Part shown: positions 1 to 64,000 of the stretch, piece by piece
How positions within the stretch are numbered: the stretch's first letter is position 1
Layout of the letters: each line of letters starts with the position of its first letter
Sequence record: PP761450.1
Source: Escherichia phage LHE287
DNA: 64,000 bases
Strand: one strand, 5' to 3'
Notes under the pieces: generated by a model
Database searches by the model: none
Told to the model about the DNA's origin: nothing
The model's input: only the letters and a program-made list of their open reading frames with translations
Program-made: the position numbers and the translations under genes

Positions 1-450
1 CTTACTACAGTGGCCATCACGGCATGCCATACGGCACTGAATGGCGTTGTAGTATAGGTCGGGACTGATGTGGCAACGGTAGTTCTTCTTGCCCTTCAGG
101 ATGTCTATCGCCACGGCTTTCTCTGCTGCATACTGATCCTGTAAACCTTTGGTCGGCGTCGTGATAGACGTGCGGAACTGACCATACGGGTTGTGCTCAA
201 GAACCAAATGGCGAAGCACGTTATGGATGGTAGTGCCGATGAGGGATTTACCTACACCAGTCGGAGCCTCGATGATCACGTGTTTGAATTTCTTATTCAC
301 AAGGGCATCAATGGCTTCAACGATGCATTCCATCTGGCCGGGGTTGGCGGTGTCATACGGGAAGAACTCAGTGGCAAGAGACTTGATGCGGTCTATGCTG
401 ACTGGTCCGACGCCGTCAAGCGCCTTGGTATATTGGTTGAATGCTGTCAC
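1..450 (-). CDS. SF2 DNA helicase (DinG/Rad3-like), N-terminal fragment; C-terminal part lies beyond the window edge
   Basis: Minus-strand frame open to position 1; GTG start at 448-450 preceded by AGGAGG (455-463); translated N-terminus contains Walker A-like IIEAPTGVGKS. Not in the supplied ORF track. Confidence 0.5.
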   Translation of the reverse strand, partial: MTAFNQYTKALDGVGPVSIDRIKSLATEFFPYDTANPGQMECIVEAIDALVNKKFKHVIIEAPTGVGKSLIGTTIHNVLRHLVLEHNPYGQFRTSITTPTKGLQDQYAAEKAVAIDILKGKKNYRCHISPDLYYNAIQCRMACRDGHCSK

Positions 451-500
451 TTTCTTCCTCCTATGGGATTCGCCTATAGTTTACCCGATCCCCAAGAACG

Positions 501-526
501 AAAAAGCCGGAGTACAATGCTCCGGC
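501..526 (-). terminator. Hairpin plus U-run between HU gene and helicase gene
   Basis: gccggag/ctccggc stem followed on the minus strand by TTTTT. Confidence 0.4.
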
Positions 527-578
527 TTTCTCTTTGCCATGCCCTGTAATGCAGAGCCTGGCCGCGCGTCAGATAGAA

Positions 579-857
579 TTACTTGCCGTTGGCAGCGTTC
601 TTCAGACCTTCGCCCACTTTGAATTTCACAACGTTTTTCGCCGCGATCTGAATGGTCTGGCCGTTCAGAGGGTTGCGACCTTCACGCGCTTCTTGGTGTT
701 TAACTTCGAACGCACCGAAGCCAACCAGCTGTACAGATGCGCCTGCAGCAACTGCAGTTTTAACACCGTCGATAAAGGATGCCACTACTTTCTCCGCTTC
801 GCCTTTGGTGATATTCTGGGTCGAAGCAATGTGGGCAACAAATTCAGTACGATTCAT
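579..857 (-). CDS. HU/IHF-family histone-like DNA-binding protein
   Basis: 92 aa; strong resemblance to bacterial HU (VQLVGFGAFEV...REGRNPLNGQTIQIAAKNVVKFKVGEGLK); RBS GGAGA upstream. Confidence 0.85.
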   Translation of the reverse strand: MNRTEFVAHIASTQNITKGEAEKVVASFIDGVKTAVAAGASVQLVGFGAFEVKHQEAREGRNPLNGQTIQIAAKNVVKFKVGEGLKNAANGK

Positions 858-947
858 CTGGATTTCTCCGTTGGATTAATGTTTACTTTCATGTTCACTA
901 CAAGAGGACTACATCTTACCTAACAAAACATATTGAATAAAGCGAAA

Positions 948-1232
948 TTATTGGGTGTTTCCTTTAGAGATGAATGATTCCATGTCTGTCCGGGAAATAA
1001 TCGTTTCTACACGATCTTCATCGATCAACATTTCGTTCAGAAGATCGTACCCCAGGACTTGTACATCACGCACACCACAAGATCGTTTGTTCAGTTCTGC
1101 CTCAACATTGAGAACCCGCTGAACCGTCAGGCCACCAGAGGAGAACGGTACTGGATAGAAAGCAGAACACACTTGCGTGCTCCCATTTACGCTGTAACGA
1201 ACCAGCAAGACATCACACCATACACCAGCCAT
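948..1232 (-). CDS. hypothetical protein
   Basis: 94-aa ORF with ATG and GGAGG RBS. Confidence 0.5.
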   Translation of the reverse strand: MAGVWCDVLLVRYSVNGSTQVCSAFYPVPFSSGGLTVQRVLNVEAELNKRSCGVRDVQVLGYDLLNEMLIDEDRVETIISRTDMESFISKGNTQ

Positions 1233-1233
1233 A

Positions 1234-1896
1234 TTACACCTCCACCGCGTGAGACTTCAGGAGTTCATCAATCTCTTTCTGTCCCATGTATGAGAACGGG
1301 GTGCGCTGGTAGAACGCCCAGAGTACTAACTGGACAACAGCACGGGAACGGGTTTCGGCCGTCATCACCAGGCCACTGAAATGAGGAGACTCAGCTGTCC
1401 ATTGTATCTCTTCGCCCAGGTCTTGATTACAGGTCACCGAGATGCGGAACTTGTTGCACAGATTGTCGACTTCTTTGTACGCATCGGTAGACACACGAAG
1501 TTGTTCCGCATGCGCCCACGGAGTTGTGACGATTCTTTCACCCATCACTTTATCAGAGATAAACCAATCAATACATTCGGTAAACTCACTAAAATGGTCG
1601 ATACGATAAATGCAGTCTCCCCCTTCCATAGAACGCATGGCATGATAGCGAGCGTCGATTTCGTTGTTGTGCATCGCGTTGAAGTCGATGAACACGCGAC
1701 GCGCCAGCACAACATCTTCTGGTTGAAGTGCCAAGAAATCGTTCAGGCGGCTATAATGGAGGATATTGGAACCGTCGTGGCCACGTGTGCAATATGCGTA
1801 ATAGCTACCGATACGGGCGTGGGCAATATAAGACAACGGGGCGAAGAATAATCCGTCAGGATCAGGACCGACGATAATAGAATAAAGTTTTTCCAT
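1234..1896 (-). CDS. hypothetical protein
   Basis: ORF 1234..1911 trimmed to first ATG (1896); the listed start is TTG. Confidence 0.5.
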   Translation of the reverse strand: MEKLYSIIVGPDPDGLFFAPLSYIAHARIGSYYAYCTRGHDGSNILHYSRLNDFLALQPEDVVLARRVFIDFNAMHNNEIDARYHAMRSMEGGDCIYRIDHFSEFTECIDWFISDKVMGERIVTTPWAHAEQLRVSTDAYKEVDNLCNKFRISVTCNQDLGEEIQWTAESPHFSGLVMTAETRSRAVVQLVLWAFYQRTPFSYMGQKEIDELLKSHAVEV

Positions 1897-1952
1897 GATA
1901 TAGTCACTCAAATGAAAGGGCAGCTTTATGATAAGCCGCCCGAGGTTATTGA

Positions 1953-2807
1953 TTATTGGAAATCGCCAACATACATGTTCAGCTTGTCGTCCCAGTTCAG
2001 AACGACACGGATCGTTCCGGTATCTTCTGGGAAGGTCAGTCTGTCACACATGGCGCGATTAACATAAGTCCCGCTCTGGTTGACGTTGTAGTCCTTGCCT
2101 TGCATGATACCAAAACGCTTGAAGTCGCGAGTGACCATCATGTTCAGAGTTGTCCAAGGGATTGCATCGCGCAGGGCTTTGCACAGGATGATCTTACCAT
2201 CCGACCTGAACGACACAAACAGCTCGTTGGCGATACGACGGCGAGTAGGCGGTTCAAGTTCACGCAGGGAAATGAATTGTGAATTCTTTACCTTTTCTGC
2301 CAGCGTCTGTACTTCTGCTGGATCCGGCTTGAACGACTCCACTGAAGAGTCAGACTTCATCACAACGTCACCCTTGCGCTTCTCAACCAATTGCTCCACA
2401 GCCTTTTGACTGTATTTGGACTTAGGAACAACCGCTGGCTTGATGACAGGGCTTGCATCTGGTTTCGCCTTTGGGGTACTCCGAGCCGCACGCAGCTTTT
2501 CCTGGGCTTCCAGAATGCGCTCTTGACGAGAAAGCGGAGCCTTTGGGGTGATCTTCGTACTGAAGTCAGAAACGCCGACCCAGTCACCCTGGTCATTACG
2601 CTTGGCGACCAGAGTCAGTTTGTGGATGATACCCTGAAGTTTGCTCTCACGTAAGTTGTCGGCATACCAGAACTTCGCGCCCATCTCGAACTTCTCGGCG
2701 AAGATCACGCGAGCGTCTTCGTGTACCAACATAACTTTGGCTGCGTTGGGGGCAAAAGCCTTATTCTTTTCGATAATCGCCGCAGCGATTGTTTTGGTCA
2801 GGAGCAT
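1953..2807 (-). CDS. hypothetical protein, Lys/Pro-rich central region
   Basis: ORF 1953..2891 trimmed to ATG at 2807 with GAAGGAA RBS. Confidence 0.45.
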   Translation of the reverse strand: MLLTKTIAAAIIEKNKAFAPNAAKVMLVHEDARVIFAEKFEMGAKFWYADNLRESKLQGIIHKLTLVAKRNDQGDWVGVSDFSTKITPKAPLSRQERILEAQEKLRAARSTPKAKPDASPVIKPAVVPKSKYSQKAVEQLVEKRKGDVVMKSDSSVESFKPDPAEVQTLAEKVKNSQFISLRELEPPTRRRIANELFVSFRSDGKIILCKALRDAIPWTTLNMMVTRDFKRFGIMQGKDYNVNQSGTYVNRAMCDRLTFPEDTGTIRVVLNWDDKLNMYVGDFQ

Positions 2808-2847
2808 CACAGTGTATTCCTTCAGTTCACAATGTAGGGCTAAAATT

Positions 2848-3174
2848 TTAACCCGAAACTTTATTTTGAAATCCGACAAAGTCCTGGGCAATCCCCCGGC
2901 AATACATCAGGTCTTTCTTCGTTTGTGGACTGTTATCAGCCGCAGTCAGCATCATGGGAAGATCCAGCGCATTCTCTATCTGATCAACACTGAACAGATC
3001 AAGGCGCTTCAGCTCTCCCTCGAAGTCAGACAGTAGGATAGATGTGTCTTTGTCATCTGGGTGGAACTGCTGATACGTCTCCATCCATGCCACACATGTG
3101 TTCAGTTTGGACGGTGGTGCGGCGTTTACACACCCGGCTATCAGTACCAACAAGAGCAGGATTTTACATTTCAT
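2848..3174 (-). CDS. putative lipoprotein
   Basis: N-terminus MKCKILLLLVLIAGC: signal peptide with lipobox-like LIAGC. Confidence 0.5.
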   Translation of the reverse strand: MKCKILLLLVLIAGCVNAAPPSKLNTCVAWMETYQQFHPDDKDTSILLSDFEGELKRLDLFSVDQIENALDLPMMLTAADNSPQTKKDLMYCRGIAQDFVGFQNKVSG

Positions 3175-3860
3175 CACTCGTTCTCCTTCATCATATTGTC
3201 ACAGTCAACACGAGTCTGCTGGAGTTCGCGCGACATGCGAGGATCATCAAGGTTCACGCTCAGATTCGTGGCCAGGTCTTTCAGACCGTTCTGAACCCTG
3301 TCTTCAAAGTAATAATCGTTCTCAACCAGCCAGGCTCTGAGACCAAGAGCGCGGGTGCGCCATTCCTTCTTCAGGATGCGATCAGAGGTCTGCGTGGCGC
3401 TGTATTCGAATACTTTGACGCACTGGTTGCCATCGTTGATGAGGTTCAGGTGACGGCGGCCTATCTGCACACCCTTCTGTAATGCCGGAGAAGGGAGCGA
3501 ACGGCACTGTCTTACGGTCATTCGGCCTTGGGTGCCCATACGCCCAGTCATGATCAAATCGCCAGCCTCCATGCCTCCACGGTTAAATTCGTCGTCATTG
3601 AGGTAGCCTTTGAGGTTATAGGCTCCCTGTTTGTAACGGTTGAACTCAATTCCGGCATTGACGACAGCGGTGGAGACGTTGCCTGTGTTCCAGAGTTCAG
3701 CGAAGTTCTCTATGGAACCAGACTTGTCGATGGCAACCGCCTGGGAGAACCCAGCACAATAGGAAAGGTCGGACCACAGTTTATCACCTGTGGAGTTCAG
3801 CTTGGCAGCGGCGGGTAATGCCAGACCAGCCAGCACAACCCCGAGGATTAAACGTTTCAT
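3174..3860 (-). CDS. secreted protein (signal peptide)
   Basis: Internal start MKRLILGVVLAGLALPAAA at 3860 with AAGGAG RBS; the longer listed ORF has no RBS. Confidence 0.55.
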   Translation of the reverse strand: MKRLILGVVLAGLALPAAAKLNSTGDKLWSDLSYCAGFSQAVAIDKSGSIENFAELWNTGNVSTAVVNAGIEFNRYKQGAYNLKGYLNDDEFNRGGMEAGDLIMTGRMGTQGRMTVRQCRSLPSPALQKGVQIGRRHLNLINDGNQCVKVFEYSATQTSDRILKKEWRTRALGLRAWLVENDYYFEDRVQNGLKDLATNLSVNLDDPRMSRELQQTRVDCDNMMKENE

Positions 3861-3939
3861 GGCGATTCTCCTTATTTCATTGGATGAAATGATAGGCGGC
3901 TCACCATGATGAGTAAAGGGATTCAATAAACTATCGTAT

Positions 3940-4389
3940 TCAGAAACGGGTATCGCTGACCGTTCTGTATCGCACACCCTGAAACTGTTTAGCGAGTTTA
4001 ACAAATTCCATCGCTGGCAAATCAACTTTGTAGACCTTCATGCGCTGTTTGCCGTCCATGTTCAACGCAGCGACAAATCGGTGAGAACCGTCAACAACGT
4101 AATTGTCAGAAGATACCCAAACTCGACCCATAGGTTTCTTATTTCTGATCTGCTTCATAATCTTCCAGACCTTCATTTTATTGATTTCGTTCTGGGTAAG
4201 ACGAAGCGTTTTGATGGGCACTTGCGCAGCATCTATGGACACGCCGTTGTCTTCAAGATATTTGTGAAAATCTTCTTGTTTGTCGGCATCGATTTGCGGC
4301 ATAGAAGAACGAGAAAGCCCGAGGTTCCCAACAGGAATCCTCAGGCCGTTAATGATGTTCAACCAGTCAATAAAAGATGTAAGGAACAT
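3940..4389 (-). CDS. hypothetical protein
   Basis: 149-aa ORF, ATG with GAGGTG RBS. Confidence 0.5.
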   Translation of the reverse strand: MFLTSFIDWLNIINGLRIPVGNLGLSRSSMPQIDADKQEDFHKYLEDNGVSIDAAQVPIKTLRLTQNEINKMKVWKIMKQIRNKKPMGRVWVSSDNYVVDGSHRFVAALNMDGKQRMKVYKVDLPAMEFVKLAKQFQGVRYRTVSDTRF

Positions 4390-4421
4390 GACACACCTCG
4401 GGATATAGGGTTATCCCTTAG

Positions 4422-4622
4422 TTAGCGCATCCATCGATCCTTTCTCTCTTTCTCCTTGCGTTCGCGACGTTTCTGGTCGGATCGGAATAACCAATAGAAG
4501 AAGTTCCCACCCAAGATGAAAACCACCGCGATTATTACTAGGACACCCTTCACAATTTCCCAAACCAATTCTTTATCCAAATTATACCTCTTCTTCTTCT
4601 TCTTCTTCAGGTCCACCGTCAA
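4422..4622 (-). CDS. possible small membrane protein (no ATG start; TTG or GTG or frameshift product)
   Basis: ORF-track frame contains a hydrophobic helix VLVIIAVVFILGG and a basic tail; begins inside the (GAA)6 run of the upstream gene. Confidence 0.25.
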   Translation of the reverse strand: MTVDLKKKKKKRYNLDKELVWEIVKGVLVIIAVVFILGGNFFYWLFRSDQKRRERKEKERKDRWMR

Positions 4623-4878
4623 TCAGGATACGAGCGGCGTCGAAAGTTTCCCCGCCCGTGTTCAGCAGCTTGGTCAGATCGTCAAGATATCGGACCGTGC
4701 CAAGATCAGATGACCGCGATATGAACTCCAGCATACCATACAACGCTGTTTGGAATCGGCTGTTATCGATATCGTTCTTTATTACCATCAGGCGCAAGAT
4801 GTTCTCTGACTGAGTATGGCCAACACACGCCTTGTCTCTGATCATCTCCTTGATAGAACTTCTCTCTGATGGTGTCAT
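4582..4878 (-). CDS. hypothetical protein with C-terminal poly-Glu tail
   Basis: 98 aa ending EEEEEEEV, encoded by a (GAA)6 run; ATG with G-rich RBS. Confidence 0.45.
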   Translation of the reverse strand: MTPSERSSIKEMIRDKACVGHTQSENILRLMVIKNDIDNSRFQTALYGMLEFISRSSDLGTVRYLDDLTKLLNTGGETFDAARILIDGGPEEEEEEEV

Positions 4879-5249
4879 AACGTACCCCCGACAGAGATCA
4901 AGAACTCTTCTTGCATGGTCTTGACCGGGTGGTGGTTGCGGGTTTCGAACATGAAGCCCCAGCCACCGTCGGCGACGTTGCCAAAGGTCTTGACGCCAAA
5001 GGACTTCGTCCCGTTGGAGCAGGAATAGATGTCCAGGACGTATGGGCTACCCTGATTGTCGATCCCACGATTCACGTCGTCTGATACGCAGCGCTCAATC
5101 ATCTTCCCGTTCTTATACAGAACGAGGTCTTGGCCATACGCCTTGAAAGCATAAACACCGTTGGTAGACACTCCGGTGATGACAGGAGGGGCGGAAACAG
5201 CAGCAAAGGAAGCGCCCAGCAGGGCAACAGCGAGGATTAACTTTTTCAT
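4875..5249 (-). CDS. secreted protein (signal peptide)
   Basis: Start MKKLILAVALLGASFAAVSA at 5249. Confidence 0.5.
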   Translation of the reverse strand: MKKLILAVALLGASFAAVSAPPVITGVSTNGVYAFKAYGQDLVLYKNGKMIERCVSDDVNRGIDNQGSPYVLDIYSCSNGTKSFGVKTFGNVADGGWGFMFETRNHHPVKTMQEEFLISVGGTL

Positions 5250-5308
5250 GATATAGTCTCTTGGTTTCAAATAGACGGGGTAATCATACCCCGCCCAAAG
5301 TTATAGAA

Positions 5309-5548
5309 TTAACTGATGTGCTTCAGAAGAGCGAAGAGGATCGCGGCCTTGGCCTTTACCTTTCCTACGATGCCTGTTTCGACATCAACTTCTTCAGCAA
5401 CCCACTCTTTTCCCTTCTTGCTGATGATAACGTCACGACGCTGTGCGTAGACTTCTTTGGTCGCATACACACGGCGGAACCCTTTAGCGCGGAGCAATCC
5501 CCAATTGCGATCAATTTCTACTGAGGTTTCTACCATTTTGTTCTTCAT
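5309..5548 (-). CDS. hypothetical protein
   Basis: 79-aa ORF; upstream AAGGTAAG...TTATATC-ATG. Confidence 0.45.
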   Translation of the reverse strand: MKNKMVETSVEIDRNWGLLRAKGFRRVYATKEVYAQRRDVIISKKGKEWVAEEVDVETGIVGKVKAKAAILFALLKHIS

Positions 5549-5599
5549 GATATAATCTTACCTTTCAACCCGGTGAACCCATCGTTCGCCAGTTATTGA

Positions 5600-5629
5600 A
5601 TAATACGCATTTACCTTATAGAAGTAAAC
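5600..5629 (-). promoter_or_regulatory. candidate sigma70/T4-early-type promoter (GTTTAC-N18-TATTAT)
   Basis: Minus-strand -35 GTTTAC (5624-5629) and -10 TATTAT (5600-5605), upstream of gene starting at 5548. Confidence 0.4.
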
Positions 5630-5640
5630 CCCTAAAAGTA

Positions 5641-5667
5641 AAAATCCCCAACAAACGTTGGGGATTT
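5641..5667 (-). terminator. rho-independent terminator
   Basis: ccccaac/gttgggg stem followed on the minus strand by TTTTTACTTTT; downstream of gene 5682..5906. Confidence 0.55.
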
Positions 5668-5681
5668 AATAAAAGTTATGC

Positions 5682-5906
5682 CTATTTAATTTCTCGGCTT
5701 GAATTTTCTAGTTCTAATTTTCTTATAGCGGAAATTCTGCCTTCATCAGTTGCGGGAAACTCCCAAACAGCACGACGCCCATTGTTGGTATCACAACTTG
5801 CCAGCCAGCAGAAATTAGAGGGGTCCTTAAACAAGACCAACTTCGGATTTCCTAAATTGATGAGGTTAAACGGGGTGAGGTCAACAACACATGATATAGC
5901 AGACAT
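5682..5906 (-). CDS. hypothetical small protein flanked by the two repeat copies
   Basis: 74-aa ORF, ATG with AGAAGG RBS. Confidence 0.4.
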   Translation of the reverse strand: MSAISCVVDLTPFNLINLGNPKLVLFKDPSNFCWLASCDTNNGRRAVWEFPATDEGRISAIRKLELENSSREIK

Positions 5907-5951
5907 AACATATACCTTCTTTCAATGAACGGGAACGCCCCGATCTATGAA

Positions 5952-6020
5952 TTCAATAATACGCATTTACCTTATAGAAGTAAACCCCTAAAAGTAAAAA
6001 TCCCCAACGTTTGTTGGGGA
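5952..6020. repeat. Direct repeat copy 2
   Basis: Same core as 5596..5667; the hairpin is present with its loop reverse-complemented. Confidence 0.7.
5956..5985 (-). promoter_or_regulatory. candidate sigma70/T4-early-type promoter (GTTTAC-N18-TATTAT)
   Basis: Same element as 5600..5629, upstream of gene starting at 5906. Confidence 0.4.
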
Positions 6021-6022
6021 CT
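5996..6022 (-). terminator. rho-independent terminator
   Basis: ccccaac/gttgggg stem plus U-run directly after the stop of the ACP-like gene. Confidence 0.5.
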
Positions 6023-6026
6023 TCTG

Positions 6027-6350
6027 TTATTTGCGCAGGGCAACCACGAGTTCAGCGAGTTCACCCATGGTCGGGTCGTCGCCTTTACTACCTAGCCACC
6101 CGTCGTCGATTTCGACCTGAAACTCTTCTTCGAGGTCCATTACAATTTCGATAGCGTCCAGTTCATCACCGCCGAGGTCTTTCTTGGTACGGAGGCCAGC
6201 CAGCTTGTCCAGGGCGTCCTCGTTCTGAGATGCCACGTCGTCCAGCAATTTGCGCTTGTCATCGTCACGCCACAGATCCATATTCAGATTGTCAGTGGCG
6301 TACTGAGCCAGATGACGCATGACTTCAACATATGTTGGCTTACTGCTCAT
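6027..6350 (-). CDS. acyl-carrier-protein-like protein (Ser-to-Glu at the phosphopantetheine site)
   Basis: KDLGGDELDAIEIVMDLEEEFQVEIDD aligns with E. coli ACP [27 protein letters not shown] (from memory); the conserved Ser is Glu here. Confidence 0.6.
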   Translation of the reverse strand: MSSKPTYVEVMRHLAQYATDNLNMDLWRDDDKRKLLDDVASQNEDALDKLAGLRTKKDLGGDELDAIEIVMDLEEEFQVEIDDGWLGSKGDDPTMGELAELVVALRK

Positions 6351-6369
6351 GCTACTTCTCCCAAAGAAA

Positions 6370-6385
6370 GGCGGGTTGCCCCGCC
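6370..6385 (-). terminator. GNRA-loop hairpin plus U-run after the vWA gene
   Basis: ggcggg-ttgc-cccgcc; minus strand shows a GCAA loop followed by TTTCTTT. Confidence 0.45.
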
Positions 6386-6392
6386 CGTTGGA

Positions 6393-8594
6393 TTAGATTT
6401 TGATTTCTTTCTCTGTCAGTTCGGCAGTGACCTTGTACTTCACGCCATCCACTTCAACTTCCATGGTGGACTCTTCCAGGTCGAGGTCGGTGAACCAGCC
6501 GTGGCCAGCAACGATACCATACACCACTTTAGACAGTGTCTTGTTCAGGGCACGGACTTCGGTGATGGCCGCCTTGGCAGCAGCGTCGATCCAGTTTTCG
6601 ATCAGCTGTTTCTGTAAGGCTTCAGGCACGGCAGTGATCATAGGAGACTTCACGAATGCTTCGTACTCTTTCAGAGCATTGGCGATGAACAAGTCACCAG
6701 CATTGAGTTTCTTGTTCTCTGCGATCTTCTTCTGTACTGCCGCGATGCTCGGTAGTGAAGACGCCCCGGCGATCTTCACGTTCAGCTCACGGCTCATGTA
6801 GAAGTCGGTAGACTCTTTGGTCTCAGTCTTCGGTGAGAAGCCGTAATCGCGGATGCCGTAGGAGGACAGGAACTCGGCCGCCTCAGCGCCGTACTGTACT
6901 GCCAGGCCTTTGGCGTTACCCTTACCAACCAGGGCGTCTCGATAGAACTTCAGCACCTTCTGCTTGCCTTTCAGGGCTTCCAGACGGACATTATCCGCAA
7001 AGAACTGAGCAGCACTGATGTTCTTGACCATGGCGCGGTTGACCAGCGGTACGCTTTCCAGGTTCAGGACAAACACTTCCGGGCCACCAAACACGTGGAC
7101 GCCCATTTCGATCAGCTTCTGTACAACTTCGATATCAGCCTTGAACGGCAGAGTCTTCACGTTAATGATACCGTCTTTGACGATGGTGTAGTTGCGCCAC
7201 TGGAAAGTATCCAGTTCTTCAGGCAGGCCAAACTTCTTCTGTGCGAATTCAGGCACAGCCACAGTACCGTGTTGAATTGTACGCACACTGATGTTCGGGC
7301 GCTCGGAGTTATAGACCAAATCACTGATTGGCACAACACCCAGATCGTTGGTAGGTTCGAACGTCGGGTTCCACTCTTCGTGTTCTGCCAGCTTGAGAGC
7401 CAGGGCTTTACGCTCTTCTTTGGACTGAGCATTCGCGATCTGTTCTGCCAGCTTGTCTTCGGTGTCGTCGGTTTTCTGCACAGTACCGCGCCCGATACTC
7501 TTATAGGAGAACATCGGATGCTTGGTAGCAACAGGTACACCAGCTTCAGCCAGGTACGTCAGCACATCAACGACGGTGGTCGCATCTTCAGCCGGAACCA
7601 GGTCATAGTCAATACCGTCAACGCCGCGCAGCTGGTCGTCAACAATCGCCTGAACCAGATCGTTCTTGATGTTGGAGTAGTCCTGCTTGGTGAAGCAGTT
7701 GCTGTACTGTTTGATGAAGCGAACGTCGCCCGTCTTCTTCAGCGCAGCCCAAACCAGATCTGCGTCCATAGTGTGTACACCGTAGAACGCCAGCACGTAT
7801 GCCGCCTGGATGTCCGTCAGGCTATCCATCTGGTCGATCATGTTAGGGTTTACAACCCACAGCTTGGTGACGCTCTCAGGGATGCTCACATAGCCGACCG
7901 GGTGAGAGTCATCGTCCTGCACCGCCAGTACTGTTGCCACACCGTTTTCGACGTAGATGGCATGGGTGTAGATGACTGGGACATCAACTTTCACCTTCGG
8001 CACTGATGACTTCAGCACGTTTTCCAGTTCGGTCTGGTATTCGGTCTGACCTTCGGCAAACACATGAGTCGCGCCAGAGCGCTCGGACATCAGAGCCAGC
8101 AGTTCGCGGTTACAGTGCCAGCCGTATTCGATGAAAGTAATGTTATCGAACGCAGAAGGCAAGGTTTCGGCGACGGCCAGGATTTCGTTTGAGCGCCAGC
8201 AGTTGTCATAACCATCGGTCATGAATGCCAGGTTGTTGACGTAACCAGGTTTCTTCAGGTCACGCGCAGTATCCATCGCCAGTTTCAACGGCTCAACGAA
8301 GCCAGTACATCCGGACGGTTGCAGGAAGCGATCGATCAGTTTGTTCAGCTCGCTCAGGTCAGACGCAGCACTAACCTGGCGGCCAGCGAACACAGTACCA
8401 AAGTCGCCTTTGGAGGAGAAATACAGAACGCTCACAGTGTCTTCCGGTTTCACCAGGGAAGGCAGGTTCTCCTTCAGATGCTTACGGACTTCAGGGAGCG
8501 CACGGTACATAGAGCCGGAAATGTCTACAACGATTACATGGTTGGACGGGGTAGCAGTCGCAACCGCATTCTTAAATTCTAATGATTCAATCAT
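6393..8594 (-). CDS. von Willebrand factor A (vWA) domain protein, 733 aa
   Basis: N-terminal MIDAS-like VVVDISGSM...TDG; start taken at MIESLEF (8594) with AAGGCGAAGAG RBS. Confidence 0.7.
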   Translation of the reverse strand: MIESLEFKNAVATATPSNHVIVVDISGSMYRALPEVRKHLKENLPSLVKPEDTVSVLYFSSKGDFGTVFAGRQVSAASDLSELNKLIDRFLQPSGCTGFVEPLKLAMDTARDLKKPGYVNNLAFMTDGYDNCWRSNEILAVAETLPSAFDNITFIEYGWHCNRELLALMSERSGATHVFAEGQTEYQTELENVLKSSVPKVKVDVPVIYTHAIYVENGVATVLAVQDDDSHPVGYVSIPESVTKLWVVNPNMIDQMDSLTDIQAAYVLAFYGVHTMDADLVWAALKKTGDVRFIKQYSNCFTKQDYSNIKNDLVQAIVDDQLRGVDGIDYDLVPAEDATTVVDVLTYLAEAGVPVATKHPMFSYKSIGRGTVQKTDDTEDKLAEQIANAQSKEERKALALKLAEHEEWNPTFEPTNDLGVVPISDLVYNSERPNISVRTIQHGTVAVPEFAQKKFGLPEELDTFQWRNYTIVKDGIINVKTLPFKADIEVVQKLIEMGVHVFGGPEVFVLNLESVPLVNRAMVKNISAAQFFADNVRLEALKGKQKVLKFYRDALVGKGNAKGLAVQYGAEAAEFLSSYGIRDYGFSPKTETKESTDFYMSRELNVKIAGASSLPSIAAVQKKIAENKKLNAGDLFIANALKEYEAFVKSPMITAVPEALQKQLIENWIDAAAKAAITEVRALNKTLSKVVYGIVAGHGWFTDLDLEESTMEVEVDGVKYKVTAELTEKEIKI

Positions 8595-8802
8595 TGTTCT
8601 CTTCGCCTTGTGCGTAAGGGTTAAGTTCAGACTCATCAGCGGCTTCGATGCGCGTCTTTACAGAGTCCAGCATATTGTTGATAAATTCACGAGACTGCTC
8701 CAGCTGAGCCAAGAGCACATCCTTTGGAGCATAGTTCTGAATGCAAGCCGGAATACTTTCAGACGTCGCCTTCAGGTCGGTAAAACATTCTTTCAGTATC
8801 AT
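8587..8802 (-). CDS. hypothetical protein
   Basis: 71-aa ORF ending 8 nt inside the vWA start. Confidence 0.4.
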   Translation of the reverse strand: MILKECFTDLKATSESIPACIQNYAPKDVLLAQLEQSREFINNMLDSVKTRIEAADESELNPYAQGEENND

Positions 8803-8880
8803 TTGATCTCACTTAACAGAGACGACGCCCTGTTGGGATTTAATAGCGGTCTTCACAGGCATCAGGTTTCCCTCAAAACA

Positions 8881-8896
8881 GGGGAGTTGCCTCCCC
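8881..8896 (-). terminator. GNRA-loop hairpin after the NAMPT-family gene
   Basis: ggggag-ttgc-ctcccc; followed on the minus strand by GTTTT. Confidence 0.45.
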
Positions 8897-8904
8897 TTCG
8901 GTTA

Positions 8905-10569
8905 TCAGATTTGTGAGGCCAGTTCTGTCACCAGAGGAGCGGCACGAACACGCGCATCTTCCAGTGTTTGAGTATTGAAGAACTCGCCATCACGATACAC
9001 CAGCTGGTGCTGGTTGTCGGCGTCTTGCACCTGATCAAAGGTGATACCGTCAACCAACACTAGTTTACCCTGAGAGTCTTTAATGACTTTAAGGAAACCA
9101 CGCGCAGACTTTTTAGTCCCGCCTTTATCGGTCTTCGGCTCTTTGAAGATCTCACGGAATTCACCGTTCACTTTACCAGCCGTGGCTTTCACTGCTGTGC
9201 CAGTACTGTCACGGGTGTTCATCTGGTAGGTGTAGGAACCGATACCGAACACCACGTTGATGGAAGCGAAGTTCCGGTCAGCCAGACGGCTAAAGATCTG
9301 GTCTTCACGCGCCAGGGTGATAGAATCACCGTAGATCAGGCCGATGTGCTCATCCAACAGGAAGTGCCCAGTTTCAGTCTGGGTGCCACCAAAGATCTCC
9401 CACAGGCGCTGGATAGAGCCGACCGCTTCTGAACGGCTGATGATATTACGGTCATCTACCATCAGAGAGTTGATCGTGCCTTCGCCTGTGATCAGGTGAT
9501 AGGTGTTCGTCTCTTCGATGTGGATAACTTCGGTGCTGCTAGACACGCCGCTGATGTTCAGCGTAGCGCGGTCTTTGAACCCCTCGATGCGGTAGCCGCC
9601 AACGATGTGTACAGGGTCGCCCGAGTCGGGGCGAATCACGACTTTACCATTGCGCGCCATGATAATGTCTTTCAGGCGAGGCAGATAGTCGTCGATGACC
9701 TGCCAGTAATCCCACGCATCAGACACGATGCTGACGATGCCATCAGGATACACGTCCTGCACCAGGCGGCGGAAGGTTTCGAATTCGCCATCCTTCGTGC
9801 CCATACACATCACCGCATGTTCCGTTGCGGCAACCGACCCAGCAACGACATAGTCTTCGTCGATGTCTGCGCCATAATACTCTTCTACGAAGTCCAGGGC
9901 AGGGTTGGTATCGGTGCCTTTGAAGAACACCAGATGACCGGAACCGGAAGACGCGGCATCATGCCACCCGCTCATACCACGAAAGGAGAAGTCGTGGCCT
10001 TGGTAGTCGATGAACCAATGGTCCGGTGATACTCCCGTAGCGAGGGCAGCTTTCACCATCAGTGCCTTGTAATGCAAAGCTATGGTGGCGTTCGTCATCG
10101 GCTTCCAGATCTCAGAGCTGAACACAGTCTCCAGATAGTTGGTCAGCCAGTAGAACTCCGGCAGGGTATTGAACATCACATACACCGGAACGCCATACGG
10201 GCACATGGTACCTTCAGGCAGCGCGCGGACTTCGATAGGCAGGTAGCCGAGGTCATGCAGGGCTTCAATATGCTCTGTGCCGACGCGGCCTGGACCCAGG
10301 ACTTTGTTCATGCGACGGGCATACTTCTTCAGCACCTTGGCCTTCGGGCGCTGGAAGAATGCTTCGTCAAACAGTTCGTGGAACCAGGTCATGAAGCCCT
10401 GGATGCCCCAGACCACCACGCCGTTCTTCGGCAGGTGAGAGTTGAACAGTTTGTTAGAGCGCGGAGTTCCGTTGGAGAACACCAGCTCACTGCCTTCAGG
10501 GAACTGATAGATGTGCCCCGATTTGTAGAAGTCGATCGCATGGATTGGGTCTAAGTGGCGCATGCTCAT
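8905..10569 (-). CDS. nicotinamide phosphoribosyltransferase family protein (NadV/Namat-like)
   Basis: 554 aa with NAMPT-like sequence throughout (DFYKSGH..., GSVAATEHAVM, IRPDSGDP); stop/start overlap with upstream gene. Confidence 0.85.
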   Translation of the reverse strand: MSMRHLDPIHAIDFYKSGHIYQFPEGSELVFSNGTPRSNKLFNSHLPKNGVVVWGIQGFMTWFHELFDEAFFQRPKAKVLKKYARRMNKVLGPGRVGTEHIEALHDLGYLPIEVRALPEGTMCPYGVPVYVMFNTLPEFYWLTNYLETVFSSEIWKPMTNATIALHYKALMVKAALATGVSPDHWFIDYQGHDFSFRGMSGWHDAASSGSGHLVFFKGTDTNPALDFVEEYYGADIDEDYVVAGSVAATEHAVMCMGTKDGEFETFRRLVQDVYPDGIVSIVSDAWDYWQVIDDYLPRLKDIIMARNGKVVIRPDSGDPVHIVGGYRIEGFKDRATLNISGVSSSTEVIHIEETNTYHLITGEGTINSLMVDDRNIISRSEAVGSIQRLWEIFGGTQTETGHFLLDEHIGLIYGDSITLAREDQIFSRLADRNFASINVVFGIGSYTYQMNTRDSTGTAVKATAGKVNGEFREIFKEPKTDKGGTKKSARGFLKVIKDSQGKLVLVDGITFDQVQDADNQHQLVYRDGEFFNTQTLEDARVRAAPLVTELASQI

Positions 10570-11420
10570 TTTACACGTCCTGTATTTTCAGTTTTGAAAG
10601 GGAGCCCGTCGGCGGTGATGTTCTCCCACCAGACGGTGTCGGCATACACAGCATCATAGATCCCGTCGAAAACAGAGAGACCTTTGCTGAAGATGCCATG
10701 GGTAACGAAGAGCGTCATGTGCTTAGGCTTGTGCTTCTGAAGCTCTTTGCCTAACTCAACGAACGTGCGCCCACCGTCGCAGATATCATCGACCACCACC
10801 AGATAGCGGTCTTTGATCAGTTCAGGGTTTGTAACACTCACCCCAATGATCTCACCAGTCTTGGTGTCACGGTTCTTGTGACCGTAGACAACAGGAACAC
10901 CGTCCAACGACAGGCTGAGGGCTTCGGTCTTCTTAGCCGCGCCGCCGTCAGGGGCTACCAACACAGCGTTGTTCCCACGGATGAACCAGCCCAGATACTG
11001 ACGCACGATGTAATCTTGCGGGACAACATGGACGTTGTTGATCAGAGAAGACACAACATGGCTGTGAGGATCTTTGATCGCCACGCGGTCAAAGTTCATG
11101 CTATTGATGAACTCAGCTGCCCACTTCACAGACAGAGGCTCACCGAAGTCACAATGGCGGTCCTGGCGAGCATACGGGAAGTAAGGGATATACGCATGGA
11201 ATGTCGTCAGACGGTCCACGTTACCCAGACCACGAACGGCGTTTACCAGAAGCGCCAGCTCAATGAAGTCAGCCGATGATTTGATGTGAGCATCAATCGC
11301 CACGTTCTGAACGTGGCCGATAGGGATACCAGACTTTTGAATCTTGATATGTTCCTCACCACCTGGGAAGGTGAAGTGTTTGTAGAACACATCTTGGTCG
11401 TTCAATTTCAAACGAAACAT
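10566..11420 (-). CDS. ribose-phosphate pyrophosphokinase family protein (Prs/Adps-like)
   Basis: 284 aa with type I PRTase/PRPP motif VVVDDICDGGRTF; 4-nt overlap with the NAMPT-family gene. Confidence 0.75.
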   Translation of the reverse strand: MFRLKLNDQDVFYKHFTFPGGEEHIKIQKSGIPIGHVQNVAIDAHIKSSADFIELALLVNAVRGLGNVDRLTTFHAYIPYFPYARQDRHCDFGEPLSVKWAAEFINSMNFDRVAIKDPHSHVVSSLINNVHVVPQDYIVRQYLGWFIRGNNAVLVAPDGGAAKKTEALSLSLDGVPVVYGHKNRDTKTGEIIGVSVTNPELIKDRYLVVVDDICDGGRTFVELGKELQKHKPKHMTLFVTHGIFSKGLSVFDGIYDAVYADTVWWENITADGLPFKTENTGRVK

Positions 11421-11528
11421 AATGTAGCCTCATGGTGTATTGTACAGCCGTATTATACTGTGATGCACAAATTGAAACGCCCAGCATTTACGCTGGACGT
11501 TATTGATATTGAAAAGGTTTTGACAAAC

Positions 11529-11762
11529 TCAGGATTTGGAGGAAGCGCCCTTCCATGTCTGACGTTTGTAGTAGGAAGCCATGGCCATCGACCCGGCGTA
11601 TTGCGTTTCACCCCTGACTACCACAGCCACAACCAGCTTATGTCGCAACAGGAAGTCCAGACCTGACTTAGACGGGATATCGCCAATGCTCAGTGGACCA
11701 CGATTGTACAGGGCATACATGGTGTCAAGCGCCGCCCCGGTAAAGATAATCTCTTTAGACAT
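11529..11762 (-). CDS. hypothetical protein
   Basis: Trimmed to MSKEIIF start (11762) to remove the 98-nt overlap in the ORF track. Confidence 0.4.
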   Translation of the reverse strand: MSKEIIFTGAALDTMYALYNRGPLSIGDIPSKSGLDFLLRHKLVVAVVVRGETQYAGSMAMASYYKRQTWKGASSKS

Positions 11763-11769
11763 GGCGGTC

Positions 11770-12075
11770 TCACTTAAACGAGTCAACGATGGATGTAAGA
11801 ATTTCGGGGGTGGGTTTGGCGTCTTGTGGTTCACGGAAACCCACCTTTGCGATGCGACCCAATACATTGTACACTTCGCGCGGAAGGGTGTCTACGACCG
11901 TGTCCGACATGAACACCACGTCTTCTTGGATGGCGTTGTATTCGGCCAGTTTAGCCAGTTCTGATTCTACCAGGGACTTCAGCTTTTGCAATGGGTCGTT
12001 GCAATAGTTGAGACGGTTACAGTTGGTGAGCGCCTGAGTTAGATTCTCAAACGCTTCTTGTATTTCCTTTGACAT
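11770..12075 (-). CDS. hypothetical protein
   Basis: Trimmed to MSKEIQE start (12075) with GAGG RBS. Confidence 0.4.
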   Translation of the reverse strand: MSKEIQEAFENLTQALTNCNRLNYCNDPLQKLKSLVESELAKLAEYNAIQEDVVFMSDTVVDTLPREVYNVLGRIAKVGFREPQDAKPTPEILTSIVDSFK

Positions 12076-12457
12076 TGATATGTGCCTCGTATTGTTGACA
12101 GACAACAACTACTTTACGGCACATGTCGATATCGAACAAGCCAATATGACACTCACGCTTCTTTATCCCCAGCTTATGCGCCAGCCAACTGTAAGCGTCG
12201 CTCCTGCTCCTCTCTCCGCTTTTCCACAATGGGTCAAACGATCTATGGGCTTCCTGCTTAGCAGCACGGAGAGCGGCATTCGCCATCCTTCCCAAAGGTT
12301 GTCTGCCGTCGCCATGGGCATGGCAACCGACACGGGCATCACATGGAGTGCACACCCAGAACTTCAGATTGCGGAGGTCAGGGCGATGAGGGTAGAGAAC
12401 ATCACCACCGACGAATTCGGCTGGGAGGCCACAGTAATCACATATAACAGGTTTCAT
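12047..12457 (-). CDS. zinc-ribbon (Cys-rich) protein
   Basis: CDYCG...CTPCD...CH cysteine pairs; ATG at 12457. Confidence 0.45.
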   Translation of the reverse strand: MKPVICDYCGLPAEFVGGDVLYPHRPDLRNLKFWVCTPCDARVGCHAHGDGRQPLGRMANAALRAAKQEAHRSFDPLWKSGERSRSDAYSWLAHKLGIKKRECHIGLFDIDMCRKVVVVCQQYEAHINVKGNTRSV

Positions 12458-12475
12458 ATTCTTTGTCCAAAAGAA

Positions 12476-12494
12476 ACCCCGCACATGGCGGGGT
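12476..12494 (-). terminator. hairpin plus U-run
   Basis: ccccgc/gcgggg stem; minus strand followed by TCTTTT. Confidence 0.45.
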
Positions 12495-12517
12495 TGCTCA
12501 GGCTGAGGTCAGACAGA

Positions 12518-12889
12518 TTATTTCAGGAGTGCTTCCAGTTCTTCAACAGATTTGCTTTCCAGCTCTTGCTGTTTCTTACGCTGGATCAGCTCCAGGATAA
12601 TCTGGTTGTTCGCCTTACGCTCTGCCGCGTCTCTGCTGTCGTCACGTTCTTTCAGCTTAACACCGATGATGTGCTTGACAACGTCGAAGCGCAGCTGCAG
12701 TTCGGAGTCAACGTTGCTTTTGGTGCCAATGAAATCTTCTTCATCGGTTTCTGCTGCTTTCACCTGACGGCTCAGACCTTTCGCCATTTCGTTCAGGGCA
12801 GTCAGGCTCAGGTCCCAGACCTGCTCAACAGACAGCAGACCTTTGTTAGACTCGAAGCGCAGTTTCATACGGGTTGCTTTATCAAACAT
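12518..12889 (-). CDS. hypothetical protein
   Basis: 123-aa ORF, ATG with GAGGA RBS. Confidence 0.5.
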   Translation of the reverse strand: MFDKATRMKLRFESNKGLLSVEQVWDLSLTALNEMAKGLSRQVKAAETDEEDFIGTKSNVDSELQLRFDVVKHIIGVKLKERDDSRDAAERKANNQIILELIQRKKQQELESKSVEELEALLK

Positions 12890-12933
12890 TTTACTATCCT
12901 CAATGATGAATGGGTTACAATTTCAAATCAGGT

Positions 12934-14952
12934 TTAGAACACAACTTTCACAGTGCGGTTGAACGAACCGCTCACCTTCACGAACACGTGGTTGCGTTGG
13001 GTGGTAGAGAAGCCCAGACCGGACAGCTGCTCAGTGCTTGGCTGTACTTTAATCTTACCACCTAACATTTCAAAAACCTTGCGGTGTTTATCAAGTTCCG
13101 GCTTCAGATATTCGTTATAGAAACCACGGGTGCCGACAGGGTTAGCACAACCTTCCAGGATGAAGAACACGTGCTTGTTGCCAGTCTGCTCGCCGTCCCA
13201 ATGGTTTGGTGAGTTCAGAACCAGCTGTACCTTCTGGAAGACGGAGGTCTTGATGCCCCAGATTTCCTGAGAGCGAGCGTCGTCTTTCAGGGTAGAACTG
13301 ATGTCAACCACCTGACCAGCGCGAACCTGAACCACAACAGCCAACGTGCGATCTTTGTTACCCAGGCCAGGGTGTGAGAAGCGCTTAGTCTGACCTTTGT
13401 ATTCAACTTCGATTTCGAAACCAACGTCACAGGTTTCACGCTTGTTGAAGTTGGTGACATAGAACTCATAATTCCCGTCACGCAACTTGCGTTCATCGCT
13501 AAAGAAGATGTTCTCCACCGGACGGCGGTTTGGATCAATGCCGTCCATACCGTTCATGTCGATGTCCAGAGTTGCGCCAGTTGTCGAACGACGGTTGCGA
13601 AAATATACGTGGTTGTGAAGAGGATCGTTCATGCTCAGATCCAGGTCGTCGTTGTTATGCCAAGCCAGTGACACGCGGAGGAAGCTGTCGACATTGCCGC
13701 CTGCGGTCTTCACGCGCTCTTTGATGGAGTCGGCCACTTCGCCATTGTACGACCAGCTGAAGCCGTTGTTCCACTTGAACAGGTTAGGAGCGCCTGCGGT
13801 AGCCGGAGCGATCAGGGACATCAGGTTGCCAATGTGAGAGTTTTCGACCAGCACTTCCAGGGAATGCGCCTTTGGCAACACGTTGGTCAGGAAGTCGTCG
13901 ATCGTGATCTCTTCAACCTTGTCCAGGGACTTGGTCGGAGTCTTCACTTCAGACGCCAGCTGAGCAAACGGGTCCATCTTCTTCTGAGCTGCCAGATCGG
14001 CGAACAGAACGTTGTTGATGGTCAGATCGTCATACACGGCATAACGGCGACCCAGTGAATCGGTCAGACCCAGCGCTTCGACTTCTTTCTGCGCGTTTTC
14101 AATCATCGACTTCGTGACCAGCGCGGTTGGGCGCTTGTAGTTCGTCGGAGCGACTTTGGCTTCAAAGGACTTCACGGCGGTTTCCAGATCCCGGCCTTCA
14201 TTGAGGTCTACCAGCAGAGAGCCAATCACGGTATTACGAATGCCGTGAGGGGTATGACCGTTTGCACGGTAGCCAGTGCGCCAAGCCCACAGAGCGCGTT
14301 TCTCTTCTGCAGTTTGTTCGTACAGGGTCTTGTTCACCACGAACGCCTGCACTGCCGCTTTGTGCTCTTCACCGCGATACAGAGAATTCTGGTCAATCAA
14401 TTCCAGAACGATTTCAGCCGATTCCAGAGACAGTTCACGCAGGCCGCGCTCAAACACTTCAATCGCCTGGCGGATTTCACCCTTCTTAGAAGCGATGGTA
14501 TCTGCCCGCAGAACATAGCTGCCCAGCAGGTCGGTGTGGAAGTGGTTGTAGGTACGGACAATACCATCTTTCATTTCGTGATTCGACTCAACACCAACTT
14601 TCTTGGTGTCGTTGAAGTACACGTCGACGATTGCGTGCTGCTTAACATATGCTGACAGCGCCGCAGCGACAACGTCGTATTCGTTACCCAGCTGAATGTT
14701 ATCCCAGATAGAGATCACGTTCAGATCGGAGTCGATGGTGACTACACCGCCGATGTTACGGATGAATTGTTTGCAGCAGGTGCAGTCGTGCTCGGTACGC
14801 TCACGATAAAGCGGGTTAGTGCCAGCAGGGAAAGAAGACAGATACAGATCCCACAGAGCATCTTTATCGATGTTGGTCATGAACAGACCAGTTGCTGACA
14901 TGGCCAGCACGTTATTGTTGACAGCTACTGCGAAGGGCTTAAAATCTGACAT
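12934..14952 (-). CDS. hypothetical large early protein (672 aa)
   Basis: Long ORF with AGGAAG RBS; no motif I can assign. Confidence 0.6.
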   Translation of the reverse strand: MSDFKPFAVAVNNNVLAMSATGLFMTNIDKDALWDLYLSSFPAGTNPLYRERTEHDCTCCKQFIRNIGGVVTIDSDLNVISIWDNIQLGNEYDVVAAALSAYVKQHAIVDVYFNDTKKVGVESNHEMKDGIVRTYNHFHTDLLGSYVLRADTIASKKGEIRQAIEVFERGLRELSLESAEIVLELIDQNSLYRGEEHKAAVQAFVVNKTLYEQTAEEKRALWAWRTGYRANGHTPHGIRNTVIGSLLVDLNEGRDLETAVKSFEAKVAPTNYKRPTALVTKSMIENAQKEVEALGLTDSLGRRYAVYDDLTINNVLFADLAAQKKMDPFAQLASEVKTPTKSLDKVEEITIDDFLTNVLPKAHSLEVLVENSHIGNLMSLIAPATAGAPNLFKWNNGFSWSYNGEVADSIKERVKTAGGNVDSFLRVSLAWHNNDDLDLSMNDPLHNHVYFRNRRSTTGATLDIDMNGMDGIDPNRRPVENIFFSDERKLRDGNYEFYVTNFNKRETCDVGFEIEVEYKGQTKRFSHPGLGNKDRTLAVVVQVRAGQVVDISSTLKDDARSQEIWGIKTSVFQKVQLVLNSPNHWDGEQTGNKHVFFILEGCANPVGTRGFYNEYLKPELDKHRKVFEMLGGKIKVQPSTEQLSGLGFSTTQRNHVFVKVSGSFNRTVKVVF

Positions 14953-15066
14953 GATGTAATCTTCCTGTTTCAGTTCAAATGTGCGCCCCGTTTGCTAGGG
15001 CGCTTCGTTTAAGTGAGGTCAATATACGCTGGATTGAGTTATTGAAGAACGAAGTAAAGGAAATCT

Positions 15067-16290
15067 TTATTCAGGTTTCTTCAAACGGTCCAGCAAATTG
15101 ACGGAACCACGTTTGAGAACGACTTCATCACAGCGCTTTTTGTATTCCCCACCGCCGTCATAGCTGACCTTGCCCCGAGGTTTTTCACCGCGCCCAACCG
15201 CCTCAACACAGCGAGTGTACTTGCTCAGTTCACAGAACATGTTCTCCAGCTGCATAACGTTCATGCACTGATCTACAGGCTCTTCAGCCGACCAGAATTG
15301 CTCACGAACATACCCATATTGGGAATACACCGCGTCCTGATTGTCCCGCAACCAGAAGATGCATTCTTCATGCGTCATGCCATCTTTGTCCTGGAACATC
15401 AGATCAATCCCTGCGCGACAGCCTGGTCCAGCAACCGTGAAGTGGTTCTCACTGAAAGGATATCCAGGAATGTACGTGAAATCAACCCAGATCTGGTAGG
15501 CCAGGAATGGACCAAGCCCTTCGATGTCGTCATACATGCGCTGGTATACTTCCAGAGGAGTACCAAGGCGCAGCAAGTCATGGAAATAGTTTGGATACTT
15601 GTTGACGAATGCCTTCAGGGAGCGGATGACACGCATTGGCATGTACGGTTCCCATCCCTCGATGGTATATTCACCAGGATTCTCTTCGACCAGCTTCTTG
15701 GCGACCTTGTAGTCCATCTCTTCCACAATACCCTGGCCAACACGATACACTTTCACCATCATCCCACCGAAGCGCTGCTCCTTGTGGTTGACAACCATCT
15801 CAGGGAAAGCCAGGCATTGTTTCAGGCCGCCCGTGTTGAAGGCATTGGTGAATACCTTACCACCGTCGGCCTCGAACTTCTGAAGTCGTTCGCGGGTTGC
15901 ATCGAGGTTGATCTCGGCGAATTCTTTGATCGTCATCGCGCCGCCGATAGCCTGGATTGGATCCCAGAGGTTGAACATGCGGAACAACACGCAGTTGAAC
16001 ATCTTGTCGGCCATACCCAGAGCATCATTCTTGGCGATGTTGTTGATCAGGTTGAGAGACTGCCTGTCGTGCTCTCTCCGGACGTTACAGAATTTAACCT
16101 GGCGTAATATGGGATTATCAGTCCAAGGAGCAGGAAGGCGCTGGACGTCCTTCTTGACGTGGATCTGATAACGATCGCGCATCCATTCGTAAGACAGGCA
16201 GGTATGGGTCGGACTGAGAACCGGTTTGGCCGACTTTATCTTTTCTTCACGGACACCGCAGTACGGGACGTCCAGGGCTTTATCTTTCAT
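15067..16290 (-). CDS. hypothetical protein (407 aa)
   Basis: Long ORF with AGAGGA RBS. Confidence 0.6.
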   Translation of the reverse strand: MKDKALDVPYCGVREEKIKSAKPVLSPTHTCLSYEWMRDRYQIHVKKDVQRLPAPWTDNPILRQVKFCNVRREHDRQSLNLINNIAKNDALGMADKMFNCVLFRMFNLWDPIQAIGGAMTIKEFAEINLDATRERLQKFEADGGKVFTNAFNTGGLKQCLAFPEMVVNHKEQRFGGMMVKVYRVGQGIVEEMDYKVAKKLVEENPGEYTIEGWEPYMPMRVIRSLKAFVNKYPNYFHDLLRLGTPLEVYQRMYDDIEGLGPFLAYQIWVDFTYIPGYPFSENHFTVAGPGCRAGIDLMFQDKDGMTHEECIFWLRDNQDAVYSQYGYVREQFWSAEEPVDQCMNVMQLENMFCELSKYTRCVEAVGRGEKPRGKVSYDGGGEYKKRCDEVVLKRGSVNLLDRLKKPE

Positions 16291-16310
16291 GGTATCCTCT
16301 TAGAATACGA

Positions 16311-16337
16311 AAACAGAGGCCATTATAGCCTCTGTTG
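16311..16337 (-). terminator. rho-independent terminator
   Basis: acagaggc/gcctctgt 8-bp stem followed on the minus strand by TTTT. Confidence 0.55.
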
Positions 16338-16358
16338 TTTAGTGAATAACTGTATATC

Positions 16359-17231
16359 TTAATCGATACGGGTCAGTTGGGTGATAGATGATTGCACTGG
16401 GCTGGCCACATAGATACGGACGTTGGCTTTCCATTCACCCCAGATCAACGGCAGAGTTGGGAAGTTGTCTTCATTGAAAACAAACACGGGAATGTAGCTC
16501 TCGACTGTTTCGCCAGAGAACGCCTGAAAGCCCATCTTGGTGTATCCCATGATCTCGTCAATAAAATCGAACGGAGCGAAGGCAACACCAGCGTGTTCGT
16601 TGCATCCGAGCTGGCCTGGAGTGGCCGTACCTGTCAGAATGATTTCGGTGATCTGGCGCTTAGGCTCGGCGGTCAACATATCAGAGAAGTCAGGCTCTTT
16701 GAAGGTTGCCATGTTCTTCAGGAACTTGCCAGCCGGGTACTCTTTGCCGTCGACAGTGATGGTGTCTACCACTTTGATGCACGCCTGAGGGAATTCCCCT
16801 TCGATGCGCAGACTTTCGCGTGGGAAGCCTTTGTTGTAGTAGTAATCCAGTGCTGGCACAACTTCACCTTCATTACGGATGAACTTGCTCATGTTAGAGG
16901 CATACACGCGCTGTAGACATTCGTCACCGTCGAAACCAGCAATATGAGCCACACCGTCGTTGACTGTTGTGATGTCGCCCTGGGCATCCATGATCTGGCG
17001 CATAATGTCTTTGATGTCGACAACAACGGGTTCTTTCAGGACTCGCGGAGATGCGGTGAACTCAATTTTCACCTCGTGGTCGAAATACGCCGCTTCCAGC
17101 AGTTCACGGGTTTCTTCCAGCACCAGTTTCGCCTGATTGCGGATCTTACCAAAGTCGGGCGATGTGACGTCGCCCTTTGCATTACCGAAAGCCAGATTCA
17201 GATTCACGTTCTTGGAAAATGTAGTTGTCAT
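16359..17231 (-). CDS. hypothetical protein (290 aa); N-terminal region weakly MazG-like
   Basis: KLVLEETRELLEA resembles the MazG/HisE EExxE helix; GGAG RBS. Confidence 0.45.
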   Translation of the reverse strand: MTTTFSKNVNLNLAFGNAKGDVTSPDFGKIRNQAKLVLEETRELLEAAYFDHEVKIEFTASPRVLKEPVVVDIKDIMRQIMDAQGDITTVNDGVAHIAGFDGDECLQRVYASNMSKFIRNEGEVVPALDYYYNKGFPRESLRIEGEFPQACIKVVDTITVDGKEYPAGKFLKNMATFKEPDFSDMLTAEPKRQITEIILTGTATPGQLGCNEHAGVAFAPFDFIDEIMGYTKMGFQAFSGETVESYIPVFVFNEDNFPTLPLIWGEWKANVRIYVASPVQSSITQLTRID

Positions 17232-17247
17232 GATTTAGCGACTCCAG

Positions 17248-17712
17248 TTATTCGCTTTTTGCCTTCGTAGGCCGGATGATGTATTTTGGAACCAGTTTCC
17301 ATTCAGGAACCTGATCGTGTTTAACCACTTTAATGCGAGACATATCGGCTGCTTCAGTGACCTGCTCAGGATGAATGACCTTCACCATGTTCCACTGCTC
17401 CAGCAGCTTGATGATTCGGTTCATCCTCAGGACATCTTCGCGGTTAAATCCGTTGTAATGCCCGTCCAGCATAAATAGATGCTTAAAGTGGACGATATAA
17501 TACTTGCCACACTTATGAAGAATATGGCAAGTCTGATACAGAGTATTCGGCTCTTGGCGCGTGTTTACCCCAATTCGACTCAGTGTTTCCTTGATCCCCA
17601 GGAATATACCTGGCCGATCTTGGTTCAATTGAACTTCAACCATACAATCAACGATGCTGGCCTCATCGTTGACTGCTGAAATATTCAATATGTCTAGCGT
17701 ATTACGCGCCAT
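17248..17712 (-). CDS. regA: RegA-like translational repressor of early genes
   Basis: LYQTCHILHKCGKYYIVHFK and EWKLVPKY closely match T4 RegA as I recall it; sits downstream of genes 45-44-62 as in T4. Confidence 0.8.
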   Translation of the reverse strand: MARNTLDILNISAVNDEASIVDCMVEVQLNQDRPGIFLGIKETLSRIGVNTRQEPNTLYQTCHILHKCGKYYIVHFKHLFMLDGHYNGFNREDVLRMNRIIKLLEQWNMVKVIHPEQVTEAADMSRIKVVKHDQVPEWKLVPKYIIRPTKAKSE

Positions 17713-17741
17713 GACTCATTCCCCTTTTACAATAGTTTGAA

Positions 17742-18164
17742 CTATTTAGCCTTGCGCGGTTTCGCTTTGGCGTTCAGCTCAGTGCGTCTCATCTTCTCGC
17801 GTATCTCGGCCAGGACTTCCTTCGGCAAGAAACGGACGTACTCCGATGCCTTCTCCATGCTGATGTAGAAGTACTCGGAGAGTAACTTCACGTCAGGATC
17901 AATCGGACCTTTCTTAGACCATTTGTCGTAGCGTTTCCGAGCCGGAATGGTGTAAAAGGCATATGACCATTGCATCCATGGAGTGATAGCATGTAGCTTA
18001 TTCATCTGTTGTGCAGCCACTAGTGTGTCTTTGCTCTGAGCTAAACCACGCCGCGTCATAAACGGGTCGAATCCTTTCAACACTTCTGGGTCATCAGACC
18101 GCAAAAGGTTTTCTTTGCTGCTGTTCAGAGCAGCCAGGTAATCGAACAATCCAAGGGCGGCCAT
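17742..18164 (-). CDS. gp62: clamp loader small subunit (gp62-like)
   Basis: T4-like position after gp44; ARKRYDKWSKK resembles T4 gp62 RGKRYGKWAKL; start trimmed to MAALGLF. Confidence 0.55.
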   Translation of the reverse strand: MAALGLFDYLAALNSSKENLLRSDDPEVLKGFDPFMTRRGLAQSKDTLVAAQQMNKLHAITPWMQWSYAFYTIPARKRYDKWSKKGPIDPDVKLLSEYFYISMEKASEYVRFLPKEVLAEIREKMRRTELNAKAKPRKAK

Positions 18165-18168
18165 AATA

Positions 18169-19158
18169 TCACTTCCACTTGATGTTGAGCATGACATTGG
18201 TCAGGAAAAACACAGCATGCAGCCAGACATCGCCGACTTGACGGTGTTCAATCTGAGACTGACCACACACGCATACCAGATCAGGGATAGACTCATTCTG
18301 AACCAACATTTGCTTCTCTTTATCCTGTGGTACACAGAACTGGAAGAAGCGGGAATAGAAGTCTTCAGTGATATAGTTCTGGTTGTCGGTCACCCACTGC
18401 TTCATCCCAGCCCAGTCATTATCCTTCAACATATTCACCAACATGCCCATATCGGCCGATTTTAACACAGCCAGTGCACGTTCGTCGATCTTGCCGTAAG
18501 TGGTGACGTTATCCTGTAGAACACCCATGATGCGGCGGTTATCAGGGAAATGGCGCTTGACAATAGCAGCCAACACAGGAGGGTCATACTCAACACCTTC
18601 GCAGCGAAGGATTTCAGCACAGCGGCGCATGAACTGAAGTTTTACCTCATCAGCCTCAGCCTCATTCCAGATAAAGTCGATTTCACGGCAACGAGAGCGC
18701 AGAGGTTCGTTCACACGTTGCTTGGCGTTGGTGGTCAAGATGAATGAACAGTTCTTGGAGACCTTCTCCACAATACCCTTCAGCGACTCCTGTGCCGCCA
18801 TAGACAGACGCTCTACTTCGTCGAGGATAACGACTTTGCGGCCACCGAATACGCTCACACCAGTAGAGTACTGAATCACGCGGTCACGGATAACGTCAAT
18901 GCTGTTGTCCAGGGATGCGTTGATCATCAGTGGTTGCTTACAACCGATTTCATTACACACGGCCAGGGCAGAGGTAGTCTTGCCAGTACCAGGCTGAGGA
19001 GAGTAGAACAGCATAGACGGGATGTTGCCGTTGCCGCTGGTGATGTAGCCATGGATTTTAGCGCGGACGTCTTGAGGGATGATAATCTCGTCCAGGTTGT
19101 CAGGGCGATACTTGTTTTCCCATGCGTACTGGTCGGAAACGATAGTGATATTAGACAT
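18169..19158 (-). CDS. gp44: clamp loader large subunit, AAA+ ATPase (gp44-like)
   Basis: ENKYRP...SPQPGTGKTT...ILDEVERL with overall similarity to T4 gp44; start at MSNITIV. Confidence 0.85.
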   Translation of the reverse strand: MSNITIVSDQYAWENKYRPDNLDEIIIPQDVRAKIHGYITSGNGNIPSMLFYSPQPGTGKTTSALAVCNEIGCKQPLMINASLDNSIDVIRDRVIQYSTGVSVFGGRKVVILDEVERLSMAAQESLKGIVEKVSKNCSFILTTNAKQRVNEPLRSRCREIDFIWNEAEADEVKLQFMRRCAEILRCEGVEYDPPVLAAIVKRHFPDNRRIMGVLQDNVTTYGKIDERALAVLKSADMGMLVNMLKDNDWAGMKQWVTDNQNYITEDFYSRFFQFCVPQDKEKQMLVQNESIPDLVCVCGQSQIEHRQVGDVWLHAVFFLTNVMLNIKWK

Positions 19159-19190
19159 TTCAGCCTCGTGTAGAAGAATCATTTCAAATA

Positions 19191-19208
19191 GGCGGGGAAC
19201 GCCCCGCC
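19191..19208 (-). terminator. GC hairpin after the sliding clamp gene
   Basis: ggcgggg-aacg-ccccgcc. Confidence 0.4.
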
Positions 19209-19238
19209 CACACATTATAGCATCAGGCTGGAGATTGA

Positions 19239-19907
19239 TTACTCAATCTGTGCGCCGACGAAGTAATTGATCGTCGCGTCGGATGATTGGAAGTTCACCA
19301 TCTGTAGATCAGCACAGGCACGCAGAGTGTAGTTGCCTTCGATCATTTTCAGGTTGGCAACATCCAGTGGCATTACGAAGTCCGGCAGCGCGGTTTCGCC
19401 CAGCTCAACAGTGTAGTTGTTGGAGTTGTCTAGGGTAGTGGTGGTTGCAACCAGGCGTGTTTTGCCACCCTGAGCAACCAGACGCACAGTCTTGTGTCCG
19501 AGGGTAGAGCAGGCGCGGGTCAGTTCTTTCATCTTCTCTGGAGTGATGATCGCTTCAAAGTCAACAGACGGCAGTTCAATAGTATCAGCCGGAACAACAG
19601 TGAGTTCTTTAGCAGAACGCCAGAATTGCAGCTGAGAGCTTTCGCCTTTCAACAGGATGTAGTCCTGATGAAATTCGGCTTTGGCACCTTTGAAGGAAGG
19701 TAGGCGCTGGATGGCCAGAAGTTTGGTCAGGTCCAGAATCGGGAACTCAAACGGGAAGTCTTCTTCGATCTGCGCCACGGCGATCACAGTAGAAGAATCA
19801 TTAATACTGCGCAGCATCTTGCCTGGTGTCAGAACGATAGATGGGTTGATGGTCTCAAAGTTGGCCAGCAACTGAAGTGTACGTTCGGAGAGAGTGATCT
19901 CTTGCAT
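19239..19907 (-). CDS. gp45: sliding clamp (gp45-like)
   Basis: 222 aa; LLANFETINPSI resembles T4 gp45 N-terminus LLKNFATINSGI; synteny with 44/62. Confidence 0.8.
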   Translation of the reverse strand: MQEITLSERTLQLLANFETINPSIVLTPGKMLRSINDSSTVIAVAQIEEDFPFEFPILDLTKLLAIQRLPSFKGAKAEFHQDYILLKGESSQLQFWRSAKELTVVPADTIELPSVDFEAIITPEKMKELTRACSTLGHKTVRLVAQGGKTRLVATTTTLDNSNNYTVELGETALPDFVMPLDVANLKMIEGNYTLRACADLQMVNFQSSDATINYFVGAQIE

Positions 19908-20040
19908 TTGTATGTATCCTCAAAATATAGTGGGGGTTCAAGTCATGTTTGACGCAATCTAGTATCGCTGTGTTTTGCTTATAGAACAAGTGGCAAATTG
20001 CGCTACGCGTTATTAATAAATGCCTTCGGCATTTATGGAC

Positions 20041-20089
20041 TTTATTAAAGATAATAACCTTTATTAAAGATAATAACCTTTATTAATCC
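20041..20089. repeat. 19-bp tandem direct repeat, about 2.5 copies
   Basis: TTTATTAAAGATAATAACC x2 plus partial third copy, in the divergent AT-rich intergenic region. Confidence 0.7.
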
Positions 20090-20119
20090 TATTCGCTTCG
20101 CTCATAAAACAAATACTCG

Positions 20120-20149
20120 TTGTTCGCTAACGCTCACAACTCGTATAAT
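20120..20149 (+). promoter_or_regulatory. candidate plus-strand sigma70-like promoter
   Basis: TTGTTC-N17-TATAAT (TATAAT at 20144-20149), about 120 nt upstream of plus gene 20269. Confidence 0.35.
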
Positions 20150-20268
20150 ACCACGCCATTGTTCAACAAGAAAGCAGTTTTTATTCAACAGCAAAAATAA
20201 TTTATTTGGTCTAAACATGCACGCGAAATAATATGTATGTCATGTTAACCAACACACGAGAGTAATAT

Positions 20269-20640
20269 ATGAAACAGTTCGTAGGATTATACGCAGTCGG
20301 GTGTAGTAAGCCAGACGCCAACCTCACCACAGGTCAATTTATCACAGGCACCCCAGTTTATCTGACACAGCTGGCGTCAGACAAGAACTTACCATCGGAG
20401 CCGCGATTTGTCCCTCTGGGTTTGATGACAGGCCTGAAAGTTGGTCTGTATGTCGGTGCGGTGACGTTTGAAAACGGCATCGAAGCGAAGGTTCTGCCAT
20501 TCAAATTGGGTAGCGAACAAATGCTGAAGGATACGATCAGTGAACACCTGAACTCACAATGTCTGGCTTCTCTGGACAAATTGTTCGGTGTAGTAACTGA
20601 TGAAGGCGAGGCCACCCCCGCCTATGTGAATCAAGATTAA
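20269..20640 (+). CDS. hypothetical protein (lone plus-strand gene)
   Basis: 123-aa ORF; stop overlaps the stop of the converging helicase gene. Confidence 0.5.
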   Translation: MKQFVGLYAVGCSKPDANLTTGQFITGTPVYLTQLASDKNLPSEPRFVPLGLMTGLKVGLYVGAVTFENGIEAKVLPFKLGSEQMLKDTISEHLNSQCLASLDKLFGVVTDEGEATPAYVNQD

Positions 20641-22145
20641 TCGTGATTACCCAGCGCCACCTTCATGAATTCCACAGGGTGGCGCTCTGCCAGGTAAAAC
20701 TTGTAACGCTCGTGAGAGTGCCTAAGAGCGTGGTTCGTGCTGGCGTTGTACGATGCATCATCCACTAAGTCCCATATCCACGCGACGTCCTTAGAGGAGT
20801 GCTGACGCATCAGACGACCCAATGTCTGTATGACGCGGATATATGACTTGCTCGGGTGTGCAAGTACAAGGTGGTGTAGTTTCTTGATCGACACACCCTG
20901 CTGCATTGTCCCGTATGATGCCAACAGGGTGATGTCCTCTCCATCCTCCATCGCTTTCTGTATGCGGCGGCGGTCTTCGATCTTCACTTCCCCGTTGATG
21001 ACAAACACGTTGGGCTTGACTGCGCTCAGCATATCATACACGACCATCATGTGACCATCAATACGCTCGAACATGATGGCCACGTTTCCTTTCAGATTCA
21101 GTGCCATCTTGGCGATCAGTTCGTTGCGGGACTGGTGTGTGATAAGGTATTCTATTTCCTTGGAATAATCCCCGTCCAGACCAACAGCATCCGCCGGAGT
21201 GTGCTTCAGCTGAATCATCTTCACTTTGATGTCAGTGGCGTACCCGAGATTGATAAGATCGCGAGCTGTGATGATCTTATGGTACGCCCCGAAGTGAGCC
21301 ACCACCTGAAGCCCGGCAACTTTGGTGTTCGCCAGCGTACCTGTAACCCCCAGGCGCTGGTCGGCATAGATGCAGTTGTTTAGGATGTAAGACAGTTTCT
21401 CAGACTTGGAGGTGTGCACTTCATCCACCACGATATCACCGAACTGGTGGAACCATTCCTTCGGTTGATCTTGAATGCCTTGCCATGTACTGATGACGAT
21501 TGGTTTGCTGATCTCCTTTGTCGCGCCCTCAAAAATCAGCTGGGTGTTAACAACGGGCTTCCAATCACTGCCATGCGCATACTCTTCGAAGTTGTCGTAC
21601 AGCTGAGTGACTAAGTGGATTGACGGCACCACGATAAGCGTCTTCAGAGGACTTTCGAGAGCTTCTCTGCGTCGCCTGTAGTACCGCGCCATGACATACA
21701 GAATAAAGGACTTACCGGCACTCGTAGCCAGTTCACAGACGCATCTGGTTTGACGCATAGCCTTGGCGATGGTGTCGTACTGGTAGTCACGAGTCTCGGC
21801 ATCGATATATTCGTGATTTTCGGTACGGATCTTTGGATGCAGACTGTCGATGAATTCACGGATTTCTTCATCTGGGATGTCCTGAATGTACTTCAGCGCC
21901 GGATCCAGTTCAATGGTGTATCCGTTGTTCTTACAGAACTTAAATACCTCAAACAGCAGACCGATATCGATTAGACCAGATGACTTGGTAAATAGGCGGA
22001 CAACCCCGTCCCATTTAGAGAAGGGGTTGGGAACGAAGTTCGGGTCTTCGAATTTGAAGTAGTCATTAAGTTCTTCCCTGATAGAAAGATCTGCGATGCA
22101 ACGCATGCGGACTTCGTTAACCTTAACAATCTGAATGTCTGCCAT
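20637..22145 (-). CDS. SF2 DNA helicase (UvsW-like)
   Basis: Walker A TSAGKS and DEVH box; start trimmed to MADIQIV (22145); CTAAATA motif upstream. Confidence 0.7.
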   Translation of the reverse strand: MADIQIVKVNEVRMRCIADLSIREELNDYFKFEDPNFVPNPFSKWDGVVRLFTKSSGLIDIGLLFEVFKFCKNNGYTIELDPALKYIQDIPDEEIREFIDSLHPKIRTENHEYIDAETRDYQYDTIAKAMRQTRCVCELATSAGKSFILYVMARYYRRRREALESPLKTLIVVPSIHLVTQLYDNFEEYAHGSDWKPVVNTQLIFEGATKEISKPIVISTWQGIQDQPKEWFHQFGDIVVDEVHTSKSEKLSYILNNCIYADQRLGVTGTLANTKVAGLQVVAHFGAYHKIITARDLINLGYATDIKVKMIQLKHTPADAVGLDGDYSKEIEYLITHQSRNELIAKMALNLKGNVAIMFERIDGHMMVVYDMLSAVKPNVFVINGEVKIEDRRRIQKAMEDGEDITLLASYGTMQQGVSIKKLHHLVLAHPSKSYIRVIQTLGRLMRQHSSKDVAWIWDLVDDASYNASTNHALRHSHERYKFYLAERHPVEFMKVALGNHD

Positions 22146-22170
22146 ACAAAATCTCCCAAGGATTATGGGG

Positions 22171-22177
22171 TATTTAG
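22171..22177 (-). promoter_or_regulatory. late-promoter-like CTAAATA motif
   Basis: Minus strand CTAAATACCCC about 26 nt upstream of helicase start. Confidence 0.4.
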
Positions 22178-22920
22178 TGATCCGGCCAGACTCCGTTTTG
22201 TTCTTTATCCATGCGATGATACAGACGAACACGCTCAAACATCTTTGTCAGAATGTCATCACGGTTGAACTCAATGACGGTTGGTAGAGGGGAAGACTCG
22301 TTGGCAATCACGTTGATGAGGCGGGTGATCTTGACGCCGAACATCTGCTGGAACATGACCGAATATAAGCACAGCTGGATACTGTAATCCTCGATCATGC
22401 CCCGCGTCTTCATGGTGTTCGATGTCTTGAAGTCGATGACAGCAGGTTTACCCTCATAAACCCCGATAAGGTCTACACGGCCTGCAAGACCAAGCACCTC
22501 GCTATATAATGGGATCTCCTGAGCATAGATCTTTGTCATCTTGTTCAGGTAAGGGAACAGCTGCTTGAACATGAACATGTATTCACCAGCCGCTTCCAAC
22601 ACTTCTTTCATTGGGCGGTTCTTTAGATACAGTTCACAAGCAAGGTGCAGCTTCTCCCCTCGGTCAGCACAGCGCATGGTCTCAAGATCAGCGGCCTCTG
22701 CGCCCAGCTTCTTCCTCCAAGACTCAAGCCATTCATGATCTCCAGTGCGTCCCAGCATAGTCGTGACGGATGTCAGTTTAACACCAGACGGTGAAACGTA
22801 ATGACGACCATTCTCCGTCGTAACACACTCCAGTTCCTTATGAGGAAGTTCGTATTGCTGGAATGTGTAATGACGGTTTTCGAAGTCATTCAGCTTGCGT
22901 AGATCCTGGAGAGATGCCAT
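22174..22920 (-). CDS. hypothetical protein, possible PD-(D/E)xK nuclease
   Basis: GRVDLIGVY...VIDFKT...QLCLYS pattern resembles RecB-family nuclease motifs. Confidence 0.4.
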   Translation of the reverse strand: MASLQDLRKLNDFENRHYTFQQYELPHKELECVTTENGRHYVSPSGVKLTSVTTMLGRTGDHEWLESWRKKLGAEAADLETMRCADRGEKLHLACELYLKNRPMKEVLEAAGEYMFMFKQLFPYLNKMTKIYAQEIPLYSEVLGLAGRVDLIGVYEGKPAVIDFKTSNTMKTRGMIEDYSIQLCLYSVMFQQMFGVKITRLINVIANESSPLPTVIEFNRDDILTKMFERVRLYHRMDKEQNGVWPDH

Positions 22921-22935
22921 TATGTGTGATCCTCG

Positions 22936-23388
22936 TTATACACCATCAATATATTTTCTCCACTCAATAGCATTTTTCACTTCGTATCCCAGTTTGTTCA
23001 GGCGATCCAAACAAGTCTCTATGAACTTGACTTTTGCTTTTTGTTCTTGTAACAGAACAGACAACTCCACATAGTCATCGTCTGCTTTGACCCATGTATC
23101 TAGGTCAGACTTCAGGGGGCGAACCTTCAGGGGGCGATCTGCGTAGATGTTAGGGGGTAACTCCCCTGCATAGTAGCGGCGCAGATAGAGATCGATTTGG
23201 CGGAAGCGCCCGTTGAGAAATTCAAGATAACGTCCCTCGCGCAGATAATGCCGCTGTACAGCCATCCAAGAGCGCCCGATTTTCAGTGAGATCTGGTCAA
23301 GGTTCATGTCTTCTGGGTCCACTGTGATCAGCGGCTCCAGTTCGTTCATGATGTCCTCGGTAGCCATTGTCTGTAGTTGTTCTTTCAT
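22936..23388 (-). CDS. hypothetical protein (possible UvsY-like recombination mediator)
   Basis: 150 aa; weak LYLRRYYAG resemblance to UvsY and position next to the UvsW-like gene. Confidence 0.3.
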   Translation of the reverse strand: MKEQLQTMATEDIMNELEPLITVDPEDMNLDQISLKIGRSWMAVQRHYLREGRYLEFLNGRFRQIDLYLRRYYAGELPPNIYADRPLKVRPLKSDLDTWVKADDDYVELSVLLQEQKAKVKFIETCLDRLNKLGYEVKNAIEWRKYIDGV

Positions 23389-23430
23389 AAAATATCCCAG
23401 CTTGTCAATGTCATAGAATTATACCGCATT

Positions 23431-23931
23431 TCATGGATTAGAATCAATCGCCTTCCCACCAGATAGTGGAACCAGCTGTTGGAACTTGAAGGTCACTGTT
23501 GTCACCAGCTGAGGTACAGCCGCGTCTACGTCCACCAGTACGTTGTCCAAAGCAGTCGGGCGGGCTTCCTCCAGCACGAGAGTGAGGCCAATCGGTCGGT
23601 TGAGGTTATCCAGCAATTCAATGGTAATGTCCTTGCTGACAGGCAAATCCTTGCCGACGTTGCTGGTAATCCATTGGTGGATCTGTAACCATGATTTCCA
23701 GTCCTCGTCTATAACGAAAGTAAATACGACGGGATCATAGGTTAAACGCTCTGAAGGTATAGAAACCAACACGTCACCAGGAGACGGACCATCGATGCCT
23801 TCGGAGTACACCCCTGGTATACTGAAGTCGTGGATGTTACGGGTTAGGAGTACAAGGTCTCCGATAGTCAGACGCCACTTATCGGACGCCGCGAAATTAG
23901 GGTTTTCGTTCTTGAATTGTACGTTGGACAT
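23431..23931 (-). CDS. hypothetical protein
   Basis: ORF trimmed to MSNVQFK start at 23931. Confidence 0.45.
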   Translation of the reverse strand: MSNVQFKNENPNFAASDKWRLTIGDLVLLTRNIHDFSIPGVYSEGIDGPSPGDVLVSIPSERLTYDPVVFTFVIDEDWKSWLQIHQWITSNVGKDLPVSKDITIELLDNLNRPIGLTLVLEEARPTALDNVLVDVDAAVPQLVTTVTFKFQQLVPLSGGKAIDSNP

Positions 23932-24202
23932 AATAGCACCTTTGCTGTGGAGATATTTTGTGACCCTGATGCGCGGGATCAGTAGATTGTTGTTGGCATG
24001 CTCGATGCTCTTGTTTACGAGCTGTCGCATCTTTGTCACGCCAATAATTTCTGTTTCCGAACTCTGGAACCCAGAAGTGCGCACTGTACCTGTGACGTTG
24101 TCGGCCAGCGTTCCCACTTGTAACAAGGGTATGCTGGACATCATCGTGCAAGAGTTCCAGCCCTTCCAGAAGCTCGTACCTTTAGGTTGCTTTGATGAGA
24201 AC

Positions 24203-24610
24203 ATGAGCACCCTCAAGCCATACTGGAAGACCACAATTCCTCTCCTGCGGCATGGCGATGAAGGGAAGATTCCATACCTATCAGCAAGTATTTATTACTC
24301 TCAGAACAACAGCATCATTATCACCTTTAATCCATCATTCTACGCCAAGCTGAAGCAACAAATGGTTGGACGACTGGGTACAACATCAGATATAATCGTG
24401 ACGTTCAAGATCATGAATGACTCAGATAAACCAGTACGAATCGCAACTCAGGGTGTGTTCGTTAACAACGAAGCGGTTGGAAATGGGATGAGTATCTTTG
24501 AAGTTAACCCAGGGGGAACGATCTTGATCAGACTGAGTAATGTGGGTGTGAACTCCCTGCTGTTGGATGGCATCGAACCAGTGGGAGTTCTTCCGGCGCG
24601 GGAGCACTGA
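24203..24610 (+). CDS. hypothetical protein (plus strand)
   Basis: Plausible start MSTLKPYW within ORF 23795..24610; converges tail-to-tail with 24611..25339. Confidence 0.35.
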   Translation: MSTLKPYWKTTIPLLRHGDEGKIPYLSASIYYSQNNSIIITFNPSFYAKLKQQMVGRLGTTSDIIVTFKIMNDSDKPVRIATQGVFVNNEAVGNGMSIFEVNPGGTILIRLSNVGVNSLLLDGIEPVGVLPAREH

Positions 24611-25339
24611 TTACTTCAGCGCGTTCTTCAGATTATCGGAACCGATGCTGTTGATGACACCTCCGGCGCAGATATCTTTCGCCCACTCTGATATCACGTT
24701 GGCAAAAGAGAAGTTAAGACACTTACCAACCATGTCTTGGATATGGGCTAACTCTGCTGCAATACCGTTCGTGATGTCTTGAGCAATAGAGGCTACTGAT
24801 GCGACAGCAGTGTCGATGGCTTGAGTAACTTCAGCAGCCAGTGCCCGAATAGCATCAAGACCAGCACTGACACCCTGAGCTACCAACTCAGCCAGCTCAT
24901 TCATCTTGTTTGTGATAGTTGTGAGAACACTTTGCATGGTGTTGATCCACTGTTTGCCGAGGTTCTGAATAACCCCAAATGCATTATTGATCAGATCACA
25001 GTTGTTCGGTTCTCGACCTATAGACTTCAGGGCGGACTTATACGACACAGATGTACCGATGCGGGAATATGCCTCGTTCACTGACTGGTCGCCATAGTTG
25101 TTCAAAGTAGTGATGCTGTTGTTGGCTGAGTTGAACATTGCTGTAGATTCGTTGAGTTTGGCTGTAGTCAACCCACCTGCCGTCAGCGCTTCCTGAATCT
25201 GCGCATTTCCGGTGTTAGCCAGTGACGCTGCAGTCGCCTTACCACTGGTGATTAACCCCTGTGAGGCGCTGCTGAGGGACGGGAGAGGATTGGTAAAGGC
25301 GTTGCCCTGTGATAGGGCGTCATAGATCTGTGCGTTCAT
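24611..25339 (-). CDS. hypothetical Ala/Ser-rich protein, possibly virion-associated
   Basis: Start MNAQIYD (25339); CTAAATACCCCC late-type motif upstream. Confidence 0.5.
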   Translation of the reverse strand: MNAQIYDALSQGNAFTNPLPSLSSASQGLITSGKATAASLANTGNAQIQEALTAGGLTTAKLNESTAMFNSANNSITTLNNYGDQSVNEAYSRIGTSVSYKSALKSIGREPNNCDLINNAFGVIQNLGKQWINTMQSVLTTITNKMNELAELVAQGVSAGLDAIRALAAEVTQAIDTAVASVASIAQDITNGIAAELAHIQDMVGKCLNFSFANVISEWAKDICAGGVINSIGSDNLKNALK

Positions 25340-25367
25340 AAGAAAATACCCCCATGGATGATGGGGG

Positions 25368-25374
25368 TATTTAG
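25368..25374 (-). promoter_or_regulatory. late-promoter-like CTAAATA motif
   Basis: CTAAATACCCCC with inverted copy GGGGGTATTT before the ATG at 25339. Confidence 0.45.
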
Positions 25375-25377
25375 GGA

Positions 25378-25548
25378 TCATGGTAGTTTGTAAACGAAGT
25401 TGGACCAGAACTTACGAACAAACTTCTTGACATAAACCATTCGGTTGGCGTATTCCCCATCCTTCAGGTCATTGTAGGTCTCGATCCCTACCGCGCCCAA
25501 GAAGTACGCCGTGAAGATATAGCAGAACAGATTGATGACGACAAACAT
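25378..25548 (-). CDS. small membrane protein
   Basis: MFVVINLFCYIFTAYFLGAVGI transmembrane helix; GGAGAT RBS. Confidence 0.35.
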   Translation of the reverse strand: MFVVINLFCYIFTAYFLGAVGIETYNDLKDGEYANRMVYVKKFVRKFWSNFVYKLP

Positions 25549-25587
25549 GATGTATCTCCGCTGTGTGCTCAAATTATTTATGATATG

Positions 25588-26010
25588 TTACAAAAGGCGC
25601 TTGGTCTTCGGCTTACCCATTAGAGTGATATCCACAGGGAGGCCAGCTTTCTTGCAACGGTTGATCATGTCCAGGGTGCCAGTGGACGAACCATCCCACA
25701 TCGCAATCGGATACACTTCCAGCTTGGTCTGTCTGACGAGATCCAATGCCTTGTCTAACATGTCCTGATTGCGTTTGTTGCCCATCCCTTTCCCATACTT
25801 TTCATAATAGCTCGGAGGTATTGGCATAGGAGTGATATGAACATAATTGATTTCAGCCCAATCACGGCAAATCTTGTCCACACCAGAGGCTTCACCCTCA
25901 ATCAGTGTATAGACCTCACGAGGATCCAAGAGTTCGTCCAGCTTGGCGAATACCTTATCCCGCTCGGTGATTGAGCGGGAACCCGTAATGAGAACGATAT
26001 ACTTCTTCAT
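25588..26010 (-). CDS. SLOG/DprA-LOG-like nucleotide-binding fold protein (tentative)
   Basis: KYIVLITGSRSI...GEASGVDKI...WDGSSTGT pattern. Confidence 0.4.
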   Translation of the reverse strand: MKKYIVLITGSRSITERDKVFAKLDELLDPREVYTLIEGEASGVDKICRDWAEINYVHITPMPIPPSYYEKYGKGMGNKRNQDMLDKALDLVRQTKLEVYPIAMWDGSSTGTLDMINRCKKAGLPVDITLMGKPKTKRLL

Positions 26011-26015
26011 AGAAC

Positions 26016-26336
26016 TCACAGCGCCCCAAGATTGCCGATTACGTACAGGGAGCACAGAGGAGTGCCTGACGAACGCGGTTCGATCGTCATCCCGCTCAGG
26101 CGGATCAGTTCCAGTAAGCCGTCAGTGGTCTGATACGCGCGTGTCGAACCGTTCGGTCGATATAGCTCCAGCTCAGTTCGCCCTTCCTTTATTGCATTTC
26201 GAATGCGAGTGAACACGCTGTGGTCGCCGAACTTCTGTTTCAGAAGATCCAGCTTGGTGGTCAGGCGGCGACGTGGTTTGCGCGCACGAGGGTTCTCTTT
26301 TACGACCGCTTCTAAAATCGGGATGCTGTTAGCCAT
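26016..26336 (-). CDS. hypothetical protein
   Basis: 106-aa ORF. Confidence 0.45.
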   Translation of the reverse strand: MANSIPILEAVVKENPRARKPRRRLTTKLDLLKQKFGDHSVFTRIRNAIKEGRTELELYRPNGSTRAYQTTDGLLELIRLSGMTIEPRSSGTPLCSLYVIGNLGAL

Positions 26337-26491
26337 GATAAAGTCCTCTATTTGTAGGGGATAGGGTATGCGGTTAACATACCCTGTTCAAAGGTTTAGA
26401 ACAAATTGCTGCAATGTTACTTTGTAACGAGAGTGGTGATAGTTCCTTCATTTCAGAGTCAGTGTTGTGCTGCTTATGGAATGAAGTATAC

Positions 26492-26530
26492 GGGGTTTAT
26501 TGAAGAATTAAACCCCGTATATTGAATAAA
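26492..26530. other. 13-bp perfect-stem hairpin in intergenic region
   Basis: TATACGGGGTTTA-ttgaagaat-TAAACCCCGTATA. Confidence 0.5.
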
Positions 26531-26538
26531 TTTAAAAT

Positions 26539-26775
26539 TTATTTGAAGCGATCAGGAAGGGTGTCGTGAACCTCGGCGCTCAGCACCAGAAACTTACCAT
26601 CCGTCGTTGGGAAGCAATAGTCTTTCTTGATGTGACGCAAGTGTTCAGCTACAGCTGCTACGCAGTCATCTGTCACGTCGGTCTTCTCACCAACCCACAT
26701 GCTGGTTTTGGTGTTCAACCTGCCCTGGAATATAGTACCAGTGAGAGGACTTGCGCCGATCTTTTTGATAATCAT
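26539..26775 (-). CDS. hypothetical protein
   Basis: 78-aa ORF. Confidence 0.45.
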   Translation of the reverse strand: MIIKKIGASPLTGTIFQGRLNTKTSMWVGEKTDVTDDCVAAVAEHLRHIKKDYCFPTTDGKFLVLSAEVHDTLPDRFK

Positions 26776-26783
26776 GTTTAACC

Positions 26784-27227
26784 TCAGTTGTTAACGCGGA
26801 ATGCCGCCGGATACCCACCTGGATGCCCTTCTCCGGTCACGAAGACCTCGTACCGGGCACCTTTAACCAAACCAGGCAAATTGCCTGAGTCAAGCAGATA
26901 GCGGATTTTATCCATAGTCTCCATCCAGGACTTAGCAGGTTCGGCCTCGGCCTCCCCACGGTTGATTTTGATCACACCCTCTGAATAATACTTCCCATTG
27001 TCCTTCATGTAGTACAGCTTGACATCGATAAACTGTGGGGATGGAACTTCTGTCCAACCCTCATCGTTCAAATCCTGGCGATCATTGTCGAAACTCTGAA
27101 AATCAACATCACCGCATGCCAGGCGATAATCTTTGAATTTACGGAAACCTTCCACCTTGTCCCCAACGGAGCTACGGAAGAACTGTTTCTTGGCGGGACT
27201 AATGAAAATGAAATTCTTGTTACACAT
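26784..27227 (-). CDS. hypothetical protein
   Basis: Start MCNKNF (27227) with AAGGAAGG RBS and CTATATC spacer. Confidence 0.5.
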   Translation of the reverse strand: MCNKNFIFISPAKKQFFRSSVGDKVEGFRKFKDYRLACGDVDFQSFDNDRQDLNDEGWTEVPSPQFIDVKLYYMKDNGKYYSEGVIKINRGEAEAEPAKSWMETMDKIRYLLDSGNLPGLVKGARYEVFVTGEGHPGGYPAAFRVNN

Positions 27228-27534
27228 GATATAGATCCTTCCTTTCAAAGAATGTTGTGTTCGTCGATATCGGACTGCGTTGCAATCTCCCAGCGGACGA
27301 TGTTCTCGGTTGTGACGAAATCACGGTTCAGGTGAGAGGCTGGCACATACACCATCGTGTCTCGACCATGAAGTAACACTGCTCATTGTTACAAGAATCA
27401 ACGTAAACCTCGATGAGGCACACCTCGGCAACACCGGCTTTCGGCTTCTTCACAGTCTTTTTCAAGTACATGGTACAACCCTCGGATAGTAGACGGGGCA
27501 ATAATACCTCTCACCCCGTTATTGAAATGTTCTT

Positions 27535-29007
27535 TTAGTTCAAGACATATTTGATCAGTCCACAATTCCAAATCCTGACCAGCCCGGCTTCGGTTGCTAA
27601 CTGGCTTTCTGTTTTGCCTTCTACGTCATACCCCATGCGAGCAAATGAACCTTTTCTGAAACCGAATTTGTGCTCACGCATAAATGTGCCAGGCTTGTGG
27701 TATTTGTAGTCTGGCTTCTGTACTTCCTCTTCTACGAATCCGTGGGATAGGTAAATGTTGGACAACCTGCTTACAACACACCTATCCCCAAAGGAATAGA
27801 TTTTGGTGTCGGTAAATTTTCTTCTGAAGTGTGAAAGAAGTTTACTGAATGCCCCGTGGCAATCATTAGAGGCAAATCTGACTAATTCCAGGCCATCTTT
27901 CCTTTTAGTGAATAGCATCACGGCTTGTATGACCCCACTCTTGTCAATTAACGACAAATGGTGGGTGGAAGAAACGGAACCTTGTATGTGGTGGTTGTCT
28001 AAAAACTCCCTCAAGCCGCTTATATTCCCCCAAACGACTTTGTGTTGGCGAGCATATGACGCGGGTGTTTTAATGCCAAGTTTAGCTTTCAGAAGAGATT
28101 TGACCACTTCCTGTTTCTCAACCCATTCATCTTCCCAGATGTGGATCAACTGGATACCCTGAGTTTCACATATTTCAGTCTTTTCCAGGTGATAATGTTT
28201 CTCTTTAAAAACTTCTGAATGCCAGTACAGGCCATTAAATTCGATCGCCAATTTGTGTTCAGGGCAATAGATATCCAGTTGTTTACCGGATAATATACTG
28301 TAATCAGAAACAGTGTTTACAACTCCCATTGAGGTGAGAAACTCGGATATTTCCTTTTCATAAGAAGATTTCTTGTTCCTGATAGAACCATTGCTGAACA
28401 ACGCACGTTTTAGTATGTTCGAGTTTTTCATAGGGTTGTCAACACCATAACGTTCTTGTAACGTTGCCAACGCCTTCTCCCTCACACCAGGTAATTGTAG
28501 TGTGGAGCAGCTTCCGTATTTGGATATATTCGAATTCTCTATGGCTTTCCGACCAATCCCACCTTTACACATAGAAACCTGATAACATTCTTCAGAACAA
28601 TATGTTCTGTAATCTTTATTATTGATATAAAAGTTGGTTTCCTTGGAACACACCGGGCATATTTTCACGGTTCTATTGTACAGCCAAGCTGTGACTTTAC
28701 AAGCCAAATCTTGTAGGGTGTTGTGGGTATTGGCGAACACTAAAAGGTCTACATTGATGTGCTTCATAAGCAGTTCAGATTTGCATTTTTGGATATCCAA
28801 TTTGTTGTTCTTGGTAAACATATATTTGTAGAAAAATTGGCGATATGATTCCTCGTCAGACAATTCATTCACTGCTTCAAGGAAACCTTCCGGGAGGTTC
28901 TTTAGGGTGTTCGATGCGAAGGTCTTGCAAGCATCTGAACAAAATTTCTTATCTTTCCTGGATGCTTTGAACTGTTCATGGCAGACACTACAGATTACCT
29001 GATACAT
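27535..29007 (-). CDS. free-standing nuclease: zinc-finger N-terminus plus Vsr-like (PD-(D/E)xK) domain; putative homing endonuclease
   Basis: PEHKLAIEFNGLYWHSE and GIQLIHIWEDEW parallel E. coli Vsr PKHRLAIFVDGCFWHGH and GWRVLIVWECAL; two CxxC...C clusters; GGAGGAG RBS at start 29007. Confidence 0.6.
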   Translation of the reverse strand: MYQVICSVCHEQFKASRKDKKFCSDACKTFASNTLKNLPEGFLEAVNELSDEESYRQFFYKYMFTKNNKLDIQKCKSELLMKHINVDLLVFANTHNTLQDLACKVTAWLYNRTVKICPVCSKETNFYINNKDYRTYCSEECYQVSMCKGGIGRKAIENSNISKYGSCSTLQLPGVREKALATLQERYGVDNPMKNSNILKRALFSNGSIRNKKSSYEKEISEFLTSMGVVNTVSDYSILSGKQLDIYCPEHKLAIEFNGLYWHSEVFKEKHYHLEKTEICETQGIQLIHIWEDEWVEKQEVVKSLLKAKLGIKTPASYARQHKVVWGNISGLREFLDNHHIQGSVSSTHHLSLIDKSGVIQAVMLFTKRKDGLELVRFASNDCHGAFSKLLSHFRRKFTDTKIYSFGDRCVVSRLSNIYLSHGFVEEEVQKPDYKYHKPGTFMREHKFGFRKGSFARMGYDVEGKTESQLATEAGLVRIWNCGLIKYVLN

Positions 29008-29064
29008 AATTATTCTCCTCCATATGGTATCTAGTATAACCTGTTCGATAATATGAACAAATAA

Positions 29065-29086
29065 AAACCCCGCCGAAGCGGGGTTT
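29065..29086 (-). terminator. UUCG-loop terminator after major capsid gene
   Basis: aaaccccgcc-gaag-gcggggttt; minus strand shows cUUCGg loop followed by TTTTAT. Confidence 0.6.
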
Positions 29087-29111
29087 GTCAGGGTTAAGGA
29101 CAACTATTCGA

Positions 29112-30443
29112 TTAGAAAAGTCCCTTAATTAACCCTTTGCGGAAATACACGTTGGTGTCCTTGGCGATACCATCCGCAGTCACATAGACCTGTGGATCCT
29201 GGTTCGCTGGGATCTGAACGAATGGGTTAGCACAAATCCCGTAGCGGGTCTTGAACGCCATACGTGGTGCGAAGGTGGTTTCACCCTGGGTGCGGTACAT
29301 TTCCAGCGGTACATACGGTGCGAAGAAGATACCAGCGTCCAGCGCAGTTGCGCCTTTGTATGCCAGGGTGATGTATTCTGCTACTGCATACGGGTCGATG
29401 TAGACACGCATACCGTTAGACAGCACACCAGCGAAGGTCTGACCAGTCGGATCAATCGCCAGCTTGGTGTTTTCCTGCAGCGCCGGAGCATAATCCAGCA
29501 TACCGGACATCGCCAGGGCAGACGCTACGTTCGGGGAGCACAGAACACGGTTGCCTTTACCACGACGGGTGTCAACACCGATGCCGTTCGCTTCAACTTC
29601 CAGCATGAAAGTCATGTACTTCCATTTTTCCAGCGCCCAACGACCGGAGATGTCAGTGGAGATGTCTACGATACCGTTGGTGCCGAATTTTTTGAAGCGT
29701 ACTGCGCTGAAGTTCATGGTGCGGATAAACTCACGGTTCATCTCTGCCTGAATTTCAGTTACCATCACGTCGGACAGGATGCTGTCAACGTCTTCGCCGT
29801 GGATCGCCATCATGTCCTGGCGCAGTTCATGGCTGTAGTCAGCGTACAGGCCGCGAGACTTCGCAGTCACGGTTGCTTTCTGAACGGTGATACCGACACG
29901 TGCCCATGGGTTGGTGGTGGTGCCCAGCAGTTCAGCGTCGGAAGTTGACATACCTTTACCGATGGTGGTGGTAGCAGCGCCGGAACCTTCGATCTCAGTC
30001 TGGGAGAAGCCAGATGGGTCGCCAGCCTGTGCAGTGTCGTCACCAGAGTAGCCAGAATCAGCTTCCTGCATGAACAGTTCTTTACGGGACTGTGCGGTGT
30101 TGGAACCGTCTGCAACACCTTGGCGAGCACGCAGTGCGAAGATCTGACCGTCAGGACCAGACAGCGGTTGAACACCGAAGAAGTCCATCGCGATGTTGAC
30201 CGGAGCCAGACGTTTGGCCATGTCGATCAGGACTGGCTGCCATTTACCCACAGAGGTGTTCACGGAGCCAGGAGCGTCGGATTCGCCCAGGTTTTTGGCG
30301 TTCCACTCAGCCTGGTTTTGCAGCAGACGGACGGCAACGTTTTCGGCAGAAAGCGGCTGGATGCTTTCAGATTCTTTCTGAAGAACTGGCAGCCACTGCT
30401 CGCGCATTTGTTCAGTAACAAGTTTCTTAGCCATGATGGTCAT
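29112..30443 (-). CDS. gp23: major capsid protein (gp23-like)
   Basis: 443 aa with extensive similarity to T4 gp23 (FALRA, TTNPW, EINRE, FAGVL, RVYIDPYA, DAGIFFAPYV, FKTRYGI, YFRKG). Confidence 0.9.
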   Translation of the reverse strand: MTIMAKKLVTEQMREQWLPVLQKESESIQPLSAENVAVRLLQNQAEWNAKNLGESDAPGSVNTSVGKWQPVLIDMAKRLAPVNIAMDFFGVQPLSGPDGQIFALRARQGVADGSNTAQSRKELFMQEADSGYSGDDTAQAGDPSGFSQTEIEGSGAATTTIGKGMSTSDAELLGTTTNPWARVGITVQKATVTAKSRGLYADYSHELRQDMMAIHGEDVDSILSDVMVTEIQAEMNREFIRTMNFSAVRFKKFGTNGIVDISTDISGRWALEKWKYMTFMLEVEANGIGVDTRRGKGNRVLCSPNVASALAMSGMLDYAPALQENTKLAIDPTGQTFAGVLSNGMRVYIDPYAVAEYITLAYKGATALDAGIFFAPYVPLEMYRTQGETTFAPRMAFKTRYGICANPFVQIPANQDPQVYVTADGIAKDTNVYFRKGLIKGLF

Positions 30444-30526
30444 TCCTTACATTGATATTCAGTTAAGTTGAAATTACTTAGTAGTTCAAAATCAAGCCCC
30501 CTTTTCGAGGGCTGTGGCTGCTAAAA

Positions 30527-31378
30527 TTAGCCGTTGATGCCGAAGCGACGATTATAGTCGGCCAACTGACGCTTGATAGATTCTTTCAGCTCTTTGTCTG
30601 TTTCATCTTCATCGTCATCTTCATCGCCTTCTTTCTTAGGCTTTTTGCCTTCGGCTTTAACATCTTTGTTGTCGTCATCGCCGTCTTTACCGCCGACTTT
30701 GTCCTGGAAGTCATCGTCATCGTCATCGCCTTCTTTCTTCACGGACTTACCTTCTACCAGGTTGCGGAAGGTGTGTACGCGGGAAGCGAATTCGCTTTCG
30801 GTGGTGAACTGCACAGCTTCCAGCAGATTGACAACCGTTGCTTTCTTGGTGTCGACCATACCTTCACAGATACGGGCGATCACAGAGTCACGCAGAGTCG
30901 CATTCGCGGCTTCTTTGATTTGACGGTTTTCGCTTTCGGCAATCGCAGCACGTCGTTCTGCTTCGGTCAGGCGGGCAGTCAGCGCAGCGATCTGGCCGTT
31001 TTCGTCGGTGGCAAAGTTGATACCAGCTTCTTTCAGAACACCAGTCAGGCCAGTCAGCAGATTTTCAGCCGCTTCACGTTTGATCTGAGCATCGATTGCA
31101 GGAGCGTTCTTGTTAGCCCACTCTTCTACAACAGCATTCAGGAAGCCATCGACTTTGGTCGCGATTTCCATCAAGTGAGACTCTTTCAGCTGAGCAATCT
31201 CAGCCTGATGAGCTTCAACCAGACGCAGGCGCTCAATATTGGCAGCGTTTTCGGTTTCTTGAATAGCGGTCAGGCGAGCGGCTTCTACTTTAGATTCCAG
31301 CAGACCAGACACTTTATCCAGGAAGTCGGTGCTGAGGCCGTTAACACCCTCAAACAGTTTTTGCAATTCAGGTTTCAT
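30527..31378 (-). CDS. gp22: prohead scaffold protein (gp22-like)
   Basis: Acidic, coiled-coil-like, Asp/Glu-rich C-terminus; between gp21 and gp23 as in T4; late motif upstream. Confidence 0.6.
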   Translation of the reverse strand: MKPELQKLFEGVNGLSTDFLDKVSGLLESKVEAARLTAIQETENAANIERLRLVEAHQAEIAQLKESHLMEIATKVDGFLNAVVEEWANKNAPAIDAQIKREAAENLLTGLTGVLKEAGINFATDENGQIAALTARLTEAERRAAIAESENRQIKEAANATLRDSVIARICEGMVDTKKATVVNLLEAVQFTTESEFASRVHTFRNLVEGKSVKKEGDDDDDDFQDKVGGKDGDDDNKDVKAEGKKPKKEGDEDDDEDETDKELKESIKRQLADYNRRFGING

Positions 31379-31405
31379 GATTGTTTCCTTCTGAACGATT
31401 TTCAG

Positions 31406-31412
31406 TATTTAG
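31406..31412 (-). promoter_or_regulatory. late-promoter-like CTAAATA motif
   Basis: 28 nt upstream of the scaffold gene. Confidence 0.45.
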
Positions 31413-31423
31413 TGAGGCTGAAT

Positions 31424-32092
31424 TCAGCCCAGATGTTTCAATGCGATATCGAGGCGGCGCAGGAAGTCGTCTTCTAACTGAATATTGGTTTTTACCAATG
31501 AATCGACCACATGCCCCTTAATGTCCTTAGGAACCCAAATTCCTGAAGATTCATCAAGCTGCCATTCCACAGATTCGCTCACAGCCTTTACATAACAAAC
31601 TTGTCCAGAAGGACGGTCGACTGCATCAACAGCAGTGAGCATAAAGCCGGGTTGAACGTCATCATAGCCGTTCACTGACTTGGTCTCACCAAGGCCACGT
31701 GTAGACACTGCCAGGTTGAAGTCTGCTTCAGCCAGAGCACGAATGATCTGACCTTTCGGTGTATTCAGGATCCGCGCTCGACCGATAGCGTTGGTGCCTT
31801 CCCAGCGCAAAGATTCGGTTTTGAGTGCAGCGTGTTCGATATCGGGGAAAGGATAATCCGGATGCTTGAGTTCACCGATTGCACGACGATCCTGGATATA
31901 CTCTTTGTCGTATGCTTCGACAGCAGGGATACCCACTTTTTGGAGATCGTAGTTGCGACCATTACGGTTCACCTGGTTACACATCACGAATGGACCTTCG
32001 ATGTACATGGCTTTGCCGCCAGTAGCCGTGGCCGCTTCACCAATCTGAAGGTCTTTCCCTATCGCAGTGATCTCACGCAACAGTTTCATCAT
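31424..32092 (-). CDS. gp21: prohead protease (gp21-like)
   Basis: GELKHP, GRARI, STRGLG match T4 gp21 signatures. Confidence 0.85.
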   Translation of the reverse strand: MMKLLREITAIGKDLQIGEAATATGGKAMYIEGPFVMCNQVNRNGRNYDLQKVGIPAVEAYDKEYIQDRRAIGELKHPDYPFPDIEHAALKTESLRWEGTNAIGRARILNTPKGQIIRALAEADFNLAVSTRGLGETKSVNGYDDVQPGFMLTAVDAVDRPSGQVCYVKAVSESVEWQLDESSGIWVPKDIKGHVVDSLVKTNIQLEDDFLRRLDIALKHLG

Positions 32093-32099
32093 TCGCTCC

Positions 32100-32405
32100 T
32101 TAACTCAGTCCCATCATACGACGGAACTTCATTGCTTTTTTCTTACGACGCTCGATTTTGCGTTGGTATCCCATACCCATGCGTTTCTTGGCTCGGATCG
32201 CCTTGCGGTTGCCCAGCTTGCGGGTACGGCGCTCACTGGCGACCATCACCTCACAACGGGAACCATCCGCAGACAGTTTGAAACCAGGAGCACACTGCAG
32301 ACGGCGACGGCGTTTGCCTTTTGCGTTCACCTTGTCAATGACTTTCTGCTCATCCATGCGGGAAGCCAGGAAATCAGCGAACGTTGCAACTTCTTCGATT
32401 TCCAT
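32100..32405 (-). CDS. basic prohead core protein (gp68-position)
   Basis: 101 aa, highly basic C-terminus; position between portal and protease. Confidence 0.4.
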   Translation of the reverse strand: MEIEEVATFADFLASRMDEQKVIDKVNAKGKRRRRLQCAPGFKLSADGSRCEVMVASERRTRKLGNRKAIRAKKRMGMGYQRKIERRKKKAMKFRRMMGLS

Positions 32406-32417
32406 GATACATTCCTC

Positions 32418-32639
32418 TTACTGGTCGTCGCCGAAAGGACCCATGTCTTGGCTCAGGGAGTTCAAGACATATTCAGTACCCTGCTGGACCAGTTCTTGGG
32501 CGCGAGCGGATAGCTCCATTTCGCATTCAGCAGCAGCGGCATCAGTATCACCGGCGATGATTGCTTTTACCAGATCGATAGCAGCCATGTTCATATCCTC
32601 TAAATGTTTTCTATACTTAGTCGAATTATTCTTCACCAC
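32418..32639 (-). CDS. small acidic protein (gp67-position prohead core protein?)
   Basis: 73-aa ORF in the portal-protease interval. Confidence 0.35.
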   Translation of the reverse strand: MVKNNSTKYRKHLEDMNMAAIDLVKAIIAGDTDAAAAECEMELSARAQELVQQGTEYVLNSLSQDMGPFGDDQ

Positions 32640-34320
32640 CAGGAGGGTTAGTCGCTGGGATGACGTTAGGTCTGAATTTCAGTGGACTGACTTCCCCGCT
32701 GCCGAAGCCGCCGGACTCATCTGCCTGCACTTCAGGGTATTTGCCTTCTTTCTTCTCTTTCGCGATCTTCTCTTGCTGGTCTTTGATGTCTTCATCGGAC
32801 ATACGCAGCAAATTTCGTTGAGCAAAATCGATAGAGAAGAGAGTGCCGATATATGGTTCGATCTGACCGAGAGCCGCCATACGCTGTGACAAGATTTCGT
32901 TCTCTTGTTGTTCACGGATGAAGCTGTCAGAAGTGAATTCGAACTTGACGAACGGCTTGATCTTCTCATTCCAGTCAGCCTGATCTGTAATGCCTTTCAA
33001 TATCAGTTGACGGCGCAGAAGTTCCAGGAAGATACCAGAAGAATAACGACGGCGCAGGCTCGCACAGAACTTGTTGAAGCGCAGTTCTTCCTGTGTGATT
33101 TCAGCAAGATTGGAACCACCGATGTTGATGGAACCTTCCTCTTGCAGGCGGCTCTTAGGGATCATCAGAGCCTCGTAGAGCTTCTCGCGGAAGTATACCA
33201 CATGATCCATTTGACCCAGTTGATCGCCACCGCCTACGTTGGAGATCTCGGTTGCGTTCTGCCCTTCGCGACGTGGTAGCCAGTAGTCCTCAGCGATACC
33301 CATCAAATGAGTGTTACCAGCCACCTTACCAGTGGTGCGATCATACGCCAGACGGTTCTTGAATTTGCCCATCATGGCTTGCATGTATTCTTCGGCCGAC
33401 TTCTTACCCAGCGTACCCACGTCGAGATAGAACGCTCGCTTCTCAGGAGCACGTGTGATCGCATAGATCACCGTTGCATCTTCAGTTGTAACAAGGTTGT
33501 TCAGGGGACGGATAGCTGGGTTCAGCAGGCTTGGTACAACCCCATTTGCCAGAGGCTCTTCACCACTGTCCAGATACACTATGCTCTCATCATCAAACAC
33601 CAGCTCTTGCTGTGACGGTTGGAAGTTCTGAGACGTACCGGACTGGCCAGTGAATTGGTTGCGGTTGTAGTTCGGGTTGTAGTAGTATTGAAGTTTTACG
33701 TCATTGATGACTTCGATACCGTCGCGCATCGCCTTTTGAACGATGTACACTGGGCGGATACAGCGTGAGTCCATCATGATGAGTTTGGCGATACCCGCTT
33801 TCTTGTTCTTCGGGTCCACCACAACGTGGAATGCCTGACGGCCTTCAATATACCATTTGCGGATCTTCTGATACGCTGTGTTGTCAAAGTCAAGGAGATG
33901 CATGATCTCTTTGAATGCGTCAGTGATCTTCTCTTTGACTTCGTCTGTGATGCCATCTACCTTTTCCAGGTTGATGGTTACAGGAGTCTCTTCCTCTTCA
34001 CAAGTGACGACGTCGTTGACAATGATATCCACAGCCTTACGAATCTCAGGCTGCTGAGCCATAGACTGGTACTCTTCGACCAGCTGTTTGACGTTGAGCA
34101 ACTCATTCTCAACACCAACGAAATTGAATGTGTTCGCGCCGCCCTGGAGGATGATGGAACCATCCTGAGAATCGTCCAGCGCAACAACAGTCGCTTTTGA
34201 AAGCAACTTCTCTTCTTGGTTCGTGACCATCTTGTCGGTATCAATCGGCGCTTCTACTTTGCCGCCTCTGCCGAACAAGCCGAAGAACCCATTTCCGAAT
34301 GCACCATTACCGAATGCCAT
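32626..34320 (-). CDS. gp20: portal protein (gp20-like)
   Basis: 564 aa; position upstream of prohead core/protease/capsid genes and size consistent with T4 gp20. Confidence 0.75.
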   Translation of the reverse strand: MAFGNGAFGNGFFGLFGRGGKVEAPIDTDKMVTNQEEKLLSKATVVALDDSQDGSIILQGGANTFNFVGVENELLNVKQLVEEYQSMAQQPEIRKAVDIIVNDVVTCEEEETPVTINLEKVDGITDEVKEKITDAFKEIMHLLDFDNTAYQKIRKWYIEGRQAFHVVVDPKNKKAGIAKLIMMDSRCIRPVYIVQKAMRDGIEVINDVKLQYYYNPNYNRNQFTGQSGTSQNFQPSQQELVFDDESIVYLDSGEEPLANGVVPSLLNPAIRPLNNLVTTEDATVIYAITRAPEKRAFYLDVGTLGKKSAEEYMQAMMGKFKNRLAYDRTTGKVAGNTHLMGIAEDYWLPRREGQNATEISNVGGGDQLGQMDHVVYFREKLYEALMIPKSRLQEEGSINIGGSNLAEITQEELRFNKFCASLRRRYSSGIFLELLRRQLILKGITDQADWNEKIKPFVKFEFTSDSFIREQQENEILSQRMAALGQIEPYIGTLFSIDFAQRNLLRMSDEDIKDQQEKIAKEKKEGKYPEVQADESGGFGSGEVSPLKFRPNVIPATNPPGGEE

Positions 34321-34386
34321 GATTAAGTCCTCAACATTTTCTTGTAATTAGTGAGGGGGAATAAAGATCCCCCAGCACTGAGGACA

Positions 34387-34920
34387 TTAGAGAGACTTGT
34401 CTGAAATGGCCTGGAAGTAACGCAGGTCAACAGTGAACTGAGTATAAGAGTCCATTGCAGACATGTCCAGTTCCAGCTGACCGAGGTTCTGAGGCCAGGT
34501 GCCCTGAAGGGTCCAGGTCTTGGTGACGTTGTCATTCGCATCCAGCAGTTCCATGATTACATCACGGAAATAATCATCTGGGTTAGCAGACGCACGGTTG
34601 TTGTTGCTGCCGTTGATATACTGCTGCCAGACTTCGAATGCGTTGTACGGGGCGTTGTCCACGACGTTGATGAACGTCACAGGCAGAGCCTCGAAACGAC
34701 GGTCGCCTGGGAATGGAAGTTCACGACCACCCCATGGGACGAGTATTTCCCCGAGCTGGCCTGTTGGGGTATTTGTGGTCACCGCTAACAGCGAAACATC
34801 ACGGATGGTATCGCTTCCAGCCACGAAGGAAGGGAAGTTAACAGTCACACGCCAACGGTGTTGGCGCTGAACGCCGCCCCCGCGTGACATAGCTGCTCTG
34901 AATTCATTAACTGTAGCCAT
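34387..34920 (-). CDS. gp19: tail tube protein (gp19-like)
   Basis: 177 aa; C-terminal LGQLELDMSAMDSYTQFTVDLRYFQA parallels T4 gp19 LQLDWDSNNEIQTFEVTLALDYWE; late motif upstream. Confidence 0.7.
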   Translation of the reverse strand: MATVNEFRAAMSRGGGVQRQHRWRVTVNFPSFVAGSDTIRDVSLLAVTTNTPTGQLGEILVPWGGRELPFPGDRRFEALPVTFINVVDNAPYNAFEVWQQYINGSNNNRASANPDDYFRDVIMELLDANDNVTKTWTLQGTWPQNLGQLELDMSAMDSYTQFTVDLRYFQAISDKSL

Positions 34921-34946
34921 GGTCGTTCTCCTCTGAATAGTGTAAA

Positions 34947-34953
34947 TATTTAG
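34947..34953 (-). promoter_or_regulatory. late-promoter-like CTAAATA motif
   Basis: 27 nt upstream of the tail tube gene. Confidence 0.45.
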
Positions 34954-35311
34954 TTTTGAAATAAATGGGGGTTAAAATACCCCAAAGTGAGGATATTTAT
35001 TATGTCATTCCCCCGATAAAATTGTTCATGCTACCACAAACCGTTCACCCCAACCAGGAAGGCTGCGTTGTATTGTAGTGACGAATGTAAATCATTCATG
35101 CTGGGAACGATGAAACGCAACTCAGATTTATTGGTCAATCTTCCGGCGACCGAAACTGAATGCCGCTCTTGGGTTGATAGTAAACTCAGGAAGAAAGATG
35201 GTTCGTTGAACTTGGATACGATACAGAAGGAAAACAGAGGATATGCTGGCGATAGAAGCCGGGTTGGGTGTATCTGGGGTGTGGTCTTATCCGGTATGAA
35301 CTGGAAACTAA

Positions 35312-35330
35312 AACCCCGCCTCAGCGGGGT
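35312..35330 (-). terminator. hairpin terminator
   Basis: aaccccgcc-tca-gcggggt followed on the minus strand by TTTAGTTT. Confidence 0.5.
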
Positions 35331-35336
35331 AAACTA

Positions 35337-35693
35337 CTATTTGCGAATGCTAACCTGAGCATAATACACATGATAATCACCATGGGCACGGAAGCTGGTG
35401 AGGTGGAATGTGACGAGGTGGCTCCCGAAAGCTACAACTTTGGTATCTGGGGAGCATAAATCATTAGCCAGTTCACCCAGAACCTTACCACAAAACTCCT
35501 CAACGATAGCGTTAAATCTGTCAATGTGTGGACTGGTCACCGTCATTGGACCAACATCTGCACAGTAGATCCCTTTTATCATCTTTCCCTGGCTGTCGCG
35601 TACTGGCTTTGCAGGCTGGTAAGGATTGATGCGGCGTTTCAGGTTACAGAGGCCGATTTCTTTCAGGATAGCGTTAATTTCAGTCTTGGTCAT
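35337..35693 (-). CDS. hypothetical protein (accessory gene between sheath and tube genes)
   Basis: Start MTKTEIN (35693) with AAGGAA-CTATATC-ATG; sigma70-like promoter upstream. Confidence 0.45.
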   Translation of the reverse strand: MTKTEINAILKEIGLCNLKRRINPYQPAKPVRDSQGKMIKGIYCADVGPMTVTSPHIDRFNAIVEEFCGKVLGELANDLCSPDTKVVAFGSHLVTFHLTSFRAHGDYHVYYAQVSIRK

Positions 35694-35740
35694 GATATAG
35701 TTCCTTCGTTTCAAGTTGGTGTCGTACTGCTTATGTTTAG

Positions 35741-35768
35741 AATTATACGTGAGTTATTGAAGAAGTAA
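35741..35768 (-). promoter_or_regulatory. candidate sigma70/T4-early-type promoter (TTTACT-N16-TATAAT)
   Basis: Minus-strand -10 TATAAT (35741-35746) and -35 TTTACT (35763-35768). Confidence 0.4.
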
Positions 35769-35802
35769 AGTAATTCAATAAAATAATCTGGGAAAAATTT
35801 AA

Positions 35803-35821
35803 AACCCCGCCGAAGCGGGGT
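35803..35821 (-). terminator. UUCG-loop terminator
   Basis: accccgcc-gaag-gcggggt; U-run on the minus strand. Confidence 0.55.
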
Positions 35822-35825
35822 CTTG

Positions 35826-36128
35826 TTACACTTTGCTGTATTTCTTAAACAATTTACCGAGTTCACCTGGGGCTTCTCGAGTTCCAGCAGCTTTGCTAAC
35901 AACCTGTTTATCTTTCTTCAGGTCGAATACTTTGATCTCTTTGCCATTATATGTATATTCAAAATCATCAATGGTTATGCGGAAGAAATCTCCAAATACT
36001 CCATTTTCGATATCACCCTTTTTGAGCCTTACATCTTGGTCTTCCAACCATTCAATCACGGAGTCTTTAACTTTCTGAAGGTCACCTTTTAGGCCTGCTT
36101 CTGCTAAAAATTGAGAAAAACTTTTCAT
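35826..36128 (-). CDS. hypothetical protein
   Basis: 100-aa ORF with GAGGT RBS. Confidence 0.45.
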   Translation of the reverse strand: MKSFSQFLAEAGLKGDLQKVKDSVIEWLEDQDVRLKKGDIENGVFGDFFRITIDDFEYTYNGKEIKVFDLKKDKQVVSKAAGTREAPGELGKLFKKYSKV

Positions 36129-36144
36129 AACAATACCTCAATGT

Positions 36145-36160
36145 GCCCTCCGAAGAGGGC
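36145..36160 (-). terminator. UUCG-loop hairpin after sheath gene
   Basis: gccctc-cgaag-agggc. Confidence 0.4.
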
Positions 36161-36170
36161 ATGGAGTAAA

Positions 36171-38066
36171 TTAAGAAACGGCTACGATACCACCACCAGT
36201 TTCGATCTCGCTGAACTCCATGTCCGGACGTACCGCAGCAAAGTCCAGATACACCCAGTTGATGGAGTATTCTGGTTTCAGCCAGATACCCGCGACCATC
36301 TGGTTCGCAGCGATAACATCAGCGGTGTTGTTGTCCTCGTCACACTTCACCATCCCGTCATAGATCGCGCCCATGTTGGCCAACTGGCGGATATATGGGC
36401 GGACAGCGTTGCTGAACAACCCACGAGTGAATGCATCGTTGTTCTCACCAAGGTAGTATTTGGCGATGGCTGCGATGTTCTGCTCTGCCATAATGAACAG
36501 ACCACGAACGTTGATGCGGTCGAACGCAGATGGGCGGGTCAGGCCAGTCTTGTCGCCGTACAACACGATGCCTTCGTTGGAGAAGGTGACGATGCTGTTG
36601 ATCTGGTTGCGATACAGCACAGCACGCTCATCAGAAGACGCAGACCACGCCATTCGATTATAGTTGTTGTATTTACCACGGTTGTGGAACGCTGGAGACT
36701 TGTAGATACCCGCGATTTCAATGCTTCGCGCCCAAACACCTGCGGTGCCGCCACAAGCCGGAATCCAACGCATTTTGTCGTTGTACTTGTCGTACACATA
36801 CGCCCAGTTGTCATCCATGAAGAAGTAGGAGGAGTCGCGAACAAGGCTTTCACGCCAGGCCACAACATCATCCATCTCACGGCCACGGTTTCCGACGACC
36901 GTATCGCGAAGAGGAGACACGAAGGACACTGTGTCTTTACGCTCAGTGGACAGGTCGATCAGCGCCTGCTGCTCAATCAGTTCTTCACAGAAACCGAACA
37001 CTGGCTTGGCATCATACGCTTCGGCGTTGTTCAGTGCCTGGATAGCCGCAACACGGTTCCCAGTGTAATCGTCTACACCACCTTCGAGTTCAATGACACC
37101 AGCAGCCAGGGTATTGGCGAAGGCGTACACCCAATTTGAGGTGCCGTTGATCACGTCTTTGAAGTACGCATTGGATCCATCAGATTTCTTAGAACCCTGA
37201 GCGGTCTGCACCAGTTCATACTTCTCGATGATCGTACCGGAAGCACCAACAGTGGTGACGGCAGCGGTAGCAGTCAGACCATTCGCGTCTGGAACAATCG
37301 CAGTCGCAGCCTGAGGACCGATTGCTTTGTGAGTGACGGTGACGGTGTTGGACTTCACGACAACAGAAGAATACACTTCAGACAGGGACGTCAGCGCAGT
37401 TCCGATCTTTGTCGCCAAGGTCGCCGGGGTGTCAGCGTCAGTGTACGCCACGGCTTCACCAGCAACAGAGATGGAACCAGCAGCGGTGGCAGTACCGGAT
37501 ACAGAGATACGATCAACCTGACTAACAGCGCCAGAAGAGTCGGTGATGCGACCTACTTTGTCAACGATGGCGATATGGTACTCGCCATCCTGCGGAGCAT
37601 ATGCGAAGTTGTTACGGAATTCCCAGGTCGGGAACAGCGCAGCGTCACAGATGTTCACAGCAATGTCGTTACCCAGAGAGCCAGCATAGCGGCCTGTCCA
37701 GGTAATAGACGCAGATGGAGACGCAGTTTCGAAGTCTAGTTTGTTGCGGATAAGGATTGCAGTCTGACCTTTGGTTACAGCGTTGCGTGCCGCCGGACCG
37801 ACCACACGGGTCACCCATGCAACAGAGCTGTAAGACAGGAAGTCAGCAATCACCAAGAAGTCGGTGGCAGTTGCATCGTTTGGCTTGAAGAATTTCTTCA
37901 CCAGACCAGTTTCGCCACCAGTGACCAACACAGGGAGTTCTGCTTCACCCCATTGGAATTTGCCGACAGTCGCACCCTGAACAACAACGGATGGAGACGT
38001 CTGAAGCGTGGCATCACGCTCAGTCCACTGTACGGACGGCGCAACGCTGAAGCTTTGAGTTGCCAT
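36171..38066 (-). CDS. gp18: tail sheath protein (gp18-like)
   Basis: 631 aa from MATQSF start (38066) with GAAGGA RBS; position between terminase and tube genes; late motif at 38109. Confidence 0.8.
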   Translation of the reverse strand: MATQSFSVAPSVQWTERDATLQTSPSVVVQGATVGKFQWGEAELPVLVTGGETGLVKKFFKPNDATATDFLVIADFLSYSSVAWVTRVVGPAARNAVTKGQTAILIRNKLDFETASPSASITWTGRYAGSLGNDIAVNICDAALFPTWEFRNNFAYAPQDGEYHIAIVDKVGRITDSSGAVSQVDRISVSGTATAAGSISVAGEAVAYTDADTPATLATKIGTALTSLSEVYSSVVVKSNTVTVTHKAIGPQAATAIVPDANGLTATAAVTTVGASGTIIEKYELVQTAQGSKKSDGSNAYFKDVINGTSNWVYAFANTLAAGVIELEGGVDDYTGNRVAAIQALNNAEAYDAKPVFGFCEELIEQQALIDLSTERKDTVSFVSPLRDTVVGNRGREMDDVVAWRESLVRDSSYFFMDDNWAYVYDKYNDKMRWIPACGGTAGVWARSIEIAGIYKSPAFHNRGKYNNYNRMAWSASSDERAVLYRNQINSIVTFSNEGIVLYGDKTGLTRPSAFDRINVRGLFIMAEQNIAAIAKYYLGENNDAFTRGLFSNAVRPYIRQLANMGAIYDGMVKCDEDNNTADVIAANQMVAGIWLKPEYSINWVYLDFAAVRPDMEFSEIETGGGIVAVS

Positions 38067-38108
38067 AATCTTATTCCTTCTCTGTAGAGTTTCGCTCAAT
38101 TTGAAAGA

Positions 38109-38115
38109 TATTTAG
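38109..38115 (-). promoter_or_regulatory. late-promoter-like CTAAATA motif
   Basis: Upstream of the tail sheath gene. Confidence 0.45.
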
Positions 38116-38118
38116 TGA

Positions 38119-40347
38119 TCACCGTCTCAGCCATTCTTCCATAGACACACCAGAGCGTTCATCATAAACCTGAATTCCACCGAACCCTGGGATGTTCTCC
38201 ACAGAGTGAGGATCTGGTGTCGACATCATACCCCCAAATGGTAGCATCTGAGATTCTTCCATCGCAGACAACCGTCCTCTCATGTCCACAGAGATATTTG
38301 AATTGGTGAGATCACTAAACCATTCTTGTTTCACCGCCCATGCATACAACACGAGGGGCATTACACAGTCATCATGACAACCATCATCGGCTTCATACCT
38401 TGTTCCAGTCCATACGAATGTACTGAGTTCATCTATCGTGTCCTGGTCATCTATCACCAGCATTTCACGTTCAATCAGGGCTTTCAGGTTGGCACAGCCG
38501 TTTGTGCGCACCTTCTTGTTGGTATTGATACCAGGCTCAGGGCGGCGACCACCGATTCTCTTGCCTGTACCCTTGGTATCTGTTGTAGTGAAGATGATCT
38601 CGGGATATTCAATTTCCTGGTATAGAATTGTGATTACCTGACCACCCACGTCGTTGTTGGTCTCGACTAGCATCGGGCACGTTCCATACTTCTCACCCAT
38701 ATCGGCGATTGTGTACGCGTACATCATTGGAGGTATCGTGTTATTTCGATACTTGGCTGCGATCTTGTGAGGATAGTCTGTGATGTCGATAATGGTCAGC
38801 ACAGAATAATCCCCTTCGACACCCTTGCCTGTATCTGCGATACCCATATAGATGCGCTTAGGATCGTAGTCGTGATAAATCTTGGTGAACTCGTTCGGCT
38901 CCTGATACAGCTTCGAGGTCATCTTGTCCAGACACTTGGCAGGTATCAGTGATCCCACAGAACCACGGAACTTAATGCCAAATTCTTGATCGAAACGTGC
39001 ATCACCCAGCTTCGCCCTTTGTTTGGATTCCCAGTCTGGATCTTTGGTGTACGTTGGAACACGATACCATGGGACCTCTGTGAGTTTGAAGTCGTTGTAT
39101 TGTGGATGTTCTGGGTTCGCCTTGGTGACGATGTCGTAGAACAACCCGCGCTGACCTTTCGGCGTACTGGTCAGAATACAACGTGAAGTCTCTGCAGATG
39201 CAATCGCCGGGAATGTAGACTCCCAGAATTCAAAGTCGTTTTCAATGAACGCCACTTCGTCCACATACAGGAGCGATACAGATCGACCACGGATGGAGTC
39301 GGAAGATGTCGCATAGGCGTAGATCTTTGATCCGTTTTCGAACTCTATCAGCGTGGAACCGAACTTCTCACAACCCTGTTGGAGGAAGAATGGCAAATCT
39401 TGATATGCTTTGCGAATACGATCTAGGATTTCAATCGCCTGCTTCTCTTTGTTCGCCAGTACTGCGATCTCTTTGTCGGAGTGGAACATCGCATACCAGA
39501 GCAGGAACGCTGCCACGACAGTCGTGTTGTGGCTGAGGAAGCCGTTGGTGTAGTAGCGCTGATCACTAGATTTCACCTGTAGGTCATACATGTGATGCGT
39601 CTCACCAGTCTGCCAAACCTCACGGATTTCTTCTGGACCTTCTGACGTCATGATGTATGACCCAGCATTCAGGTCTTTGGCAAATATCTCCTTCATTTCC
39701 GGAGTGAAGAATATATGTTCGTCGGCCACGTTAATTCGCCGCCCAGTAACAGTCACAATAACGAATTCCGCATATTTCTTCGTCTTATGCGCTGCGATAA
39801 CCGGAACCCAGCCACTATCGGATTGCACAAAGTAACGCTTGCCGAAGCGGCTGTCCACGAACTTGTCATGGTTGCCAATGGTATTCAGCGGCACAGCGTG
39901 GTTGACGTCCTCGAAGCGGCTGTGAAGCTCCCCTATGGTCAGGAGCAACTGCTCTTGGCTGAGAGTATCGTAAACTGTGACAAGCGTGTCACCTTTTACA
40001 CATTTCCCAGACTGACGAGCCTGGACGACCGCATTGAATCGATAGTCCTGGAAGTCATGGAACAACTGCTTCTGGTAATCGTGCATGTCAAAGAGGATGA
40101 AGCCTTTATCGATGGTCGTGATCTTGTAGTAGTTGGCGGCGAAGTAATGGGCGTCCATCGCACACTCGACGAACTCCGATTCTTGTTCGTCGGTTAGCAT
40201 CAACTCCACACGAGGTGCACGCACAGACGGCTTGCGCATGAACGTTTGGTCCATACGCAGTCTGACGTCTTCTGTCTTAAACCCCGTCTTGAGCGGGGCG
40301 TATTCTACATCACGCTTCTGATACGCCATTGTCTTCACCTTCTCCAT
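38119..40347 (-). CDS. gp17: terminase large subunit (gp17-like) interrupted by an in-frame mini-intein
   Basis: Exteins match T4 gp17 around the P-loop (ARQSGK / TTVVAAFLLWYAMF...AIEILDRIRKAYQDLPFFLQQG); 159-aa insertion begins CVKGDTLV and ends NGFLSHN followed by Thr. Confidence 0.85.
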   Translation of the reverse strand: MEKVKTMAYQKRDVEYAPLKTGFKTEDVRLRMDQTFMRKPSVRAPRVELMLTDEQESEFVECAMDAHYFAANYYKITTIDKGFILFDMHDYQKQLFHDFQDYRFNAVVQARQSGKCVKGDTLVTVYDTLSQEQLLLTIGELHSRFEDVNHAVPLNTIGNHDKFVDSRFGKRYFVQSDSGWVPVIAAHKTKKYAEFVIVTVTGRRINVADEHIFFTPEMKEIFAKDLNAGSYIMTSEGPEEIREVWQTGETHHMYDLQVKSSDQRYYTNGFLSHNTTVVAAFLLWYAMFHSDKEIAVLANKEKQAIEILDRIRKAYQDLPFFLQQGCEKFGSTLIEFENGSKIYAYATSSDSIRGRSVSLLYVDEVAFIENDFEFWESTFPAIASAETSRCILTSTPKGQRGLFYDIVTKANPEHPQYNDFKLTEVPWYRVPTYTKDPDWESKQRAKLGDARFDQEFGIKFRGSVGSLIPAKCLDKMTSKLYQEPNEFTKIYHDYDPKRIYMGIADTGKGVEGDYSVLTIIDITDYPHKIAAKYRNNTIPPMMYAYTIADMGEKYGTCPMLVETNNDVGGQVITILYQEIEYPEIIFTTTDTKGTGKRIGGRRPEPGINTNKKVRTNGCANLKALIEREMLVIDDQDTIDELSTFVWTGTRYEADDGCHDDCVMPLVLYAWAVKQEWFSDLTNSNISVDMRGRLSAMEESQMLPFGGMMSTPDPHSVENIPGFGGIQVYDERSGVSMEEWLRR
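39526..40002 (-). other. mini-intein coding segment within the terminase large subunit gene
   Basis: N-terminal Cys codon at 40000-40002, C-terminal His-Asn at 39526-39531, +1 Thr; YDLQV...NGFLSHN block; no endonuclease domain (159 aa). Confidence 0.75.
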
Positions 40348-41017
40348 TCGGCTCTGCCTGAACGTCGATTACATCTTCTTCGGGATCAGGTCCTTTGGAC
40401 GCAGCTTTCGCTGCAGCACGTTCTTCAGCACGTTTACGGGCGTCTTCGATGGTCTTCAGTAGATCACGGGAAGACCTGGCCTGTTTACCGACGTTGACCG
40501 TGGTTGTGCCATCAGGGGACGTGGTGACCTCGACGGTTGTTTCGTCTCCAGGAGGTGGCTCTCTGTCGCCCGTGACCGCCTTGATAGTTTTCTGGTTCTC
40601 CATCAGGTCTTTGTTCAGACCGCGCATGAGTTCACCCAACTCTTTGAAGACTGTGAAAGCACGGGGTGCTTCAGTCGTCGTCGCAAGTTTGGCTGCCTGT
40701 CCCATCATGAACATCGTGGCTTCCTGCATGGCATAAGTCGTGTCACGGATGCGTTTGTAGTCGGTGGTGGCATCAGTATCTTCGAAGTCTGGAACCTTAG
40801 ACTCCTTGGGCTTCAGCTCTTCTGGGTCCAATGAAGGAGGAAACACCACAGGCTCATACCCCGCAGGCTTTTCACCCAACCATTCGCCTGTATCCGGATC
40901 GTAATCTTTTCCGGCCATAGGCGAGGTCTTCTCCATGACTTCTTGAGCGACCTCATCCCGCGCTTGGATAGCACTGAGGGTGGATAATAGGCGTTCTGAC
41001 ATAGCACTCATAATCAA
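40310..41017 (-). CDS. terminase small subunit-position protein (gp16-position)
   Basis: 235-aa ORF immediately upstream of and overlapping the terminase large subunit gene. Confidence 0.4.
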   Translation of the reverse strand: MIMSAMSERLLSTLSAIQARDEVAQEVMEKTSPMAGKDYDPDTGEWLGEKPAGYEPVVFPPSLDPEELKPKESKVPDFEDTDATTDYKRIRDTTYAMQEATMFMMGQAAKLATTTEAPRAFTVFKELGELMRGLNKDLMENQKTIKAVTGDREPPPGDETTVEVTTSPDGTTTVNVGKQARSSRDLLKTIEDARKRAEERAAAKAASKGPDPEEDVIDVQAEPNGEGEDNGVSEA

Positions 41018-41709
41018 TCTCCAGGATGATGTACACCGTCTTTATCAACACGGAACCACTCCGGCAGTTCCGTCCACGGTGTTTTCAAATCATTAGACAT
41101 TTCGATAATTATCTCTTTGATCCCGTTAGGATCCCCGCCTCCCTCGTTGTCCACCCAATAGTCATACCCGTAGATGAAGCCGCTCAGCTGGAACATGAAG
41201 GAGCAGTCGACGTGTGGTGAATCAGAAGCATCCCCTTCCCAGTTATCGGACATCTGGTGGCTGATCAGTTGGATCTTGATCTTCTGGTCTTGCTGTAGTG
41301 TATCGTTGTCCTTGATACCACAGTCTAGAGAGGGAGTGAATACCGAATAAACCTGCTCTAGCACCTGTAACATCTCAACCAATTTCTTGGTTCGGATATT
41401 GTACTCAAAATCGATAATCAGGGGGATTCGCTGCTTCGCCCCTGCTGTTGGTGTCGATTGTCGATTGTGGTACGTCTTCGTCACCTGTTTGTTGATCTCA
41501 AACTGACCAAAAGAGAAGGTCGCAAATGGAAGCATGTTGGACGGCACGTTCCTGTTGAGGTCATTGCGTCTCCCGATGGCCATGTGTAATGGGACTTCCA
41601 TAAGACCACGCTCTGTGTTCACCTTCAGATCAGACATAATGGTGGCAAACAGATTGATGTATTTCATCAATGAATCATGGTAGAAGTAATTTTCAAATGG
41701 TCTGGCCAT
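41014..41709 (-). CDS. tail completion/sheath stabiliser-position protein (gp15-position)
   Basis: Synteny with T4 13-14-15-16-17-18 order. Confidence 0.4.
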   Translation of the reverse strand: MARPFENYFYHDSLMKYINLFATIMSDLKVNTERGLMEVPLHMAIGRRNDLNRNVPSNMLPFATFSFGQFEINKQVTKTYHNRQSTPTAGAKQRIPLIIDFEYNIRTKKLVEMLQVLEQVYSVFTPSLDCGIKDNDTLQQDQKIKIQLISHQMSDNWEGDASDSPHVDCSFMFQLSGFIYGYDYWVDNEGGGDPNGIKEIIIEMSNDLKTPWTELPEWFRVDKDGVHHPGD

Positions 41710-41711
41710 GA

Positions 41712-42362
41712 TTATTCTCCAAAGTCGATCTTCATCTTGTCTGTTGCAAGCCCCTTCTCAAGATCATCTGCTAAAGCATTGTCGGTCTGCAGAGAAGAAT
41801 CCTTGTACACGTCCGGTTCGTTCTCTTCGTCCAAGATGGACAGACGTTTGTCGATATCGTCGATCTCCGGAACGCCCGTATCGAAGTTTTCGTTGCCGTA
41901 CTGGAACAACGTACACGGCAGAGAGAACGTATACCATTTGCCAAATTGCATGAAGTCTTCATCGTTGTTCGGGTTGTTGACCTTGAAGATCTTGTTCGCC
42001 AGTGGTAGATAGATCAGGTCACCTTCCTGAGGTTGTTGTTCAAACCCAACACCGTTGCCTATCACCTCGGCAAATCGGCGGCGCGAGATAGAGAACGTCA
42101 CTTCGTCTTGCAATTGGATACCCCCAAACTTCTCCCACATCTGGGTGTTGAAGCCCTGATAATCCTGCATGTATGCTTCGATGTCGAACGCCTGATCGAA
42201 TCTGTGGTTAGCATCGTTGGTGATAGGAAATTTTTCAACGATGGAACGGGGTATATACTTGATGTCTATCCCGCGCAACTCAATCATTTCCTGTACCAAA
42301 TCTTCAATCAGCTTCTGTGTGCCTTGGTGATTGGTGGCGTTGAAATATTTAGAAGTGGCCAT
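41712..42362 (-). CDS. neck protein-position (gp14-position)
   Basis: Synteny; CTAAATA late motif upstream (42386). Confidence 0.4.
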   Translation of the reverse strand: MATSKYFNATNHQGTQKLIEDLVQEMIELRGIDIKYIPRSIVEKFPITNDANHRFDQAFDIEAYMQDYQGFNTQMWEKFGGIQLQDEVTFSISRRRFAEVIGNGVGFEQQPQEGDLIYLPLANKIFKVNNPNNDEDFMQFGKWYTFSLPCTLFQYGNENFDTGVPEIDDIDKRLSILDEENEPDVYKDSSLQTDNALADDLEKGLATDKMKIDFGE

Positions 42363-42385
42363 ATCGATACCCTCAATTTTGAAGG

Positions 42386-42392
42386 TATTTAG
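42386..42392 (-). promoter_or_regulatory. late-promoter-like CTAAATA motif
   Basis: 24 nt upstream of the gp14-position gene. Confidence 0.45.
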
Positions 42393-42421
42393 TCGAAGTT
42401 TATTCTTTTGAGGAATAGCTC

Positions 42422-42634
42422 ATGCAAGTGGAAGACATCAAAGAAGTTCGCAGCGGTCGTCGCGTCCGAATCATCTGTGTGGACGCCAAGATTGGAGGTG
42501 GTGATTACGACATCGTCGGTCTGGTGAAAGAAGTAGATGGCACAGACTTCATTGAGTGGTGGAACTCCAAAGACAAGACAGAAGACGGTCTGCTGCGTGG
42601 TAGTGGCAACGGAAACCTGGATTTGAAAATCTAA
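42422..42634 (+). CDS. hypothetical small protein (plus strand, inside the neck gene block)
   Basis: 70-aa ORF with GAGGA RBS; followed by a GC hairpin. Confidence 0.4.
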   Translation: MQVEDIKEVRSGRRVRIICVDAKIGGGDYDIVGLVKEVDGTDFIEWWNSKDKTEDGLLRGSGNGNLDLKI

Positions 42635-42642
42635 AAGAAGGG

Positions 42643-42660
42643 CGGGTAATCCCGCCTTTC
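42643..42660. terminator. hairpin shared by converging genes
   Basis: gggcggg-taat-cccgcc, T-rich on both sides. Confidence 0.4.
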
Positions 42661-42661
42661 C

Positions 42662-43420
42662 TTATCCCATGTAGAAGTCGATAGGGTACTGCTGACCAGT
42701 ACGCAATTCTTCCTCTAAACGCTCTATCTCCGCTTCAGCCTCACTGAACATACTATCGCCATCCAGCTCGATACCGCCAGGGAGACGGATGCCTCTTGCC
42801 TTCTTGAGCACTTCTGCCCAGCGGCGCTTGACCAACGCAGTTGCATATGCCTTCAGCCACATATCATTCCATGCTTCTTCATTACCCTCAACCTCTGGGT
42901 CGATGTTCTGGAAGCATTTGAACGCCAACACCTCGTCCTTTGTCAGGGCGAATTGTGGGTAGAGTTTGCGCTGGAATTTCTTGTAAACGAAGGTGCGCTT
43001 CACGTTCAGCACACTGGTGATGTCAGACAAACGCTGTTGCATTGAAACATAGTCGACCAAGCGGATGGAAACAAGGGCGGCCTTTGGTACCAACATGGCT
43101 TGGGCCATCTGCCATTGAGGGGTTGCCCAGTTACCGATCGATTCAATCGGAGGGCCAACGATGACTTCAACCACGTCGTCGATGTCTTTGGGGAATTCGA
43201 TGTAACCGTTGGTGATAGTTTCTTCAGTCACCTGGTGAACAAAGAATGCGTCCTGACTGCCATCACGATGATACTCCCAAAACTTCTGTAGAGCATCGTC
43301 TACAGCATCCGAAACTTGCGTTGGGTCAAGGTTGATCTGAATTACAGGTGCCCCCAATTTCTTGAGAATGTAATTCATAAATCCTTTACGATCAACAATA
43401 GAATTAACGGCCATTGCCAT
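42662..43420 (-). CDS. neck protein-position (gp13-position)
   Basis: 252-aa ORF; synteny. Confidence 0.4.
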   Translation of the reverse strand: MAMAVNSIVDRKGFMNYILKKLGAPVIQINLDPTQVSDAVDDALQKFWEYHRDGSQDAFFVHQVTEETITNGYIEFPKDIDDVVEVIVGPPIESIGNWATPQWQMAQAMLVPKAALVSIRLVDYVSMQQRLSDITSVLNVKRTFVYKKFQRKLYPQFALTKDEVLAFKCFQNIDPEVEGNEEAWNDMWLKAYATALVKRRWAEVLKKARGIRLPGGIELDGDSMFSEAEAEIERLEEELRTGQQYPIDFYMG

Positions 43421-43742
43421 TCCCCTTGTTGCTCTGGATATCAGCGACGGTGATACGTAAAGTGCGAACGTCGTCGAATAGACTGTTGCTATTGAGTTTC
43501 AACTCAGCAACGTTCTGCTTGACGTAGTTAACGTCTGTGTTTAACACAGCAATCTTCTCATTCATATCGTTCACCTTGGTGAGGATTAGGTCGACCTTGT
43601 TGGAGTCACGCTCAACCACATCAAGGCGATTCTCAAATTTACCCATCATCCAAACAACCGAGCCAACAGAGACTATCGTCGCCGTCAGCACCCCGGTGAG
43701 GATCGCTTTCACATCGATCACAGTGTCAGTTTGGGTTGCCAT
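43404..43742 (-). CDS. membrane-anchored coiled-coil protein (i-spanin-like?)
   Basis: Start MATQTDTV with AGGAGG RBS; N-terminal TM helix ILTGVLTATIVSVGSVVWMM then coiled-coil-like segment. Confidence 0.35.
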   Translation of the reverse strand: MATQTDTVIDVKAILTGVLTATIVSVGSVVWMMGKFENRLDVVERDSNKVDLILTKVNDMNEKIAVLNTDVNYVKQNVAELKLNSNSLFDDVRTLRITVADIQSNKGNGNGR

Positions 43743-43974
43743 CTTGGCCTCCTGACGGGAGTTCAATCCCGAGGTGTTCCGCCATGAGTTGTACCATCGC
43801 TGTCAGTTGATCTATTTGCGCTGCCTGCGCTGCAATAGTTCTGTCCTTTTCTTCCTGATTTCGACGAGCGTTCAGTGCTGCCAAACCGGCAGCATTGTCT
43901 GTGCAGATGATAGCCCCAGGGCAAGAGCTACTTCTCATCATCGATGCATGCCCTTGTACTTTTACACCACGCAT
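43726..43974 (-). CDS. hypothetical protein
   Basis: 82-aa ORF. Confidence 0.35.
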   Translation of the reverse strand: MRGVKVQGHASMMRSSSCPGAIICTDNAAGLAALNARRNQEEKDRTIAAQAAQIDQLTAMVQLMAEHLGIELPSGGQDGNPN

Positions 43975-44023
43975 GATAATATCCTCTGTTAATGGCGGGG
44001 CAACCCCGCCTTGTTAATACTAC

Positions 44024-47000
44024 TTATGCCAGAGCAATCAAACGGAAATCTTTGAATGACGGCGGTGCTATGCGGTTGCCTCTGACCAGCAGGCGGATCT
44101 TCAGGCCAACGAAAGGATTGGTGCTGTCTACAGTCTTGTCATACTCATATTCGAAGAATGTAGAACCGTCATTGACCAGAGGGGATGTCGGTGTCACAGT
44201 TTCCCATGCCACATTATCCATTTCCTGGCCTGCGCGCAGCAGCTTAACCTGCACAGTCATTGAAGACTGAGAAGGTAGCATCGCGCCGAAGTATTGCTTC
44301 AGAGTGGTGCAAGGGTTATCGAATCCGATATCCTTGGTCACATAGCTGAACACATCTTCAAACGGATCCACGCCGTAGGTGTTGAAGATGATAGTGAAAT
44401 CATCACCGTCGATCATTGGAGCCGTGTAGACATTACTCTCGTTGCGAGTCATGGTTGCACGAACCTGGAAGTCGCCCACCTGACGATAGATACCTTCCGT
44501 CGGCAGAGACACGTCCGTATCGGATTCGAACTCAACCCAATCAGAGAATGAGTTGGAGGTCGCATCGCGATAGCGGTATTCCAGTTTCAACACAGATCCT
44601 TCTAGGGCTGAATTGGTGACGCTTGCGTAGAACATGTCTACCAAGTAGTTACCTAGGAAAGAAGCCGCTTCACCACCAATCTGACCGTCGGAGTCGGCGT
44701 TGGAACTCAGAACGAATTTGAACGTCGTGAACGTCGCATCGGTCACAGTGTGTTGAGCGTTCAGTTGCTCAGGAGTGAAACCGCAACCACCCGTCAACCC
44801 AGACAGAGTAACACTTTCACCCGCAGTCAGACCATGCCCCGGAGCGTACACAGTAACAGTTGAAGAACCATTGACACATTTCACGGTGTTCAGACCCAGA
44901 GGGCGGATCTTCGGACCGACTTTAGCATCGAAGGTCACGATGTTTGAACCAGCGGAGAAGTTACAGCGATACACACGGAACTTCATATCGGCAGTCTGGT
45001 TTGGAGTCCAGGTCGTACCATTTGAAGATGTGAAGAACACGCCAGTGTACGGCTGTTTGGCAATGAACTCGTTGGTCAGCAAGTTCTTCTTGCCCATCTC
45101 TGCGATGTATGCGTTGTAGTCCTGAGTGTTGGCCAGGAGTACGATCGCGAACTCAGTCTGCGCCTGCAGATACACAGGATAATCAAACTTGAACATCGTC
45201 GGCACAGAAGAGTCTGTGGAGACGGAAACTTCTGATGGATTCAGAGTCTTACGAGTGACGACTGTCGTCGCTGGCAGACCATTGCTCATCTCACGGATTT
45301 CCAGAGTGATTGGAATATCGCGAGACTTGGTAGAGAAGAACACTTCAATGCCTTCGATGTATTCGCCGCCGATATTGGTGGCAACCATGAAGGACTGGGC
45401 GATAGGGTCTTTCCACTTCGCGACTTCAACCGTCTCTGTTTTGTTTTCCGTAGACTTGGACGAAGTGTATCCCAGGACGCGGGTGTTGACATAAGTCTTC
45501 TGGATGCCCTGTTTCTTGCCGAAGGACTTATGAACAGCCTCGGCATTGGTCAGGGTATCATCAGCAGACTTGCTGTCCACAGGACTATCAGTCAGACGGA
45601 AGACGTTGTCACCCGTGTTAAACTTGATAGTCTCGTTCTGAGGAACCGCAAACACACCTTTGATGTTGCCGTTGGCATCAGTGTTCAACGCACCACCCAG
45701 TACACCACCGTTTGGGGTACAGTACGCGCTCACATCACGTCCAGAGAAGAACGGATACACACGAGTGAACGGACGCAGGCCTGTGGCTTCGAAGTTGATG
45801 TTCGTTTTGCGCATGTATGGGATTACCTGCGTTTCAACGATCTGCTCGCCAGTCAGGGTAGTGGTCGTCTTGTCGGTGTACGTGTACGTGGTGACGTCAC
45901 GGGTAGACACAGTCGTGCGGTAGCGATAGCCCCACCATACACCACCTGCACCATGCGGTTCCCACACACGCTCAGACACGGACACAGTACGCCATGTGCC
46001 ATACACAGAACCTTCTTTGATCGCACCACGGGTGTTGATCGTTTCGTTGATCACACGTGGAGTAACATAGTAGTTCTCAAACCAGTAATCAGTAGTTGGG
46101 TTCAGCTTCAAGAAACCTTCCCAGTTGAACACCGCATACGGGTTCACGTTGATGGTCGTGGTTGCATAGTCTTGGCGGACAGAGATCTCACGGGTGTAGT
46201 TGCATACAACCATGCCATCCTGAACGTTGTTCCAACCGACTGGCGTCAGGTCAATCGCGTTCTGCTGAACAAACGGGCGTAGGCGACCATTGTCAGTGTC
46301 GATTGAACCCACCCAGTCTGCAGACAAATCGTCGATCAGACGGAAGTCTTTGAACGGGTCTGCTGCGATACCGTTCTTGAAGCGCGGGTTGCCAGTAATT
46401 GGATCGAACACCTGTTGTGACATCGCCGAGGATTCCAGCTGAGACAGTGAGGTGTAATATTCGACATTGGAGATACGGGTCTCCAGTTTACCGATATCGC
46501 GCATCGTGTAGCGGCGGTTGTCGATAGTACGAATCTGGATGTCGTCAATGTTGGCCGTGTATGGTGGGATCATCAATTCATACAGGCGCATGCCGTTGTC
46601 TGGGATCGCAGGGGAAGCCAGGTTGTTGGAACTCACACCACGAGCAACGTTGAACACACCGTTGTCTGCCAGATACACAGCATCAATACGAGGCAGATAG
46701 TACTCTGCATCTAGGATGATCGCGGTGTTCGGGCGAACCATGTCCGTGTCAGACGCTCCGCTGGTGATCTTGGGACGGAAGTCCAGACTATCGGCCAACC
46801 CATACACAGTACCAGAACTGGATGAAACATAGTTCGGGATGTCTGGGTAGTTGATGGACGAATAGGAGTCCGCTGTAAAGAAATCACCAGAGCTGTGAGC
46901 GAAATACTGATACACCACCGTGAACGTCCCTGAAATGGCTCCAGTGGACGATATGAGATTAGAAAGGTAGTATGCAGCATCACGCTGGCCGCCGTCCAGA

Positions 47001-48862
47001 GTGAAGTTAGAGGTGACGTCAGCGCCATTTGCGTTCTTCACGCTGATCAGCTTGTAACCATCATGGTTCCCAAGTTGTGCGCTGGCCGCCGCAGTAAACG
47101 TCACAGTCTCGGTGACTTCGGTAACAGTCTTGGTCTTGATCGTCGCTGTGGTGCGGACCATCAATGCCAACAGGTTGATAGACTGGTTGGCGTACCCCGC
47201 GCCCAGGGAAATCTGTAGTGCTGAACCAACCGGAGTACCAGCCAGGGACAGTCCCGAAGAGATATCAAACTGAGCTGCAGTGCCATCTGCCTTCGCTGCG
47301 GAGTACAGTGAAAACTCAGGGCTGAAGCTGTAACCCAGAGGAGCAGAGATTGAGCCTGCACCAGCGGCGTTCAACGTGATCTTGTTTGACCGCAGGACAG
47401 TGTAGTTGATGTCGATGGTGCCTGTAGGTGCTAGAGTCTTCACACCAAATACAGGAAGAGGGAAGATCAGGTCAATCGCCGAACTCTGGCTGAACTGATT
47501 GGACTCCAGTTCGCAAGAGAACATGGTTGTGCCGCTTTCTTCGTATGCAACTTTGGTAACAGTACCCATGTCCCCAGTCACAACCAGGTCGCGCATATAC
47601 AGACGGAATTCAGTACCAGAGCGCTCTGCCGAAATCAGCAGGGCGGTGGCCTGCACATCGCTGGATGCGTTCAGGAACTTGTAGCGGATTGTGCGGGAGA
47701 CAACCGGAACCCCTTTGGAGTTCTTGGACACCAGATAGTTGCCAGTCGAAACAGCCACAGGGTTGTTGTTCAGGATATCAGTGTCACGGGCTTTGTCAAT
47801 TATGACCAGCTCTTCGCCGAGGTTTTCGATACGACGACCACGAACGTAGGATATCCCTGGCTTCATAACCGCCACGAATTTGCTTTCGTCGCCACCTTCG
47901 GCCGGAGTGTATACGCCACCGTTGTTGTTCTGTTTCAGATGTTCACGCAGGTCGATCTGGTGAGTAGAGACGTTGTAGTCACCATTGGTCTCATAGGTAC
48001 GCTGAGCCATGGCGTCTTCGAGGATGTTGTACGTTGACTGGGTGACCATGGACTGAATGCGACCGTCTTTCACCTTCGCCAGTTCAACGAAGTCGGCCAC
48101 TTCTTCATCATAACCGTAGCGAGACAACACGAGGTCGACGCGCAGGCGATGCGCACCAGGGGCTTTAGAGTTCGGAGTACCCTGAGCATTGGAGAACAGA
48201 CTTTCATCTTCTGCTTCAGTCACGATTGTTTCTGTAACTTTGAAGCCAATGCGGTGAGATGTAGAGTTCGATGCGTTGTCTACGATCAAAGTGGCTGGTT
48301 CAACATCCAGGAACATACCACGAACGAAATAAACACCCTTTGTCATGCGAGCGACAATCGAACCGCCAACAGTATCGGCCACACCATAGCCGACACGGAT
48401 GAAGTTATCGTTCACGTCATAAGTGTTGAAGTATAGATTGTCGCCAGCTTCGAAACCGTCTGAACTACCACTCTCAGTCATCTCTAAGATGGCATACATT
48501 GTATCCGGCTCAGCTGGATAACGTTCCAAAGACAGGACGCGTGCTTTCGCATTGTTGTCCTTGCCCAGAACATAGAGTTCGGAGATACCTTCCAGATCAG
48601 TGAACTCACTACCACCAGCCAGAGTGAACTTCATGGACACAGCAGTATTGGTGATCGTCAGGCCGCCGGGGATAACCATTGAACCGTCTTTGAACAGATG
48701 GTTGCCAAGTTTCTCCAGTTGATCCTGGAAGATGGTCTGCATCTGGTTCAGTTCACGCGTCTGAACTTTGATAGGTGCCGGACGGAATAGGATGCGCGAA
48801 AAACGCTTCTCTGGATTCCAGTCATCCCAATATGGGCGGCGGTTGAGGTTCATTTCTTGCAT
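44024..48862 (-). CDS. very large virion structural protein (1612 aa; baseplate/fibre-like)
   Basis: Start MQEMNL (48862) with GGAG RBS; CTAAATA late motif at 48897; sits in the structural module. Confidence 0.6.
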   Translation of the reverse strand: MQEMNLNRRPYWDDWNPEKRFSRILFRPAPIKVQTRELNQMQTIFQDQLEKLGNHLFKDGSMVIPGGLTITNTAVSMKFTLAGGSEFTDLEGISELYVLGKDNNAKARVLSLERYPAEPDTMYAILEMTESGSSDGFEAGDNLYFNTYDVNDNFIRVGYGVADTVGGSIVARMTKGVYFVRGMFLDVEPATLIVDNASNSTSHRIGFKVTETIVTEAEDESLFSNAQGTPNSKAPGAHRLRVDLVLSRYGYDEEVADFVELAKVKDGRIQSMVTQSTYNILEDAMAQRTYETNGDYNVSTHQIDLREHLKQNNNGGVYTPAEGGDESKFVAVMKPGISYVRGRRIENLGEELVIIDKARDTDILNNNPVAVSTGNYLVSKNSKGVPVVSRTIRYKFLNASSDVQATALLISAERSGTEFRLYMRDLVVTGDMGTVTKVAYEESGTTMFSCELESNQFSQSSAIDLIFPLPVFGVKTLAPTGTIDINYTVLRSNKITLNAAGAGSISAPLGYSFSPEFSLYSAAKADGTAAQFDISSGLSLAGTPVGSALQISLGAGYANQSINLLALMVRTTATIKTKTVTEVTETVTFTAAASAQLGNHDGYKLISVKNANGADVTSNFTLDGGQRDAAYYLSNLISSTGAISGTFTVVYQYFAHSSGDFFTADSYSSINYPDIPNYVSSSSGTVYGLADSLDFRPKITSGASDTDMVRPNTAIILDAEYYLPRIDAVYLADNGVFNVARGVSSNNLASPAIPDNGMRLYELMIPPYTANIDDIQIRTIDNRRYTMRDIGKLETRISNVEYYTSLSQLESSAMSQQVFDPITGNPRFKNGIAADPFKDFRLIDDLSADWVGSIDTDNGRLRPFVQQNAIDLTPVGWNNVQDGMVVCNYTREISVRQDYATTTINVNPYAVFNWEGFLKLNPTTDYWFENYYVTPRVINETINTRGAIKEGSVYGTWRTVSVSERVWEPHGAGGVWWGYRYRTTVSTRDVTTYTYTDKTTTTLTGEQIVETQVIPYMRKTNINFEATGLRPFTRVYPFFSGRDVSAYCTPNGGVLGGALNTDANGNIKGVFAVPQNETIKFNTGDNVFRLTDSPVDSKSADDTLTNAEAVHKSFGKKQGIQKTYVNTRVLGYTSSKSTENKTETVEVAKWKDPIAQSFMVATNIGGEYIEGIEVFFSTKSRDIPITLEIREMSNGLPATTVVTRKTLNPSEVSVSTDSSVPTMFKFDYPVYLQAQTEFAIVLLANTQDYNAYIAEMGKKNLLTNEFIAKQPYTGVFFTSSNGTTWTPNQTADMKFRVYRCNFSAGSNIVTFDAKVGPKIRPLGLNTVKCVNGSSTVTVYAPGHGLTAGESVTLSGLTGGCGFTPEQLNAQHTVTDATFTTFKFVLSSNADSDGQIGGEAASFLGNYLVDMFYASVTNSALEGSVLKLEYRYRDATSNSFSDWVEFESDTDVSLPTEGIYRQVGDFQVRATMTRNESNVYTAPMIDGDDFTIIFNTYGVDPFEDVFSYVTKDIGFDNPCTTLKQYFGAMLPSQSSMTVQVKLLRAGQEMDNVAWETVTPTSPLVNDGSTFFEYEYDKTVDSTNPFVGLKIRLLVRGNRIAPPSFKDFRLIALA

Positions 48863-48896
48863 TTTGATGCTCCATCGATAGGTGCCATTATAGAGA

Positions 48897-48903
48897 TATT
48901 TAG
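48897..48903 (-). promoter_or_regulatory. late-promoter-like CTAAATA motif
   Basis: 35 nt upstream of the 1612-aa gene. Confidence 0.45.
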
Positions 48904-48933
48904 TATACAACCAACCGAGGAATAGAAAGAAAT

Positions 48934-48949
48934 AAGCCCGAAGGGGCTT
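48934..48949 (-). terminator. UUCG-loop terminator
   Basis: aagccc-gaag-gggctt followed on the minus strand by TATTTCTTTC. Confidence 0.5.
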
Positions 48950-49141
48950 TGATTATCTTTCTGCGGTTATGGTCATGGATTCGAGACCTCTGCCATTTGT
49001 GGTGGTCGCAGCAGAAGCCGTGTCCCTAACATCAATTATTTACCCTCGTTCAGGTCTCGCGTGTACACGCGGACACTGTTGATATCTGACGCCAGAGAAC
49101 TCAGAGTTTCAGAGTACTATCGACATACACCACCCAACTAG

Positions 49142-49480
49142 ATGTTACCTGACACCACACAAGTTGGCATATTGACCTCCGCATTCTTCAGGAACTATTG
49201 CAGGAGGTGCTGGTACAGCAAGAGATGGAGAACGAAAACAAGACGAACCAATGGAACTATGGTAGTATGTTCAGACGCTAGTGTTAAAGTACAAGGTACT
49301 GACATTGCTAACAGGGACAACGTATTAGCTACATACACACTTGGTTCAACTGACCCATTCATGGTGGATGGTATTCAGTTGGGTATGTTTAACATATCCG
49401 GTCAGACTATTACTTTAACTGCTGTATCGGTAAGGGTAATGCAAACAGTTAACTCTATAAAAAGTATTATTAATAAGTAA
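49142..49480 (+). CDS. questionable plus-strand ORF
   Basis: Listed ORF without a convincing RBS; C-terminal 70 aa look protein-like. Confidence 0.3.
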   Translation: MLPDTTQVGILTSAFFRNYCRRCWYSKRWRTKTRRTNGTMVVCSDASVKVQGTDIANRDNVLATYTLGSTDPFMVDGIQLGMFNISGQTITLTAVSVRVMQTVNSIKSIINK

Positions 49481-49483
49481 AAC

Positions 49484-49503
49484 AACCCCGCCGATGCGGG
49501 GTT
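49484..49503 (-). terminator. hairpin terminator after tail spike gene
   Basis: aaccccgcc-gat-gcggggtt followed on the minus strand by TTGTTTTA. Confidence 0.5.
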
Positions 49504-49508
49504 GCAAA

Positions 49509-51482
49509 TCAAACAACCTGAATTATTCCTTGCACATTAGTGATGTTTGTGCCAGCAATGGCAATAGTCATCCTGTTGTTCTCATCATATGTGATAGTCA
49601 TGGGTTTAGCGCCAGATGGTTGCATTAGACCAAAGCTACCAAATAACGTACCACATGCATTTATTGGAGTTCCATTATCAGTAACCAGCAGGTTAATGTG
49701 AACTATATTATATGGGCTACGTACCACCTGAGTGGTAATGGTGGCTCTTGCCGGGTCGCTGGTGTTGACAGTACAGAACGGAACGCTATTACTTGGCAGT
49801 ACTGTGCTAATAGTTTGCCCCGTATATCTCTTAGGGGCTGTACTGCTTTGGCGTAAATTTCGCGCAATAACAGCCCCTGATGAATCCGTGAGTGTTTCAA
49901 TGCGCTTAATCTCCACTCCTTGTCCAACGAGATAGTTACCAGGTATCGAACTGCCATTCTGAATGGTGCTTACGTAATCCTCAATCTCAATGATGAATGT
50001 CTTCTCACCACTACGACCAGTGACTGCAAAATCACCACGCCAGTTAGTTCCTGATGGATGTGCTCCATCCTTAAAGTTGCATGATTTATCAATCCCACCT
50101 GATAAAACAGTTGACGCTTCCAGATGAATCATTTGCCAATGTAAATATGAATTTCTGATATAAAGCCTTTCAACTATTGCTGAAGGATCAACTCGTATCC
50201 CTATTGTGTTTTTCTCAAAGTACCAGTTATGTAATTCAAGGTTTTGAATATTTCCTGAATCAGAACCATAAATATCCACACCACGGACACCATTTTCAGC
50301 TGTGCAAGAATCAAAACAATCTGCTGAGCTAAGACCGGTTATCTTCCAGTTAGTATGGAAACCAGACGCTACGCATTTACGAACGCCCATTGCCTGGATA
50401 TTTGATTCAATCTGGAATGCTATAGACCCATCAGCGCCTGCCGGAGGACTCATTGCGGAGATTTCCTCAATGGTTCCATAGAAGCTGTCTTTAACTATAA
50501 CTGGGTAACGCGTCGCAGTGATGCGAGTGTCCTTGATTGCACTCCCATAAATCATCTGGTACATCTTGTAAGCAGAACCGGCAAATCTGATGCGCCCACC
50601 ACCAATACGCATATCAGGAACAAGGCCAATTGAGCCAACTGAACTAGCAGGAACTGACCAGTTTGATTTAAGTTCCCCTGCATCCCAATAAGCTGACTCA
50701 AAAATAGTGTTTGTGCCAACTACGCCTTGGCTACCATTCCCTTCTATGACTGCGTGGTTTAAATCTATTGAAACTCCACCTGGAACCAGAATTGTCCCCA
50801 TTATTTTAACTACAGATTTTCTAGGCAGCTTTAACTTGATCATCGAGCCGTTTGCTTCTGTTATTGCACTTTGTATTGCGGCAGTGTCATCAGCAACACC
50901 ATTGCATTTAGCACCCCATCCTCTGATGTCACCTTCATCTCGCCATCTTGCAATCTGTAGTGCTGGGTATAGAGATGCACCATTAGGATTTGATATTTGA
51001 TTTCTTAATACAATATCTCCAACACTAACCCACTTACCTAAACCAACGCCACCAGTACTCTCTGGGGTTGAGCCAGCAGAAACGATTTTAGGTAATTCAC
51101 CATCCCAGCGATACTTACCATCAGCAAAGACAACCAGTTCATTCTTAACATTAACGGTTACTCCGGTAGAGAATGACCCAGGTAAAGTCACATACTCTTC
51201 ACGAGTGACAGCTAATTCACCCAAGTCCACATTACCAGCAGAGTGAACTAATACCCCAGCAGGGCTGAGACTTACAGCAGTAACCCCTGAGTCAATACTG
51301 GTTGGTAATGAGTAAGCACGCTGGGTAGTCTTATCATAAATAACTTTGTAACCACCCAAGTCCACACCCACAGCAAAGTAGACTACTTCATTTTGCTTGA
51401 CACCAAACTTACGGGCAATGGCTTGTTTGTTGGTAAGAATACCAGTGGAGCCTTTACCACCTTGTGAGAATAACTCGTTCAT
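49509..51482 (-). CDS. tail spike protein (right-handed beta-helix type)
   Basis: 657 aa; N-terminal module shared with the 1183-aa spike; Asn/Gly-rich repetitive C-terminal domain. Confidence 0.65.
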   Translation of the reverse strand: MNELFSQGGKGSTGILTNKQAIARKFGVKQNEVVYFAVGVDLGGYKVIYDKTTQRAYSLPTSIDSGVTAVSLSPAGVLVHSAGNVDLGELAVTREEYVTLPGSFSTGVTVNVKNELVVFADGKYRWDGELPKIVSAGSTPESTGGVGLGKWVSVGDIVLRNQISNPNGASLYPALQIARWRDEGDIRGWGAKCNGVADDTAAIQSAITEANGSMIKLKLPRKSVVKIMGTILVPGGVSIDLNHAVIEGNGSQGVVGTNTIFESAYWDAGELKSNWSVPASSVGSIGLVPDMRIGGGRIRFAGSAYKMYQMIYGSAIKDTRITATRYPVIVKDSFYGTIEEISAMSPPAGADGSIAFQIESNIQAMGVRKCVASGFHTNWKITGLSSADCFDSCTAENGVRGVDIYGSDSGNIQNLELHNWYFEKNTIGIRVDPSAIVERLYIRNSYLHWQMIHLEASTVLSGGIDKSCNFKDGAHPSGTNWRGDFAVTGRSGEKTFIIEIEDYVSTIQNGSSIPGNYLVGQGVEIKRIETLTDSSGAVIARNLRQSSTAPKRYTGQTISTVLPSNSVPFCTVNTSDPARATITTQVVRSPYNIVHINLLVTDNGTPINACGTLFGSFGLMQPSGAKPMTITYDENNRMTIAIAGTNITNVQGIIQVV

Positions 51483-51506
51483 ATAAACCTCATTGTTTTT
51501 CTAGAA

Positions 51507-51525
51507 AACCCCTCCGAAGAGGGGT
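51507..51525 (-). terminator. UUCG-loop terminator
   Basis: aacccctc-cgaag-aggggt followed on the minus strand by TTTCTAG. Confidence 0.55.
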
Positions 51526-51533
51526 GGATTAAT

Positions 51534-53771
51534 TTAACGCTTAAGTGCTACTACCTGAGAATCAGTAGTAATTTCGAAATAGAATGTACCCGCAGCAGAG
51601 CCAATTGGGGTAGCAATGAGTTCGTTGGAAGAACCAATTGACCAGGTAAAGCTAGGTGTTCCTGCTACATTACCTGACACGTAACCAAGCTGCTTAATTA
51701 ACTCACACTCTTTGCCCGTATCTGCACCGGAACAAACTAGTAGTTTATAAATAGCAACACGACGAGTAGCTGTAGAGGGTGGGTTAACACTGGCGACTAT
51801 AGTTACTTCACCGGCAAACGACTCAGTGCTTGAGTCAGAATTATTACCGTGACCCTGGGTACTTCTCAGGTTACATACTGCTACCGGTCCTGATACGCCA
51901 GACTTCTGTGTATAAAGTGTATGGTGTACCCAATCAATATAACCACCATTACGAGATTGCCAACCATTCGGTAGAACACAGTTATCTACAATAACTACAG
52001 TTTCATTACCATCAGCAATAATATCTGGGGTTGTGCCAATACTGGCGTGGGCTGTACTATCCGCTATTCGAACACGGTTGATAGTATTCTGTGCACTAAT
52101 TGCATGAAGCAGGTTTGCATGAGTACCTGAACCGTTGTTGTGACAGAAGGCTCCATGAATAGCAATACTTCTGTTTTCCCCCAAGCTGGAGGATGCTTCA
52201 ACCATAATGCCAGCACCTTTATTACTCTCAGCACCGGGAGCAACCATAACAAAACCTTCTGACTTGGCAATAGCATACCCATGCCCAGCATTCTGATCAG
52301 ATGCTGGAGTAATGGCAGCAGAGTAGTTCATAAATCCGAATCGCCAGCCATTGCCACCGTTCTTCAACTGATACCCTGCAAGGGTTGTAGTGCTGGTTTT
52401 CTGTGCTGTTATTGAGAAGTGGACACCATTACCAGTACATTGGTCAGCAAGAACTTGGTTATAGACGTTAACCCAGCTATTACCTATATACACACCATCC
52501 GATGTAGCAGTGGATACTCTAAGGTTATCAATTGATGTACGGGAAGCAGTTTCAACACGTAACCCGTTGTATCCACCTTTGGTTCCTAAGTCCTTTAGCT
52601 TGAAGCCTTGAACATATTTACCGCTTGGTAGATTAGTATTTAAGATTGCACTTCCTGCTGGGAAACCAGAAGCAGCAACAAGAAGAGTGCTACCCTTACC
52701 TGAACCGGAGATTAAGTATTCATCCCCTGTATCATCTTCACCTGCTGGAACACGGTCAAACACTATTGGGGTATCTAGAGACATTTGTCTACGTGGAAGA
52801 TTGAGACGCCCCCCTATTTTATAGGTTGTGTTCTGCGAACGGAGGAAATCTAATCCAGCGTTAATCTGAATACCCACATCTGAACCAGAAAAGTCATCCA
52901 TAGACAAGGTACGGTCAGTGAGGTCTTCCAGCATTCCCCCAACAGTTCCTTTATTGTATGTTTCTGCTGGGTCATACCCAATCTCACCTGCACCATTAGA
53001 TGCAGACAGATTCTCATAAGAATCCGGAGTAGGAACCAGGTCTACTGTAATATTTCCCGGAGAGTAGGTTAACTGACCACCTGAGACAGACTTAATATAT
53101 ACGTTAGTAGGTAGGTTAGGTAAACCGTAAGCCTTCTGCTCACTAACAGAGAATACTACCTTCTTACCATTAAGAAACTGAGAAGTATCCGTGCTGAGAA
53201 TTACTTCAGAGTCTTTTACGTTAGCAGCACGAGCGATTTCTTGAATACTTCGGTCAAACAACAGACCGATATTCGATTGTTTAACAGACATTTCAGCGAC
53301 TACCCAAACGCCTGCAGTCAGCGCAGTTTGTAAAGACACTTTCCCTGTCGTTCTGTCATAGGAATATTCAATTTCGGGTGTTTTGTACTCACCACCGATA
53401 TAAAGAGATTGGACTCCATAAGATGTGTAATCAGGAGTGAACTCGGTTTCACCTCCTATAGCCTGAAACTTATAGATTCGAATCCCGGTTTTATAATCTT
53501 CTGGAGACAAAATCTTATCAAACAGGCAGAACACAACGTCACCTTTGGATAATGCACGCCCGAGATTCAACGTATTTCCATCGATTTCAAAGTTGTCTAA
53601 CGGAACTTGCATGCCACCGTTGATTGTGACTATACCAGTGACAGGGTAGAAAGGGAGGGAGATAAACTTCTCTCCGCCCGTTGCTGTGTAAGTGTATGGA
53701 ATCTGGTGTGGAGCTGTTACGACCGCTCCAAAGATGCTCTCGACGTTTCTGGTCATTTGAAGATACCCCAT
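51534..53771 (-). CDS. tail spike protein (beta-helix type)
   Basis: 745 aa; late motif CTAAATACCCC upstream; start could alternatively be 53756. Confidence 0.65.
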   Translation of the reverse strand: MGYLQMTRNVESIFGAVVTAPHQIPYTYTATGGEKFISLPFYPVTGIVTINGGMQVPLDNFEIDGNTLNLGRALSKGDVVFCLFDKILSPEDYKTGIRIYKFQAIGGETEFTPDYTSYGVQSLYIGGEYKTPEIEYSYDRTTGKVSLQTALTAGVWVVAEMSVKQSNIGLLFDRSIQEIARAANVKDSEVILSTDTSQFLNGKKVVFSVSEQKAYGLPNLPTNVYIKSVSGGQLTYSPGNITVDLVPTPDSYENLSASNGAGEIGYDPAETYNKGTVGGMLEDLTDRTLSMDDFSGSDVGIQINAGLDFLRSQNTTYKIGGRLNLPRRQMSLDTPIVFDRVPAGEDDTGDEYLISGSGKGSTLLVAASGFPAGSAILNTNLPSGKYVQGFKLKDLGTKGGYNGLRVETASRTSIDNLRVSTATSDGVYIGNSWVNVYNQVLADQCTGNGVHFSITAQKTSTTTLAGYQLKNGGNGWRFGFMNYSAAITPASDQNAGHGYAIAKSEGFVMVAPGAESNKGAGIMVEASSSLGENRSIAIHGAFCHNNGSGTHANLLHAISAQNTINRVRIADSTAHASIGTTPDIIADGNETVVIVDNCVLPNGWQSRNGGYIDWVHHTLYTQKSGVSGPVAVCNLRSTQGHGNNSDSSTESFAGEVTIVASVNPPSTATRRVAIYKLLVCSGADTGKECELIKQLGYVSGNVAGTPSFTWSIGSSNELIATPIGSAAGTFYFEITTDSQVVALKR

Positions 53772-53791
53772 AAAGGATGTCCAATATGGGG

Positions 53792-53798
53792 TATTTAG
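53792..53798 (-). promoter_or_regulatory. late-promoter-like CTAAATA motif
   Basis: CTAAATACCCCATA with inverted copy TATGGGGTAT before the start. Confidence 0.45.
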
Positions 53799-53835
53799 GC
53801 TGAACTAATAAATTTATGAACAAAGGTATAATAAG

Positions 53836-53855
53836 AACCCCGCCAAAGCGGGGTT
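53836..53855 (-). terminator. hairpin terminator
   Basis: aaccccgcc-aaa-gcggggtt. Confidence 0.5.
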
Positions 53856-53859
53856 GGTT

Positions 53860-56800
53860 TTATGTATAAGATGTCTCTGATATGGATATCGCCACTGTTT
53901 TAGACCGCGATGGTGTGCTTCTGTTTACAAAATACACGGTGTGTGTTACCCCCATATCCGCATTTAGTTGGTAGTACTCAGCCCCATAAGGTACTCTGTA
54001 ACTCAGAGGGTGCACAGCAGAAGCTGTTAATGCGCCTGAGTAATTGGGTGCGGACGGTTTTGCGTTCAGGAAGTTATACCATATGGACACTCCGGATACA
54101 GAACCGGTATTGGGCGCTACGCAACTCTTGTCTATGATGCCAGTGTAGATGTTGGCAACCGCGCCGCATTGAACAAGAACAGAACCAACGCCTTTAAGGA
54201 TGGCTCCTTTAAGGTACGCTGGATAGTTACTTGACATGCACGCAATCGTGCAAGACACAAAAGTATCATTTATTGACTCTAAGCCACGGGTGTTATTGTT
54301 TATAGACGTAGACTTGACGAGATAGGCGCAGTCCACATCGTTGAACACATTTGACTCAATATCTAATCTAAAGTTTGTAGATATAGTCACACATGCAACC
54401 ATAACCCCTAAATGAATGTTTCTGAATTTACAATTTTTAATGCTTACACTACGTGTACCCTGTACGTAACCAAAAACTCCAGCAACACCCCCGTTTATTA
54501 GCGCGGTTACTGTACTAGGGAGGTACAGGTCCGCTGTTTTTGTGAAATCTACTAAAGAAGTATAATCAATAGCGGCCCTGCTCTCGTTATAGTAGAACTC
54601 ACAGTCATCAAGATAAATTCTTTGCGTCGGGGCGGACACGAAACCAGCCCAACCGAACGGTTTGGAACCTGTATCATATAAATTAACACAACCAGACGAA
54701 GGAGTGCCAGCACCCCCTACGTAGTAAAACTTATTCCTGCGTAGGTCTACTGTGTAGCTTACCGTATTCTCTATCCCGGCAGATAATCTAATAGTGTTGT
54801 CAGTAAATTGGTTAAAAATAACCCCCAGATTCGTCAAACTGTAACACTCTATGTTGTTATTGGAGATAATATTACCTTTGTTAAAAGCGTAGTCCCCAAT
54901 ACCATGTCGGGCATTTACTTTGTTACCGGTAGCCACGTTGTAATCACAATGAGTGTGGAAGATAAGCCCCCAGTGATATCCTGAAGTAGCTTCTCCATTG
55001 ATTACATTACCAGTAAATACGTTACGGCAGCAGTTCTTAAAGACGATTAGCACTGCATCTTTAATTACCTCTGGAGTAACAAAGCTGTTATTAGAGAAGG
55101 AGTTATGATAACAGTTCCAGGACAACATGAAGGTGTACCCAATATCCAGCGTGTTATTCTCAACCTTGTTAAAGTTAGAGAAGTAACTAATCTCTGGATA
55201 ATTTAAACGACCAGTGCAGTTAGAAATACCACCTCCATAGTTCCTACGGAATCGTAAAACGCCGTCGGTATCTGCCGTACCAGTATTTTCATCTATAAAA
55301 TGGATATTTCTAAAGTGTGCGTGGTTTACCTCGGAGTACACAATAGCGGTAGCTCCAGGAGCAGAAAAGTTGGGCGTTATATCGAGATACGCACGACTAT
55401 TTATGCTGTCATATTTAATCACCTTGAACAGGCAGGAGCGAAGCGTTCCAAAATTGGCGTCATCCTTTGATAGCGACATTATATCTATGGTGTTTGCCGT
55501 AGCAGTTTCTGCGGCCATAACATAGTCAGTTTTACCGTTGGTGATTTCCAGGTATTTCCCTGTCAGGTCCACAGAAGAACTAACCCACGGTTGGTTGTAA
55601 ACTAAATTTACACTCTGTGTGGTGGAAGTGGATGGGCTTGTAAAGAATATTTTTGCACCATCAGCTATTCTAAGAGATGCTTTTATCCTTGCTTTGAATT
55701 CTCCAATACCAAGAGGTAGGGTTATGCTAGTGGCAATGTATGTCGTAGTATAGTCCGGCAGGATGACATATTTAAGGTCGTTAGCCATAGCCTCGATAGC
55801 TGCGGAATCGTCAGTGATGCCGTCGCAAACCGCTCCGTAATCAAGTATGGTTTTCAATTGCTCTAACTGCTCAGCAATAGTCCTGCTAACTGTTCCATCC
55901 CCTTTATTTTTGTTTCCTATGATACTAGCTCCAGAGTTCGAAGCCAGATCGCTTCTTAAGGAAGTATCCCCAACACTAATCCACGCGCCCGAACCTTCCC
56001 CACCAGTTGTCGAAGGGGTTGAACCAGCAGAAACTTCTTTAGGTAATGCACCATCCCAACGGTACTTGCCATCAGTAAAGACAACCAGTTCATTCTTGGT
56101 ATTAACTGTTACACCGGTATCAAATGACCCGGACAATGTGACGTACTCTTCACGAGATACAGCCAATTCCCCGAGATCTACAGAACCCGCTGAATGTACA
56201 AGTACAGCGGAAGAACTAAGACTGACAGCAGTAGTACCAGGGACAATATCAGCAGGCAAGGGATAAGCCCTTTGCGTCTCCTTGTCATAAATAACTTTAT
56301 ACCCACTTAACGCAGCACCAACACTAAAATAAACGACCTCTGTATCTTTAACATTGGTCACACGAGCAACTTCCCGCAAAGTATAATCAATTTGATTATA
56401 GATGTTTGGTGTTCCATTGATAATTACAACAACTTCATCCTCCGGTTCCAGTTCTTGCGCAAGAGTGATTTTACTGGTTAATGGATCGAATGTGAATCCC
56501 AGATTTTTATACTGGCGACTTCCGTTTATATCAATGGCCGGAACATCATCAACAACGACGTCCAACGTGATTTCGGTTTCACCACCAATCGCTGAACCCC
56601 CATTATAGACCCAAGTAATCGTAGAAGAACTAGAACCACCGCCATTACCCAATTGAATAGGAGTATATTCAATCACCTGAAGTTCTGTGTTAGCTGGCAA
56701 AGAAGGACTGAAAGTGATTACATTCCCATCTAGTGAATATTTAGATTCCGCAAGACGTTTCCCATCAGCATACACGTCCACGATTGTTGGTGGAGTATTG

Positions 56801-57411
56801 AGAGCGACAGAACTTGTTTCAGAAGCCAAAATTTTTGTAAAGATTTCACGACTGTAGACACGACCTTGGCCAAGACCGACGCCGGATGTAATAATCCAAC
56901 CTTGTTCAGGCCCAGACCAAGTGAACGTTGCTGATACATTATCGGTTGTTATAGCCATGTCTTCAGTGGAGCCATACAAATTATTTCCAGAAGGAGACAC
57001 GGTCAATGGGTAAGTGGCAAATTTCCCATAAGCATCACAAATAGTAACGGAATCCCCAATACGCGTAGGGGAAGGGAGAACCACTGTAGATGCCCCTGTG
57101 GTATTATTAATGAGATAGCCTCGCCCTTCAGTGAGCGTTGTCGTAGAGGCATGCGGAAGGACTTCCCAGCGGATACCACCGCCACCCAGCGGCAACCATC
57201 CACCATTTTCATAGAAGCCCTCAAATTCGTCGGAGTCGGCATTGTAGCGAACGGAAGACGGGAGTCCTGCGCTGGTATTACCCTCGGGTAAAGTCAGGAC
57301 AGCATCTGGTCCATGCTCAATCGTACCCGTGTTGAGGATACCAGCCAAAGTAGACTGCTCTTCAGCCGCCAGACCGAGAGGGAAAACAGGCTGTGTTGGT
57401 TTATTAGCCAT
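53860..57411 (-). CDS. large tail spike protein (beta-helix type)
   Basis: Start MANKPTQ (57411); repeated N-x-x-x-N rungs (NNSFVTPEV..., GNVINGE..., GNKVNARHGIGDYAFNKGNIISNNNIE). Confidence 0.7.
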   Translation of the reverse strand: MANKPTQPVFPLGLAAEEQSTLAGILNTGTIEHGPDAVLTLPEGNTSAGLPSSVRYNADSDEFEGFYENGGWLPLGGGGIRWEVLPHASTTTLTEGRGYLINNTTGASTVVLPSPTRIGDSVTICDAYGKFATYPLTVSPSGNNLYGSTEDMAITTDNVSATFTWSGPEQGWIITSGVGLGQGRVYSREIFTKILASETSSVALNTPPTIVDVYADGKRLAESKYSLDGNVITFSPSLPANTELQVIEYTPIQLGNGGGSSSSTITWVYNGGSAIGGETEITLDVVVDDVPAIDINGSRQYKNLGFTFDPLTSKITLAQELEPEDEVVVIINGTPNIYNQIDYTLREVARVTNVKDTEVVYFSVGAALSGYKVIYDKETQRAYPLPADIVPGTTAVSLSSSAVLVHSAGSVDLGELAVSREEYVTLSGSFDTGVTVNTKNELVVFTDGKYRWDGALPKEVSAGSTPSTTGGEGSGAWISVGDTSLRSDLASNSGASIIGNKNKGDGTVSRTIAEQLEQLKTILDYGAVCDGITDDSAAIEAMANDLKYVILPDYTTTYIATSITLPLGIGEFKARIKASLRIADGAKIFFTSPSTSTTQSVNLVYNQPWVSSSVDLTGKYLEITNGKTDYVMAAETATANTIDIMSLSKDDANFGTLRSCLFKVIKYDSINSRAYLDITPNFSAPGATAIVYSEVNHAHFRNIHFIDENTGTADTDGVLRFRRNYGGGISNCTGRLNYPEISYFSNFNKVENNTLDIGYTFMLSWNCYHNSFSNNSFVTPEVIKDAVLIVFKNCCRNVFTGNVINGEATSGYHWGLIFHTHCDYNVATGNKVNARHGIGDYAFNKGNIISNNNIECYSLTNLGVIFNQFTDNTIRLSAGIENTVSYTVDLRRNKFYYVGGAGTPSSGCVNLYDTGSKPFGWAGFVSAPTQRIYLDDCEFYYNESRAAIDYTSLVDFTKTADLYLPSTVTALINGGVAGVFGYVQGTRSVSIKNCKFRNIHLGVMVACVTISTNFRLDIESNVFNDVDCAYLVKSTSINNNTRGLESINDTFVSCTIACMSSNYPAYLKGAILKGVGSVLVQCGAVANIYTGIIDKSCVAPNTGSVSGVSIWYNFLNAKPSAPNYSGALTASAVHPLSYRVPYGAEYYQLNADMGVTHTVYFVNRSTPSRSKTVAISISETSYT

Positions 57412-57448
57412 TTCAAATACCCCTAAATGTGTTCGTTTCATCTAGGGG

Positions 57449-57455
57449 TATTTAG
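57449..57455 (-). promoter_or_regulatory. late-promoter-like CTAAATA motif
   Basis: CTAAATACCCCTA with inverted copy TAGGGGTATTT before the start at 57411. Confidence 0.45.
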
Positions 57456-57457
57456 TT

Positions 57458-58648
57458 TTAGAAAGAAGCTACAATAGAATAATCGACCGAACAAGCAGTT
57501 GTTGTATTCGCATTAACAACGGAAATTCTCAATTTACCACCCACCACAGAACCTGTGAACGTCACTGTACCGCTCGTACTTTTCTGAACCAACAACTCCG
57601 ATTTGATAGTTCCGTCGCGAGTTATGGTTACTCGATATGTATCAACAACGTTACCTGTTCCCCATTGCGCGGTCACCAGTATTTGACAAAGGTTCACCAA
57701 ATCAAAATCTGGAAGAGCCGTCGTCCCAGAAGCCGAAACCGTGTAAGAAGACAAATTCGTTTTGGTACGATAAACGGCGTTCCCTAAACTATTGTCGACA
57801 GAGGTCATCTTGGCGTTATACGTTGATACATTAACTTTATCACTGGAAAGAGAACTGATGCTGTTATCCAGAGATGTCATCTTCGTGTTGTACGTGCTGA
57901 CCTCGACTTTATTACCCAGAGACGTATTGATATTGGAGATACTCAAATCCAACGACGCCATCTTAGTGTTGTAAGTCGATGTGTTGACTTTCCCGTTCAA
58001 CGATGTGTTGATGTTATTAATCTGGGACTCTAGACTCAGCATATCTGAGTCATACGCTGTCGATGTCACATATCCATTAAATCGGTTATCTGCAAACAAC
58101 GCATCAAAAAATGCAGTCATTGTCCAATAACGCGCTCCAGAATCTGTTTGTACTGGAATTGAAGTCGGCATCGTTGATCCGGTATACGCAGACAATCTGG
58201 TGAAATCCAAATTGAATTTGTAATATCCGGATGCCAACAACTCCCCAGCCAAACCAGAACCAGGTGGGGTAGTGTCTTCACTGACACCATGCTTTCTCAA
58301 CATGCTCAGGTTAACACCATCTGTCGCTACTATAGGCTCATCCGCGATAGACAGTTTCTTTCCAGCCGGAACAGTCAGGCCGCCGTTGGCTGTCAACAAC
58401 GCAGCAAAAGTCTTGTTCCCGTTGATCGTTTGTTCACCACCGTCGGTGCGGATCACTTTGTTTTCCAGTGTGTCGTAGATATTATCCACAGAACGCTTCA
58501 GCTCGTATGTCAAATGAGCTGAAGGAGGGAACAACGGATCATCAACAGCGAAATCGTTGACAACATCAGTCTTGCTTATTTTATCGTCAACAGAAGAAAG
58601 GATTGCATCAATCTGCTGACCTGTGTATCGACTCAGAAAATCGGCCAT
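57458..58648 (-). CDS. tail fibre/spike-associated protein with tandem repeats
   Basis: 396 aa; about 24-aa repeats (NINTSLNGKVNTSTYNTKMASLD...) and a beta-rich C-terminus. Confidence 0.55.
   Translation of the reverse strand: MADFLSRYTGQQIDAILSSVDDKISKTDVVNDFAVDDPLFPPSAHLTYELKRSVDNIYDTLENKVIRTDGGEQTINGNKTFAALLTANGGLTVPAGKKLSIADEPIVATDGVNLSMLRKHGVSEDTTPPGSGLAGELLASGYYKFNLDFTRLSAYTGSTMPTSIPVQTDSGARYWTMTAFFDALFADNRFNGYVTSTAYDSDMLSLESQINNINTSLNGKVNTSTYNTKMASLDLSISNINTSLGNKVEVSTYNTKMTSLDNSISSLSSDKVNVSTYNAKMTSVDNSLGNAVYRTKTNLSSYTVSASGTTALPDFDLVNLCQILVTAQWGTGNVVDTYRVTITRDGTIKSELLVQKSTSGTVTFTGSVVGGKLRISVVNANTTTACSVDYSIVASF
57800..58020. repeat. Imperfect tandem DNA repeat (about 72-nt period, 3 units) inside the fibre gene
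   Basis: Units beginning GTCATCTTGGCGTTATACG, GTCATCTTCGTGTTGTACG and GCCATCTTAGTGTTGTAAG. Confidence 0.5.
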
Positions 58649-58650
58649 TT

Positions 58651-59505
58651 TTAACTCCTTGAACTTTCTAGGAATACAGTAAACCCAGCAGGATGGAAAT
58701 GCTGACGGAAGACGCGGTCAAACACACCTTCAAATTCAGATACGTTGCCAGGAACTCTTATCACATACGTGAATTCATCATAGTAGTAATCGTCACGCAT
58801 TCCTGTCGCGCCGTCACATTCAAAGTTGTCATCCAGGCCACCAATTGCTTCCTTGGGATAATACACACTCACTGGGCAACCAAAGTAAATCCAGAAGAAC
58901 AATTCAATCGCTTTCTTCGTCCCGCGAATGCGATAAATGTGTTTAAGTAACTTCAACCAGCGTACATGGTCCAGTGTCCGGCGTTCAGTTCCCTCGACAT
59001 ACACAGAGAGTGTGTCTCCGTCTGAAGTCACCAAACTGTCCGAACCAACTGGCACAAACTTCCCGAACTCCAGGAAGGACTTATCAACCGTTCTCTGGAA
59101 TCCAAAATCAGCATACCAATCGTCGATGCGTTCGTTCTTGTCTTCCATTGAGATTAATGGTCGACCGTCCACGTCCAGCAAATCTTCGAAGTCTAGCGCC
59201 ATCATGTTCTCAAACGTGCGCGTCAGGAACTTGTCTTCCAAGAAGTCTTTGGCCTCAGTACCTGGCGTCTTGCGCTTCTTGATGTCAATCAACTGCTCAA
59301 TAGGAGACTGATCCGTATTTGGGTTCACCCAGCCACCAGTGTCTGCCAGATACGCCAAGATCTCCTCTTCGGTGAATCCCTGCTGTCGATACAACCAGTT
59401 GAAGAACGTATCCATAAACTCGATGAATACTGGGAATTCATTCTGGTAAAACAATGGGGTTTCATATTTCACCCCATTGTGTCCGTTATTAAGATCTTTG
59501 GACAT
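58651..59505 (-). CDS. baseplate-associated protein (position of gp7/gp53 in T4)
   Basis: 284-aa ORF overlapping the gp6-like gene end. Confidence 0.35.
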   Translation of the reverse strand: MSKDLNNGHNGVKYETPLFYQNEFPVFIEFMDTFFNWLYRQQGFTEEEILAYLADTGGWVNPNTDQSPIEQLIDIKKRKTPGTEAKDFLEDKFLTRTFENMMALDFEDLLDVDGRPLISMEDKNERIDDWYADFGFQRTVDKSFLEFGKFVPVGSDSLVTSDGDTLSVYVEGTERRTLDHVRWLKLLKHIYRIRGTKKAIELFFWIYFGCPVSVYYPKEAIGGLDDNFECDGATGMRDDYYYDEFTYVIRVPGNVSEFEGVFDRVFRQHFHPAGFTVFLESSRS

Positions 59506-61267
59506 AACGCACCTCCGGCTCCACAGTTACAGCACCGATGCGGAGCACCTGATTCTGTGTGGCCTGAATGTTCTGGTCAAGACCGTCTGGAGACACAATT
59601 ATTGTCACACCCTCAGTGTTGTAGTTGGATACTATGATACGCTGGAGTTCAACAACGCCAGTCACATAATCAACCGTTCCAACAGCTTGTACCAGATATT
59701 CCTTGGTCGTGTCTGTTGTACTCACCTTGTACATATTCAGGACACCACTGACGTCGCGTATGTAGTAAGTGAATTCGACCTCGGCCGGAAGCGGCTTAAA
59801 CCCACTGATACGCACAGAACCAGACGCAATCGAGCGCCCAAAATCGAATGTGAAGCTGTCCAGTACCCCGTAGTCTGGCTTGAAATGGCGTTTATACTTC
59901 ACAGAAGTGATGTTTGACACTATCGATCTGTCCATGTCGGTGATGGCCGACTGTAACTGCTCTTTATCGAACAGTTCGTCGAATCCTTCTAGGTTCCCCA
60001 AGCCCCAGTTGACAACACCGTTCTTCACGACTATCTTCAACTGCTCTTCGGTATAGGACGTGGAAGTGGGATCCCAGAACACGCGGGTGGTGACATCAAC
60101 ATAAGTCAGTTCAGCGTCGACAATCTTGGGTGTGATCGTGCCCACATTGTACTTGTCCAACGTCGCCACGATATCTGCCTTCTCAGCGTCCGAGAGCGCC
60201 TCACCAACAGAAGGTATCACAGCAATGTAAACGTATCCGGAGTCGGGCGGAGAGAGCGTGTCGCCGCCATATGCTTTGGCGCGGGAGACGTTAGAGAACA
60301 GACGCTCGGTCAACACAGCATAATCGACTTCGGCCACTGCCGCACCCTCAGCCTGATAAGCCAGCGGAGCAAGGCGCTTGATGTCCTCAATGCTCTCTGG
60401 GTCCTTACCACCGGAAGAACGTTCTGACACCAGCTCAACATCTACAAGGTTGAATCCCCCGATGGAAGACGCGGAGGACAAGGTAGTGATGTCATTGCCG
60501 TCTGCACCAGCTGTCTCCAGATACTGGAGGTACACGACGTTCCCGTCTTCTACTCGCTTACAGATATACCCATCACCGAATTCGAACGTGTACATCCCGT
60601 CCAACCCCAGCTCAACGAAGTAGAGTTGCGCATACTGGCTCAAATCGAACGGGCTGACATATCGTGAGAAGGTAGACCGCACGTCAGATGTCTCAGATTC
60701 CTGCACCTGCACCACCATATGGTCGATGTCCACGGAAGAAGATGGGATCACATAGGTAGAGATCGCGCTGCCTTCCACATCATAAGACTTGTACAGCCAG
60801 TTACCCTGTATGAGTTTGATGTTCTCGAACTTGTAAGAGCCGTCTACAAGAGAGGCACTCACAGGTTGGTCAACCGTGAAGTTATAAGATTTGCCATCCT
60901 TCACCCCAATGAACATCGCGCGGCGATCCATTACAATCGTGTCTGGAGCCGTGCTGGCGTCATATGGAGTGACTGTGACGTTTGCGTACAGGTACGCGGC
61001 CTGGTAGTTGTGAGGGGTGTAAGATAAGAACCCCGCCGCCAGACCGACATTAGAACGCTGTTGAGCAGAGTGAAGATGGCTTTCGCCATTCAGCATGTTC
61101 TGCATGAACCCGATAGAGTTGGCATCCGAGGCCAAGATACGCACGATTGCACTGAGACCAGAACCTTCAAAGTCATAATCCTTGAAAGTTGGATCAGCTT
61201 TCATGCGCTTCTTGATAAGATACTCGAAAGCCCTGACATCGAGTGAAGGGACTGTTTGCGTGGCCAT
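59489..61267 (-). CDS. gp6: baseplate wedge protein (gp6-like)
   Basis: Start MATQTV (61267) with GGAGAT RBS; DYDFEGS and ITPKI match T4 gp6 as I recall it; late motif at 61308. Confidence 0.7.
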   Translation of the reverse strand: MATQTVPSLDVRAFEYLIKKRMKADPTFKDYDFEGSGLSAIVRILASDANSIGFMQNMLNGESHLHSAQQRSNVGLAAGFLSYTPHNYQAAYLYANVTVTPYDASTAPDTIVMDRRAMFIGVKDGKSYNFTVDQPVSASLVDGSYKFENIKLIQGNWLYKSYDVEGSAISTYVIPSSSVDIDHMVVQVQESETSDVRSTFSRYVSPFDLSQYAQLYFVELGLDGMYTFEFGDGYICKRVEDGNVVYLQYLETAGADGNDITTLSSASSIGGFNLVDVELVSERSSGGKDPESIEDIKRLAPLAYQAEGAAVAEVDYAVLTERLFSNVSRAKAYGGDTLSPPDSGYVYIAVIPSVGEALSDAEKADIVATLDKYNVGTITPKIVDAELTYVDVTTRVFWDPTSTSYTEEQLKIVVKNGVVNWGLGNLEGFDELFDKEQLQSAITDMDRSIVSNITSVKYKRHFKPDYGVLDSFTFDFGRSIASGSVRISGFKPLPAEVEFTYYIRDVSGVLNMYKVSTTDTTKEYLVQAVGTVDYVTGVVELQRIIVSNYNTEGVTIIVSPDGLDQNIQATQNQVLRIGAVTVEPEVRYVQRS

Positions 61268-61307
61268 GATAATCTCCATCACCTGAGTTTGAATATGGTG
61301 TTGAAGA

Positions 61308-61314
61308 TATTTAG
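61308..61314 (-). promoter_or_regulatory. late-promoter-like CTAAATA motif
   Basis: 41 nt upstream of the gp6-like gene. Confidence 0.45.
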
Positions 61315-61632
61315 CCAACGGGAATCAAAACGCTCGCGCGCGTTTAATTTATTCGAATATAACTCGCGAGGGGGCTGACGCCCTCGCTCGTAACACCGCC
61401 CTATGCGGGCAGCACCATTCCACAGCCATGGAGGCTGCTTCTCGTTGTTCGTTGACACTCACAACTCGAAGGGCACTGCGTTAGGATACAGTTTCTTGAT
61501 GTTGTAGAAAAGTAGTTTTTACCTATTAATAATCACTGTCATTATTTTATTGGTCATTCCTGTGTTTATATTCAATAAACATACTCCCAATATAATAACG
61601 GAGACATTTAATCAATCCAGTGAGGCTCCGGA

Positions 61633-62202
61633 ATGCATATTAACACAGCAATCATGAAACACATTATTCCTTTGTTAGCAAAATACGAAGGGGAACGCGC
61701 CACGAAAATCCCTTTTGGAACAATCACCGATGAAGTAAAACGCCTGACAGGTAAAAGTATCAATTTCCGTCGCGTTATTGAATCTGCGTTAGAGTTGGCC
61801 CGTTCTGATTTACGAAATCCAACATTTTCATTTAATATTGACATAACTTCTTCACTTCGACAAGAATTGGAAGAATCATCACAAGCACGGCGCGATCGCT
61901 TCCGTCATTTATATGTTCGTAACGAATTCTCTGAAAGTCGTGTTGGTATGAAACTGGAGTCTATTCGTTCTGACATTTGCTTCACTGTCAACTATGTTTT
62001 AGAGCCAGAAAGTGGGCGCATTTATTTTGGCGCGATTATCGGTTTCTATGGGAACTCTATTAATGGTTGGGCTGAACGCGTTGGATTAAAAGAAACCCAG
62101 AACACTCATTCCACACCTTCTACCCATTATATGACGCATGAAGCTGCTGGTGAATATGTTTACATTCTGCGTCGTATTGTGAAGTTAGAAGTGTTAAAAT
62201 AA
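61633..62202 (+). CDS. hypothetical protein (plus strand)
   Basis: 189-aa ORF downstream of the divergent intergenic region. Confidence 0.45.
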   Translation: MHINTAIMKHIIPLLAKYEGERATKIPFGTITDEVKRLTGKSINFRRVIESALELARSDLRNPTFSFNIDITSSLRQELEESSQARRDRFRHLYVRNEFSESRVGMKLESIRSDICFTVNYVLEPESGRIYFGAIIGFYGNSINGWAERVGLKETQNTHSTPSTHYMTHEAAGEYVYILRRIVKLEVLK

Positions 62203-62259
62203 CGCTTTATTCAATAAATAATTGCAGTAAAGTTAGTTGCATGGAAGGGAGGGAACACT

Positions 62260-62406
62260 ATGTTTTACATGATGTTACTCCTCATCCTCCTGATCGGGAT
62301 TACCTTTACTCTCCTGGGTCTACCCGATCAGTCCGGTAAACAGACGCCCACTTCGGCGCATCCGGTTTTGAGTGAAGGTTCGTCCGCACTGCTGTGGGCA
62401 GTGTAG
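62260..62406 (+). CDS. small hydrophobic peptide (48 aa)
   Basis: Not in ORF track (<60 aa); strong RBS GGAAGGGAGG 7 nt before ATG; MFYMMLLLILLIGITFTLLGL transmembrane helix. Confidence 0.35.
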   Translation: MFYMMLLLILLIGITFTLLGLPDQSGKQTPTSAHPVLSEGSSALLWAV

Positions 62407-62409
62407 CAC

Positions 62410-64000
62410 AAAGAGGAGAGGACTTTTCAAATTAGCTTGGCTGTAGTATAGTAAATTTTATGGTGTAAAGAGTCGGGCGACCAGCGGTGTAAAGGCTGAG
62501 GCCAAGCACAGTCCTAGGACGAGGACTCCGGCTCCATAAGTCAATATCCACCTTGCATGGTGTCAGTGGACGCACTTGACCGTCGGAGAACGAAACTCCC
62601 TGTTGTAGCGTGATTAGCTCAGAATCAGAGAGCACCCCGTTGGCAAGTCGACACCAACACAAGGGGAGGTCGGGGGCGCTAATCTCCATCACGCCGACAA
62701 CATTATGAGTCTTCCATAGAGGGTTCATAATGTTGCGTCAAAGGGCAACAAGGTTCCTGTTGGTTGAATTAACTTGATTCATAGTTCCTACTGATCTTCC
62801 CGGATTCGAAGGAGCACCAACAGGCGAGGCCGGATGCGTAAGTTCCGGTAAATCGATGGTGATACCCTCGCCAACAAAAATAAAAGGTTTTATCAATAAC
62901 GGGTTACAAAGTATAGTTAACCCACTGAAGCGAAAAGCTGTTTGGGCATTAGACAAACACTTCGATGTGAACCCAGGACATGGCGTCTTGTGCTCAAACA
63001 GGTTTTCGTTTTCGTTGTGAGTGACTTTGCGGGTTTTTAGAAACTGACCAAGCAAATAACTGCTAATGATTCCGAAGTTCTGATGGCGGCGTAACAGCCT
63101 ATAAGTCAGTGAGGTCTTCCGATTCCTCATCACCAAATTCGGCGCACTAAAATAGACGGGAGGGTGTGATTAATAATCTCCCGTCGACAATGCCGTTATA
63201 TCTGACTGTCCAAAGGGGATAAGCTCCTGAGTAAGCAGAGGTGGGTTGCCTAAGTCAGATGGGATGTAAGGTCAGCGCTGGCCAAGCATTTGGGTTCGAC
63301 TCCTAAAAACGGCTCCACATCTTTGAGGATATTCTCACGAGTATCTTGAAAGATGTGAGCGAAGTCTTGCCATCAGCCCTGATCCCTGGCAGGTGAAGGG
63401 CACACAAATCGAAGTGCCTTGACAATTTATCTTAAACCCAAAGGTTGATCTACAAATTGGGCGGCCAATCCGGTGGACGATAACAGCATATTGGGCCATA
63501 CTGTTGAGTCAGGGCACTTCGATTTGTGAACTTGAGAGAGCATTGGGTGAAATAGACCATGCCTTGCAGATTGCGATGCCTATACATTCCGGACACTGGT
63601 GGGCACCAAGAAGAACTCAGTAGCAGACGAGCCATCAGGGTTAGCTACCCGGCGCGGCGAGGACTGGGAGGCCGAACTAAGGGGAAACCCGAGACAGGCG
63701 TAGTATTCTCAAGTTCACAAAATGAAGAGCATTAAAGAACTCGCAAAGGACCTGAAATTGGTATCCCTGGCTTGTACCACTGAGTGTTCTTCATCTTTGG
63801 TGATTCTATGTTGCCGGGCTATCAACCCATGCTTGCTGGAGCAACCAGCGGCTCTGAATCAACCAGCCAGCCTCGTTTGGTCCGAGCGTTAGAGGACAAG
63901 TTGCTTCTACATGGAAGCTGCGAGTTGCGACATTGGTTGCAACTTTGATGGCTCTGGATTTTATAAACCATGTCTATGGGTGACGCGGGATCTTTAGTAC
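62410..64000. other. ORF-poor region of about 1.6 kb, possibly structured non-coding RNA (unclassified)
   Basis: No convincing ORF in any frame; multiple nested GC-rich helices; tRNA-like T-arm/acceptor 3' motif at 63290-63317. Confidence 0.3.

What the first reader, a model, noticed from the sequence alone, without database searches (positions are those of the whole stretch)
44024..48862. 1612-aa late protein in the wac/gp12/gp10 position
This single giant structural gene with its own late motif occupies the interval where T4 has several baseplate and fibre genes. It may be a fusion of multiple baseplate or fibre functions, or a giant fibre with enzymatic domains.
Basis: inference. Interest (0 to 1): 0.4.

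Follow-up and report, generated by a model that had tools for sequence, protein, structure and literature searches.

The report
Known phage baseplate "tripod" protein (VriC)
The 1612-residue gene is real, but it is the already catalogued "VriC" structural gene of Vi1-like (Ackermannviridae) phages, a full-length relative of the baseplate "tripod" protein whose structure was solved in Staphylococcus phage 812, and not a fusion of T4 baseplate or fibre genes or an enzyme-carrying fibre.

Summary
**Observation: confirmed.** Window 44024-48862, minus strand, is one intact 1612-codon gene (177.3 kDa). It has a GGAG ribosome site and a CTAAATA late-promoter-like motif 34 nt upstream. It is under strong purifying selection.

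**Source and identity.** The window is not T4-like in the strict sense. It is an Ackermannviridae (Aglimvirinae, Agtrevirus-like) phage, 98.4% identical here to Escherichia phage RPN242. The gene is the known vriC ("virulence-associated protein", Pfam DUF4815), the conserved marker beside the tailspike cluster.

**Virion evidence.** Orthologues are abundant virion proteins by mass spectrometry: Ag3 orf206 and Sajous1 gp140.

**Closest solved relative.** It aligns end to end with the 1152-aa tripod protein (gp119/TmpG) of Staphylococcus phage 812 (profile E 7e-71). AlphaFold models of both halves match only that structure significantly. The extra ~460 residues are mainly four inserted beta-rich segments.

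**Not found.**
- No similarity to T4 gp9, gp10, gp11, gp12 or wac.
- No enzymatic fold.
- No hypervariable receptor-binding end.

[quoted passage not shown] That function is inferred, not shown.

**Verdict.** Already known; low interest.

The parts
44024..48862 (-). vriC coding sequence: 1612 aa plus stop, 177.3 kDa, pI 4.9. DUF4815 family; homologue of the phage 812 tripod protein.
48870..48873 (-). GGAG ribosome-binding site, 7 nt before ATG 48862.
   Evidence: read directly from the sequence
48897..48903 (-). CTAAATA late-promoter-like motif, 34 nt upstream of the ATG.
   Evidence: 13 copies, all on the minus strand, against 4.5 expected
48934..48949 (-). Terminator-like hairpin (AAGCCCCTTCGGGCTT plus T-run) just upstream of the late motif.
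   Evidence: consensus scan only
49482..49505 (-). Terminator-like hairpin directly after the stop of the upstream tailspike gene. It separates that gene from vriC.
48695..48769 (-). aa 32-56: first of three long helices. They correspond to the three 'spine' helices of the 812 tripod (inference).
   Evidence: AlphaFold secondary structure; 812 description
47984..48028 (-). aa 279-293: second 'spine' helix.
46418..46504 (-). aa 787-815: third 'spine' helix, in one of the two best-conserved stretches of the protein.
48350..48607 (-). aa 86-171: beta-rich insertion absent from the 812 tripod.
   Evidence: hhalign gap map; pLDDT ~85
47525..47755 (-). aa 370-446: beta-rich insertion absent from the 812 tripod.
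47087..47359 (-). aa 502-592: beta-rich insertion absent from the 812 tripod.
44939..45415 (-). aa 1150-1308: beta-sandwich module (DPIAQSF...). It contains the other best-conserved stretch (aa 1241-1280) and is the part most widely shared with other phage families.
   Evidence: phrog_5986; Morganella phage hit 1149-1309
44618..44845 (-). aa 1340-1415: inserted small domain, Phage_spike_2-like. It also resembles a non-catalytic N-terminal stretch of the phi92 endosialidase chain.
44027..44494 (-). aa 1457-1612: C-terminal beta-sandwich, aligned to 812 tripod residues 1011-1147. This is the region unresolved after contraction in 812 ('anchor/hook'); the mapping is inferred.
   Evidence: for 812
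49509..57441 (-). Context: three tailspike genes (657, 745 and 1193 aa). The 1193-aa protein is the TSP4 orthologue carrying the baseplate anchor.
57458..61318 (-). Context: three baseplate genes. They encode a 396-aa protein, a 284-aa PF23786 wedge subunit and a gp6-like wedge subunit.
41712..43974 (-). Context downstream: two small virion-protein ORFs (82 and 120 aa), a protein at the gp13 position (PHROG head-tail adaptor; annotated neck protein in RPN242) and a gp14-like neck protein.

Best explanation
**Identity (shown).** This is vriC, the conserved DUF4815 structural gene of Ackermannviridae phages. It is a late-transcribed, single 177-kDa polypeptide that orthologue proteomics finds in the virion in many copies. 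It is a full-length homologue of the baseplate tripod protein of Herelleviridae phages (Staphylococcus phage 812 gp119 = TmpG = phage K ORF65). It is enlarged mainly by four inserted beta-rich segments (~330 of the ~460 extra residues).

**Mechanism (inferred by homology).**
1. Three chains assemble around a three-helix 'spine' into a tripod.
2. The tripod is fixed to the baseplate periphery through its N-terminal part, which resembles the RBP/TssK 'shoulder'.
3. Its C-terminal chain of lectin/CBM-like beta-sandwiches contacts conserved cell-envelope glycans once the tailspikes have cut through O-antigen or capsule.
4. As in 812, it rearranges during attachment and holds the baseplate on the cell while the sheath contracts.

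On this reading it stands in for the gp12 short fibres that this family lacks. It may correspond to the 'prongs' seen under the baseplate by electron microscopy.
For: **Identity.**
- Pfam DUF4815 scores 206 bits against a cut-off of 30.
- The gene is 98.4% identical in DNA and 99.7% in protein to RPN242 gp159. Orthologues are annotated VriC / virulence-associated protein.
- The gene order is the one described for the vriC-tsp locus.

**Virion protein.**
- Ag3 orf206 (92% nt identity) was one of the six most intense bands of CsCl-purified virions: 36 peptides, 177.2 kDa.
- Sajous1 VriC gave 311 spectra, among the top five proteins.

**Late expression.** The strand-specific CTAAATA motif follows terminator-like hairpins.

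**Homology to the tripod protein.**
- phmmer E 9e-54 and profile E 1.6e-120 to the PDB 9euf chain.
- That chain is the tripod protein, shown by Kayvirus gene order and sizes: 1019, 173, 1152, 52, 640, 124 and 458 aa correspond to gp117-123.
- hhalign aligns residues 2-1608 to 1-1147 of 1152, E 7e-71.

**Glycan-binding character.** CBM22 tandem hits have probability 0.93-0.99. The 812 base, fin and leg domains are described as CBM/lectin-like.

**Not the host-range determinant.** Identity is even along the whole length. It stays near 83% in phages of Salmonella, Klebsiella, Serratia and E. coli, whereas the neighbouring tailspike body has no close match at all.

**Conserved module.** In Vibrio phage VP-1 the gene directly follows the three baseplate genes with no tailspikes between. 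This parallels the 812 order: wedge, arm scaffold, arm segment, tripod.
Against: - No structure or genetics exists for VriC in any Ackermannviridae phage. The 2024 review calls the link to the prongs speculation.
- The 812 docking partners were not detected in this 64-kb window: arm scaffold gp117, arm segment gp118, RBP1/2 and the coupler (tblastn). The only hint is a weak, non-significant match of the PF23786 wedge protein to TmpF residues 64-175 (E 0.026). The mode of attachment must therefore differ, or it is encoded elsewhere.
- The host is Gram-negative, so the proposed peptidoglycan-binding 'hook' role in 812 cannot simply be transferred.
- The trimeric state, copy number and conformational switch were not tested here.
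- The models are monomers with low confidence in aa ~816-1005 and 1126-1152.
Confidence: 0.72

Rival explanations
1. VriC is mainly a passive scaffold of the baseplate periphery. It would be the platform onto which the branched tailspike complex docks through the TSP4 anchor domain, with no receptor contact of its own.
For: The gene always flanks the tsp cluster. TSP4 carries a baseplate anchor domain whose partner is unidentified. VriC is evenly conserved, like a structural part. Its abundance fits a large structural element.
Against: - Vibrio phage VP-1 keeps a full-length VriC directly after the baseplate genes with no tailspike genes in between.
- Herelleviridae and cyanophage homologues exist without TSP4-type spikes.
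- The C-terminal half is a string of CBM/lectin-like sandwiches, which is more than a docking platform needs.
Confidence: 0.17
2. VriC is a tail fibre or primary receptor-binding protein that sets host range, as some GenBank records annotate it ('tail fiber protein').
For: - Annotations in a few records (H6, H45, H56).
- The Sajous1 paper describes it as 'previously associated with host range'.
Against: - There is no hypervariable distal domain.
- Identity is about 83% irrespective of whether the host is Salmonella, Klebsiella, Serratia or E. coli.
- In this family, host range is attributed to the tailspikes and predicted from their subtypes. The neighbouring tailspike is highly mosaic while vriC is not.
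Confidence: 0.07
3. One reading: the gene is a fusion of several T4-type baseplate or fibre genes (gp9, gp10, gp11, gp12, wac), or a giant fibre carrying enzymatic domains.
For: The position between the wedge genes and gp13, where T4 has those genes. The large multi-domain size.
Against: - No sequence hit to any T4 baseplate or fibre chain in the PDB, even with a family profile at E<=1.
- Only DUF4815 in Pfam.
- End-to-end collinearity with a single 1152-aa protein of another phage family.
- No significant enzyme fold.
- The one endosialidase hit covers a 64-residue non-catalytic stretch.
Confidence: 0.03
4. The long ORF is an assembly or frameshift artefact, or the product is a bacterial-type virulence factor, as its database name suggests.
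For: Only the name 'virulence-associated protein'. From my own knowledge, the name was transferred from VrlC of the Dichelobacter nodosus vrl region.
Against: - Identical length in many independently sequenced genomes.
- A 71:5 ratio of synonymous to non-synonymous codon differences.
- The full-length predicted mass confirmed by MS in virions.
- The gene sits inside the late structural module.
Confidence: 0.01

Closest known systems
VriC / 'virulence-associated protein' of Ackermannviridae (Shigella phage Ag3 orf206, Escherichia phage RPN242 gp159, AV101, Kuttervirus Sajous1 gp140)
   Same: - The same gene: 92-98% nt identity to Agtrevirus-group orthologues and about 83% aa identity to Kuttervirus/Taipeivirus ones.
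- The same length.
- The same place, between the tsp cluster and the gp13 neck gene.
- The same Pfam family.
   Different: Only a handful of substitutions: 5 aa against RPN242. This window has three rather than four tailspike genes next to it.
Tripod protein gp119 of Staphylococcus phage 812 (= TmpG, phage K ORF65; PDB 9EUF, 9EUI and others). It has a relative in Listeria phage A511.
   Same: - End-to-end homology (E 7e-71; 27% identity over 1097 aligned positions).
- The same fold in both halves.
- Three spine helices followed by CBM/lectin-like sandwiches.
- Encoded after the wedge genes of the baseplate module.
   Different: - About 460 residues longer, mainly through insertions at aa 86-171, 370-446, 502-592 and 1340-1415.
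- The host is Gram-negative.
[quoted passage not shown]
- No experimental structure or copy number is available.
'VrlC' / structural proteins of T4-like cyanophages (S-SM2, S-RSM4, S-RIM2 and others) and of Rhizobium, Variovorax and Vibrio myoviruses (DUF4815 family, PHROG 358/877)
   Same: They share the DUF4815 N-terminal part and the conserved aa ~1150-1308 sandwich, at 27-38% identity. Vibrio, Ralstonia and Delftia phage homologues keep the whole ~1600-aa architecture.
   Different: Cyanophage proteins cover only 53-67% of the query, in several pieces, and have other insertions.
T4 gp12 short tail fibre (functional analogue only)
   Same: On the proposed reading, both are trimeric baseplate-periphery proteins that fix the baseplate irreversibly to the cell surface. 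Both are encoded between the wedge genes and gene 13. This rests on established T4 gene order plus inference.
   Different: No sequence or fold similarity was detected. The review states that the family lacks gp9-gp12.
Siphophage receptor-binding proteins (lactococcal phages 1358 and p2) and the T6SS baseplate protein TssK
   Different: Only about 150 residues align, at 6-13% identity. This is fold-level resemblance, not family membership.

Membership tests
Ackermannviridae VriC (DUF4815, PF16075) | Pfam DUF4815 match above the gathering score. | tested here: met
   206.4 bits against a cut-off of 30, E 8e-61.
Ackermannviridae VriC (DUF4815, PF16075) | Full-length orthology (~1600 aa) to annotated VriC genes. 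| tested here: met
   100% coverage at 98.4% nt and 99.7% aa identity to RPN242, 92% nt to Ag3 orf206, and about 83% aa to Kuttervirus VriC.
Ackermannviridae VriC (DUF4815, PF16075) | Locus position: flanks the tailspike (tsp) cluster, opposite the baseplate wedge genes. | tested here: met
   The order on the minus strand is gp6-like, PF23786 wedge, 396 aa, TSP4, TSP, TSP1-like, vriC, gp13, gp14. It matches the published description.
Ackermannviridae VriC (DUF4815, PF16075) | Component of the virion. | not testable with these tools
   Shown for orthologues by mass spectrometry (Ag3 orf206, Sajous1 gp140), not for this isolate.
Herelleviridae baseplate tripod protein (phage 812 gp119) | Sequence homology over the whole protein. 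| tested here: met
   hhalign 2-1608 against 1-1147 of 1152, E 7e-71. Profile against PDB, E 1.6e-120.
Herelleviridae baseplate tripod protein (phage 812 gp119) | Same fold, including three spine helices and CBM/lectin-like sandwiches. | tested here: met
Herelleviridae baseplate tripod protein (phage 812 gp119) | Homotrimer that docks on loops of an arm scaffold protein (gp117), with arm segment protein gp118. | tested here: not met
   No homologue of TmpF or BmpC was found in the 64-kb window (tblastn, best E 0.9-1.7). hhalign of the PF23786 wedge family against TmpF gave E 0.026, which is inconclusive. Baseplate genes elsewhere in the genome could not be examined. The trimer state was not tested.
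Herelleviridae baseplate tripod protein (phage 812 gp119) | Large conformational change on tail contraction; LysM-like hook binding the cell wall. | not testable with these tools
   This needs cryo-EM of both states. The C-terminal region aligns to 812 residues 1011-1147, but no LysM match was found in Pfam for either protein.
T4 peripheral baseplate / fibre proteins (gp9, gp10, gp11, gp12, wac) | Detectable sequence or fold similarity to any of these proteins. | tested here: not met
Tailspike depolymerases / enzyme-bearing fibres | Beta-helix or other catalytic domain. | tested here: not met
   There is no significant enzyme fold. Endosialidase Foldseek hits have probability 0.2-0.44. The sequence hit to 4hiz covers residues 192-255 only. 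By contrast, one neighbouring tailspike (the 657-aa protein) shows a weak, sub-threshold pectate-lyase-like match.

The most novel reading that the evidence does not exclude
VriC trimers are the unexplained 'prongs' under the Ackermannviridae baseplate. On this reading they work as a Gram-negative version of the 812 tripod. They would dock without arm scaffold proteins, through a different partner such as the PF23786 wedge subunit or the 300-400-aa protein encoded next to it. After the tailspikes have cleared the O-antigen or capsule, they would flip to bind a conserved envelope ligand and license sheath contraction. This would make DUF4815 tripods an ancient baseplate-anchoring device, alternative to gp12, shared by Ackermannviridae, Herelleviridae and T4-like cyanophages.
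Probability: 0.4. Interest if true: 0.4.

Novelty: already known. Interest (0 to 1): 0.15.

Why it matters
For genome annotation, the point is corrective. The gene should not be read as a T4 gene fusion, a virulence factor or a tail fibre. It is the Ackermannviridae counterpart of the structurally solved Herelleviridae tripod protein.

Ackermannviridae phages are being developed for biocontrol and detection by swapping tailspikes. The conserved, abundant VriC is the main uncharacterised piece of their adsorption apparatus. Knowing that it is a tripod homologue gives a concrete structural hypothesis for the 'prongs' and for the step between O-antigen cleavage and tail contraction.

Nothing in this window adds a new kind of system.

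Tried and rejected
1. **T4 gene fusion.** I searched Pfam, PDB sequences (single sequence and 49-sequence profile) and folds. No gp9, gp10, gp11, gp12 or wac signal appeared. Rejected.
2. **Enzymatic domain.** Only low-probability endosialidase or glycosidase Foldseek hits appeared, plus a 64-residue non-catalytic match. Rejected.
3. **Frameshift or assembly artefact.** Rejected on conservation, substitution pattern and orthologue mass spectrometry.
4. **812 baseplate partners in the window.** tblastn with the arm scaffold TmpF, arm segment BmpC, RBP1, coupler, RBP2 and wedge proteins found nothing significant.
5. **Small local profiles run with hhalign.**
   - The PF23786 wedge family gave a weak match to TmpF 64-175 (E 0.026). 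It is in the syntenic gene but not significant.
   - The 396-, 292- and 312-aa 'third' baseplate proteins of the window, PhiW-14 and VP-1 are not even detectably similar to each other by BLASTP. Left as inconclusive.
6. **PDB searches with the 396-aa and 284-aa baseplate proteins.** No hits.
7. **NCBIfam.** No family matched.
8. **Literature.**
   - The A511 baseplate paper (PMC6356063) is not held.
   - No held paper combines 'Ackermannviridae' with 'tripod'.
9. **Heavy searches not used.** I left two homologous-protein searches and the representative-library search unspent, because the verdict did not depend on them.
Full report
**1. The observation**

On the minus strand an ORF runs from 48910 (TTG) or 48862 (ATG) to the stop at 44024-44026. 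Three things support it as the start:
- GGAG lies at 48873-48870, 7 nt upstream.
- It coincides with the annotated start of the 98.4%-identical gene of Escherichia phage RPN242.
- The N-terminus is conserved from the first residues in distant homologues.

A chance ORF of this length has a probability of about 2e-34, and the other two frames contain 69 and 80 stops. Against RPN242 there are 76 nucleotide differences, of which 71 codon changes are synonymous and 5 non-synonymous. About 100 full-length (~1600 aa) homologues at 31-83% identity were retrieved. The gene is therefore real, intact and under purifying selection.

**2. The 'late motif'**

CTAAATA lies at 48903-48897, 34 nt before the ATG. 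The heptamer occurs 13 times in the window against 4.5 expected, with 0 of 100 shuffles reaching 13. All copies are on the minus strand, and most sit 7-37 nt upstream of gene starts, including sheath, tube, gp14-like, TSP4 and the gp6-like gene. Two terminator-like hairpins lie between the upstream tailspike gene and this motif, at 49505-49482 and 48949-48934. An independent late transcription unit is therefore plausible.

The Ag3 paper reports gp55, gp33 and gp45 homologues in this phage group. From my own recollection, a CTAAATAcCcc-type late consensus has been described for Vi1-like phages. I did not verify this in a held paper.

**3. What the window is**

The window is not T4 or a close T4 relative. 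The best matches are Ackermannviridae, subfamily Aglimvirinae: RPN242, YX22, A221, AV101, then SKML-39 and Ag3.

The gene order on the minus strand is:
- gp6-like wedge (609 aa)
- PF23786 wedge subunit (284 aa)
- a 396-aa protein
- TSP4 orthologue (1193 aa; E 3e-196 to CBA120 TSP4-N)
- a 745-aa tailspike
- a 657-aa TSP1-like tailspike
- the 1612-aa gene
- two small virion-protein ORFs
- a protein at the gp13 position and a gp14-like neck protein
- gp15, terminase, sheath, tube and portal

T4 has genes 9, 10, 11, 12 and wac between the wedge genes and gene 13 (established T4 map). But the interval here also holds the tailspike cluster. According to the review, the gp10-like adaptor domains reside in TSP2 and TSP4, and gp9-gp12 are absent.

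**4. What the gene is**

- Pfam gives DUF4815 (206 bits; cut-off 30) and a sub-threshold Phage_spike_2 at aa 1351-1421.
- PHROGs gives families 358 and 877, of unknown function.
- GenBank orthologues are labelled 'hypothetical', 'virulence-associated protein', 'VriC/VrlC' or occasionally 'tail fiber'.
- The literature treats vriC as the conserved marker flanking the tsp cluster and uses it to locate that cluster in 99 genomes.

Orthologues are abundant virion proteins. Ag3 orf206 was one of the six strongest bands of CsCl-purified particles, with 36 peptides, 39.6% coverage and a predicted mass of 177.2 kDa. The window protein is 177.3 kDa. Sajous1 gp140 gave 311 spectra, among the top five proteins.

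**5. Closest solved relative**

phmmer against all PDB sequences finds one protein, a 1152-aa 'DUF4815 / ORF65' chain of the phage 812 baseplate entries (E 9e-54). With a 49-sequence family profile the E-value is 1.6e-120.

I identified this chain as the tripod protein gp119 from gene order and sizes in a Kayvirus genome:

| Gene in Fi200W | Length (aa) | 812 product |
|---|---|---|
| TmpF | 1019 | arm scaffold gp117 |
| BmpC | 173 | arm segment gp118 |
| TmpG (similar to K ORF65) | 1152 | gp119 |
| small ORF | 52 | (gp120) |
| K ORF66 | 640 | RBP1 gp121 |
| K ORF67 | 124 | coupler gp122 (the paper gives 124 residues) |
| K ORF68 | 458 | RBP2 gp123 |

BLASTP gives four collinear blocks. hhalign of the VriC family profile against TmpG gives a single alignment, 2-1608 against 1-1147 of 1152, with 1097 aligned positions, 27% identity and E 7e-71. 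The additional residues are mainly insertions at aa 86-171, 370-446, 502-592 and 1340-1415. These insertions are retained, with few gaps, throughout the ~1600-aa subfamily, including Vibrio, Ralstonia and Delftia phages.

**6. Structure predictions**

Two AlphaFold2 jobs with 49-sequence alignments were run:

| Segment | Mean pLDDT | Confident regions |
|---|---|---|
| aa 1-1000 | 78 | >85 over most of aa 60-780 |
| aa 900-1612 | 80 | high for aa 1009-1119 and 1159-1612 |

The N-half has three long helices (aa 32-56, 279-293, 787-815) amid beta domains. This matches the three 'spine helices' described for the 812 tripod. The C-half is all-beta.

Fold searches gave these results:
- Foldseek against the PDB gives only phage 812 baseplate entries (9EUI, 9EUJ, 9EUF) as significant hits. 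The 9euf_0 chain is the tripod protein. For the N-half, E is 5e-23 (9eui_Q), 3e-14 and 5e-9. For the C-half, E is 1e-22 with TM 0.51 over 740 columns.
- Next for the C-half come CBM22 tandem modules (probability 0.93-0.99, E ~2e-3). This agrees with the CBM16/61- and lectin-like description of the 812 base, fin and leg domains.
- No enzyme fold reaches significance.

Low-confidence stretches (aa ~816-1005 and 1126-1152) are probably trimer-dependent elements (inference).

**7. Conservation pattern and synteny**

Identity along the protein is even. In 40-residue blocks it is 0.55-0.94 among close relatives and 0.15-0.58 among distant ones. The best-conserved blocks are around aa 801-840 and 1241-1280, and there is no hypervariable distal domain.

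VriC stays near 83% identical in phages of Salmonella, Klebsiella, Serratia and E. coli. In contrast, the adjacent TSP1-like gene shares only its first ~470 nt with anything in the phage collection. Divergence therefore tracks phage lineage, not host. This argues against a primary host-range role.

In Vibrio phage VP-1 the order is gp6-like, PF23786 wedge, a 312-aa protein, VriC, gp13, with no tailspike genes between them. In Delftia phage PhiW-14 a set of small genes intervenes. The conserved core 'wedge, wedge, X, DUF4815' parallels the Kayvirus order 'wedge gp116, arm scaffold gp117, arm segment gp118, tripod gp119'.

**8. Mechanism**

*Shown:* the gene's identity, its homology to the tripod protein, the fold match and the late-gene context. 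For orthologues, virion incorporation and abundance are also shown.

*Inferred from the 812 structure:*
- trimerisation around the spine helices
- attachment to the baseplate periphery by the N-terminal part
- glycan contact by the C-terminal sandwiches
- rearrangement on attachment that anchors the baseplate

In 812 there are 12 trimers. The strong gel band in Ag3 is compatible with tens of copies (inference).

The 2024 review already speculates that VriC forms the prong-like structures, and notes in-silico resemblance to A511 and phi812 baseplate proteins.

*What does not transfer:* the 812 docking partners (arm scaffold and arm segment) and RBP1/2 are not detectable in this window. The proposed peptidoglycan-binding hook has no obvious target on a Gram-negative surface.

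**9. Comparison and novelty**

The gene is a member of the known Ackermannviridae VriC group, with all testable defining features met. It is a homologue of the Herelleviridae tripod protein: sequence and fold criteria are met, while the arm-scaffold docking context is not met in this window. It is not a member of the T4 gp9-12/wac families or of the tailspike depolymerases.

Because near-identical sequences are deposited and the gene, its conservation, its virion presence and its resemblance to A511/812 baseplate proteins are already in the literature, I rate it 'already known'.

What this analysis adds is modest:
- explicit end-to-end equivalence to the now-solved 812 tripod chain
- a map of the four main insertions
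- the absence of enzymatic and T4-like parts
- the even conservation pattern

**10. Verdict**

- Observation: confirmed.
It is a structural, late, baseplate/fibre-module gene, but not a fusion and not enzymatic.
- Interest: 0.15.
- Most novel reading not excluded: VriC tripods are the prongs and act as a gp12-like anchor docked without arm proteins. I give this a probability of about 0.4; it would be of moderate interest to phage structural biologists.

Noticed in passing
window 49142-49480 (+), inside the 646-bp gap between the TSP1-like gene and vriC: This 112-aa plus-strand ORF is a truncated remnant. Its aa 26-106 are 88% identical to the C-terminal 81 aa of gp17 (208 aa) of Shigella podophage pSb-1 (Gamaleyavirus, Schitoviridae). 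The DNA at 49188-49508 is 87% identical to pSb-1. It looks like a scar of recombination with an N4-like phage.
   Followed up: partly
window 49509-51482 (-), 657-aa TSP1-like tailspike: Only the first ~470 nt match other phages: 84% to Gamaleyavirus tail-fibre genes and 75-80% to Ackermannviridae tailspike-region genes. The receptor-binding body has no megablast match in the 50,697-record phage collection. It appears to be a novel specificity module on a shared N-terminal adaptor.
   Followed up: partly
window 49509-57441 compared with L001 8668-19549: The window carries three tailspike-like genes (657, 745 and 1193 aa). Its closest relative for vriC, RPN242, has four genes in the same interval (742, 802, 849 and 1053 aa). 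The tsp cluster is thus remodelled while vriC is 98% identical.
   Followed up: no
window 34921-36170 (between tube and sheath genes): RPN242 has a GIY-YIG homing endonuclease between the sheath and tube genes. The window instead has two small minus-strand ORFs of 100 and 125 aa.
   Followed up: no
whole window, minus strand: All 13 CTAAATA heptamers lie on the minus strand. Several are followed by a short palindrome (for example CTAAATACCCCTAGATGAAACGAACACATTTAGGGGTATTT before TSP4 and CTAAATACCCCCATCATCCATGGGGGTATTT at 25374), as if the late motif were embedded in a hairpin.
   Followed up: no
literature on the orthologue Ag3 orf206 (92% nt identity to window 44024-48862): The 177.2-kDa protein migrated at 126 kDa on SDS-PAGE. 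The authors suggested a compact residual structure. Proteolytic trimming of ~50 kDa was not excluded and remains unresolved.
   Followed up: no
L004 (Vibrio phage VP-1) 5671-16203 and 18187-21529: VP-1 has vriC directly after the three baseplate genes, with no tailspike genes in between. Its large terminase appears split, with a GIY-YIG domain hit in the first part.
   Followed up: no
AlphaFold models of aa 1-1000 and aa 900-1612: The N-half model matches the post-contraction 812 tripod better (E 5e-23, against 5e-9 for pre-contraction). The C-half matches the pre-contraction form better (E 1e-22, TM 0.51, against 1.7e-13, TM 0.21). This may only reflect which residues are resolved in each entry.
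   Followed up: no

What the first reader, a model, noticed from the sequence alone, without database searches (positions are those of the whole stretch)
49509..58648. Tail-spike cluster with shuffled N-terminal module and a repeat-built fibre
Three consecutive beta-helix-type proteins (657, 745 and 1183 aa) and a 396-aa repeat protein lie between the gp6-like and the 1612-aa genes. A block of about 110 aa (VVYF.VG...YKVIYDK.TQRAY.LP...VLVHSAG.VDLGELAV.REEYVTL.GSF.TGVTVN.KNELVVF.DGKYRWDG) occurs near the N-terminus of the 657-aa spike and again at residues about 380-500 of the 1183-aa spike (DNA about 51100-51400 versus 56000-56330). This indicates domain shuffling between spikes; multiple spikes imply multiple glycan receptors or depolymerase activities.
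Basis: partly seen in the sequence, partly recalled or inferred. Interest (0 to 1): 0.5.

Follow-up and report, generated by a model that had tools for sequence, protein, structure and literature searches.

The report
Ackermannviridae branched tailspike gene cluster
This is the well-known tailspike gene cluster of an Agtrevirus-type (Ackermannviridae) E. coli phage: the block shared by two spikes is the conserved "head" domain that joins spikes into a branched complex. It is an ordinary new member with only three spikes and new receptor-binding ends.

Summary
The 657-aa spike (aa 20-171) and the 1183-aa spike (aa 346-497) share a 152-aa block: 70% aa identity, 75% DNA identity, BLASTP E 2e-66.

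The block is not a newly shuffled piece. It is the D1-D2 (TD1-TD2) head domain (Pfam PF18668) found in Ackermannviridae tailspikes. The backbone is 98% identical to Agtrevirus phages. The three genes are orthologues of CBA120 TSP4 (AD-XD1-XD2-XD3 anchor, PDB 7REJ, E 3e-196), TSP2 (XD2-XD3, 6W4Q) and TSP1 (4OJ5). The block lies internally in TSP4 only because TSP4 carries about 345 extra N-terminal docking residues.

What is exchanged is the C-terminal receptor-binding part:
- TSP1: 88% identical to a P22-like E. coli prophage spike.
- TSP2 and TSP4: 81-87% identical to gp63.1-type spikes of G7C/N4-like podophages.

This shared tsp1/tsp3/tsp4 region has been published as a likely recombination site.

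New here:
- tsp3 is cleanly absent.
- The three receptor-binding domains have no close match among deposited phage genomes.

The 396-aa "fibre" is a family-wide conserved protein. It has 24-27-aa helical repeats of variable number and a gp9-like C-terminal domain.

Ordinary; low interest.

The parts
53860..57411 (-). tsp4-like gene. 1183 aa from M11; the ORF from the first ATG reaches 57441.
   Evidence: Residues 11-348 of the ORF match CBA120 TSP4-N crystal structures 7REJ, 7RFO and 7RFV (E 3e-196). PHROG tailspike families also start at residue 11. It is 97-100% identical to RPN242 and ZQ1 TSP4 up to about aa 440-480, then 30% or less.
56407..57411 (-). TSP4 anchor and docking region: AD-XD1-XD2-XD3, aa 1-335.
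   Evidence: Match to 7REJ over chain residues 1-338. The GGGG linker sits at aa 76-79, as in CBA120 (PMC8825819).
55921..56376 (-). TSP4 D1-D2 (TD1-TD2) head. This is one copy of the shared block.
   Evidence: BLASTP against TSP1. Pfam PF18668 at ORF aa 427-492, 81.5 bits. Matches to the heads of 5W6H, 4OJ5 and 6NW9. DNA repeat 55953-56252.
53860..55920 (-). TSP4 receptor-binding body, about 686 aa.
   Evidence: Best match in deposited phage genomes is 37%, to Edwardsiella podophages. It is 88% identical to P0001 and 87% to P0002 over the 684-aa query. P0001 matches at 81% over head plus body (839 columns) and 81.9% nt over 2038 nt. P0001 is a gp63.1-type spike in an N4/G7C-like contig. P0004 (54% identical) carries a P22 head-binding N-terminus. 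The fold was not modelled here.
51534..53756 (-). tsp2-like gene. 740 aa from M6; the ORF from the first ATG reaches 53771.
   Evidence: ORF aa 6-261 match full-length CBA120 TSP2, 6W4Q residues 1-257 (E 8e-126). It is 97-100% identical to RPN242 gp161 over aa 1-160 and 27% or less after about aa 240.
53253..53756 (-). TSP2 XD2-XD3 docking domains, aa 1-168.
   Evidence: 6W4Q match. Similarity to TSP4 ORF aa 284-342. Domain assignment taken from PMC7506556 and PMC8825819.
52986..53252 (-). TSP2 D1-like half-head. A diverged copy of the first half of the shared block; D2 is absent.
   Evidence: 31-34% identity to the TSP4 and TSP1 heads. No PF18668 hit. Agrees with CBA120 TSP2, which has only the first head module.
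51534..52985 (-). TSP2 receptor-binding domain, a right-handed parallel beta-helix.
   Evidence: AlphaFold2 model with mean pLDDT 88 and pTM 0.86. Foldseek against PDB finds tailspikes 6E1R (1e-15), Sf6 2VBK, CBA120 TSP2 and Det7. The same domain occurs at 85-87% identity behind gp63.1-type, P22 head-binding and other N-termini.
49509..51482 (-). tsp1-like gene, 657 aa.
   Evidence: aa 1-212 match CBA120 TSP1 4OJ5 (E 2e-83). 130 of the first 165 residues are identical to CBA120 TSP1, and 18 of the first 19.
50970..51482 (-). TSP1 D1-D2 head, aa 1-171. This is the other copy of the shared block.
   Evidence: (PF18668, 84 bits).
49509..50930 (-). TSP1 receptor-binding domain, aa 185-657.
   Evidence: 88% aa and about 91-93% nt identity to the tailspike of a P22-like prophage at argW of E. 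coli BS15R-A. No close match in phage genomes. A profile of distant homologues hits the first coils of pectin-lyase-fold beta-helices (Sf6 spike 3e-14, GH55 8e-17).
57458..58648 (-). Conserved 396-aa repeat protein (phrog_3838).
   Evidence: Homologues of 369-441 aa occur in Kuttervirus, Agtrevirus and Klebsiella (Taipeivirus-type) phages. AF2 monomer model, pLDDT 67. Top structural matches are gp9-type baseplate proteins.
57779..58063 (-). Repeat region of the 396-aa protein (aa about 196-290). Units of 24-27 aa, STYNxKMxSLDxSI..., predicted helical.
   Evidence: Offsets of 27 and 24 aa. One helix per unit in the model. Copy number differs between homologues by whole units; phage A221 has +27 aa.
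53772..53859 (-). tsp4-tsp2 spacer: terminator-like hairpin (53836-53855) followed by a conserved core and a second hairpin over the first ATG.
   Evidence: fold z = -5.2. The 5' half resembles the RPN242 tsp4-tsp3 spacer and the 3' half resembles the RPN242 tsp3-tsp2 spacer.
49482..49505 (-). Terminator-like hairpin after tsp1. A similar hairpin lies at 51509-51522 after tsp2.
49142..49480 (+). Remnant of a 208-aa G7C/N4-like phage gene, convergent with tsp1.
   Evidence: aa 26-106 are 89% identical to the C-terminal 81 aa of L003:12587-13213, which lies directly downstream of the gp63.1-type spike there.
58651..61318 (-). Flanking baseplate wedge genes: 284 aa (PF23786) and a gp6-like protein.
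   Evidence: The layout matches the published cluster flanks.
44024..48910 (-). Flanking VriC-like 1612/1628-aa gene.
   Evidence: DUF4815 and Phage_spike_2 hits. 98% nt identity to RPN242 gp159. VriC is the published flank of the tsp cluster.

Best explanation
The region is the tailspike (tsp) cluster of an Agtrevirus-like Ackermannviridae myophage. It encodes a three-spike version of the CBA120-type branched receptor-binding complex.

Proposed assembly, inferred from CBA120 biochemistry:
- TSP4 anchors to the baseplate through its AD domain.
- TSP4 carries XD2 and XD3 docking domains in front of its own D1-D2 head and beta-helix body.
- TSP2 docks on TSP4 through XD2.
- TSP1 docks with its D1 head on TSP4-XD3.
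- TSP3, which in CBA120 needs TSP2 plus TSP4-XD3, is not encoded.

The block shared by TSP1 and TSP4 is the paralogous D1-D2 head. It serves as a docking and structural module. Because it is conserved in DNA across spikes and phages, it also serves as the joint at which receptor-binding domains are swapped by homologous recombination.

The three C-terminal bodies are independent acquisitions, from a P22-like prophage spike and from G7C-like gp63.1-type spikes. Each presumably binds and cleaves a different surface polysaccharide.

The 396-aa gene is a family-wide conserved virion protein. It is probably a trimeric coiled-coil baseplate or adaptor protein and is not part of the variable spike set.
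For: Shown:
- The backbone is 98% nt identical to Agtrevirus phages ZQ1, RPN242 and AV101.
- TSP4-N equals 7REJ (E 3e-196). The TSP2 N-terminus equals 6W4Q (E 8e-126). The TSP1 head equals 4OJ5 (E 2e-83; 130/165 identical).
- PF18668 is present in TSP1 and TSP4.
- The shared block has E 2e-66, 70% aa identity and 75% nt identity.
- Identity to RPN242 falls sharply from 97-100% to below 30% just after the head in TSP4 and after D1 in TSP2.
- The TSP1 body is 88% identical to a P22-like prophage spike.
- The TSP2 and TSP4 bodies are 81-87% identical to gp63.1-type spikes in N4/G7C-like contigs, and also occur behind P22 head-binding and other N-termini.
- The TSP2 body is modelled as a tailspike beta-helix.
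- The gene order vriC, tsp cluster, three baseplate genes matches the literature.

From the literature:
- The XD/TD assembly model (PMC8825819 and PMC11414711).
- The same nucleotide-identity region in tsp1, tsp3 and tsp4, interpreted as a recombination site (PMC10791037; PMC8432352).
Against: - No tsp3 is present, so the complex cannot be the canonical four-spike one.
- Assembly, trimerisation and enzymatic activity are all inferred, not tested.
- The beta-helix fold was modelled only for TSP2. TSP1 has profile support for the first roughly 90 residues only. The TSP4 body has no structural test.
- The TSP1 head is only slightly closer to CBA120 TSP1 (77% over aa 20-165) than to its own genome's TSP4 head (71%). 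Some homogenisation between the paralogues cannot be excluded.
Confidence: 0.88

Rival explanations
1. The shared block reflects a recent duplication or gene conversion between tsp1 and tsp4 inside this genome. This is true 'domain shuffling between spikes'.
For: The two heads are 70% identical in protein. That is almost as close as the TSP1 head is to its orthologue in another genus. Engineered phages do recombine between tsp genes through such homologies (PMC11414711).
Against: - DNA identity is only 75% over 300 nt. The TSP4 head is 95-100% identical to the TSP4 heads of sister phages, so each copy follows its own lineage.
- The same paralogous heads occur in all CBA120-type TSP1, TSP3 and TSP4 proteins and in G7C gp63.1.
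Confidence: 0.05
2. The three spikes attach to the baseplate independently and do not form a branched complex.
For: Nothing here tests assembly. With tsp3 absent, the complex differs from the studied one.
Against: - Only TSP4 has an anchor domain. TSP2 and TSP1 carry just the XD2-XD3 or D1 docking modules.
- These modules are nearly identical to those shown by ultracentrifugation to bind TSP4-N in CBA120.
- The first 19 residues of TSP1 are 18/19 identical to CBA120 TSP1. The CBA120 study probed this N-terminus with an N14 deletion construct.
Confidence: 0.05
3. The 396-aa protein is a genuine receptor-binding tail fibre built from repeats. It would add a fourth host-recognition device.
For: - Some databases name homologues 'tail fiber protein'.
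- It has helical repeats and a C-terminal beta-sandwich that also resembles the C-terminal domains of tailspikes.
- Its middle domain (aa 126-195) is the most variable part, 49% mean identity.
Against: - The N- and C-terminal domains are conserved (about 76% mean identity) across genera that infect Salmonella, E. coli, Shigella, Enterobacter and Klebsiella. This is unlike a host-specific tip.
- The review counts it among three baseplate genes.
Confidence: 0.25

Closest known systems
Kuttervirus CBA120 TSP1-TSP4 branched tailspike complex (ORF210-213; PDB 4OJ5, 6W4Q, 6NW9, 5W6H, 7REJ)
   Same: - TSP4 AD-XD1-XD2-XD3 is nearly identical, with the GGGG linker at aa 76-79.
- TSP2 has XD2-XD3 plus D1 only.
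- TSP1 has the D1-D2 head with the same N-terminus.
- The cluster lies between vriC and the baseplate genes.
   Different: - There is no tsp3.
- All three receptor-binding bodies are unrelated to those of CBA120.
- The backbone belongs to a different genus (Agtrevirus-like).
Agtrevirus tsp clusters (AV101, RPN242, ZQ1; PMC10791037)
   Same: - The backbone is 97-98.6% nt identical.
- The N-terminal domains of TSP4 and TSP2 are 97-100% identical.
- The paper already reports the nucleotide-identity region upstream of the beta-helix in tsp1, tsp3 and tsp4, and receptor-binding domains derived from prophages and distant phages.
   Different: - The paper describes phages with four tsp genes, or two (ZQ1, pSal-SNUABM-2). 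This one has three: tsp4, tsp2 and tsp1.
- The three receptor-binding domains have no close match in 50,697 phage records.
- Its TSP1 head is only 54% identical to RPN242 TSP1.
Gamaleyavirus G7C gp66/gp63.1 two-spike complex (PDB 4QNL)
   Same: - gp63.1 has the same D1-D2 head and N-terminus as TSP1 (111/165 identical).
- gp63.1-type spikes in G7C-like contigs carry the bodies found here on TSP2 and TSP4.
- A remnant of the gene downstream of gp63.1 lies next to tsp1.
   Different: It is a podovirus with two spikes. Its anchor protein gp66 lacks AD-XD1 homology.
Limestonevirus clusters (no tsp3; TSP4 often without a receptor-binding domain)
   Same: A member of the same subfamily (Aglimvirinae) that also lacks tsp3.
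   Different: Here TSP4 keeps a full 686-aa body, and the backbone is Agtrevirus-like rather than a Dickeya phage.
T4 gp9 (PDB 1QEX) and the gp9 of Klebsiella phage KP1/Lilla1 (9F4A), compared with the 396-aa protein
   Same: They are the top structural matches to the model. All share a general plan of helical (coiled-coil) and beta domains in a baseplate-region gene.
   Different: - There is no sequence similarity.
- Only about 120-140 residues align.
- The 396-aa protein has an extra block of 24-27-aa helical repeats.
- The model is a monomer of moderate confidence.

Membership tests
CBA120-type branched tailspike complex (Ackermannviridae tsp cluster) | TSP4 with an N-terminal anchor domain followed by gp10-like XD1, XD2 and XD3. 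| tested here: met
   ORF aa 11-348 match 7REJ, 7RFO and 7RFV (E 3e-196). The GGGG linker is at aa 76-79.
CBA120-type branched tailspike complex (Ackermannviridae tsp cluster) | TSP2 with N-terminal XD2-XD3 followed by a single head module (D1). | tested here: met
   6W4Q residues 1-257 match (E 8e-126). There is a D1-like copy but no PF18668 hit. This agrees with PMC7506556.
CBA120-type branched tailspike complex (Ackermannviridae tsp cluster) | TSP1 that begins directly with a D1-D2 head. | tested here: met
   4OJ5 residues 1-214 match (E 2e-83). 130/165 residues are identical.
CBA120-type branched tailspike complex (Ackermannviridae tsp cluster) | A fourth spike, TSP3, with a D1-D2 head between tsp4 and tsp2. 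| tested here: not met
   Only an 88-nt spacer separates tsp4 and tsp2. TSP3 is not universal in the family: Limestonevirus and ZQ1 lack it.
CBA120-type branched tailspike complex (Ackermannviridae tsp cluster) | Cluster located between vriC and three baseplate genes. | tested here: met
CBA120-type branched tailspike complex (Ackermannviridae tsp cluster) | C-terminal right-handed beta-helix receptor-binding and depolymerase body in each spike. | tested here: inconclusive
   - TSP2: met.
- TSP1: only the first coils are supported, by profile, plus 88% identity to a P22-like prophage spike.
- TSP4: homology to other spikes only; not modelled.
CBA120-type branched tailspike complex (Ackermannviridae tsp cluster) | Physical assembly of the spikes into one complex on the baseplate, and polysaccharide cleavage. 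| not testable with these tools
   Needs ultracentrifugation or pull-down, cryo-EM and halo assays.
Pfam PF18668 Tail_spike_N (TSP1/gp66 N-terminal domain; the D2 module) | Score above the gathering threshold of 25 bits. | tested here: met
   657-aa protein: 84 bits (aa 91-156). 1193-aa ORF: 81.5 bits (aa 427-492). The 745-aa protein has no hit.
T4 gp9-type baseplate protein (candidate family for the 396-aa protein) | Structural similarity to gp9 domains. | tested here: inconclusive
T4 gp9-type baseplate protein (candidate family for the 396-aa protein) | Sequence homology to gp9. | tested here: not met
   No significant Pfam or PDB sequence hit: Pfam only a below-threshold PF16187 hit at 16.8 bits against a cut-off of 29.7, and PDB only an E 0.24 match to a nanobody. 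The only PHROG family is phrog_3838, of unknown function.

The most novel reading that the evidence does not exclude
The conserved 396-aa protein is the gp9-type adaptor that a recent review says Ackermannviridae lack. It would be a trimer whose C-terminal beta-domain sits in the baseplate and whose N-terminal part receives the TSP4 anchor domain. A coiled-coil spacer of 2-5 repeats of 24-27 aa would set how far the spike complex stands off the baseplate. In this phage the complex would be a natural three-spike version with a fully conserved but vacant TSP3-docking platform on TSP2-XD3.
Probability: 0.3. Interest if true: 0.45.

Novelty: new member of a known kind. Interest (0 to 1): 0.2.

Why it matters
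The region is a textbook example of how Ackermannviridae phages widen host range: conserved docking modules with swappable receptor-binding ends. Its value is therefore catalogue-level:
- three receptor-binding domains not found in any deposited phage genome;
- a natural three-spike Agtrevirus that lacks tsp3 while keeping the TSP2 docking domains 97-100% identical to a four-spike relative. This is relevant to efforts to add or remove spikes by engineering;
- traces of exchange with G7C-like podophages and P22-like prophages.

The gp9-like reading of the conserved 396-aa protein is a modest lead for baseplate structure work.

Tried and rejected
- **Tandem Repeats Finder on the 396-aa gene:** no rows. 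The repeats are visible only at protein level.
- **PDB sequence search with the 396-aa protein:** nothing meaningful.
- **Pfam at E <= 10 on the three receptor-binding segments:** only sub-threshold PF12708, Beta_helix and NosD hints.
- **Profile of TSP4-body homologues against PDB:** it hit only N-terminal adaptor parts and the first coils of the Sf6 spike.
- **Exact-sequence look-up of the 657-aa spike in public assemblies:** not on record.
- **Context of a 99%-identical 396-aa homologue (P0040):** it sits next to a different tsp cluster. No twin of this cluster was found.
- **Attempt to name the O-serogroup of E. coli BS15R-A, host of the prophage spike resembling TSP1:** the O-antigen cluster was located, and it occurs in 8 of 5,426 complete genomes. 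No record names a serotype.
- **Literature search for an Ackermannviridae baseplate cryo-EM structure:** none found in the library.
- **Recent intragenomic duplication of the block:** rejected on the 75% DNA identity.
- **Misleading blast row:** a row seemed to link the TSP1 body to RPN242. It came from a second record in the same file (the E. coli prophage locus) and was corrected.

Full report
**1. What is in the sequence**

Five consecutive ORFs lie on the minus strand:

| Coordinates | Product |
|---|---|
| 58651-59505 | 284 aa |
| 57458-58648 | 396 aa |
| 53860-57441 | 1193-aa ORF |
| 51534-53771 | 745-aa ORF |
| 49509-51482 | 657 aa |

- They are flanked by a gp6-like wedge gene (59489-61318) and a 1628-aa ORF (44024-48910).
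- Database matches to the 1193-aa ORF all begin at residue 11. Matches to the 745-aa ORF begin at residue 6.

**2. The shared block is real**

- BLASTP of the 657-aa protein against the 1193-aa ORF aligns aa 20-237 with aa 356-579, at 54% identity and E 2e-66.
- The core (aa 20-171 versus ORF aa 356-507; window 50970-51425 versus 55921-56376) is 106/152 identical without gaps.
- Its alignment score is 536, against 35 +/- 6.5 for shuffled sequence.
- DNA identity is 75% over 51002-51301 versus 55953-56252.
- The 745-aa protein holds a diverged copy of the first half of the block (aa 169-262).

**3. What the genes are**

- Window 25000-49500 is 97-98.6% nt identical to the Agtrevirus coliphages ZQ1, RPN242, YX22, A221 and AV101 (Ackermannviridae, Aglimvirinae).
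- The 1193-aa ORF (aa 11-348) matches the crystal structures of the CBA120 TSP4 N-terminal region (7REJ, 7RFO, 7RFV; E 3e-196). Its aa 354-512 match the heads of TSP4, TSP1 and TSP3. The GGGG linker lies at aa 76-79, as in CBA120.
- The 745-aa ORF (aa 6-261) matches full-length CBA120 TSP2 (6W4Q, E 8e-126).
- The 657-aa protein (aa 1-212) matches CBA120 TSP1 (4OJ5, E 2e-83). It shares 130 of the first 165 residues and 18 of the first 19. This marks it as TSP1-type rather than TSP3-type.
- Pfam PF18668 (Tail_spike_N, the second head module) is found in the 657-aa and 1193-aa proteins at 84 and 81.5 bits, against a cut-off of 25. It is not found in the 745-aa protein. CBA120 TSP2 likewise has only the first head module.
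- The cluster is therefore tsp4-tsp2-tsp1, between the three baseplate genes and vriC. This is the published layout.

**4. What the block is**

- It is the D1-D2 (TD1-TD2) head.
- In the CBA120 model, TSP4 anchors to the baseplate and TSP2 binds TSP4 through XD2. The D1 head of TSP1 binds TSP4-XD3, and TSP3 binds only a TSP2:TSP4 complex (PMC8825819 and PMC11414711).
- The block is N-terminal in TSP1 and internal in TSP4 only because TSP4 has about 345 extra residues (AD-XD1-XD2-XD3) in front of it.
[quoted passage not shown] It equates this region with the tandem domain proposed as a recombination site (PMC10791037; PMC8432352).

**5. What is shuffled**

Against RPN242, identity changes abruptly:
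- TSP4 is 97-100% identical up to about aa 440-480 and then 30% or less.
- TSP2 is 97-100% identical up to aa 160, 77-82% to aa 240, and then 27% or less.

The C-terminal bodies have other relatives:
- **TSP1 (aa 185-657).** It is 88% aa and about 91-93% nt identical to the tailspike of a P22-like prophage at argW of E. coli BS15R-A. That protein has a P22 head-binding N-terminus.
- **TSP2 body.** It is 87% identical to P0007, a gp63.1-type spike, and 85% identical to P0006, which has a P22 head-binding N-terminus. It also occurs behind at least two other N-termini.
- **TSP4 body.** P0001, another gp63.1-type spike, matches at 81% over head plus body (839 columns) and at 88% over the body alone.
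- P0001 and P0007 sit in N4/G7C-like podophage contigs, downstream of gp66-like genes. Their nucleotide identity to the window is 82-84% over 1.5-2 kb.
- None of the three bodies has a close match in 50,697 deposited phage genomes.
- The TSP1 head itself is only 54% identical to RPN242 TSP1, although the backbones are 98% identical. Heads are therefore exchanged too.
- At 75% nt identity, the two heads in this genome are old paralogues, not a recent exchange.

**6. Fold**

- The TSP2 body was modelled from 26 homologues (pLDDT 88, pTM 0.86).
- The model matches phage tailspike beta-helices: 6E1R at 1e-15, plus Sf6, CBA120 TSP2 and Det7.
- A profile of distant TSP1-body homologues hits the first coils of pectin-lyase-fold proteins, including the Sf6 spike at 3e-14 and GH55 at 8e-17.
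- The TSP4 body was not modelled. Its fold is inferred from its relatives being tailspikes.

**7. Missing tsp3**

- Only 88 nt separate tsp4 and tsp2.
- This spacer has a terminator-like hairpin, a conserved core and a second hairpin.
- Its 5' half matches the RPN242 tsp4-tsp3 spacer at 8 of the 10 informative sites before the shared core. Its 3' half matches the RPN242 tsp3-tsp2 spacer at all but one of the informative sites after the core.
- This is what a clean loss, or non-acquisition, of a tsp3 cassette between repeated spacers would leave. The direction of the event is not resolved.
- TSP2 XD2-XD3 remains 97-100% identical to that of a four-spike phage.
- Reduced clusters are known: ZQ1 has two tsp genes, and Limestonevirus lacks tsp3.

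**8. The 396-aa protein**

- It belongs to phrog_3838, of unknown function.
- Homologues of 369-441 aa occur throughout Ackermannviridae.
- The length differences are whole 24-27-aa repeat units. Phage A221 has one extra exact unit, and the motif count ranges from 2 to 5.
- The N- and C-terminal parts are the most conserved (about 76% mean identity). The middle domain is the least conserved (49%).
- The monomer model (pLDDT 67) has N-terminal helices and a small beta domain. It has one helix per repeat (aa 196-288) and a confident C-terminal beta-sandwich.
- A review states that Ackermannviridae lack gp9-gp11.
- I read the protein as a trimeric coiled-coil baseplate or adaptor protein, with moderate to low confidence. 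A true receptor-binding fibre is the rival reading.

**9. Verdict**

- This is a new member of a well-characterised system: a three-spike Agtrevirus cluster with new receptor-binding domains.
- Receptor specificities, assembly and enzymatic activity are inferred from relatives, not shown here.

Noticed in passing
window 49142-49480 (+): A 112-aa ORF lies convergent with tsp1. Its aa 26-106 are 89% identical to the last 81 aa of a 208-aa protein (phrog_17779). That protein lies directly downstream of the gp63.1-type spike in a G7C/N4-like podophage contig (L003:12587-13213). The first 127 aa are missing here, so the ORF looks like a recombination scar. It is also present, unannotated, in A221, RPN242 and SKML-39.
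   Followed up: partly
window 53772-53859; L001 8907-9024 and 11575-11673: The spacers in front of tsp2 and tsp3 share a roughly 100-nt cassette: the hairpin CCCCGCTTCGGCGGGG, then ATAAATTTATTAGTTCAG.CTAAATACCCCATATTGG, then a second hairpin that covers the first in-frame ATG of tsp2. RNA fold z = -5.2. It may be a terminator plus promoter or translation-control element, and a substrate for cassette gain or loss.
   Followed up: partly
window 49482-49505, 51509-51522, 53836-53855 (-): Each tsp gene is followed by a GC-rich terminator-like hairpin of the same type. This suggests each spike gene is its own unit.
   Followed up: no
L002 and L007 (E. coli BS15R-A, NZ_CP063349.1, 4166454-4177284): The host of the P22-like prophage spike that resembles the TSP1 body has an O-antigen cluster with rmlBDAC, a pyruvyl transferase, wzx, wzy and four glycosyltransferases. 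The cluster is present in only 8 of 5,426 complete E. coli genomes. This makes it a candidate receptor serogroup for TSP1, but no record names the serogroup.
   Followed up: partly
window 57779-58063 (-); alignment A2: The number of 24-27-aa repeats in the 396-aa protein differs between Ackermannviridae (2-5 motif copies; total length 369-441 aa). Phage A221 carries an exact extra 27-aa unit.
   Followed up: partly
window 44024-48910 (-): The VriC-like ORF is called from a TTG codon (1628 aa). The protein has DUF4815 and a weak Phage_spike_2 hit. A review proposes it as the material of the 'prong' structures.
   Followed up: no
L008 (ENA ERZ11466742 contig, 153 kb): A relative whose 396-aa protein is 99% identical has a quite different cluster downstream, with gene products of 1025, 203, 491, 834 and 732+ aa. 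This shows how fast the tsp cluster turns over on a nearly identical backbone.
   Followed up: no

What the first reader, a model, noticed from the sequence alone, without database searches (positions are those of the whole stretch)
62410..64000. About 1.6 kb without credible ORFs at the right end, with nested GC-rich helices and a tRNA-like 3' motif
In a gene-dense phage, a 1.6-kb stretch lacking plausible ORFs on either strand is unusual; the minus ORFs listed here translate to low-complexity sequence. The region contains many short complementary GC-rich segments (for example CGAGG...CCGGA-loop-TCCGG...CCTCG around 62820-62875) and a T-arm-like GGGTTCGACTCC followed by an acceptor-like strand and CCA at 63290-63317, but no canonical anticodon arm. 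Candidates are a large structured ncRNA, degenerate tRNA or intron remnants, or decayed genes.
Basis: seen in the sequence. Interest (0 to 1): 0.65.

Follow-up and report, generated by a model that had tools for sequence, protein, structure and literature searches.

The report
Phage RNA locus with tmRNA-like tag module
The 1.6 kb "empty" stretch is a chain of conserved structured RNA genes upstream of the phage tRNA genes. One of them copies the tag-coding part of the bacterial ribosome-rescue RNA (tmRNA) and carries a leader complementary to the host's own tmRNA, which suggests phages tamper with ribosome rescue.

Summary
Window 62407-64000 has no credible ORF, is conserved in more than 400 ViI-like (Ackermannviridae) phages, and is built of RNA modules with compensatory base changes. 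It is not one large RNA. The core holds a start-less 10-codon frame (ANDSEVLMAA-stop) resembling the tmRNA tag ANDENYALAA. Its stop codon sits in a hairpin, and two H-type pseudoknots follow (96% of cells paired, 14 of 28 pairs with changes on both sides). The same core occurs, unannotated, in lambdoid prophages, P1-type phage-plasmids, N4-like phages, siphophages and Vibrio/Aeromonas phages, encoding 16 tag variants that are always 10 codons. It has no tRNA-like domain of its own. Its 5' 40 nt are strongly complementary to E. coli tmRNA nt 64-107 (z about -4.7). My best reading, inferred rather than shown, is that it docks on host tmRNA and supplies a surrogate tag template. ARAGORN and Rfam (at its curated score cut-offs) report nothing here, and I found no paper describing it.

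The parts
62424..62452 (+). Promoter-like site P1 (TTTTCA-17-TATAGT)
   Evidence: Consensus scan. The position is conserved in Ackermannviridae, with -10 variants TATAGT, TAAAGT and TATCAT. Function is inferred.
62608..62695 (+). tRNA-like RNA TL1: 7-bp acceptor stem, 4-bp D stem, 9-bp 'anticodon' arm with a 10-nt loop, T-arm with loop CGCUAAU, no CCA
   Evidence: RNAalifold predicts a cloverleaf on 12 sequences. Five pairs keep pairing through changes on both sides, all from the Taipeivirus lineage. ARAGORN and the Rfam tRNA model do not detect it.
62698..62735 (+). 11-bp hairpin CAACAUUAUGA...UCAUAAUGUUG
   Evidence: Direct reading. Invariant in relatives.
62823..62872 (+).
   Evidence: At this site SeKF_19 carries a T-arm (GUGG-UUCGAUU-CCAC) followed by CCCUCGCC-A, annotated there as tRNA-Ala. 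Vi01 carries a 147-nt tRNA-like element (UGCGGUG...GUCGG-UUCGAAU-CCGAC-CACCGCA). In the window the T-arm is deleted.
62890..62917 (+). Promoter-like site P2 (TTATCA-16-TATAGT)
   Evidence: Consensus scan. It lies in one of only two internal blocks still alignable with Dickeya phage LIMEstone1. Function is inferred.
62937..62959 (+). Leader hairpin UGUUUG-GGCAUUAGA-CAAACA
   Evidence: Direct reading; conserved with P2. It gives a local explanation for the GCUGUUU segment that could otherwise be mistaken for a tmRNA 5' acceptor strand.
63001..63040 (+). 5' domain of the core, complementary to host tmRNA nt 64-107
   Evidence: RNAduplex against E. coli ssrA: the first 62 nt of the core give -50.1 kcal/mol versus -35.4 +/- 3.5 for dinucleotide shuffles, 0 of 300 reaching it. 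The 41-nt domain against tmRNA nt 51-125 gives -37.5 kcal/mol, z = -4.9. The 36 distinct variants average z = -4.7. There is no comparable complementarity to any other module of the window.
63062..63094 (+). Start-less tag frame GCU AAU GAU UCC GAA GUU CUG AUG GCG GCG UAA (ANDSEVLMAA-stop), with an in-frame UAG at 63038-63040
   Evidence: 32 nucleotide versions give 16 decapeptides, always 10 codons, with synonymous variation. U-5 and A-4 lie before the resume codon, as in E. coli tmRNA. Sub-threshold Rfam tmRNA hits.
63080..63109 (+). Hairpin enclosing the stop codon, like tmRNA helix 5
   Evidence: Covariation A-U to G-C at the closing pair in 29 of 64 sequences.
63110..63142 (+). H-type pseudoknot PKa (S1 63110-63114/63125-63129; S2 63119-63122/63139-63142)
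   Evidence: S1 has 3 of 5 pairs changed on both sides; S2 has 2 of 4; 99-100% of cells paired.
63143..63185 (+). H-type pseudoknot PKb (S1 63143-63148/63163-63168; S2 63155-63162/63178-63185) with invariant loop AUUAAUAA
   Evidence: S2 has 5 of 5 tested pairs fully compensated; one S1 pair occurs in three forms (C-G, U-A, G-C).
63192..63317 (+). 126-nt tRNA-like RNA M3: acceptor stem GCCGUU/AACGGC, two long hairpins in place of D and anticodon arms, T-arm UUGGG-UUCGACU-CCUAA, then U73 and an encoded CCA
   Evidence: 94-97% identical across genera, while flanks are 70-86%. Conservation begins exactly at the predicted 5' G and continues about 12 nt past the CCA. Fold (z = -1.2, not significant on its own). 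Lost in three relatives.
63316..63357 (+). Hairpin immediately after the CCA
   Evidence: Direct reading and fold.
63403..63528 (+). Long hairpin with a 21-bp stem CACAAAUCGAAGUGCCUUGAC/GUCAGGGCACUUCGAUUUGUG
   Evidence: Multiple compensatory changes between the window type and the Kuttervirus type. It contains a U-G pair, which argues for folding at the RNA level on the + strand.
63722..63794 (+). H1-type hairpin (AUGAAGAGCAUU...GAGUGUUCUUCAU) that overlaps the spurious 56-aa ORF
   Evidence: Homologous to the GGUAAGAGCAUU...GAGUGCUCUU hairpin with insert AAAGAACUGGCAAAG that follows the core in lambdoid prophages. Replaced by another cassette in Vi01-type phages.
63867..63901 (+). Near-invariant block CCAGCCUCGUUUGGUCCGAGCGUUAGAGGACAAGU
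   Evidence: Conserved even in LIMEstone1. Function unknown.
63940..64000 (+). 5' strand (63940-63957) and loop of an 18-bp stem whose 3' strand lies beyond the window end
   Evidence: The partner CCAGAGCYAUCAAAGUUG is seen in RPN242, SeKF_19 and Vi01.

Best explanation
Window 62407-64000 is the left part of a roughly 2.6-kb stable-RNA locus of a ViI-like (Ackermannviridae) phage. It appears to be read rightwards from two sigma-70-like promoters into the phage tRNA genes. It is a string of separately exchangeable structured RNA modules, not protein genes. These are two intact tRNA-like RNAs (62608-62695, and 63192-63317 with an encoded CCA), one decayed tRNA-like element (62823-62872), several long hairpins, and a 187-nt core (63001-63187). 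The core is a derivative of the mRNA-like half of tmRNA. It has a 10-codon tag frame with no start codon (ANDSEVLMAA), a stop codon held in a hairpin, and two pseudoknots, but no tRNA-like domain of its own. Its first 40 nt are antisense to the host tmRNA from the 3' side of pseudoknot 1, across the resume codon, to tag codon 6. Proposed mechanism (inferred): the core is cut out of the precursor, its 3' end set by RNase P cleavage at the tRNA-like RNA that starts 4 nt downstream. It anneals by its 5' domain to the exposed tag-coding region of host tmRNA, masking the host tag frame. It then presents its own resume codon about 22 nt beyond the duplex, roughly the native spacing. Ribosomes rescued by host tmRNA-SmpB would then add the phage tag instead of ANDENYALAA. 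What is shown here: the non-coding nature, conservation, RNA structure, peptide-level constraint on the tag, complementarity to E. coli tmRNA, and occurrence without any tRNA-like partner. What is inferred: transcription, processing, docking and translation.
For: Non-coding: no family hits for the internal ORFs, while the flanking ORFs do hit families. The ORFs are not conserved. [quoted passage not shown] Conserved mosaic: 413 phage records match, with block-wise identity and cassette swaps. Structure of the core: 64 distinct sequences, 96.4% of cells paired versus 32-45% when partners are slid, 14 of 28 pairs with changes on both sides, 200 compensatory cells, and 0 of 500 shuffles reaching this. 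Tag frame: 16 decapeptides from 32 nucleotide versions, always 10 codons. Position 1 is Ala (GCA/GCT), position 2 Asn (AAC/AAT), position 3 Asp/Glu, position 7 Leu/Met, and position 10 Ala from GCC, GCG or GCT in nearly equal numbers. Stops are TAA, TAG or TGA. U-5 and A-4 are nearly invariant. There is no start codon, and an in-frame UAG lies upstream. tmRNA relatedness: every copy tested gives its best sub-threshold Rfam hits to tmRNA_permuted (22-32 bits) and to beta_tmRNA positions 206-304. These cover the resume context, the tag, the stop and the next pseudoknot stem (local E = 1.8e-5). No tRNA-like domain needed: in Aeromonas phage pAh6-C the core fills a 277-nt gap between protein genes with no tRNA nearby. 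In siphophages a promoter sits about 25 nt upstream of the core, so the RNA starts at the antisense domain. Complementarity to host tmRNA. It includes a contiguous 10-11 bp match of phage UAGUUUUCGU(C) to host (G)ACGAAAACUA, plus GCGAC to GUCGC across the resume codon, and UUUGCGG to CCGCAAA. The domain pairs much less well with its own downstream RNA (-23.6 versus -35.1 kcal/mol). Breadth: lambdoid prophages between Q and the holin gene, P1-type phage-plasmids, N4-like phages, siphophages, and Vibrio and Aeromonas phages.
Against: There is no expression data. Promoters are consensus matches only. No tmRNA family reaches its Rfam gathering score. My model built from the core scores only 6.8 bits (E = 2.2) on E. 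coli ssrA, although at the right place. So descent from tmRNA rests on the tag frame, its context and the architecture. No pseudoknot 1 was found upstream of the tag. The complementarity to tmRNA could be a relic of an inverted duplication of a tmRNA fragment rather than a working seed. I could only test E. coli tmRNA, so co-variation of the 5' domain with the tmRNAs of Salmonella, Klebsiella, Vibrio or Aeromonas hosts is untested. I could not screen the rest of the host transcriptome for better targets. A BLAST of the 49-nt domain against 5,426 E. coli genomes returned only element copies, but that search needs 11-nt words. No precedent exists for a ribosome resuming on a template annealed in trans to tmRNA. 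The covariation comes from related sequences, so the number of independent events is smaller than the cell counts. The tRNA-like RNA M3 is lost in three relatives, so its role is uncertain.
Confidence: 0.5

Rival explanations
1. The core is only an antisense inhibitor or sponge of host tmRNA. It blocks trans-translation or tagging during infection, and the tag-like frame is never translated.
For: The complementarity to tmRNA nt 64-107 is strong and conserved. The antisense domain sits at the 5' end of the RNA in siphophages and in pAh6-C, like a small-RNA seed. A tmRNA fragment is reported to inhibit tmRNA: the TLD-only form of mycobacteriophage DS6A (PMC4131195).
Against: This does not explain why the frame is always exactly 10 codons. 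It also does not explain the synonymous changes at conserved residues, the conservative replacements, the three interchangeable stop codons, or the preserved U-5/A-4 resume context. Nor does it explain the helix-5-like hairpin and two pseudoknots kept by compensation.
Confidence: 0.2
2. The core is the coding piece of a phage-encoded two-piece tmRNA. It works with a phage tRNA-like RNA (M3 at 63192-63317, or the 130-147-nt UGYGGUG...CRCCRCA elements in other phages) that is aminoacylated.
For: tRNA-like RNAs with good T-arms lie next to the core in many phages. T-stems covary in the 130-nt family: GUUGG/CCAAC, GCCGG/CCGGC, GCAGG/CCUGU, GGUGG/CCACU. M3 starts 4 nt after the core and ends in CCA. 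Two-piece tmRNAs exist in three bacterial lineages (PMC11915505).
Against: None of these tRNA-like RNAs has the G3-U70 alanine identity pair; M3 has C3-G70. They are closed tRNA-like units, whereas the known permuted form has a split acceptor stem. The partners differ between phage families while the core stays the same. pAh6-C has the core with no tRNA-like element nearby. M3 is deleted in three relatives that keep the core. The 5' domain is not complementary to M3 or TL1.
Confidence: 0.12
3. The region is a graveyard of decaying tRNA genes and captured tmRNA fragments with no present function, apart from promoters and processing signals for the downstream tRNAs.
For: One element is clearly decayed (62823-62872). 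Modules are gained, lost and swapped between close relatives; for example a 99%-identical relative lacks 63553-63930. Homing endonuclease genes are inserted in some copies.
Against: The core keeps its structure and peptide frame across at least seven unrelated phage groups, with compensatory changes. M3 is 94-97% identical across genera whose flanks are 70-86% identical. TL1 keeps a cloverleaf through compensatory changes. Homing endonucleases usually target conserved, functional genes (my own knowledge).
Confidence: 0.1
4. The stretch encodes small or frameshifted proteins: decayed genes, or sequencing errors hiding real ORFs.
For: Automatic annotation of relatives calls many 30-60-aa 'hypothetical proteins' here.
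Against: There are no PHROG or Pfam hits. The ORFs differ between relatives through indels and cassette replacement. Substitutions follow base pairing rather than codon positions. The same sequence appears in hundreds of independent assemblies.
Confidence: 0.03

Closest known systems
tmRNA (SsrA), standard one-piece form (Rfam RF00023)
   Same: A tag frame without a start codon that begins GCN and encodes AN(D/E)...(L/M/V)AA or LAVA, close to E. coli ANDENYALAA. U-5/A-4 lie before the resume codon. The stop codon sits in a hairpin like helix 5, and H-type pseudoknots follow the frame.
   Different: There is no tRNA-like domain, no G3-U70 pair, and no pseudoknot 1. It is about 187 nt rather than about 360 nt. 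It carries a 5' domain antisense to tmRNA itself. ARAGORN does not detect it, and Rfam at its gathering thresholds finds nothing.
Two-piece (circularly permuted) tmRNA of Alpha-/Betaproteobacteria and cyanobacteria (RF04321, RF01850)
   Same: These give the best, though sub-threshold, model matches, covering the tag and the following pseudoknot stem. They also show that a tag template and an acceptor domain on separate RNA pieces held together by base pairing can work.
   Different: In those genes an acceptor piece precedes the coding piece in one transcript, and the coding piece begins with the 5' acceptor strand. Here there is no acceptor piece, and the proposed partner would be the host's complete tmRNA.
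TLD-only tmRNA of mycobacteriophage DS6A, and full tmRNAs of cluster C mycobacteriophages and phage G
   Same: They are phage-borne tmRNA derivatives. The DS6A-type fragment is reported to inhibit host tmRNA (PMC4131195, PMC11915505).
   Different: DS6A keeps the opposite half, the tRNA-like domain without a tag frame. The others are complete tmRNAs that ARAGORN detects.
Stable RNAs 'species 1 and 2' (rnaC, rnaD) in the phage T4 tRNA gene cluster (my own knowledge)
   Same: They are non-tRNA stable RNAs encoded within a phage tRNA cluster and processed with the tRNAs. TL1 and M3 are in a comparable position in a distant T4 relative.
   Different: No sequence comparison was possible with these tools, and the function of the T4 RNAs is itself unknown.
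Prophage anti-sRNAs AgvB/AsxR and other small RNAs in the PR' 'moron' site of lambdoid prophages (PMC4104026)
   Same: They occupy the same genomic niche in lambdoid prophages, between Q and the lysis genes. They share the principle of a phage RNA that base-pairs with and neutralises a core-genome regulatory RNA.
   Different: Those are 51-60-nt Hfq-bound RNAs with no reading frame, and they target GcvB or FnrS. Rfam models for them do not match these loci.

Membership tests
tmRNA, standard one-piece (RF00023) | 5' and 3' ends pair into an acceptor stem next to a T-arm and end in CCA (the tRNA-like domain) | tested here: not met
   The core has no such domain. A one-piece model that pairs GCUGUUU (62937) with AAACGGC-U-CCA (63307-63317) is rejected. 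The 5' segment forms a local hairpin and persists in LIMEstone1 without the core or M3. M3 is a self-contained module with its own 5' strand (63192), and it is lost or separated by insertions in relatives.
tmRNA, standard one-piece (RF00023) | G3-U70 wobble pair, the alanine identity element | tested here: not met
   M3 has C3-G70. The UGYGGUG tRNA-like elements have U3-A70 or C3-G70.
tmRNA, standard one-piece (RF00023) | Tag reading frame without a start codon, resume codon GCN with a conserved upstream context, and a hydrophobic/Ala-rich C-terminus | tested here: met
   ANDSEVLMAA-stop at 63062-63094. There are 16 variants, always 10 codons, with synonymous variation and U-5/A-4 conserved (E. 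coli reference).
tmRNA, standard one-piece (RF00023) | Stop codon in helix 5, followed by pseudoknots | tested here: met
   A hairpin and two H-type pseudoknots are supported by covariation.
tmRNA, standard one-piece (RF00023) | Pseudoknot 1 upstream of the resume codon | tested here: not met
   No internal partner exists for GCGACUUUGCGG. That segment is instead complementary to host tmRNA.
tmRNA, standard one-piece (RF00023) | Detected by ARAGORN, or reaches the Rfam gathering score | tested here: not met
   Searches were negative. The positive control, E. coli ssrA, was found.
Two-piece permuted tmRNA (RF04321, RF01850) | Model match at the gathering score | tested here: not met
   22-32 bits against a cut-off of 47 for RF04321, and 15-23 bits against 84 for RF01850. 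The hits are nevertheless consistent in every copy tested, and the tag and following stem are aligned.
Two-piece permuted tmRNA (RF04321, RF01850) | Acceptor piece (T-arm, 3' acceptor strand, CCA) encoded upstream of the coding piece in the same precursor | tested here: not met
   In siphophages a promoter lies about 25 nt upstream of the core. pAh6-C has no tRNA-like element nearby. The tRNA-like units that are nearby are closed units.
tRNA (RF00005) | Cloverleaf with a 7-nt anticodon loop on a 5-bp stem | tested here: not met
   TL1 is a cloverleaf, but it has a 10-nt loop on a 9-bp arm. M3 has two long hairpins instead. There is no tRNA hit even at E <= 10, and no ARAGORN hit.
tRNA (RF00005) | Acceptor stem stacked on a T-arm with a T-loop, discriminator base and CCA | tested here: met
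   M3: GCCGUU/AACGGC, UUGGG-UUCGACU-CCUAA, U73, CCA. TL1 has the stems but no CCA.
Group I / group II intron | Match to the intron covariance models | tested here: not met
   No hit at the gathering threshold or at E <= 10.
Trans-acting antisense small RNA | Conserved single-stranded seed complementary to a defined target RNA | tested here: inconclusive
   Complementarity to E. coli tmRNA nt 64-107 is significant against shuffles and control targets. Binding, host-specific covariation and other possible targets were not testable.
Trans-acting antisense small RNA | Discrete transcript with defined ends; chaperone dependence | not testable with these tools
   No transcriptome data were available. 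Promoter positions in siphophages and pAh6-C put the 5' end at the antisense domain.

The most novel reading that the evidence does not exclude
Many phages of enterobacteria, vibrios and aeromonads, including P1, lambdoid prophages and ViI-like, N4-like and T1-size siphophages, encode a parasitic 'half tmRNA'. This is a tag template with no tRNA-like domain. It anneals to the host's own tmRNA and reprograms trans-translation, so that rescued ribosomes add a phage-specified degradation tag. The result would be a hybrid two-piece tmRNA made of one host RNA and one viral RNA.
Probability: 0.33. Interest if true: 0.95.

Novelty: new variant of a known kind. Interest (0 to 1): 0.82.

Why it matters
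tmRNA-SmpB is the universal bacterial ribosome-rescue system, and several phages (lambda-immP22 hybrids, Mu) are known to depend on it (my own knowledge). A widespread, unannotated phage RNA that keeps only the tag-coding half of tmRNA and is antisense to host tmRNA would be the first example of a virus editing the output of trans-translation rather than simply using it. It would also explain a gene-free 2-kb region noted in ViI-like phages since 2011. The element occurs in classical model phages: P1-type plasmids in about 10% of complete E. coli genomes, and lambdoid prophages. The idea is therefore directly testable with standard genetics and mass spectrometry. It also shows that current tmRNA and tRNA finders and Rfam miss a whole set of tRNA-like and tmRNA-like phage RNAs.

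Tried and rejected
(1) A standard one-piece tmRNA spanning 62937-63317. It looked attractive because the tag-to-CCA distance resembles that of E. coli. It was rejected because the 5' strand is part of a promoter-proximal hairpin kept in LIMEstone1 without the rest, and because M3 is an independent module.

(2) A search for any tRNA-like unit with G3-U70 and CCA within -900 to +1500 nt of 83 core copies. It returned only ordinary tRNAs and non-alanine tRNA-like units.

(3) Protein-coding explanations.

(4) Known RNA families. Rfam scans of the window and nine other loci at gathering thresholds found only tRNAs. None of the Rfam small-RNA families reported around prophage late regions (STnc100, AgvB, AsxR) was hit.

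(5) Literature searches for phage tmRNA-like, ssrA-like or anti-tmRNA RNAs found nothing matching. Supplementary files of the tmRNA database paper contained no phage listing.

(6) A reciprocal search of E. coli ssrA with my model of the core gave only 6.8 bits, so sequence homology to host tmRNA beyond the tag region is not demonstrable.

(7) A genome-contig scan for the core found only three species representatives (Escherichia sp., Pantoea eucrina, one MAG). It gave no clue to a bacterial source.

(8) Testing whether the flanking inverted repeats (CAGUGCUCUUUCC...GGUAAGAGCAUUG) close the core like tmRNA helix 2. Alternative pairings are all possible and I could not discriminate between them.
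Full report
WHAT THE WINDOW IS. The 1.8 kb around the finding matches 413 phage records. The best are Escherichia phages A221 (97%) and RPN242 (96%), followed by Salmonella, Klebsiella, Serratia and Dickeya phages of the family Ackermannviridae (ViI-like). In RPN242 the gene-free stretch runs from the end of a 189-aa ORF for about 2.0 kb. Then come tRNA-Met and tRNA-Ser, and the first terminator-like hairpin lies about 2.7 kb downstream of the ORF. The window therefore shows the left 1.6 kb of this locus. [quoted passage not shown]

CHECK OF THE OBSERVATION. The ORF list shows only short ORFs of 132 aa or fewer in 62410-64000. None of the eight longest hits a PHROG or Pfam family. The two ORFs immediately to the left hit phrog_3788 and phrog_8415. 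The ORFs are interrupted by indels or replaced by other cassettes in relatives. ARAGORN reports nothing in 64 kb, and Rfam at its gathering thresholds reports nothing.

ANATOMY: A MOSAIC OF RNA MODULES. Pairwise comparison with about 20 relatives breaks the region into blocks that differ sharply in conservation and can be lost or replaced independently.
- Promoter-like site P1 (62424-62452), followed by a variable cassette.
- TL1 (62608-62695). RNAalifold folds it as a cloverleaf with a 7-bp acceptor stem, a D stem, a 9-bp arm with a 10-nt loop, and a T-arm. Five pairs are kept through changes on both sides in the Klebsiella-phage lineage.
- An 11-bp hairpin (62698-62735).
- The GGCGAGG...CCUCGCC helix (62823-62872). 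In SeKF_19 and Vi01 this site holds a full tRNA-like element with a T-arm, so the window copy is a deletion remnant.
- Promoter-like site P2 (62890-62917) and a leader hairpin. These lie in one of only two internal blocks still alignable with Dickeya phage LIMEstone1.
- The core (63001-63187), described below.
- M3 (63192-63317).
- A long hairpin (63403-63528). Its 21-bp stem carries many compensatory changes between the window type and the Kuttervirus type, and it contains a U-G pair.
- An H1-type hairpin (63722-63794), which explains away the 56-aa "ORF".
- A near-invariant block (63867-63901).
- The 5' strand of an 18-bp stem that closes beyond the window end.
A 99%-identical relative lacks 63553-63930.

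THE T-ARM/CCA MOTIF. M3 is 94-97% identical between genera whose flanks are 70-86% identical. Conservation starts exactly at G63192, the first base of a 6-bp acceptor stem (GCCGUU/AACGGC). The predicted mature end is the T-arm UUGGG-UUCGACU-CCUAA followed by U73 and an encoded CCA at 63317; conservation continues about 12 nt past the CCA. Two long hairpins replace the D and anticodon arms (the fold z-score of -1.2 is not significant by itself). It has C3-G70, so it cannot be an alanine-accepting tmRNA domain.

THE CORE: A tmRNA-LIKE TAG MODULE. Relaxed Rfam scanning gave one hit in the region, to tmRNA_permuted at 62944-63094 (22.3 bits, E = 0.049). Reading the sequence shows the frame GCU AAU GAU UCC GAA GUU CUG AUG GCG GCG UAA. 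This encodes ANDSEVLMAA-stop, compared with E. coli ANDENYALAA. There is an in-frame UAG eight codons upstream and no ATG, GTG or TTG start codon; I saw no Shine-Dalgarno sequence on reading.

Window positions 63008-63177 also match unrelated phages in unannotated DNA. Pattern scans of IMG/VR and BLAST searches recovered the same roughly 180-nt element in these contexts:
- N4-like Pollock and Bp4.
- Siphophages of 46-48 kb, including a Vibrio phage.
- An Aeromonas Chaseviridae phage.
- Lambdoid prophages, between the antiterminator Q gene with its late terminator and the holin gene. Copies are found in 137 of 5,426 complete E. coli genomes, all unannotated.
- P1-type phage-plasmids, between dmt and tRNA-Asn. 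A 49-nt query found 550 plasmid copies.

Across these copies, 32 distinct nucleotide versions of the frame encode 16 decapeptides, always exactly 10 codons. Position 1 is Ala (GCA/GCT), position 2 Asn (AAC/AAT), position 3 Asp/Glu, position 6 Phe/Val/Met/Tyr, and position 7 Leu/Met. Position 10 is Ala from GCC, GCG or GCT in almost equal numbers. The stop is TAA, TAG or TGA. U-5 and A-4 precede the resume codon as in E. coli (AUAGUC|GCA versus AUAAAU|GCA). This is the pattern expected of a translated peptide under selection, not of a sequence conserved only as RNA.

An alignment of 64 distinct cores supports three structures: a hairpin enclosing the stop codon, and two H-type pseudoknots. 96.4% of cells are paired, against 32-45% when the partners are slid. 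14 of 28 pairs have changes on both sides, giving 200 compensatory cells, and 0 of 500 shuffles reach this. One stem is completely rewritten between lineages (GACGGGAG/CUCCCGUC versus CCCUGA/UCAGGG). Every copy tested gives sub-threshold hits to tmRNA_permuted and to positions 206-304 of the betaproteobacterial tmRNA model. That alignment covers the resume context, the tag, the stop and the first following stem (local E = 1.8e-5).

The element is therefore a derivative of the mRNA-like half of tmRNA. It is not a member of the tmRNA family as defined: it has no tRNA-like domain, no G3-U70 pair and no pseudoknot 1, and it is not detected by ARAGORN or at Rfam's curated cut-offs.

NO tRNA-LIKE PARTNER IS REQUIRED. 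In siphophages a TTGACA-17-TAGATT promoter places the RNA start about 20-25 nt before the conserved core. In Aeromonas phage pAh6-C the core sits alone in a 277-nt gap between protein genes. A systematic search around 83 copies found ordinary tRNAs and several tRNA-like units, including a 130-147-nt family UGYGGUG...T-arm...CRCCRCA with four covarying T-stem versions. None of them had G3-U70, and none was a constant neighbour of the core. The one-piece tmRNA reading of the window (5' strand at 62937) is rejected for the reasons listed in the membership table.

THE 5' DOMAIN IS ANTISENSE TO HOST tmRNA. The most conserved unexplained part of the core is its first 40 nt: GGUUUUCGU...G(C/U)GACUUUGCGG...UUUUU. 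It has no partner within the core. RNAduplex against E. coli ssrA pairs it with nt 64-107 as follows:
- Phage UAGUUUUCGU(C) pairs with host (G)ACGAAAACUA (tag codons 2-6).
- Phage GCGAC pairs with host GUCGC (across the resume codon).
- Phage UUUGCGG pairs with host CCGCAAA (3' strand of pseudoknot 1 plus linker).
- Phage UUUUU pairs with host AAAAAG.
For the window, the first 62 nt of the core give -50.1 kcal/mol, against -35.4 +/- 3.5 for dinucleotide shuffles (0 of 300 reach it). Against 1,390 control targets, only the roughly 24 windows that contain the reverse complement of a core do as well. Across 36 distinct 5' domains the mean energy is -35.1 kcal/mol with host tmRNA and -23.6 with the RNA's own downstream part, with a mean z of -4.7. 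Even the variable linkers keep GUU opposite host AAC. The window's domain shows no such complementarity to M3, TL1 or any other local module (z from +1.6 to -1.7).

MOST LIKELY MECHANISM (inferred). The core is released from the precursor. In the window the tRNA-like M3 begins 4 nt after the last pseudoknot, and in Bp4 a true tRNA-Cys begins 7 nt after it. RNase P cleavage would therefore set the 3' end. The 5' domain then anneals to the single-stranded tag region of host tmRNA. This masks the host resume codon and replaces pseudoknot 1 with an intermolecular helix. From my own knowledge, pseudoknot 1 can be replaced by a simple hairpin in E. coli. The phage resume codon lies about 22 nt beyond the duplex, which is similar to the native distance from pseudoknot 1 to the resume codon. 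Host tmRNA-SmpB would supply the alanyl-tRNA-like function, and the ribosome would read the phage tag.

The consequence could be a tag with altered protease or adaptor recognition, since the variants end in LMAA or LAVA rather than ALAA. I put about one chance in three on this full model. I put a further 0.2 on a pure antisense-inhibitor role, and 0.12 on a phage-encoded two-piece tmRNA that uses a phage tRNA-like partner.

COMPARISON WITH WHAT IS KNOWN. Phage tmRNAs are known in mycobacteriophages and phage G, and a TLD-only form is known in DS6A (PMC4131195, PMC11915505). Those keep the tRNA-like domain. This element keeps only the other half and adds an anti-tmRNA leader. Two-piece tmRNAs show that separate acceptor and coding pieces can cooperate. 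Prophage anti-sRNAs occupy the same lambdoid "moron" site and act by pairing with host RNAs (PMC4104026). I found no paper describing this element.

VERDICT. However, the region is a modular stable-RNA locus rather than one RNA. Its most interesting component is a widespread, apparently undescribed tmRNA-derived module whose proposed mode of action is new but untested.

Noticed in passing
L186:1-2064 (IMG/VR contig 2859044976_000002), core at about 1766-1947 on the - strand: An HNH/AP2-type homing-endonuclease-like ORF is inserted inside pseudoknot PKb of a prophage copy of the core. The target is duplicated: GCGCAUUG...GAUGUGAUUAAUAA before the ORF and GCACUGGCCCGGUGUGAUUAAUAA after it. HNH endonuclease genes are also annotated inside this locus in Salmonella phages SP1 and SeF3a and Klebsiella phage HMGUkp5.
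   Followed up: partly
L092, L081, L094, L101, L044, L121 (downstream of the core); window 63722-63794: A repeated hairpin unit, CACAACAGGUAAGAGCAUUG-(variable insert)-CAGUGCUCUUWCCGUUGUG, is often followed by UGUGGUG...CRCCACAAC. It flanks the core and other modules in lambdoid prophages, siphophages and P1. From memory, the same hairpin follows the late terminator tR' in phage lambda itself. The inserts are hypervariable, and some contain T-arm-like motifs (GGUUCGAAUCC). These could be RNase III-type processing stalks or cassette boundaries.
   Followed up: partly
L061, L092, L096, L154 (about +200 to +650 nt after the core); L128 and L065 (about 300 nt before the core): A 130-147-nt tRNA-like family: UGYGGUG, a proper D arm (GCUC-AAUGGC-GAGC), a long insert, a class-II-like extra arm, a T-arm, then CRCCRCA-A. 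Four T-stem versions covary, and position 3-70 covaries (U-A versus C-G). It is shared between Kuttervirus/Taipeivirus phages, siphophages and lambdoid prophages, and ARAGORN does not detect it.
   Followed up: partly
window 63553-63930 versus L035: A 99%-identical relative (IMG/VR contig 3300045988_107072) lacks about 380 nt here, apparently through a 12-nt repeat. Modules in this locus turn over even between near-identical phages.
   Followed up: no
window 62260-62406 (+): A 48-aa hydrophobic ORF (MFYMMLLLILLIGITFTLLGL...) matches phrog_8415 end to end (E = 4e-33). It is a real small membrane-protein gene that bounds the non-coding locus on the left.
   Followed up: partly
window 63805-63876: This 72-nt piece is 87.5% identical to a segment of Klebsiella phage Tribble (76.8-kb genome) that is annotated as a hypothetical protein. 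It is a second module of the locus shared with an unrelated phage.
   Followed up: no
window 62647-62656 (TL1 loop CAAGUCGACA) and 63021-63027 (core GUGACUU): The conserved 10-nt loop of TL1 contains AAGUCG, which is complementary to the core's G(C/U)GACUU segment; GUCGAC is also self-complementary. An overall duplex test of the 5' domain against TL1 was not significant (z = 0.26), so this may be chance.
   Followed up: partly
L247:2289-2963 (P1-type plasmid pCFSAN004176P_03) and Punavirus P1 MH422554 62429-62749: In the classical phage P1 the core (tag ANDDLMMVAA) lies in an unannotated 670-nt gap between the dmt methyltransferase gene and tRNA-Asn, just after a terminator-like hairpin. About 550 E. 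coli plasmids carry it.
   Followed up: partly
L249:1090-1160 and 1315-1375 (Aeromonas phage pAh6-C): The motif CAUAACUCGAG(U/A)G...CUCUAUGGUAUGUUUA occurs on both sides of the core. It is probably a phage-specific promoter that makes the core its own transcription unit.
   Followed up: no
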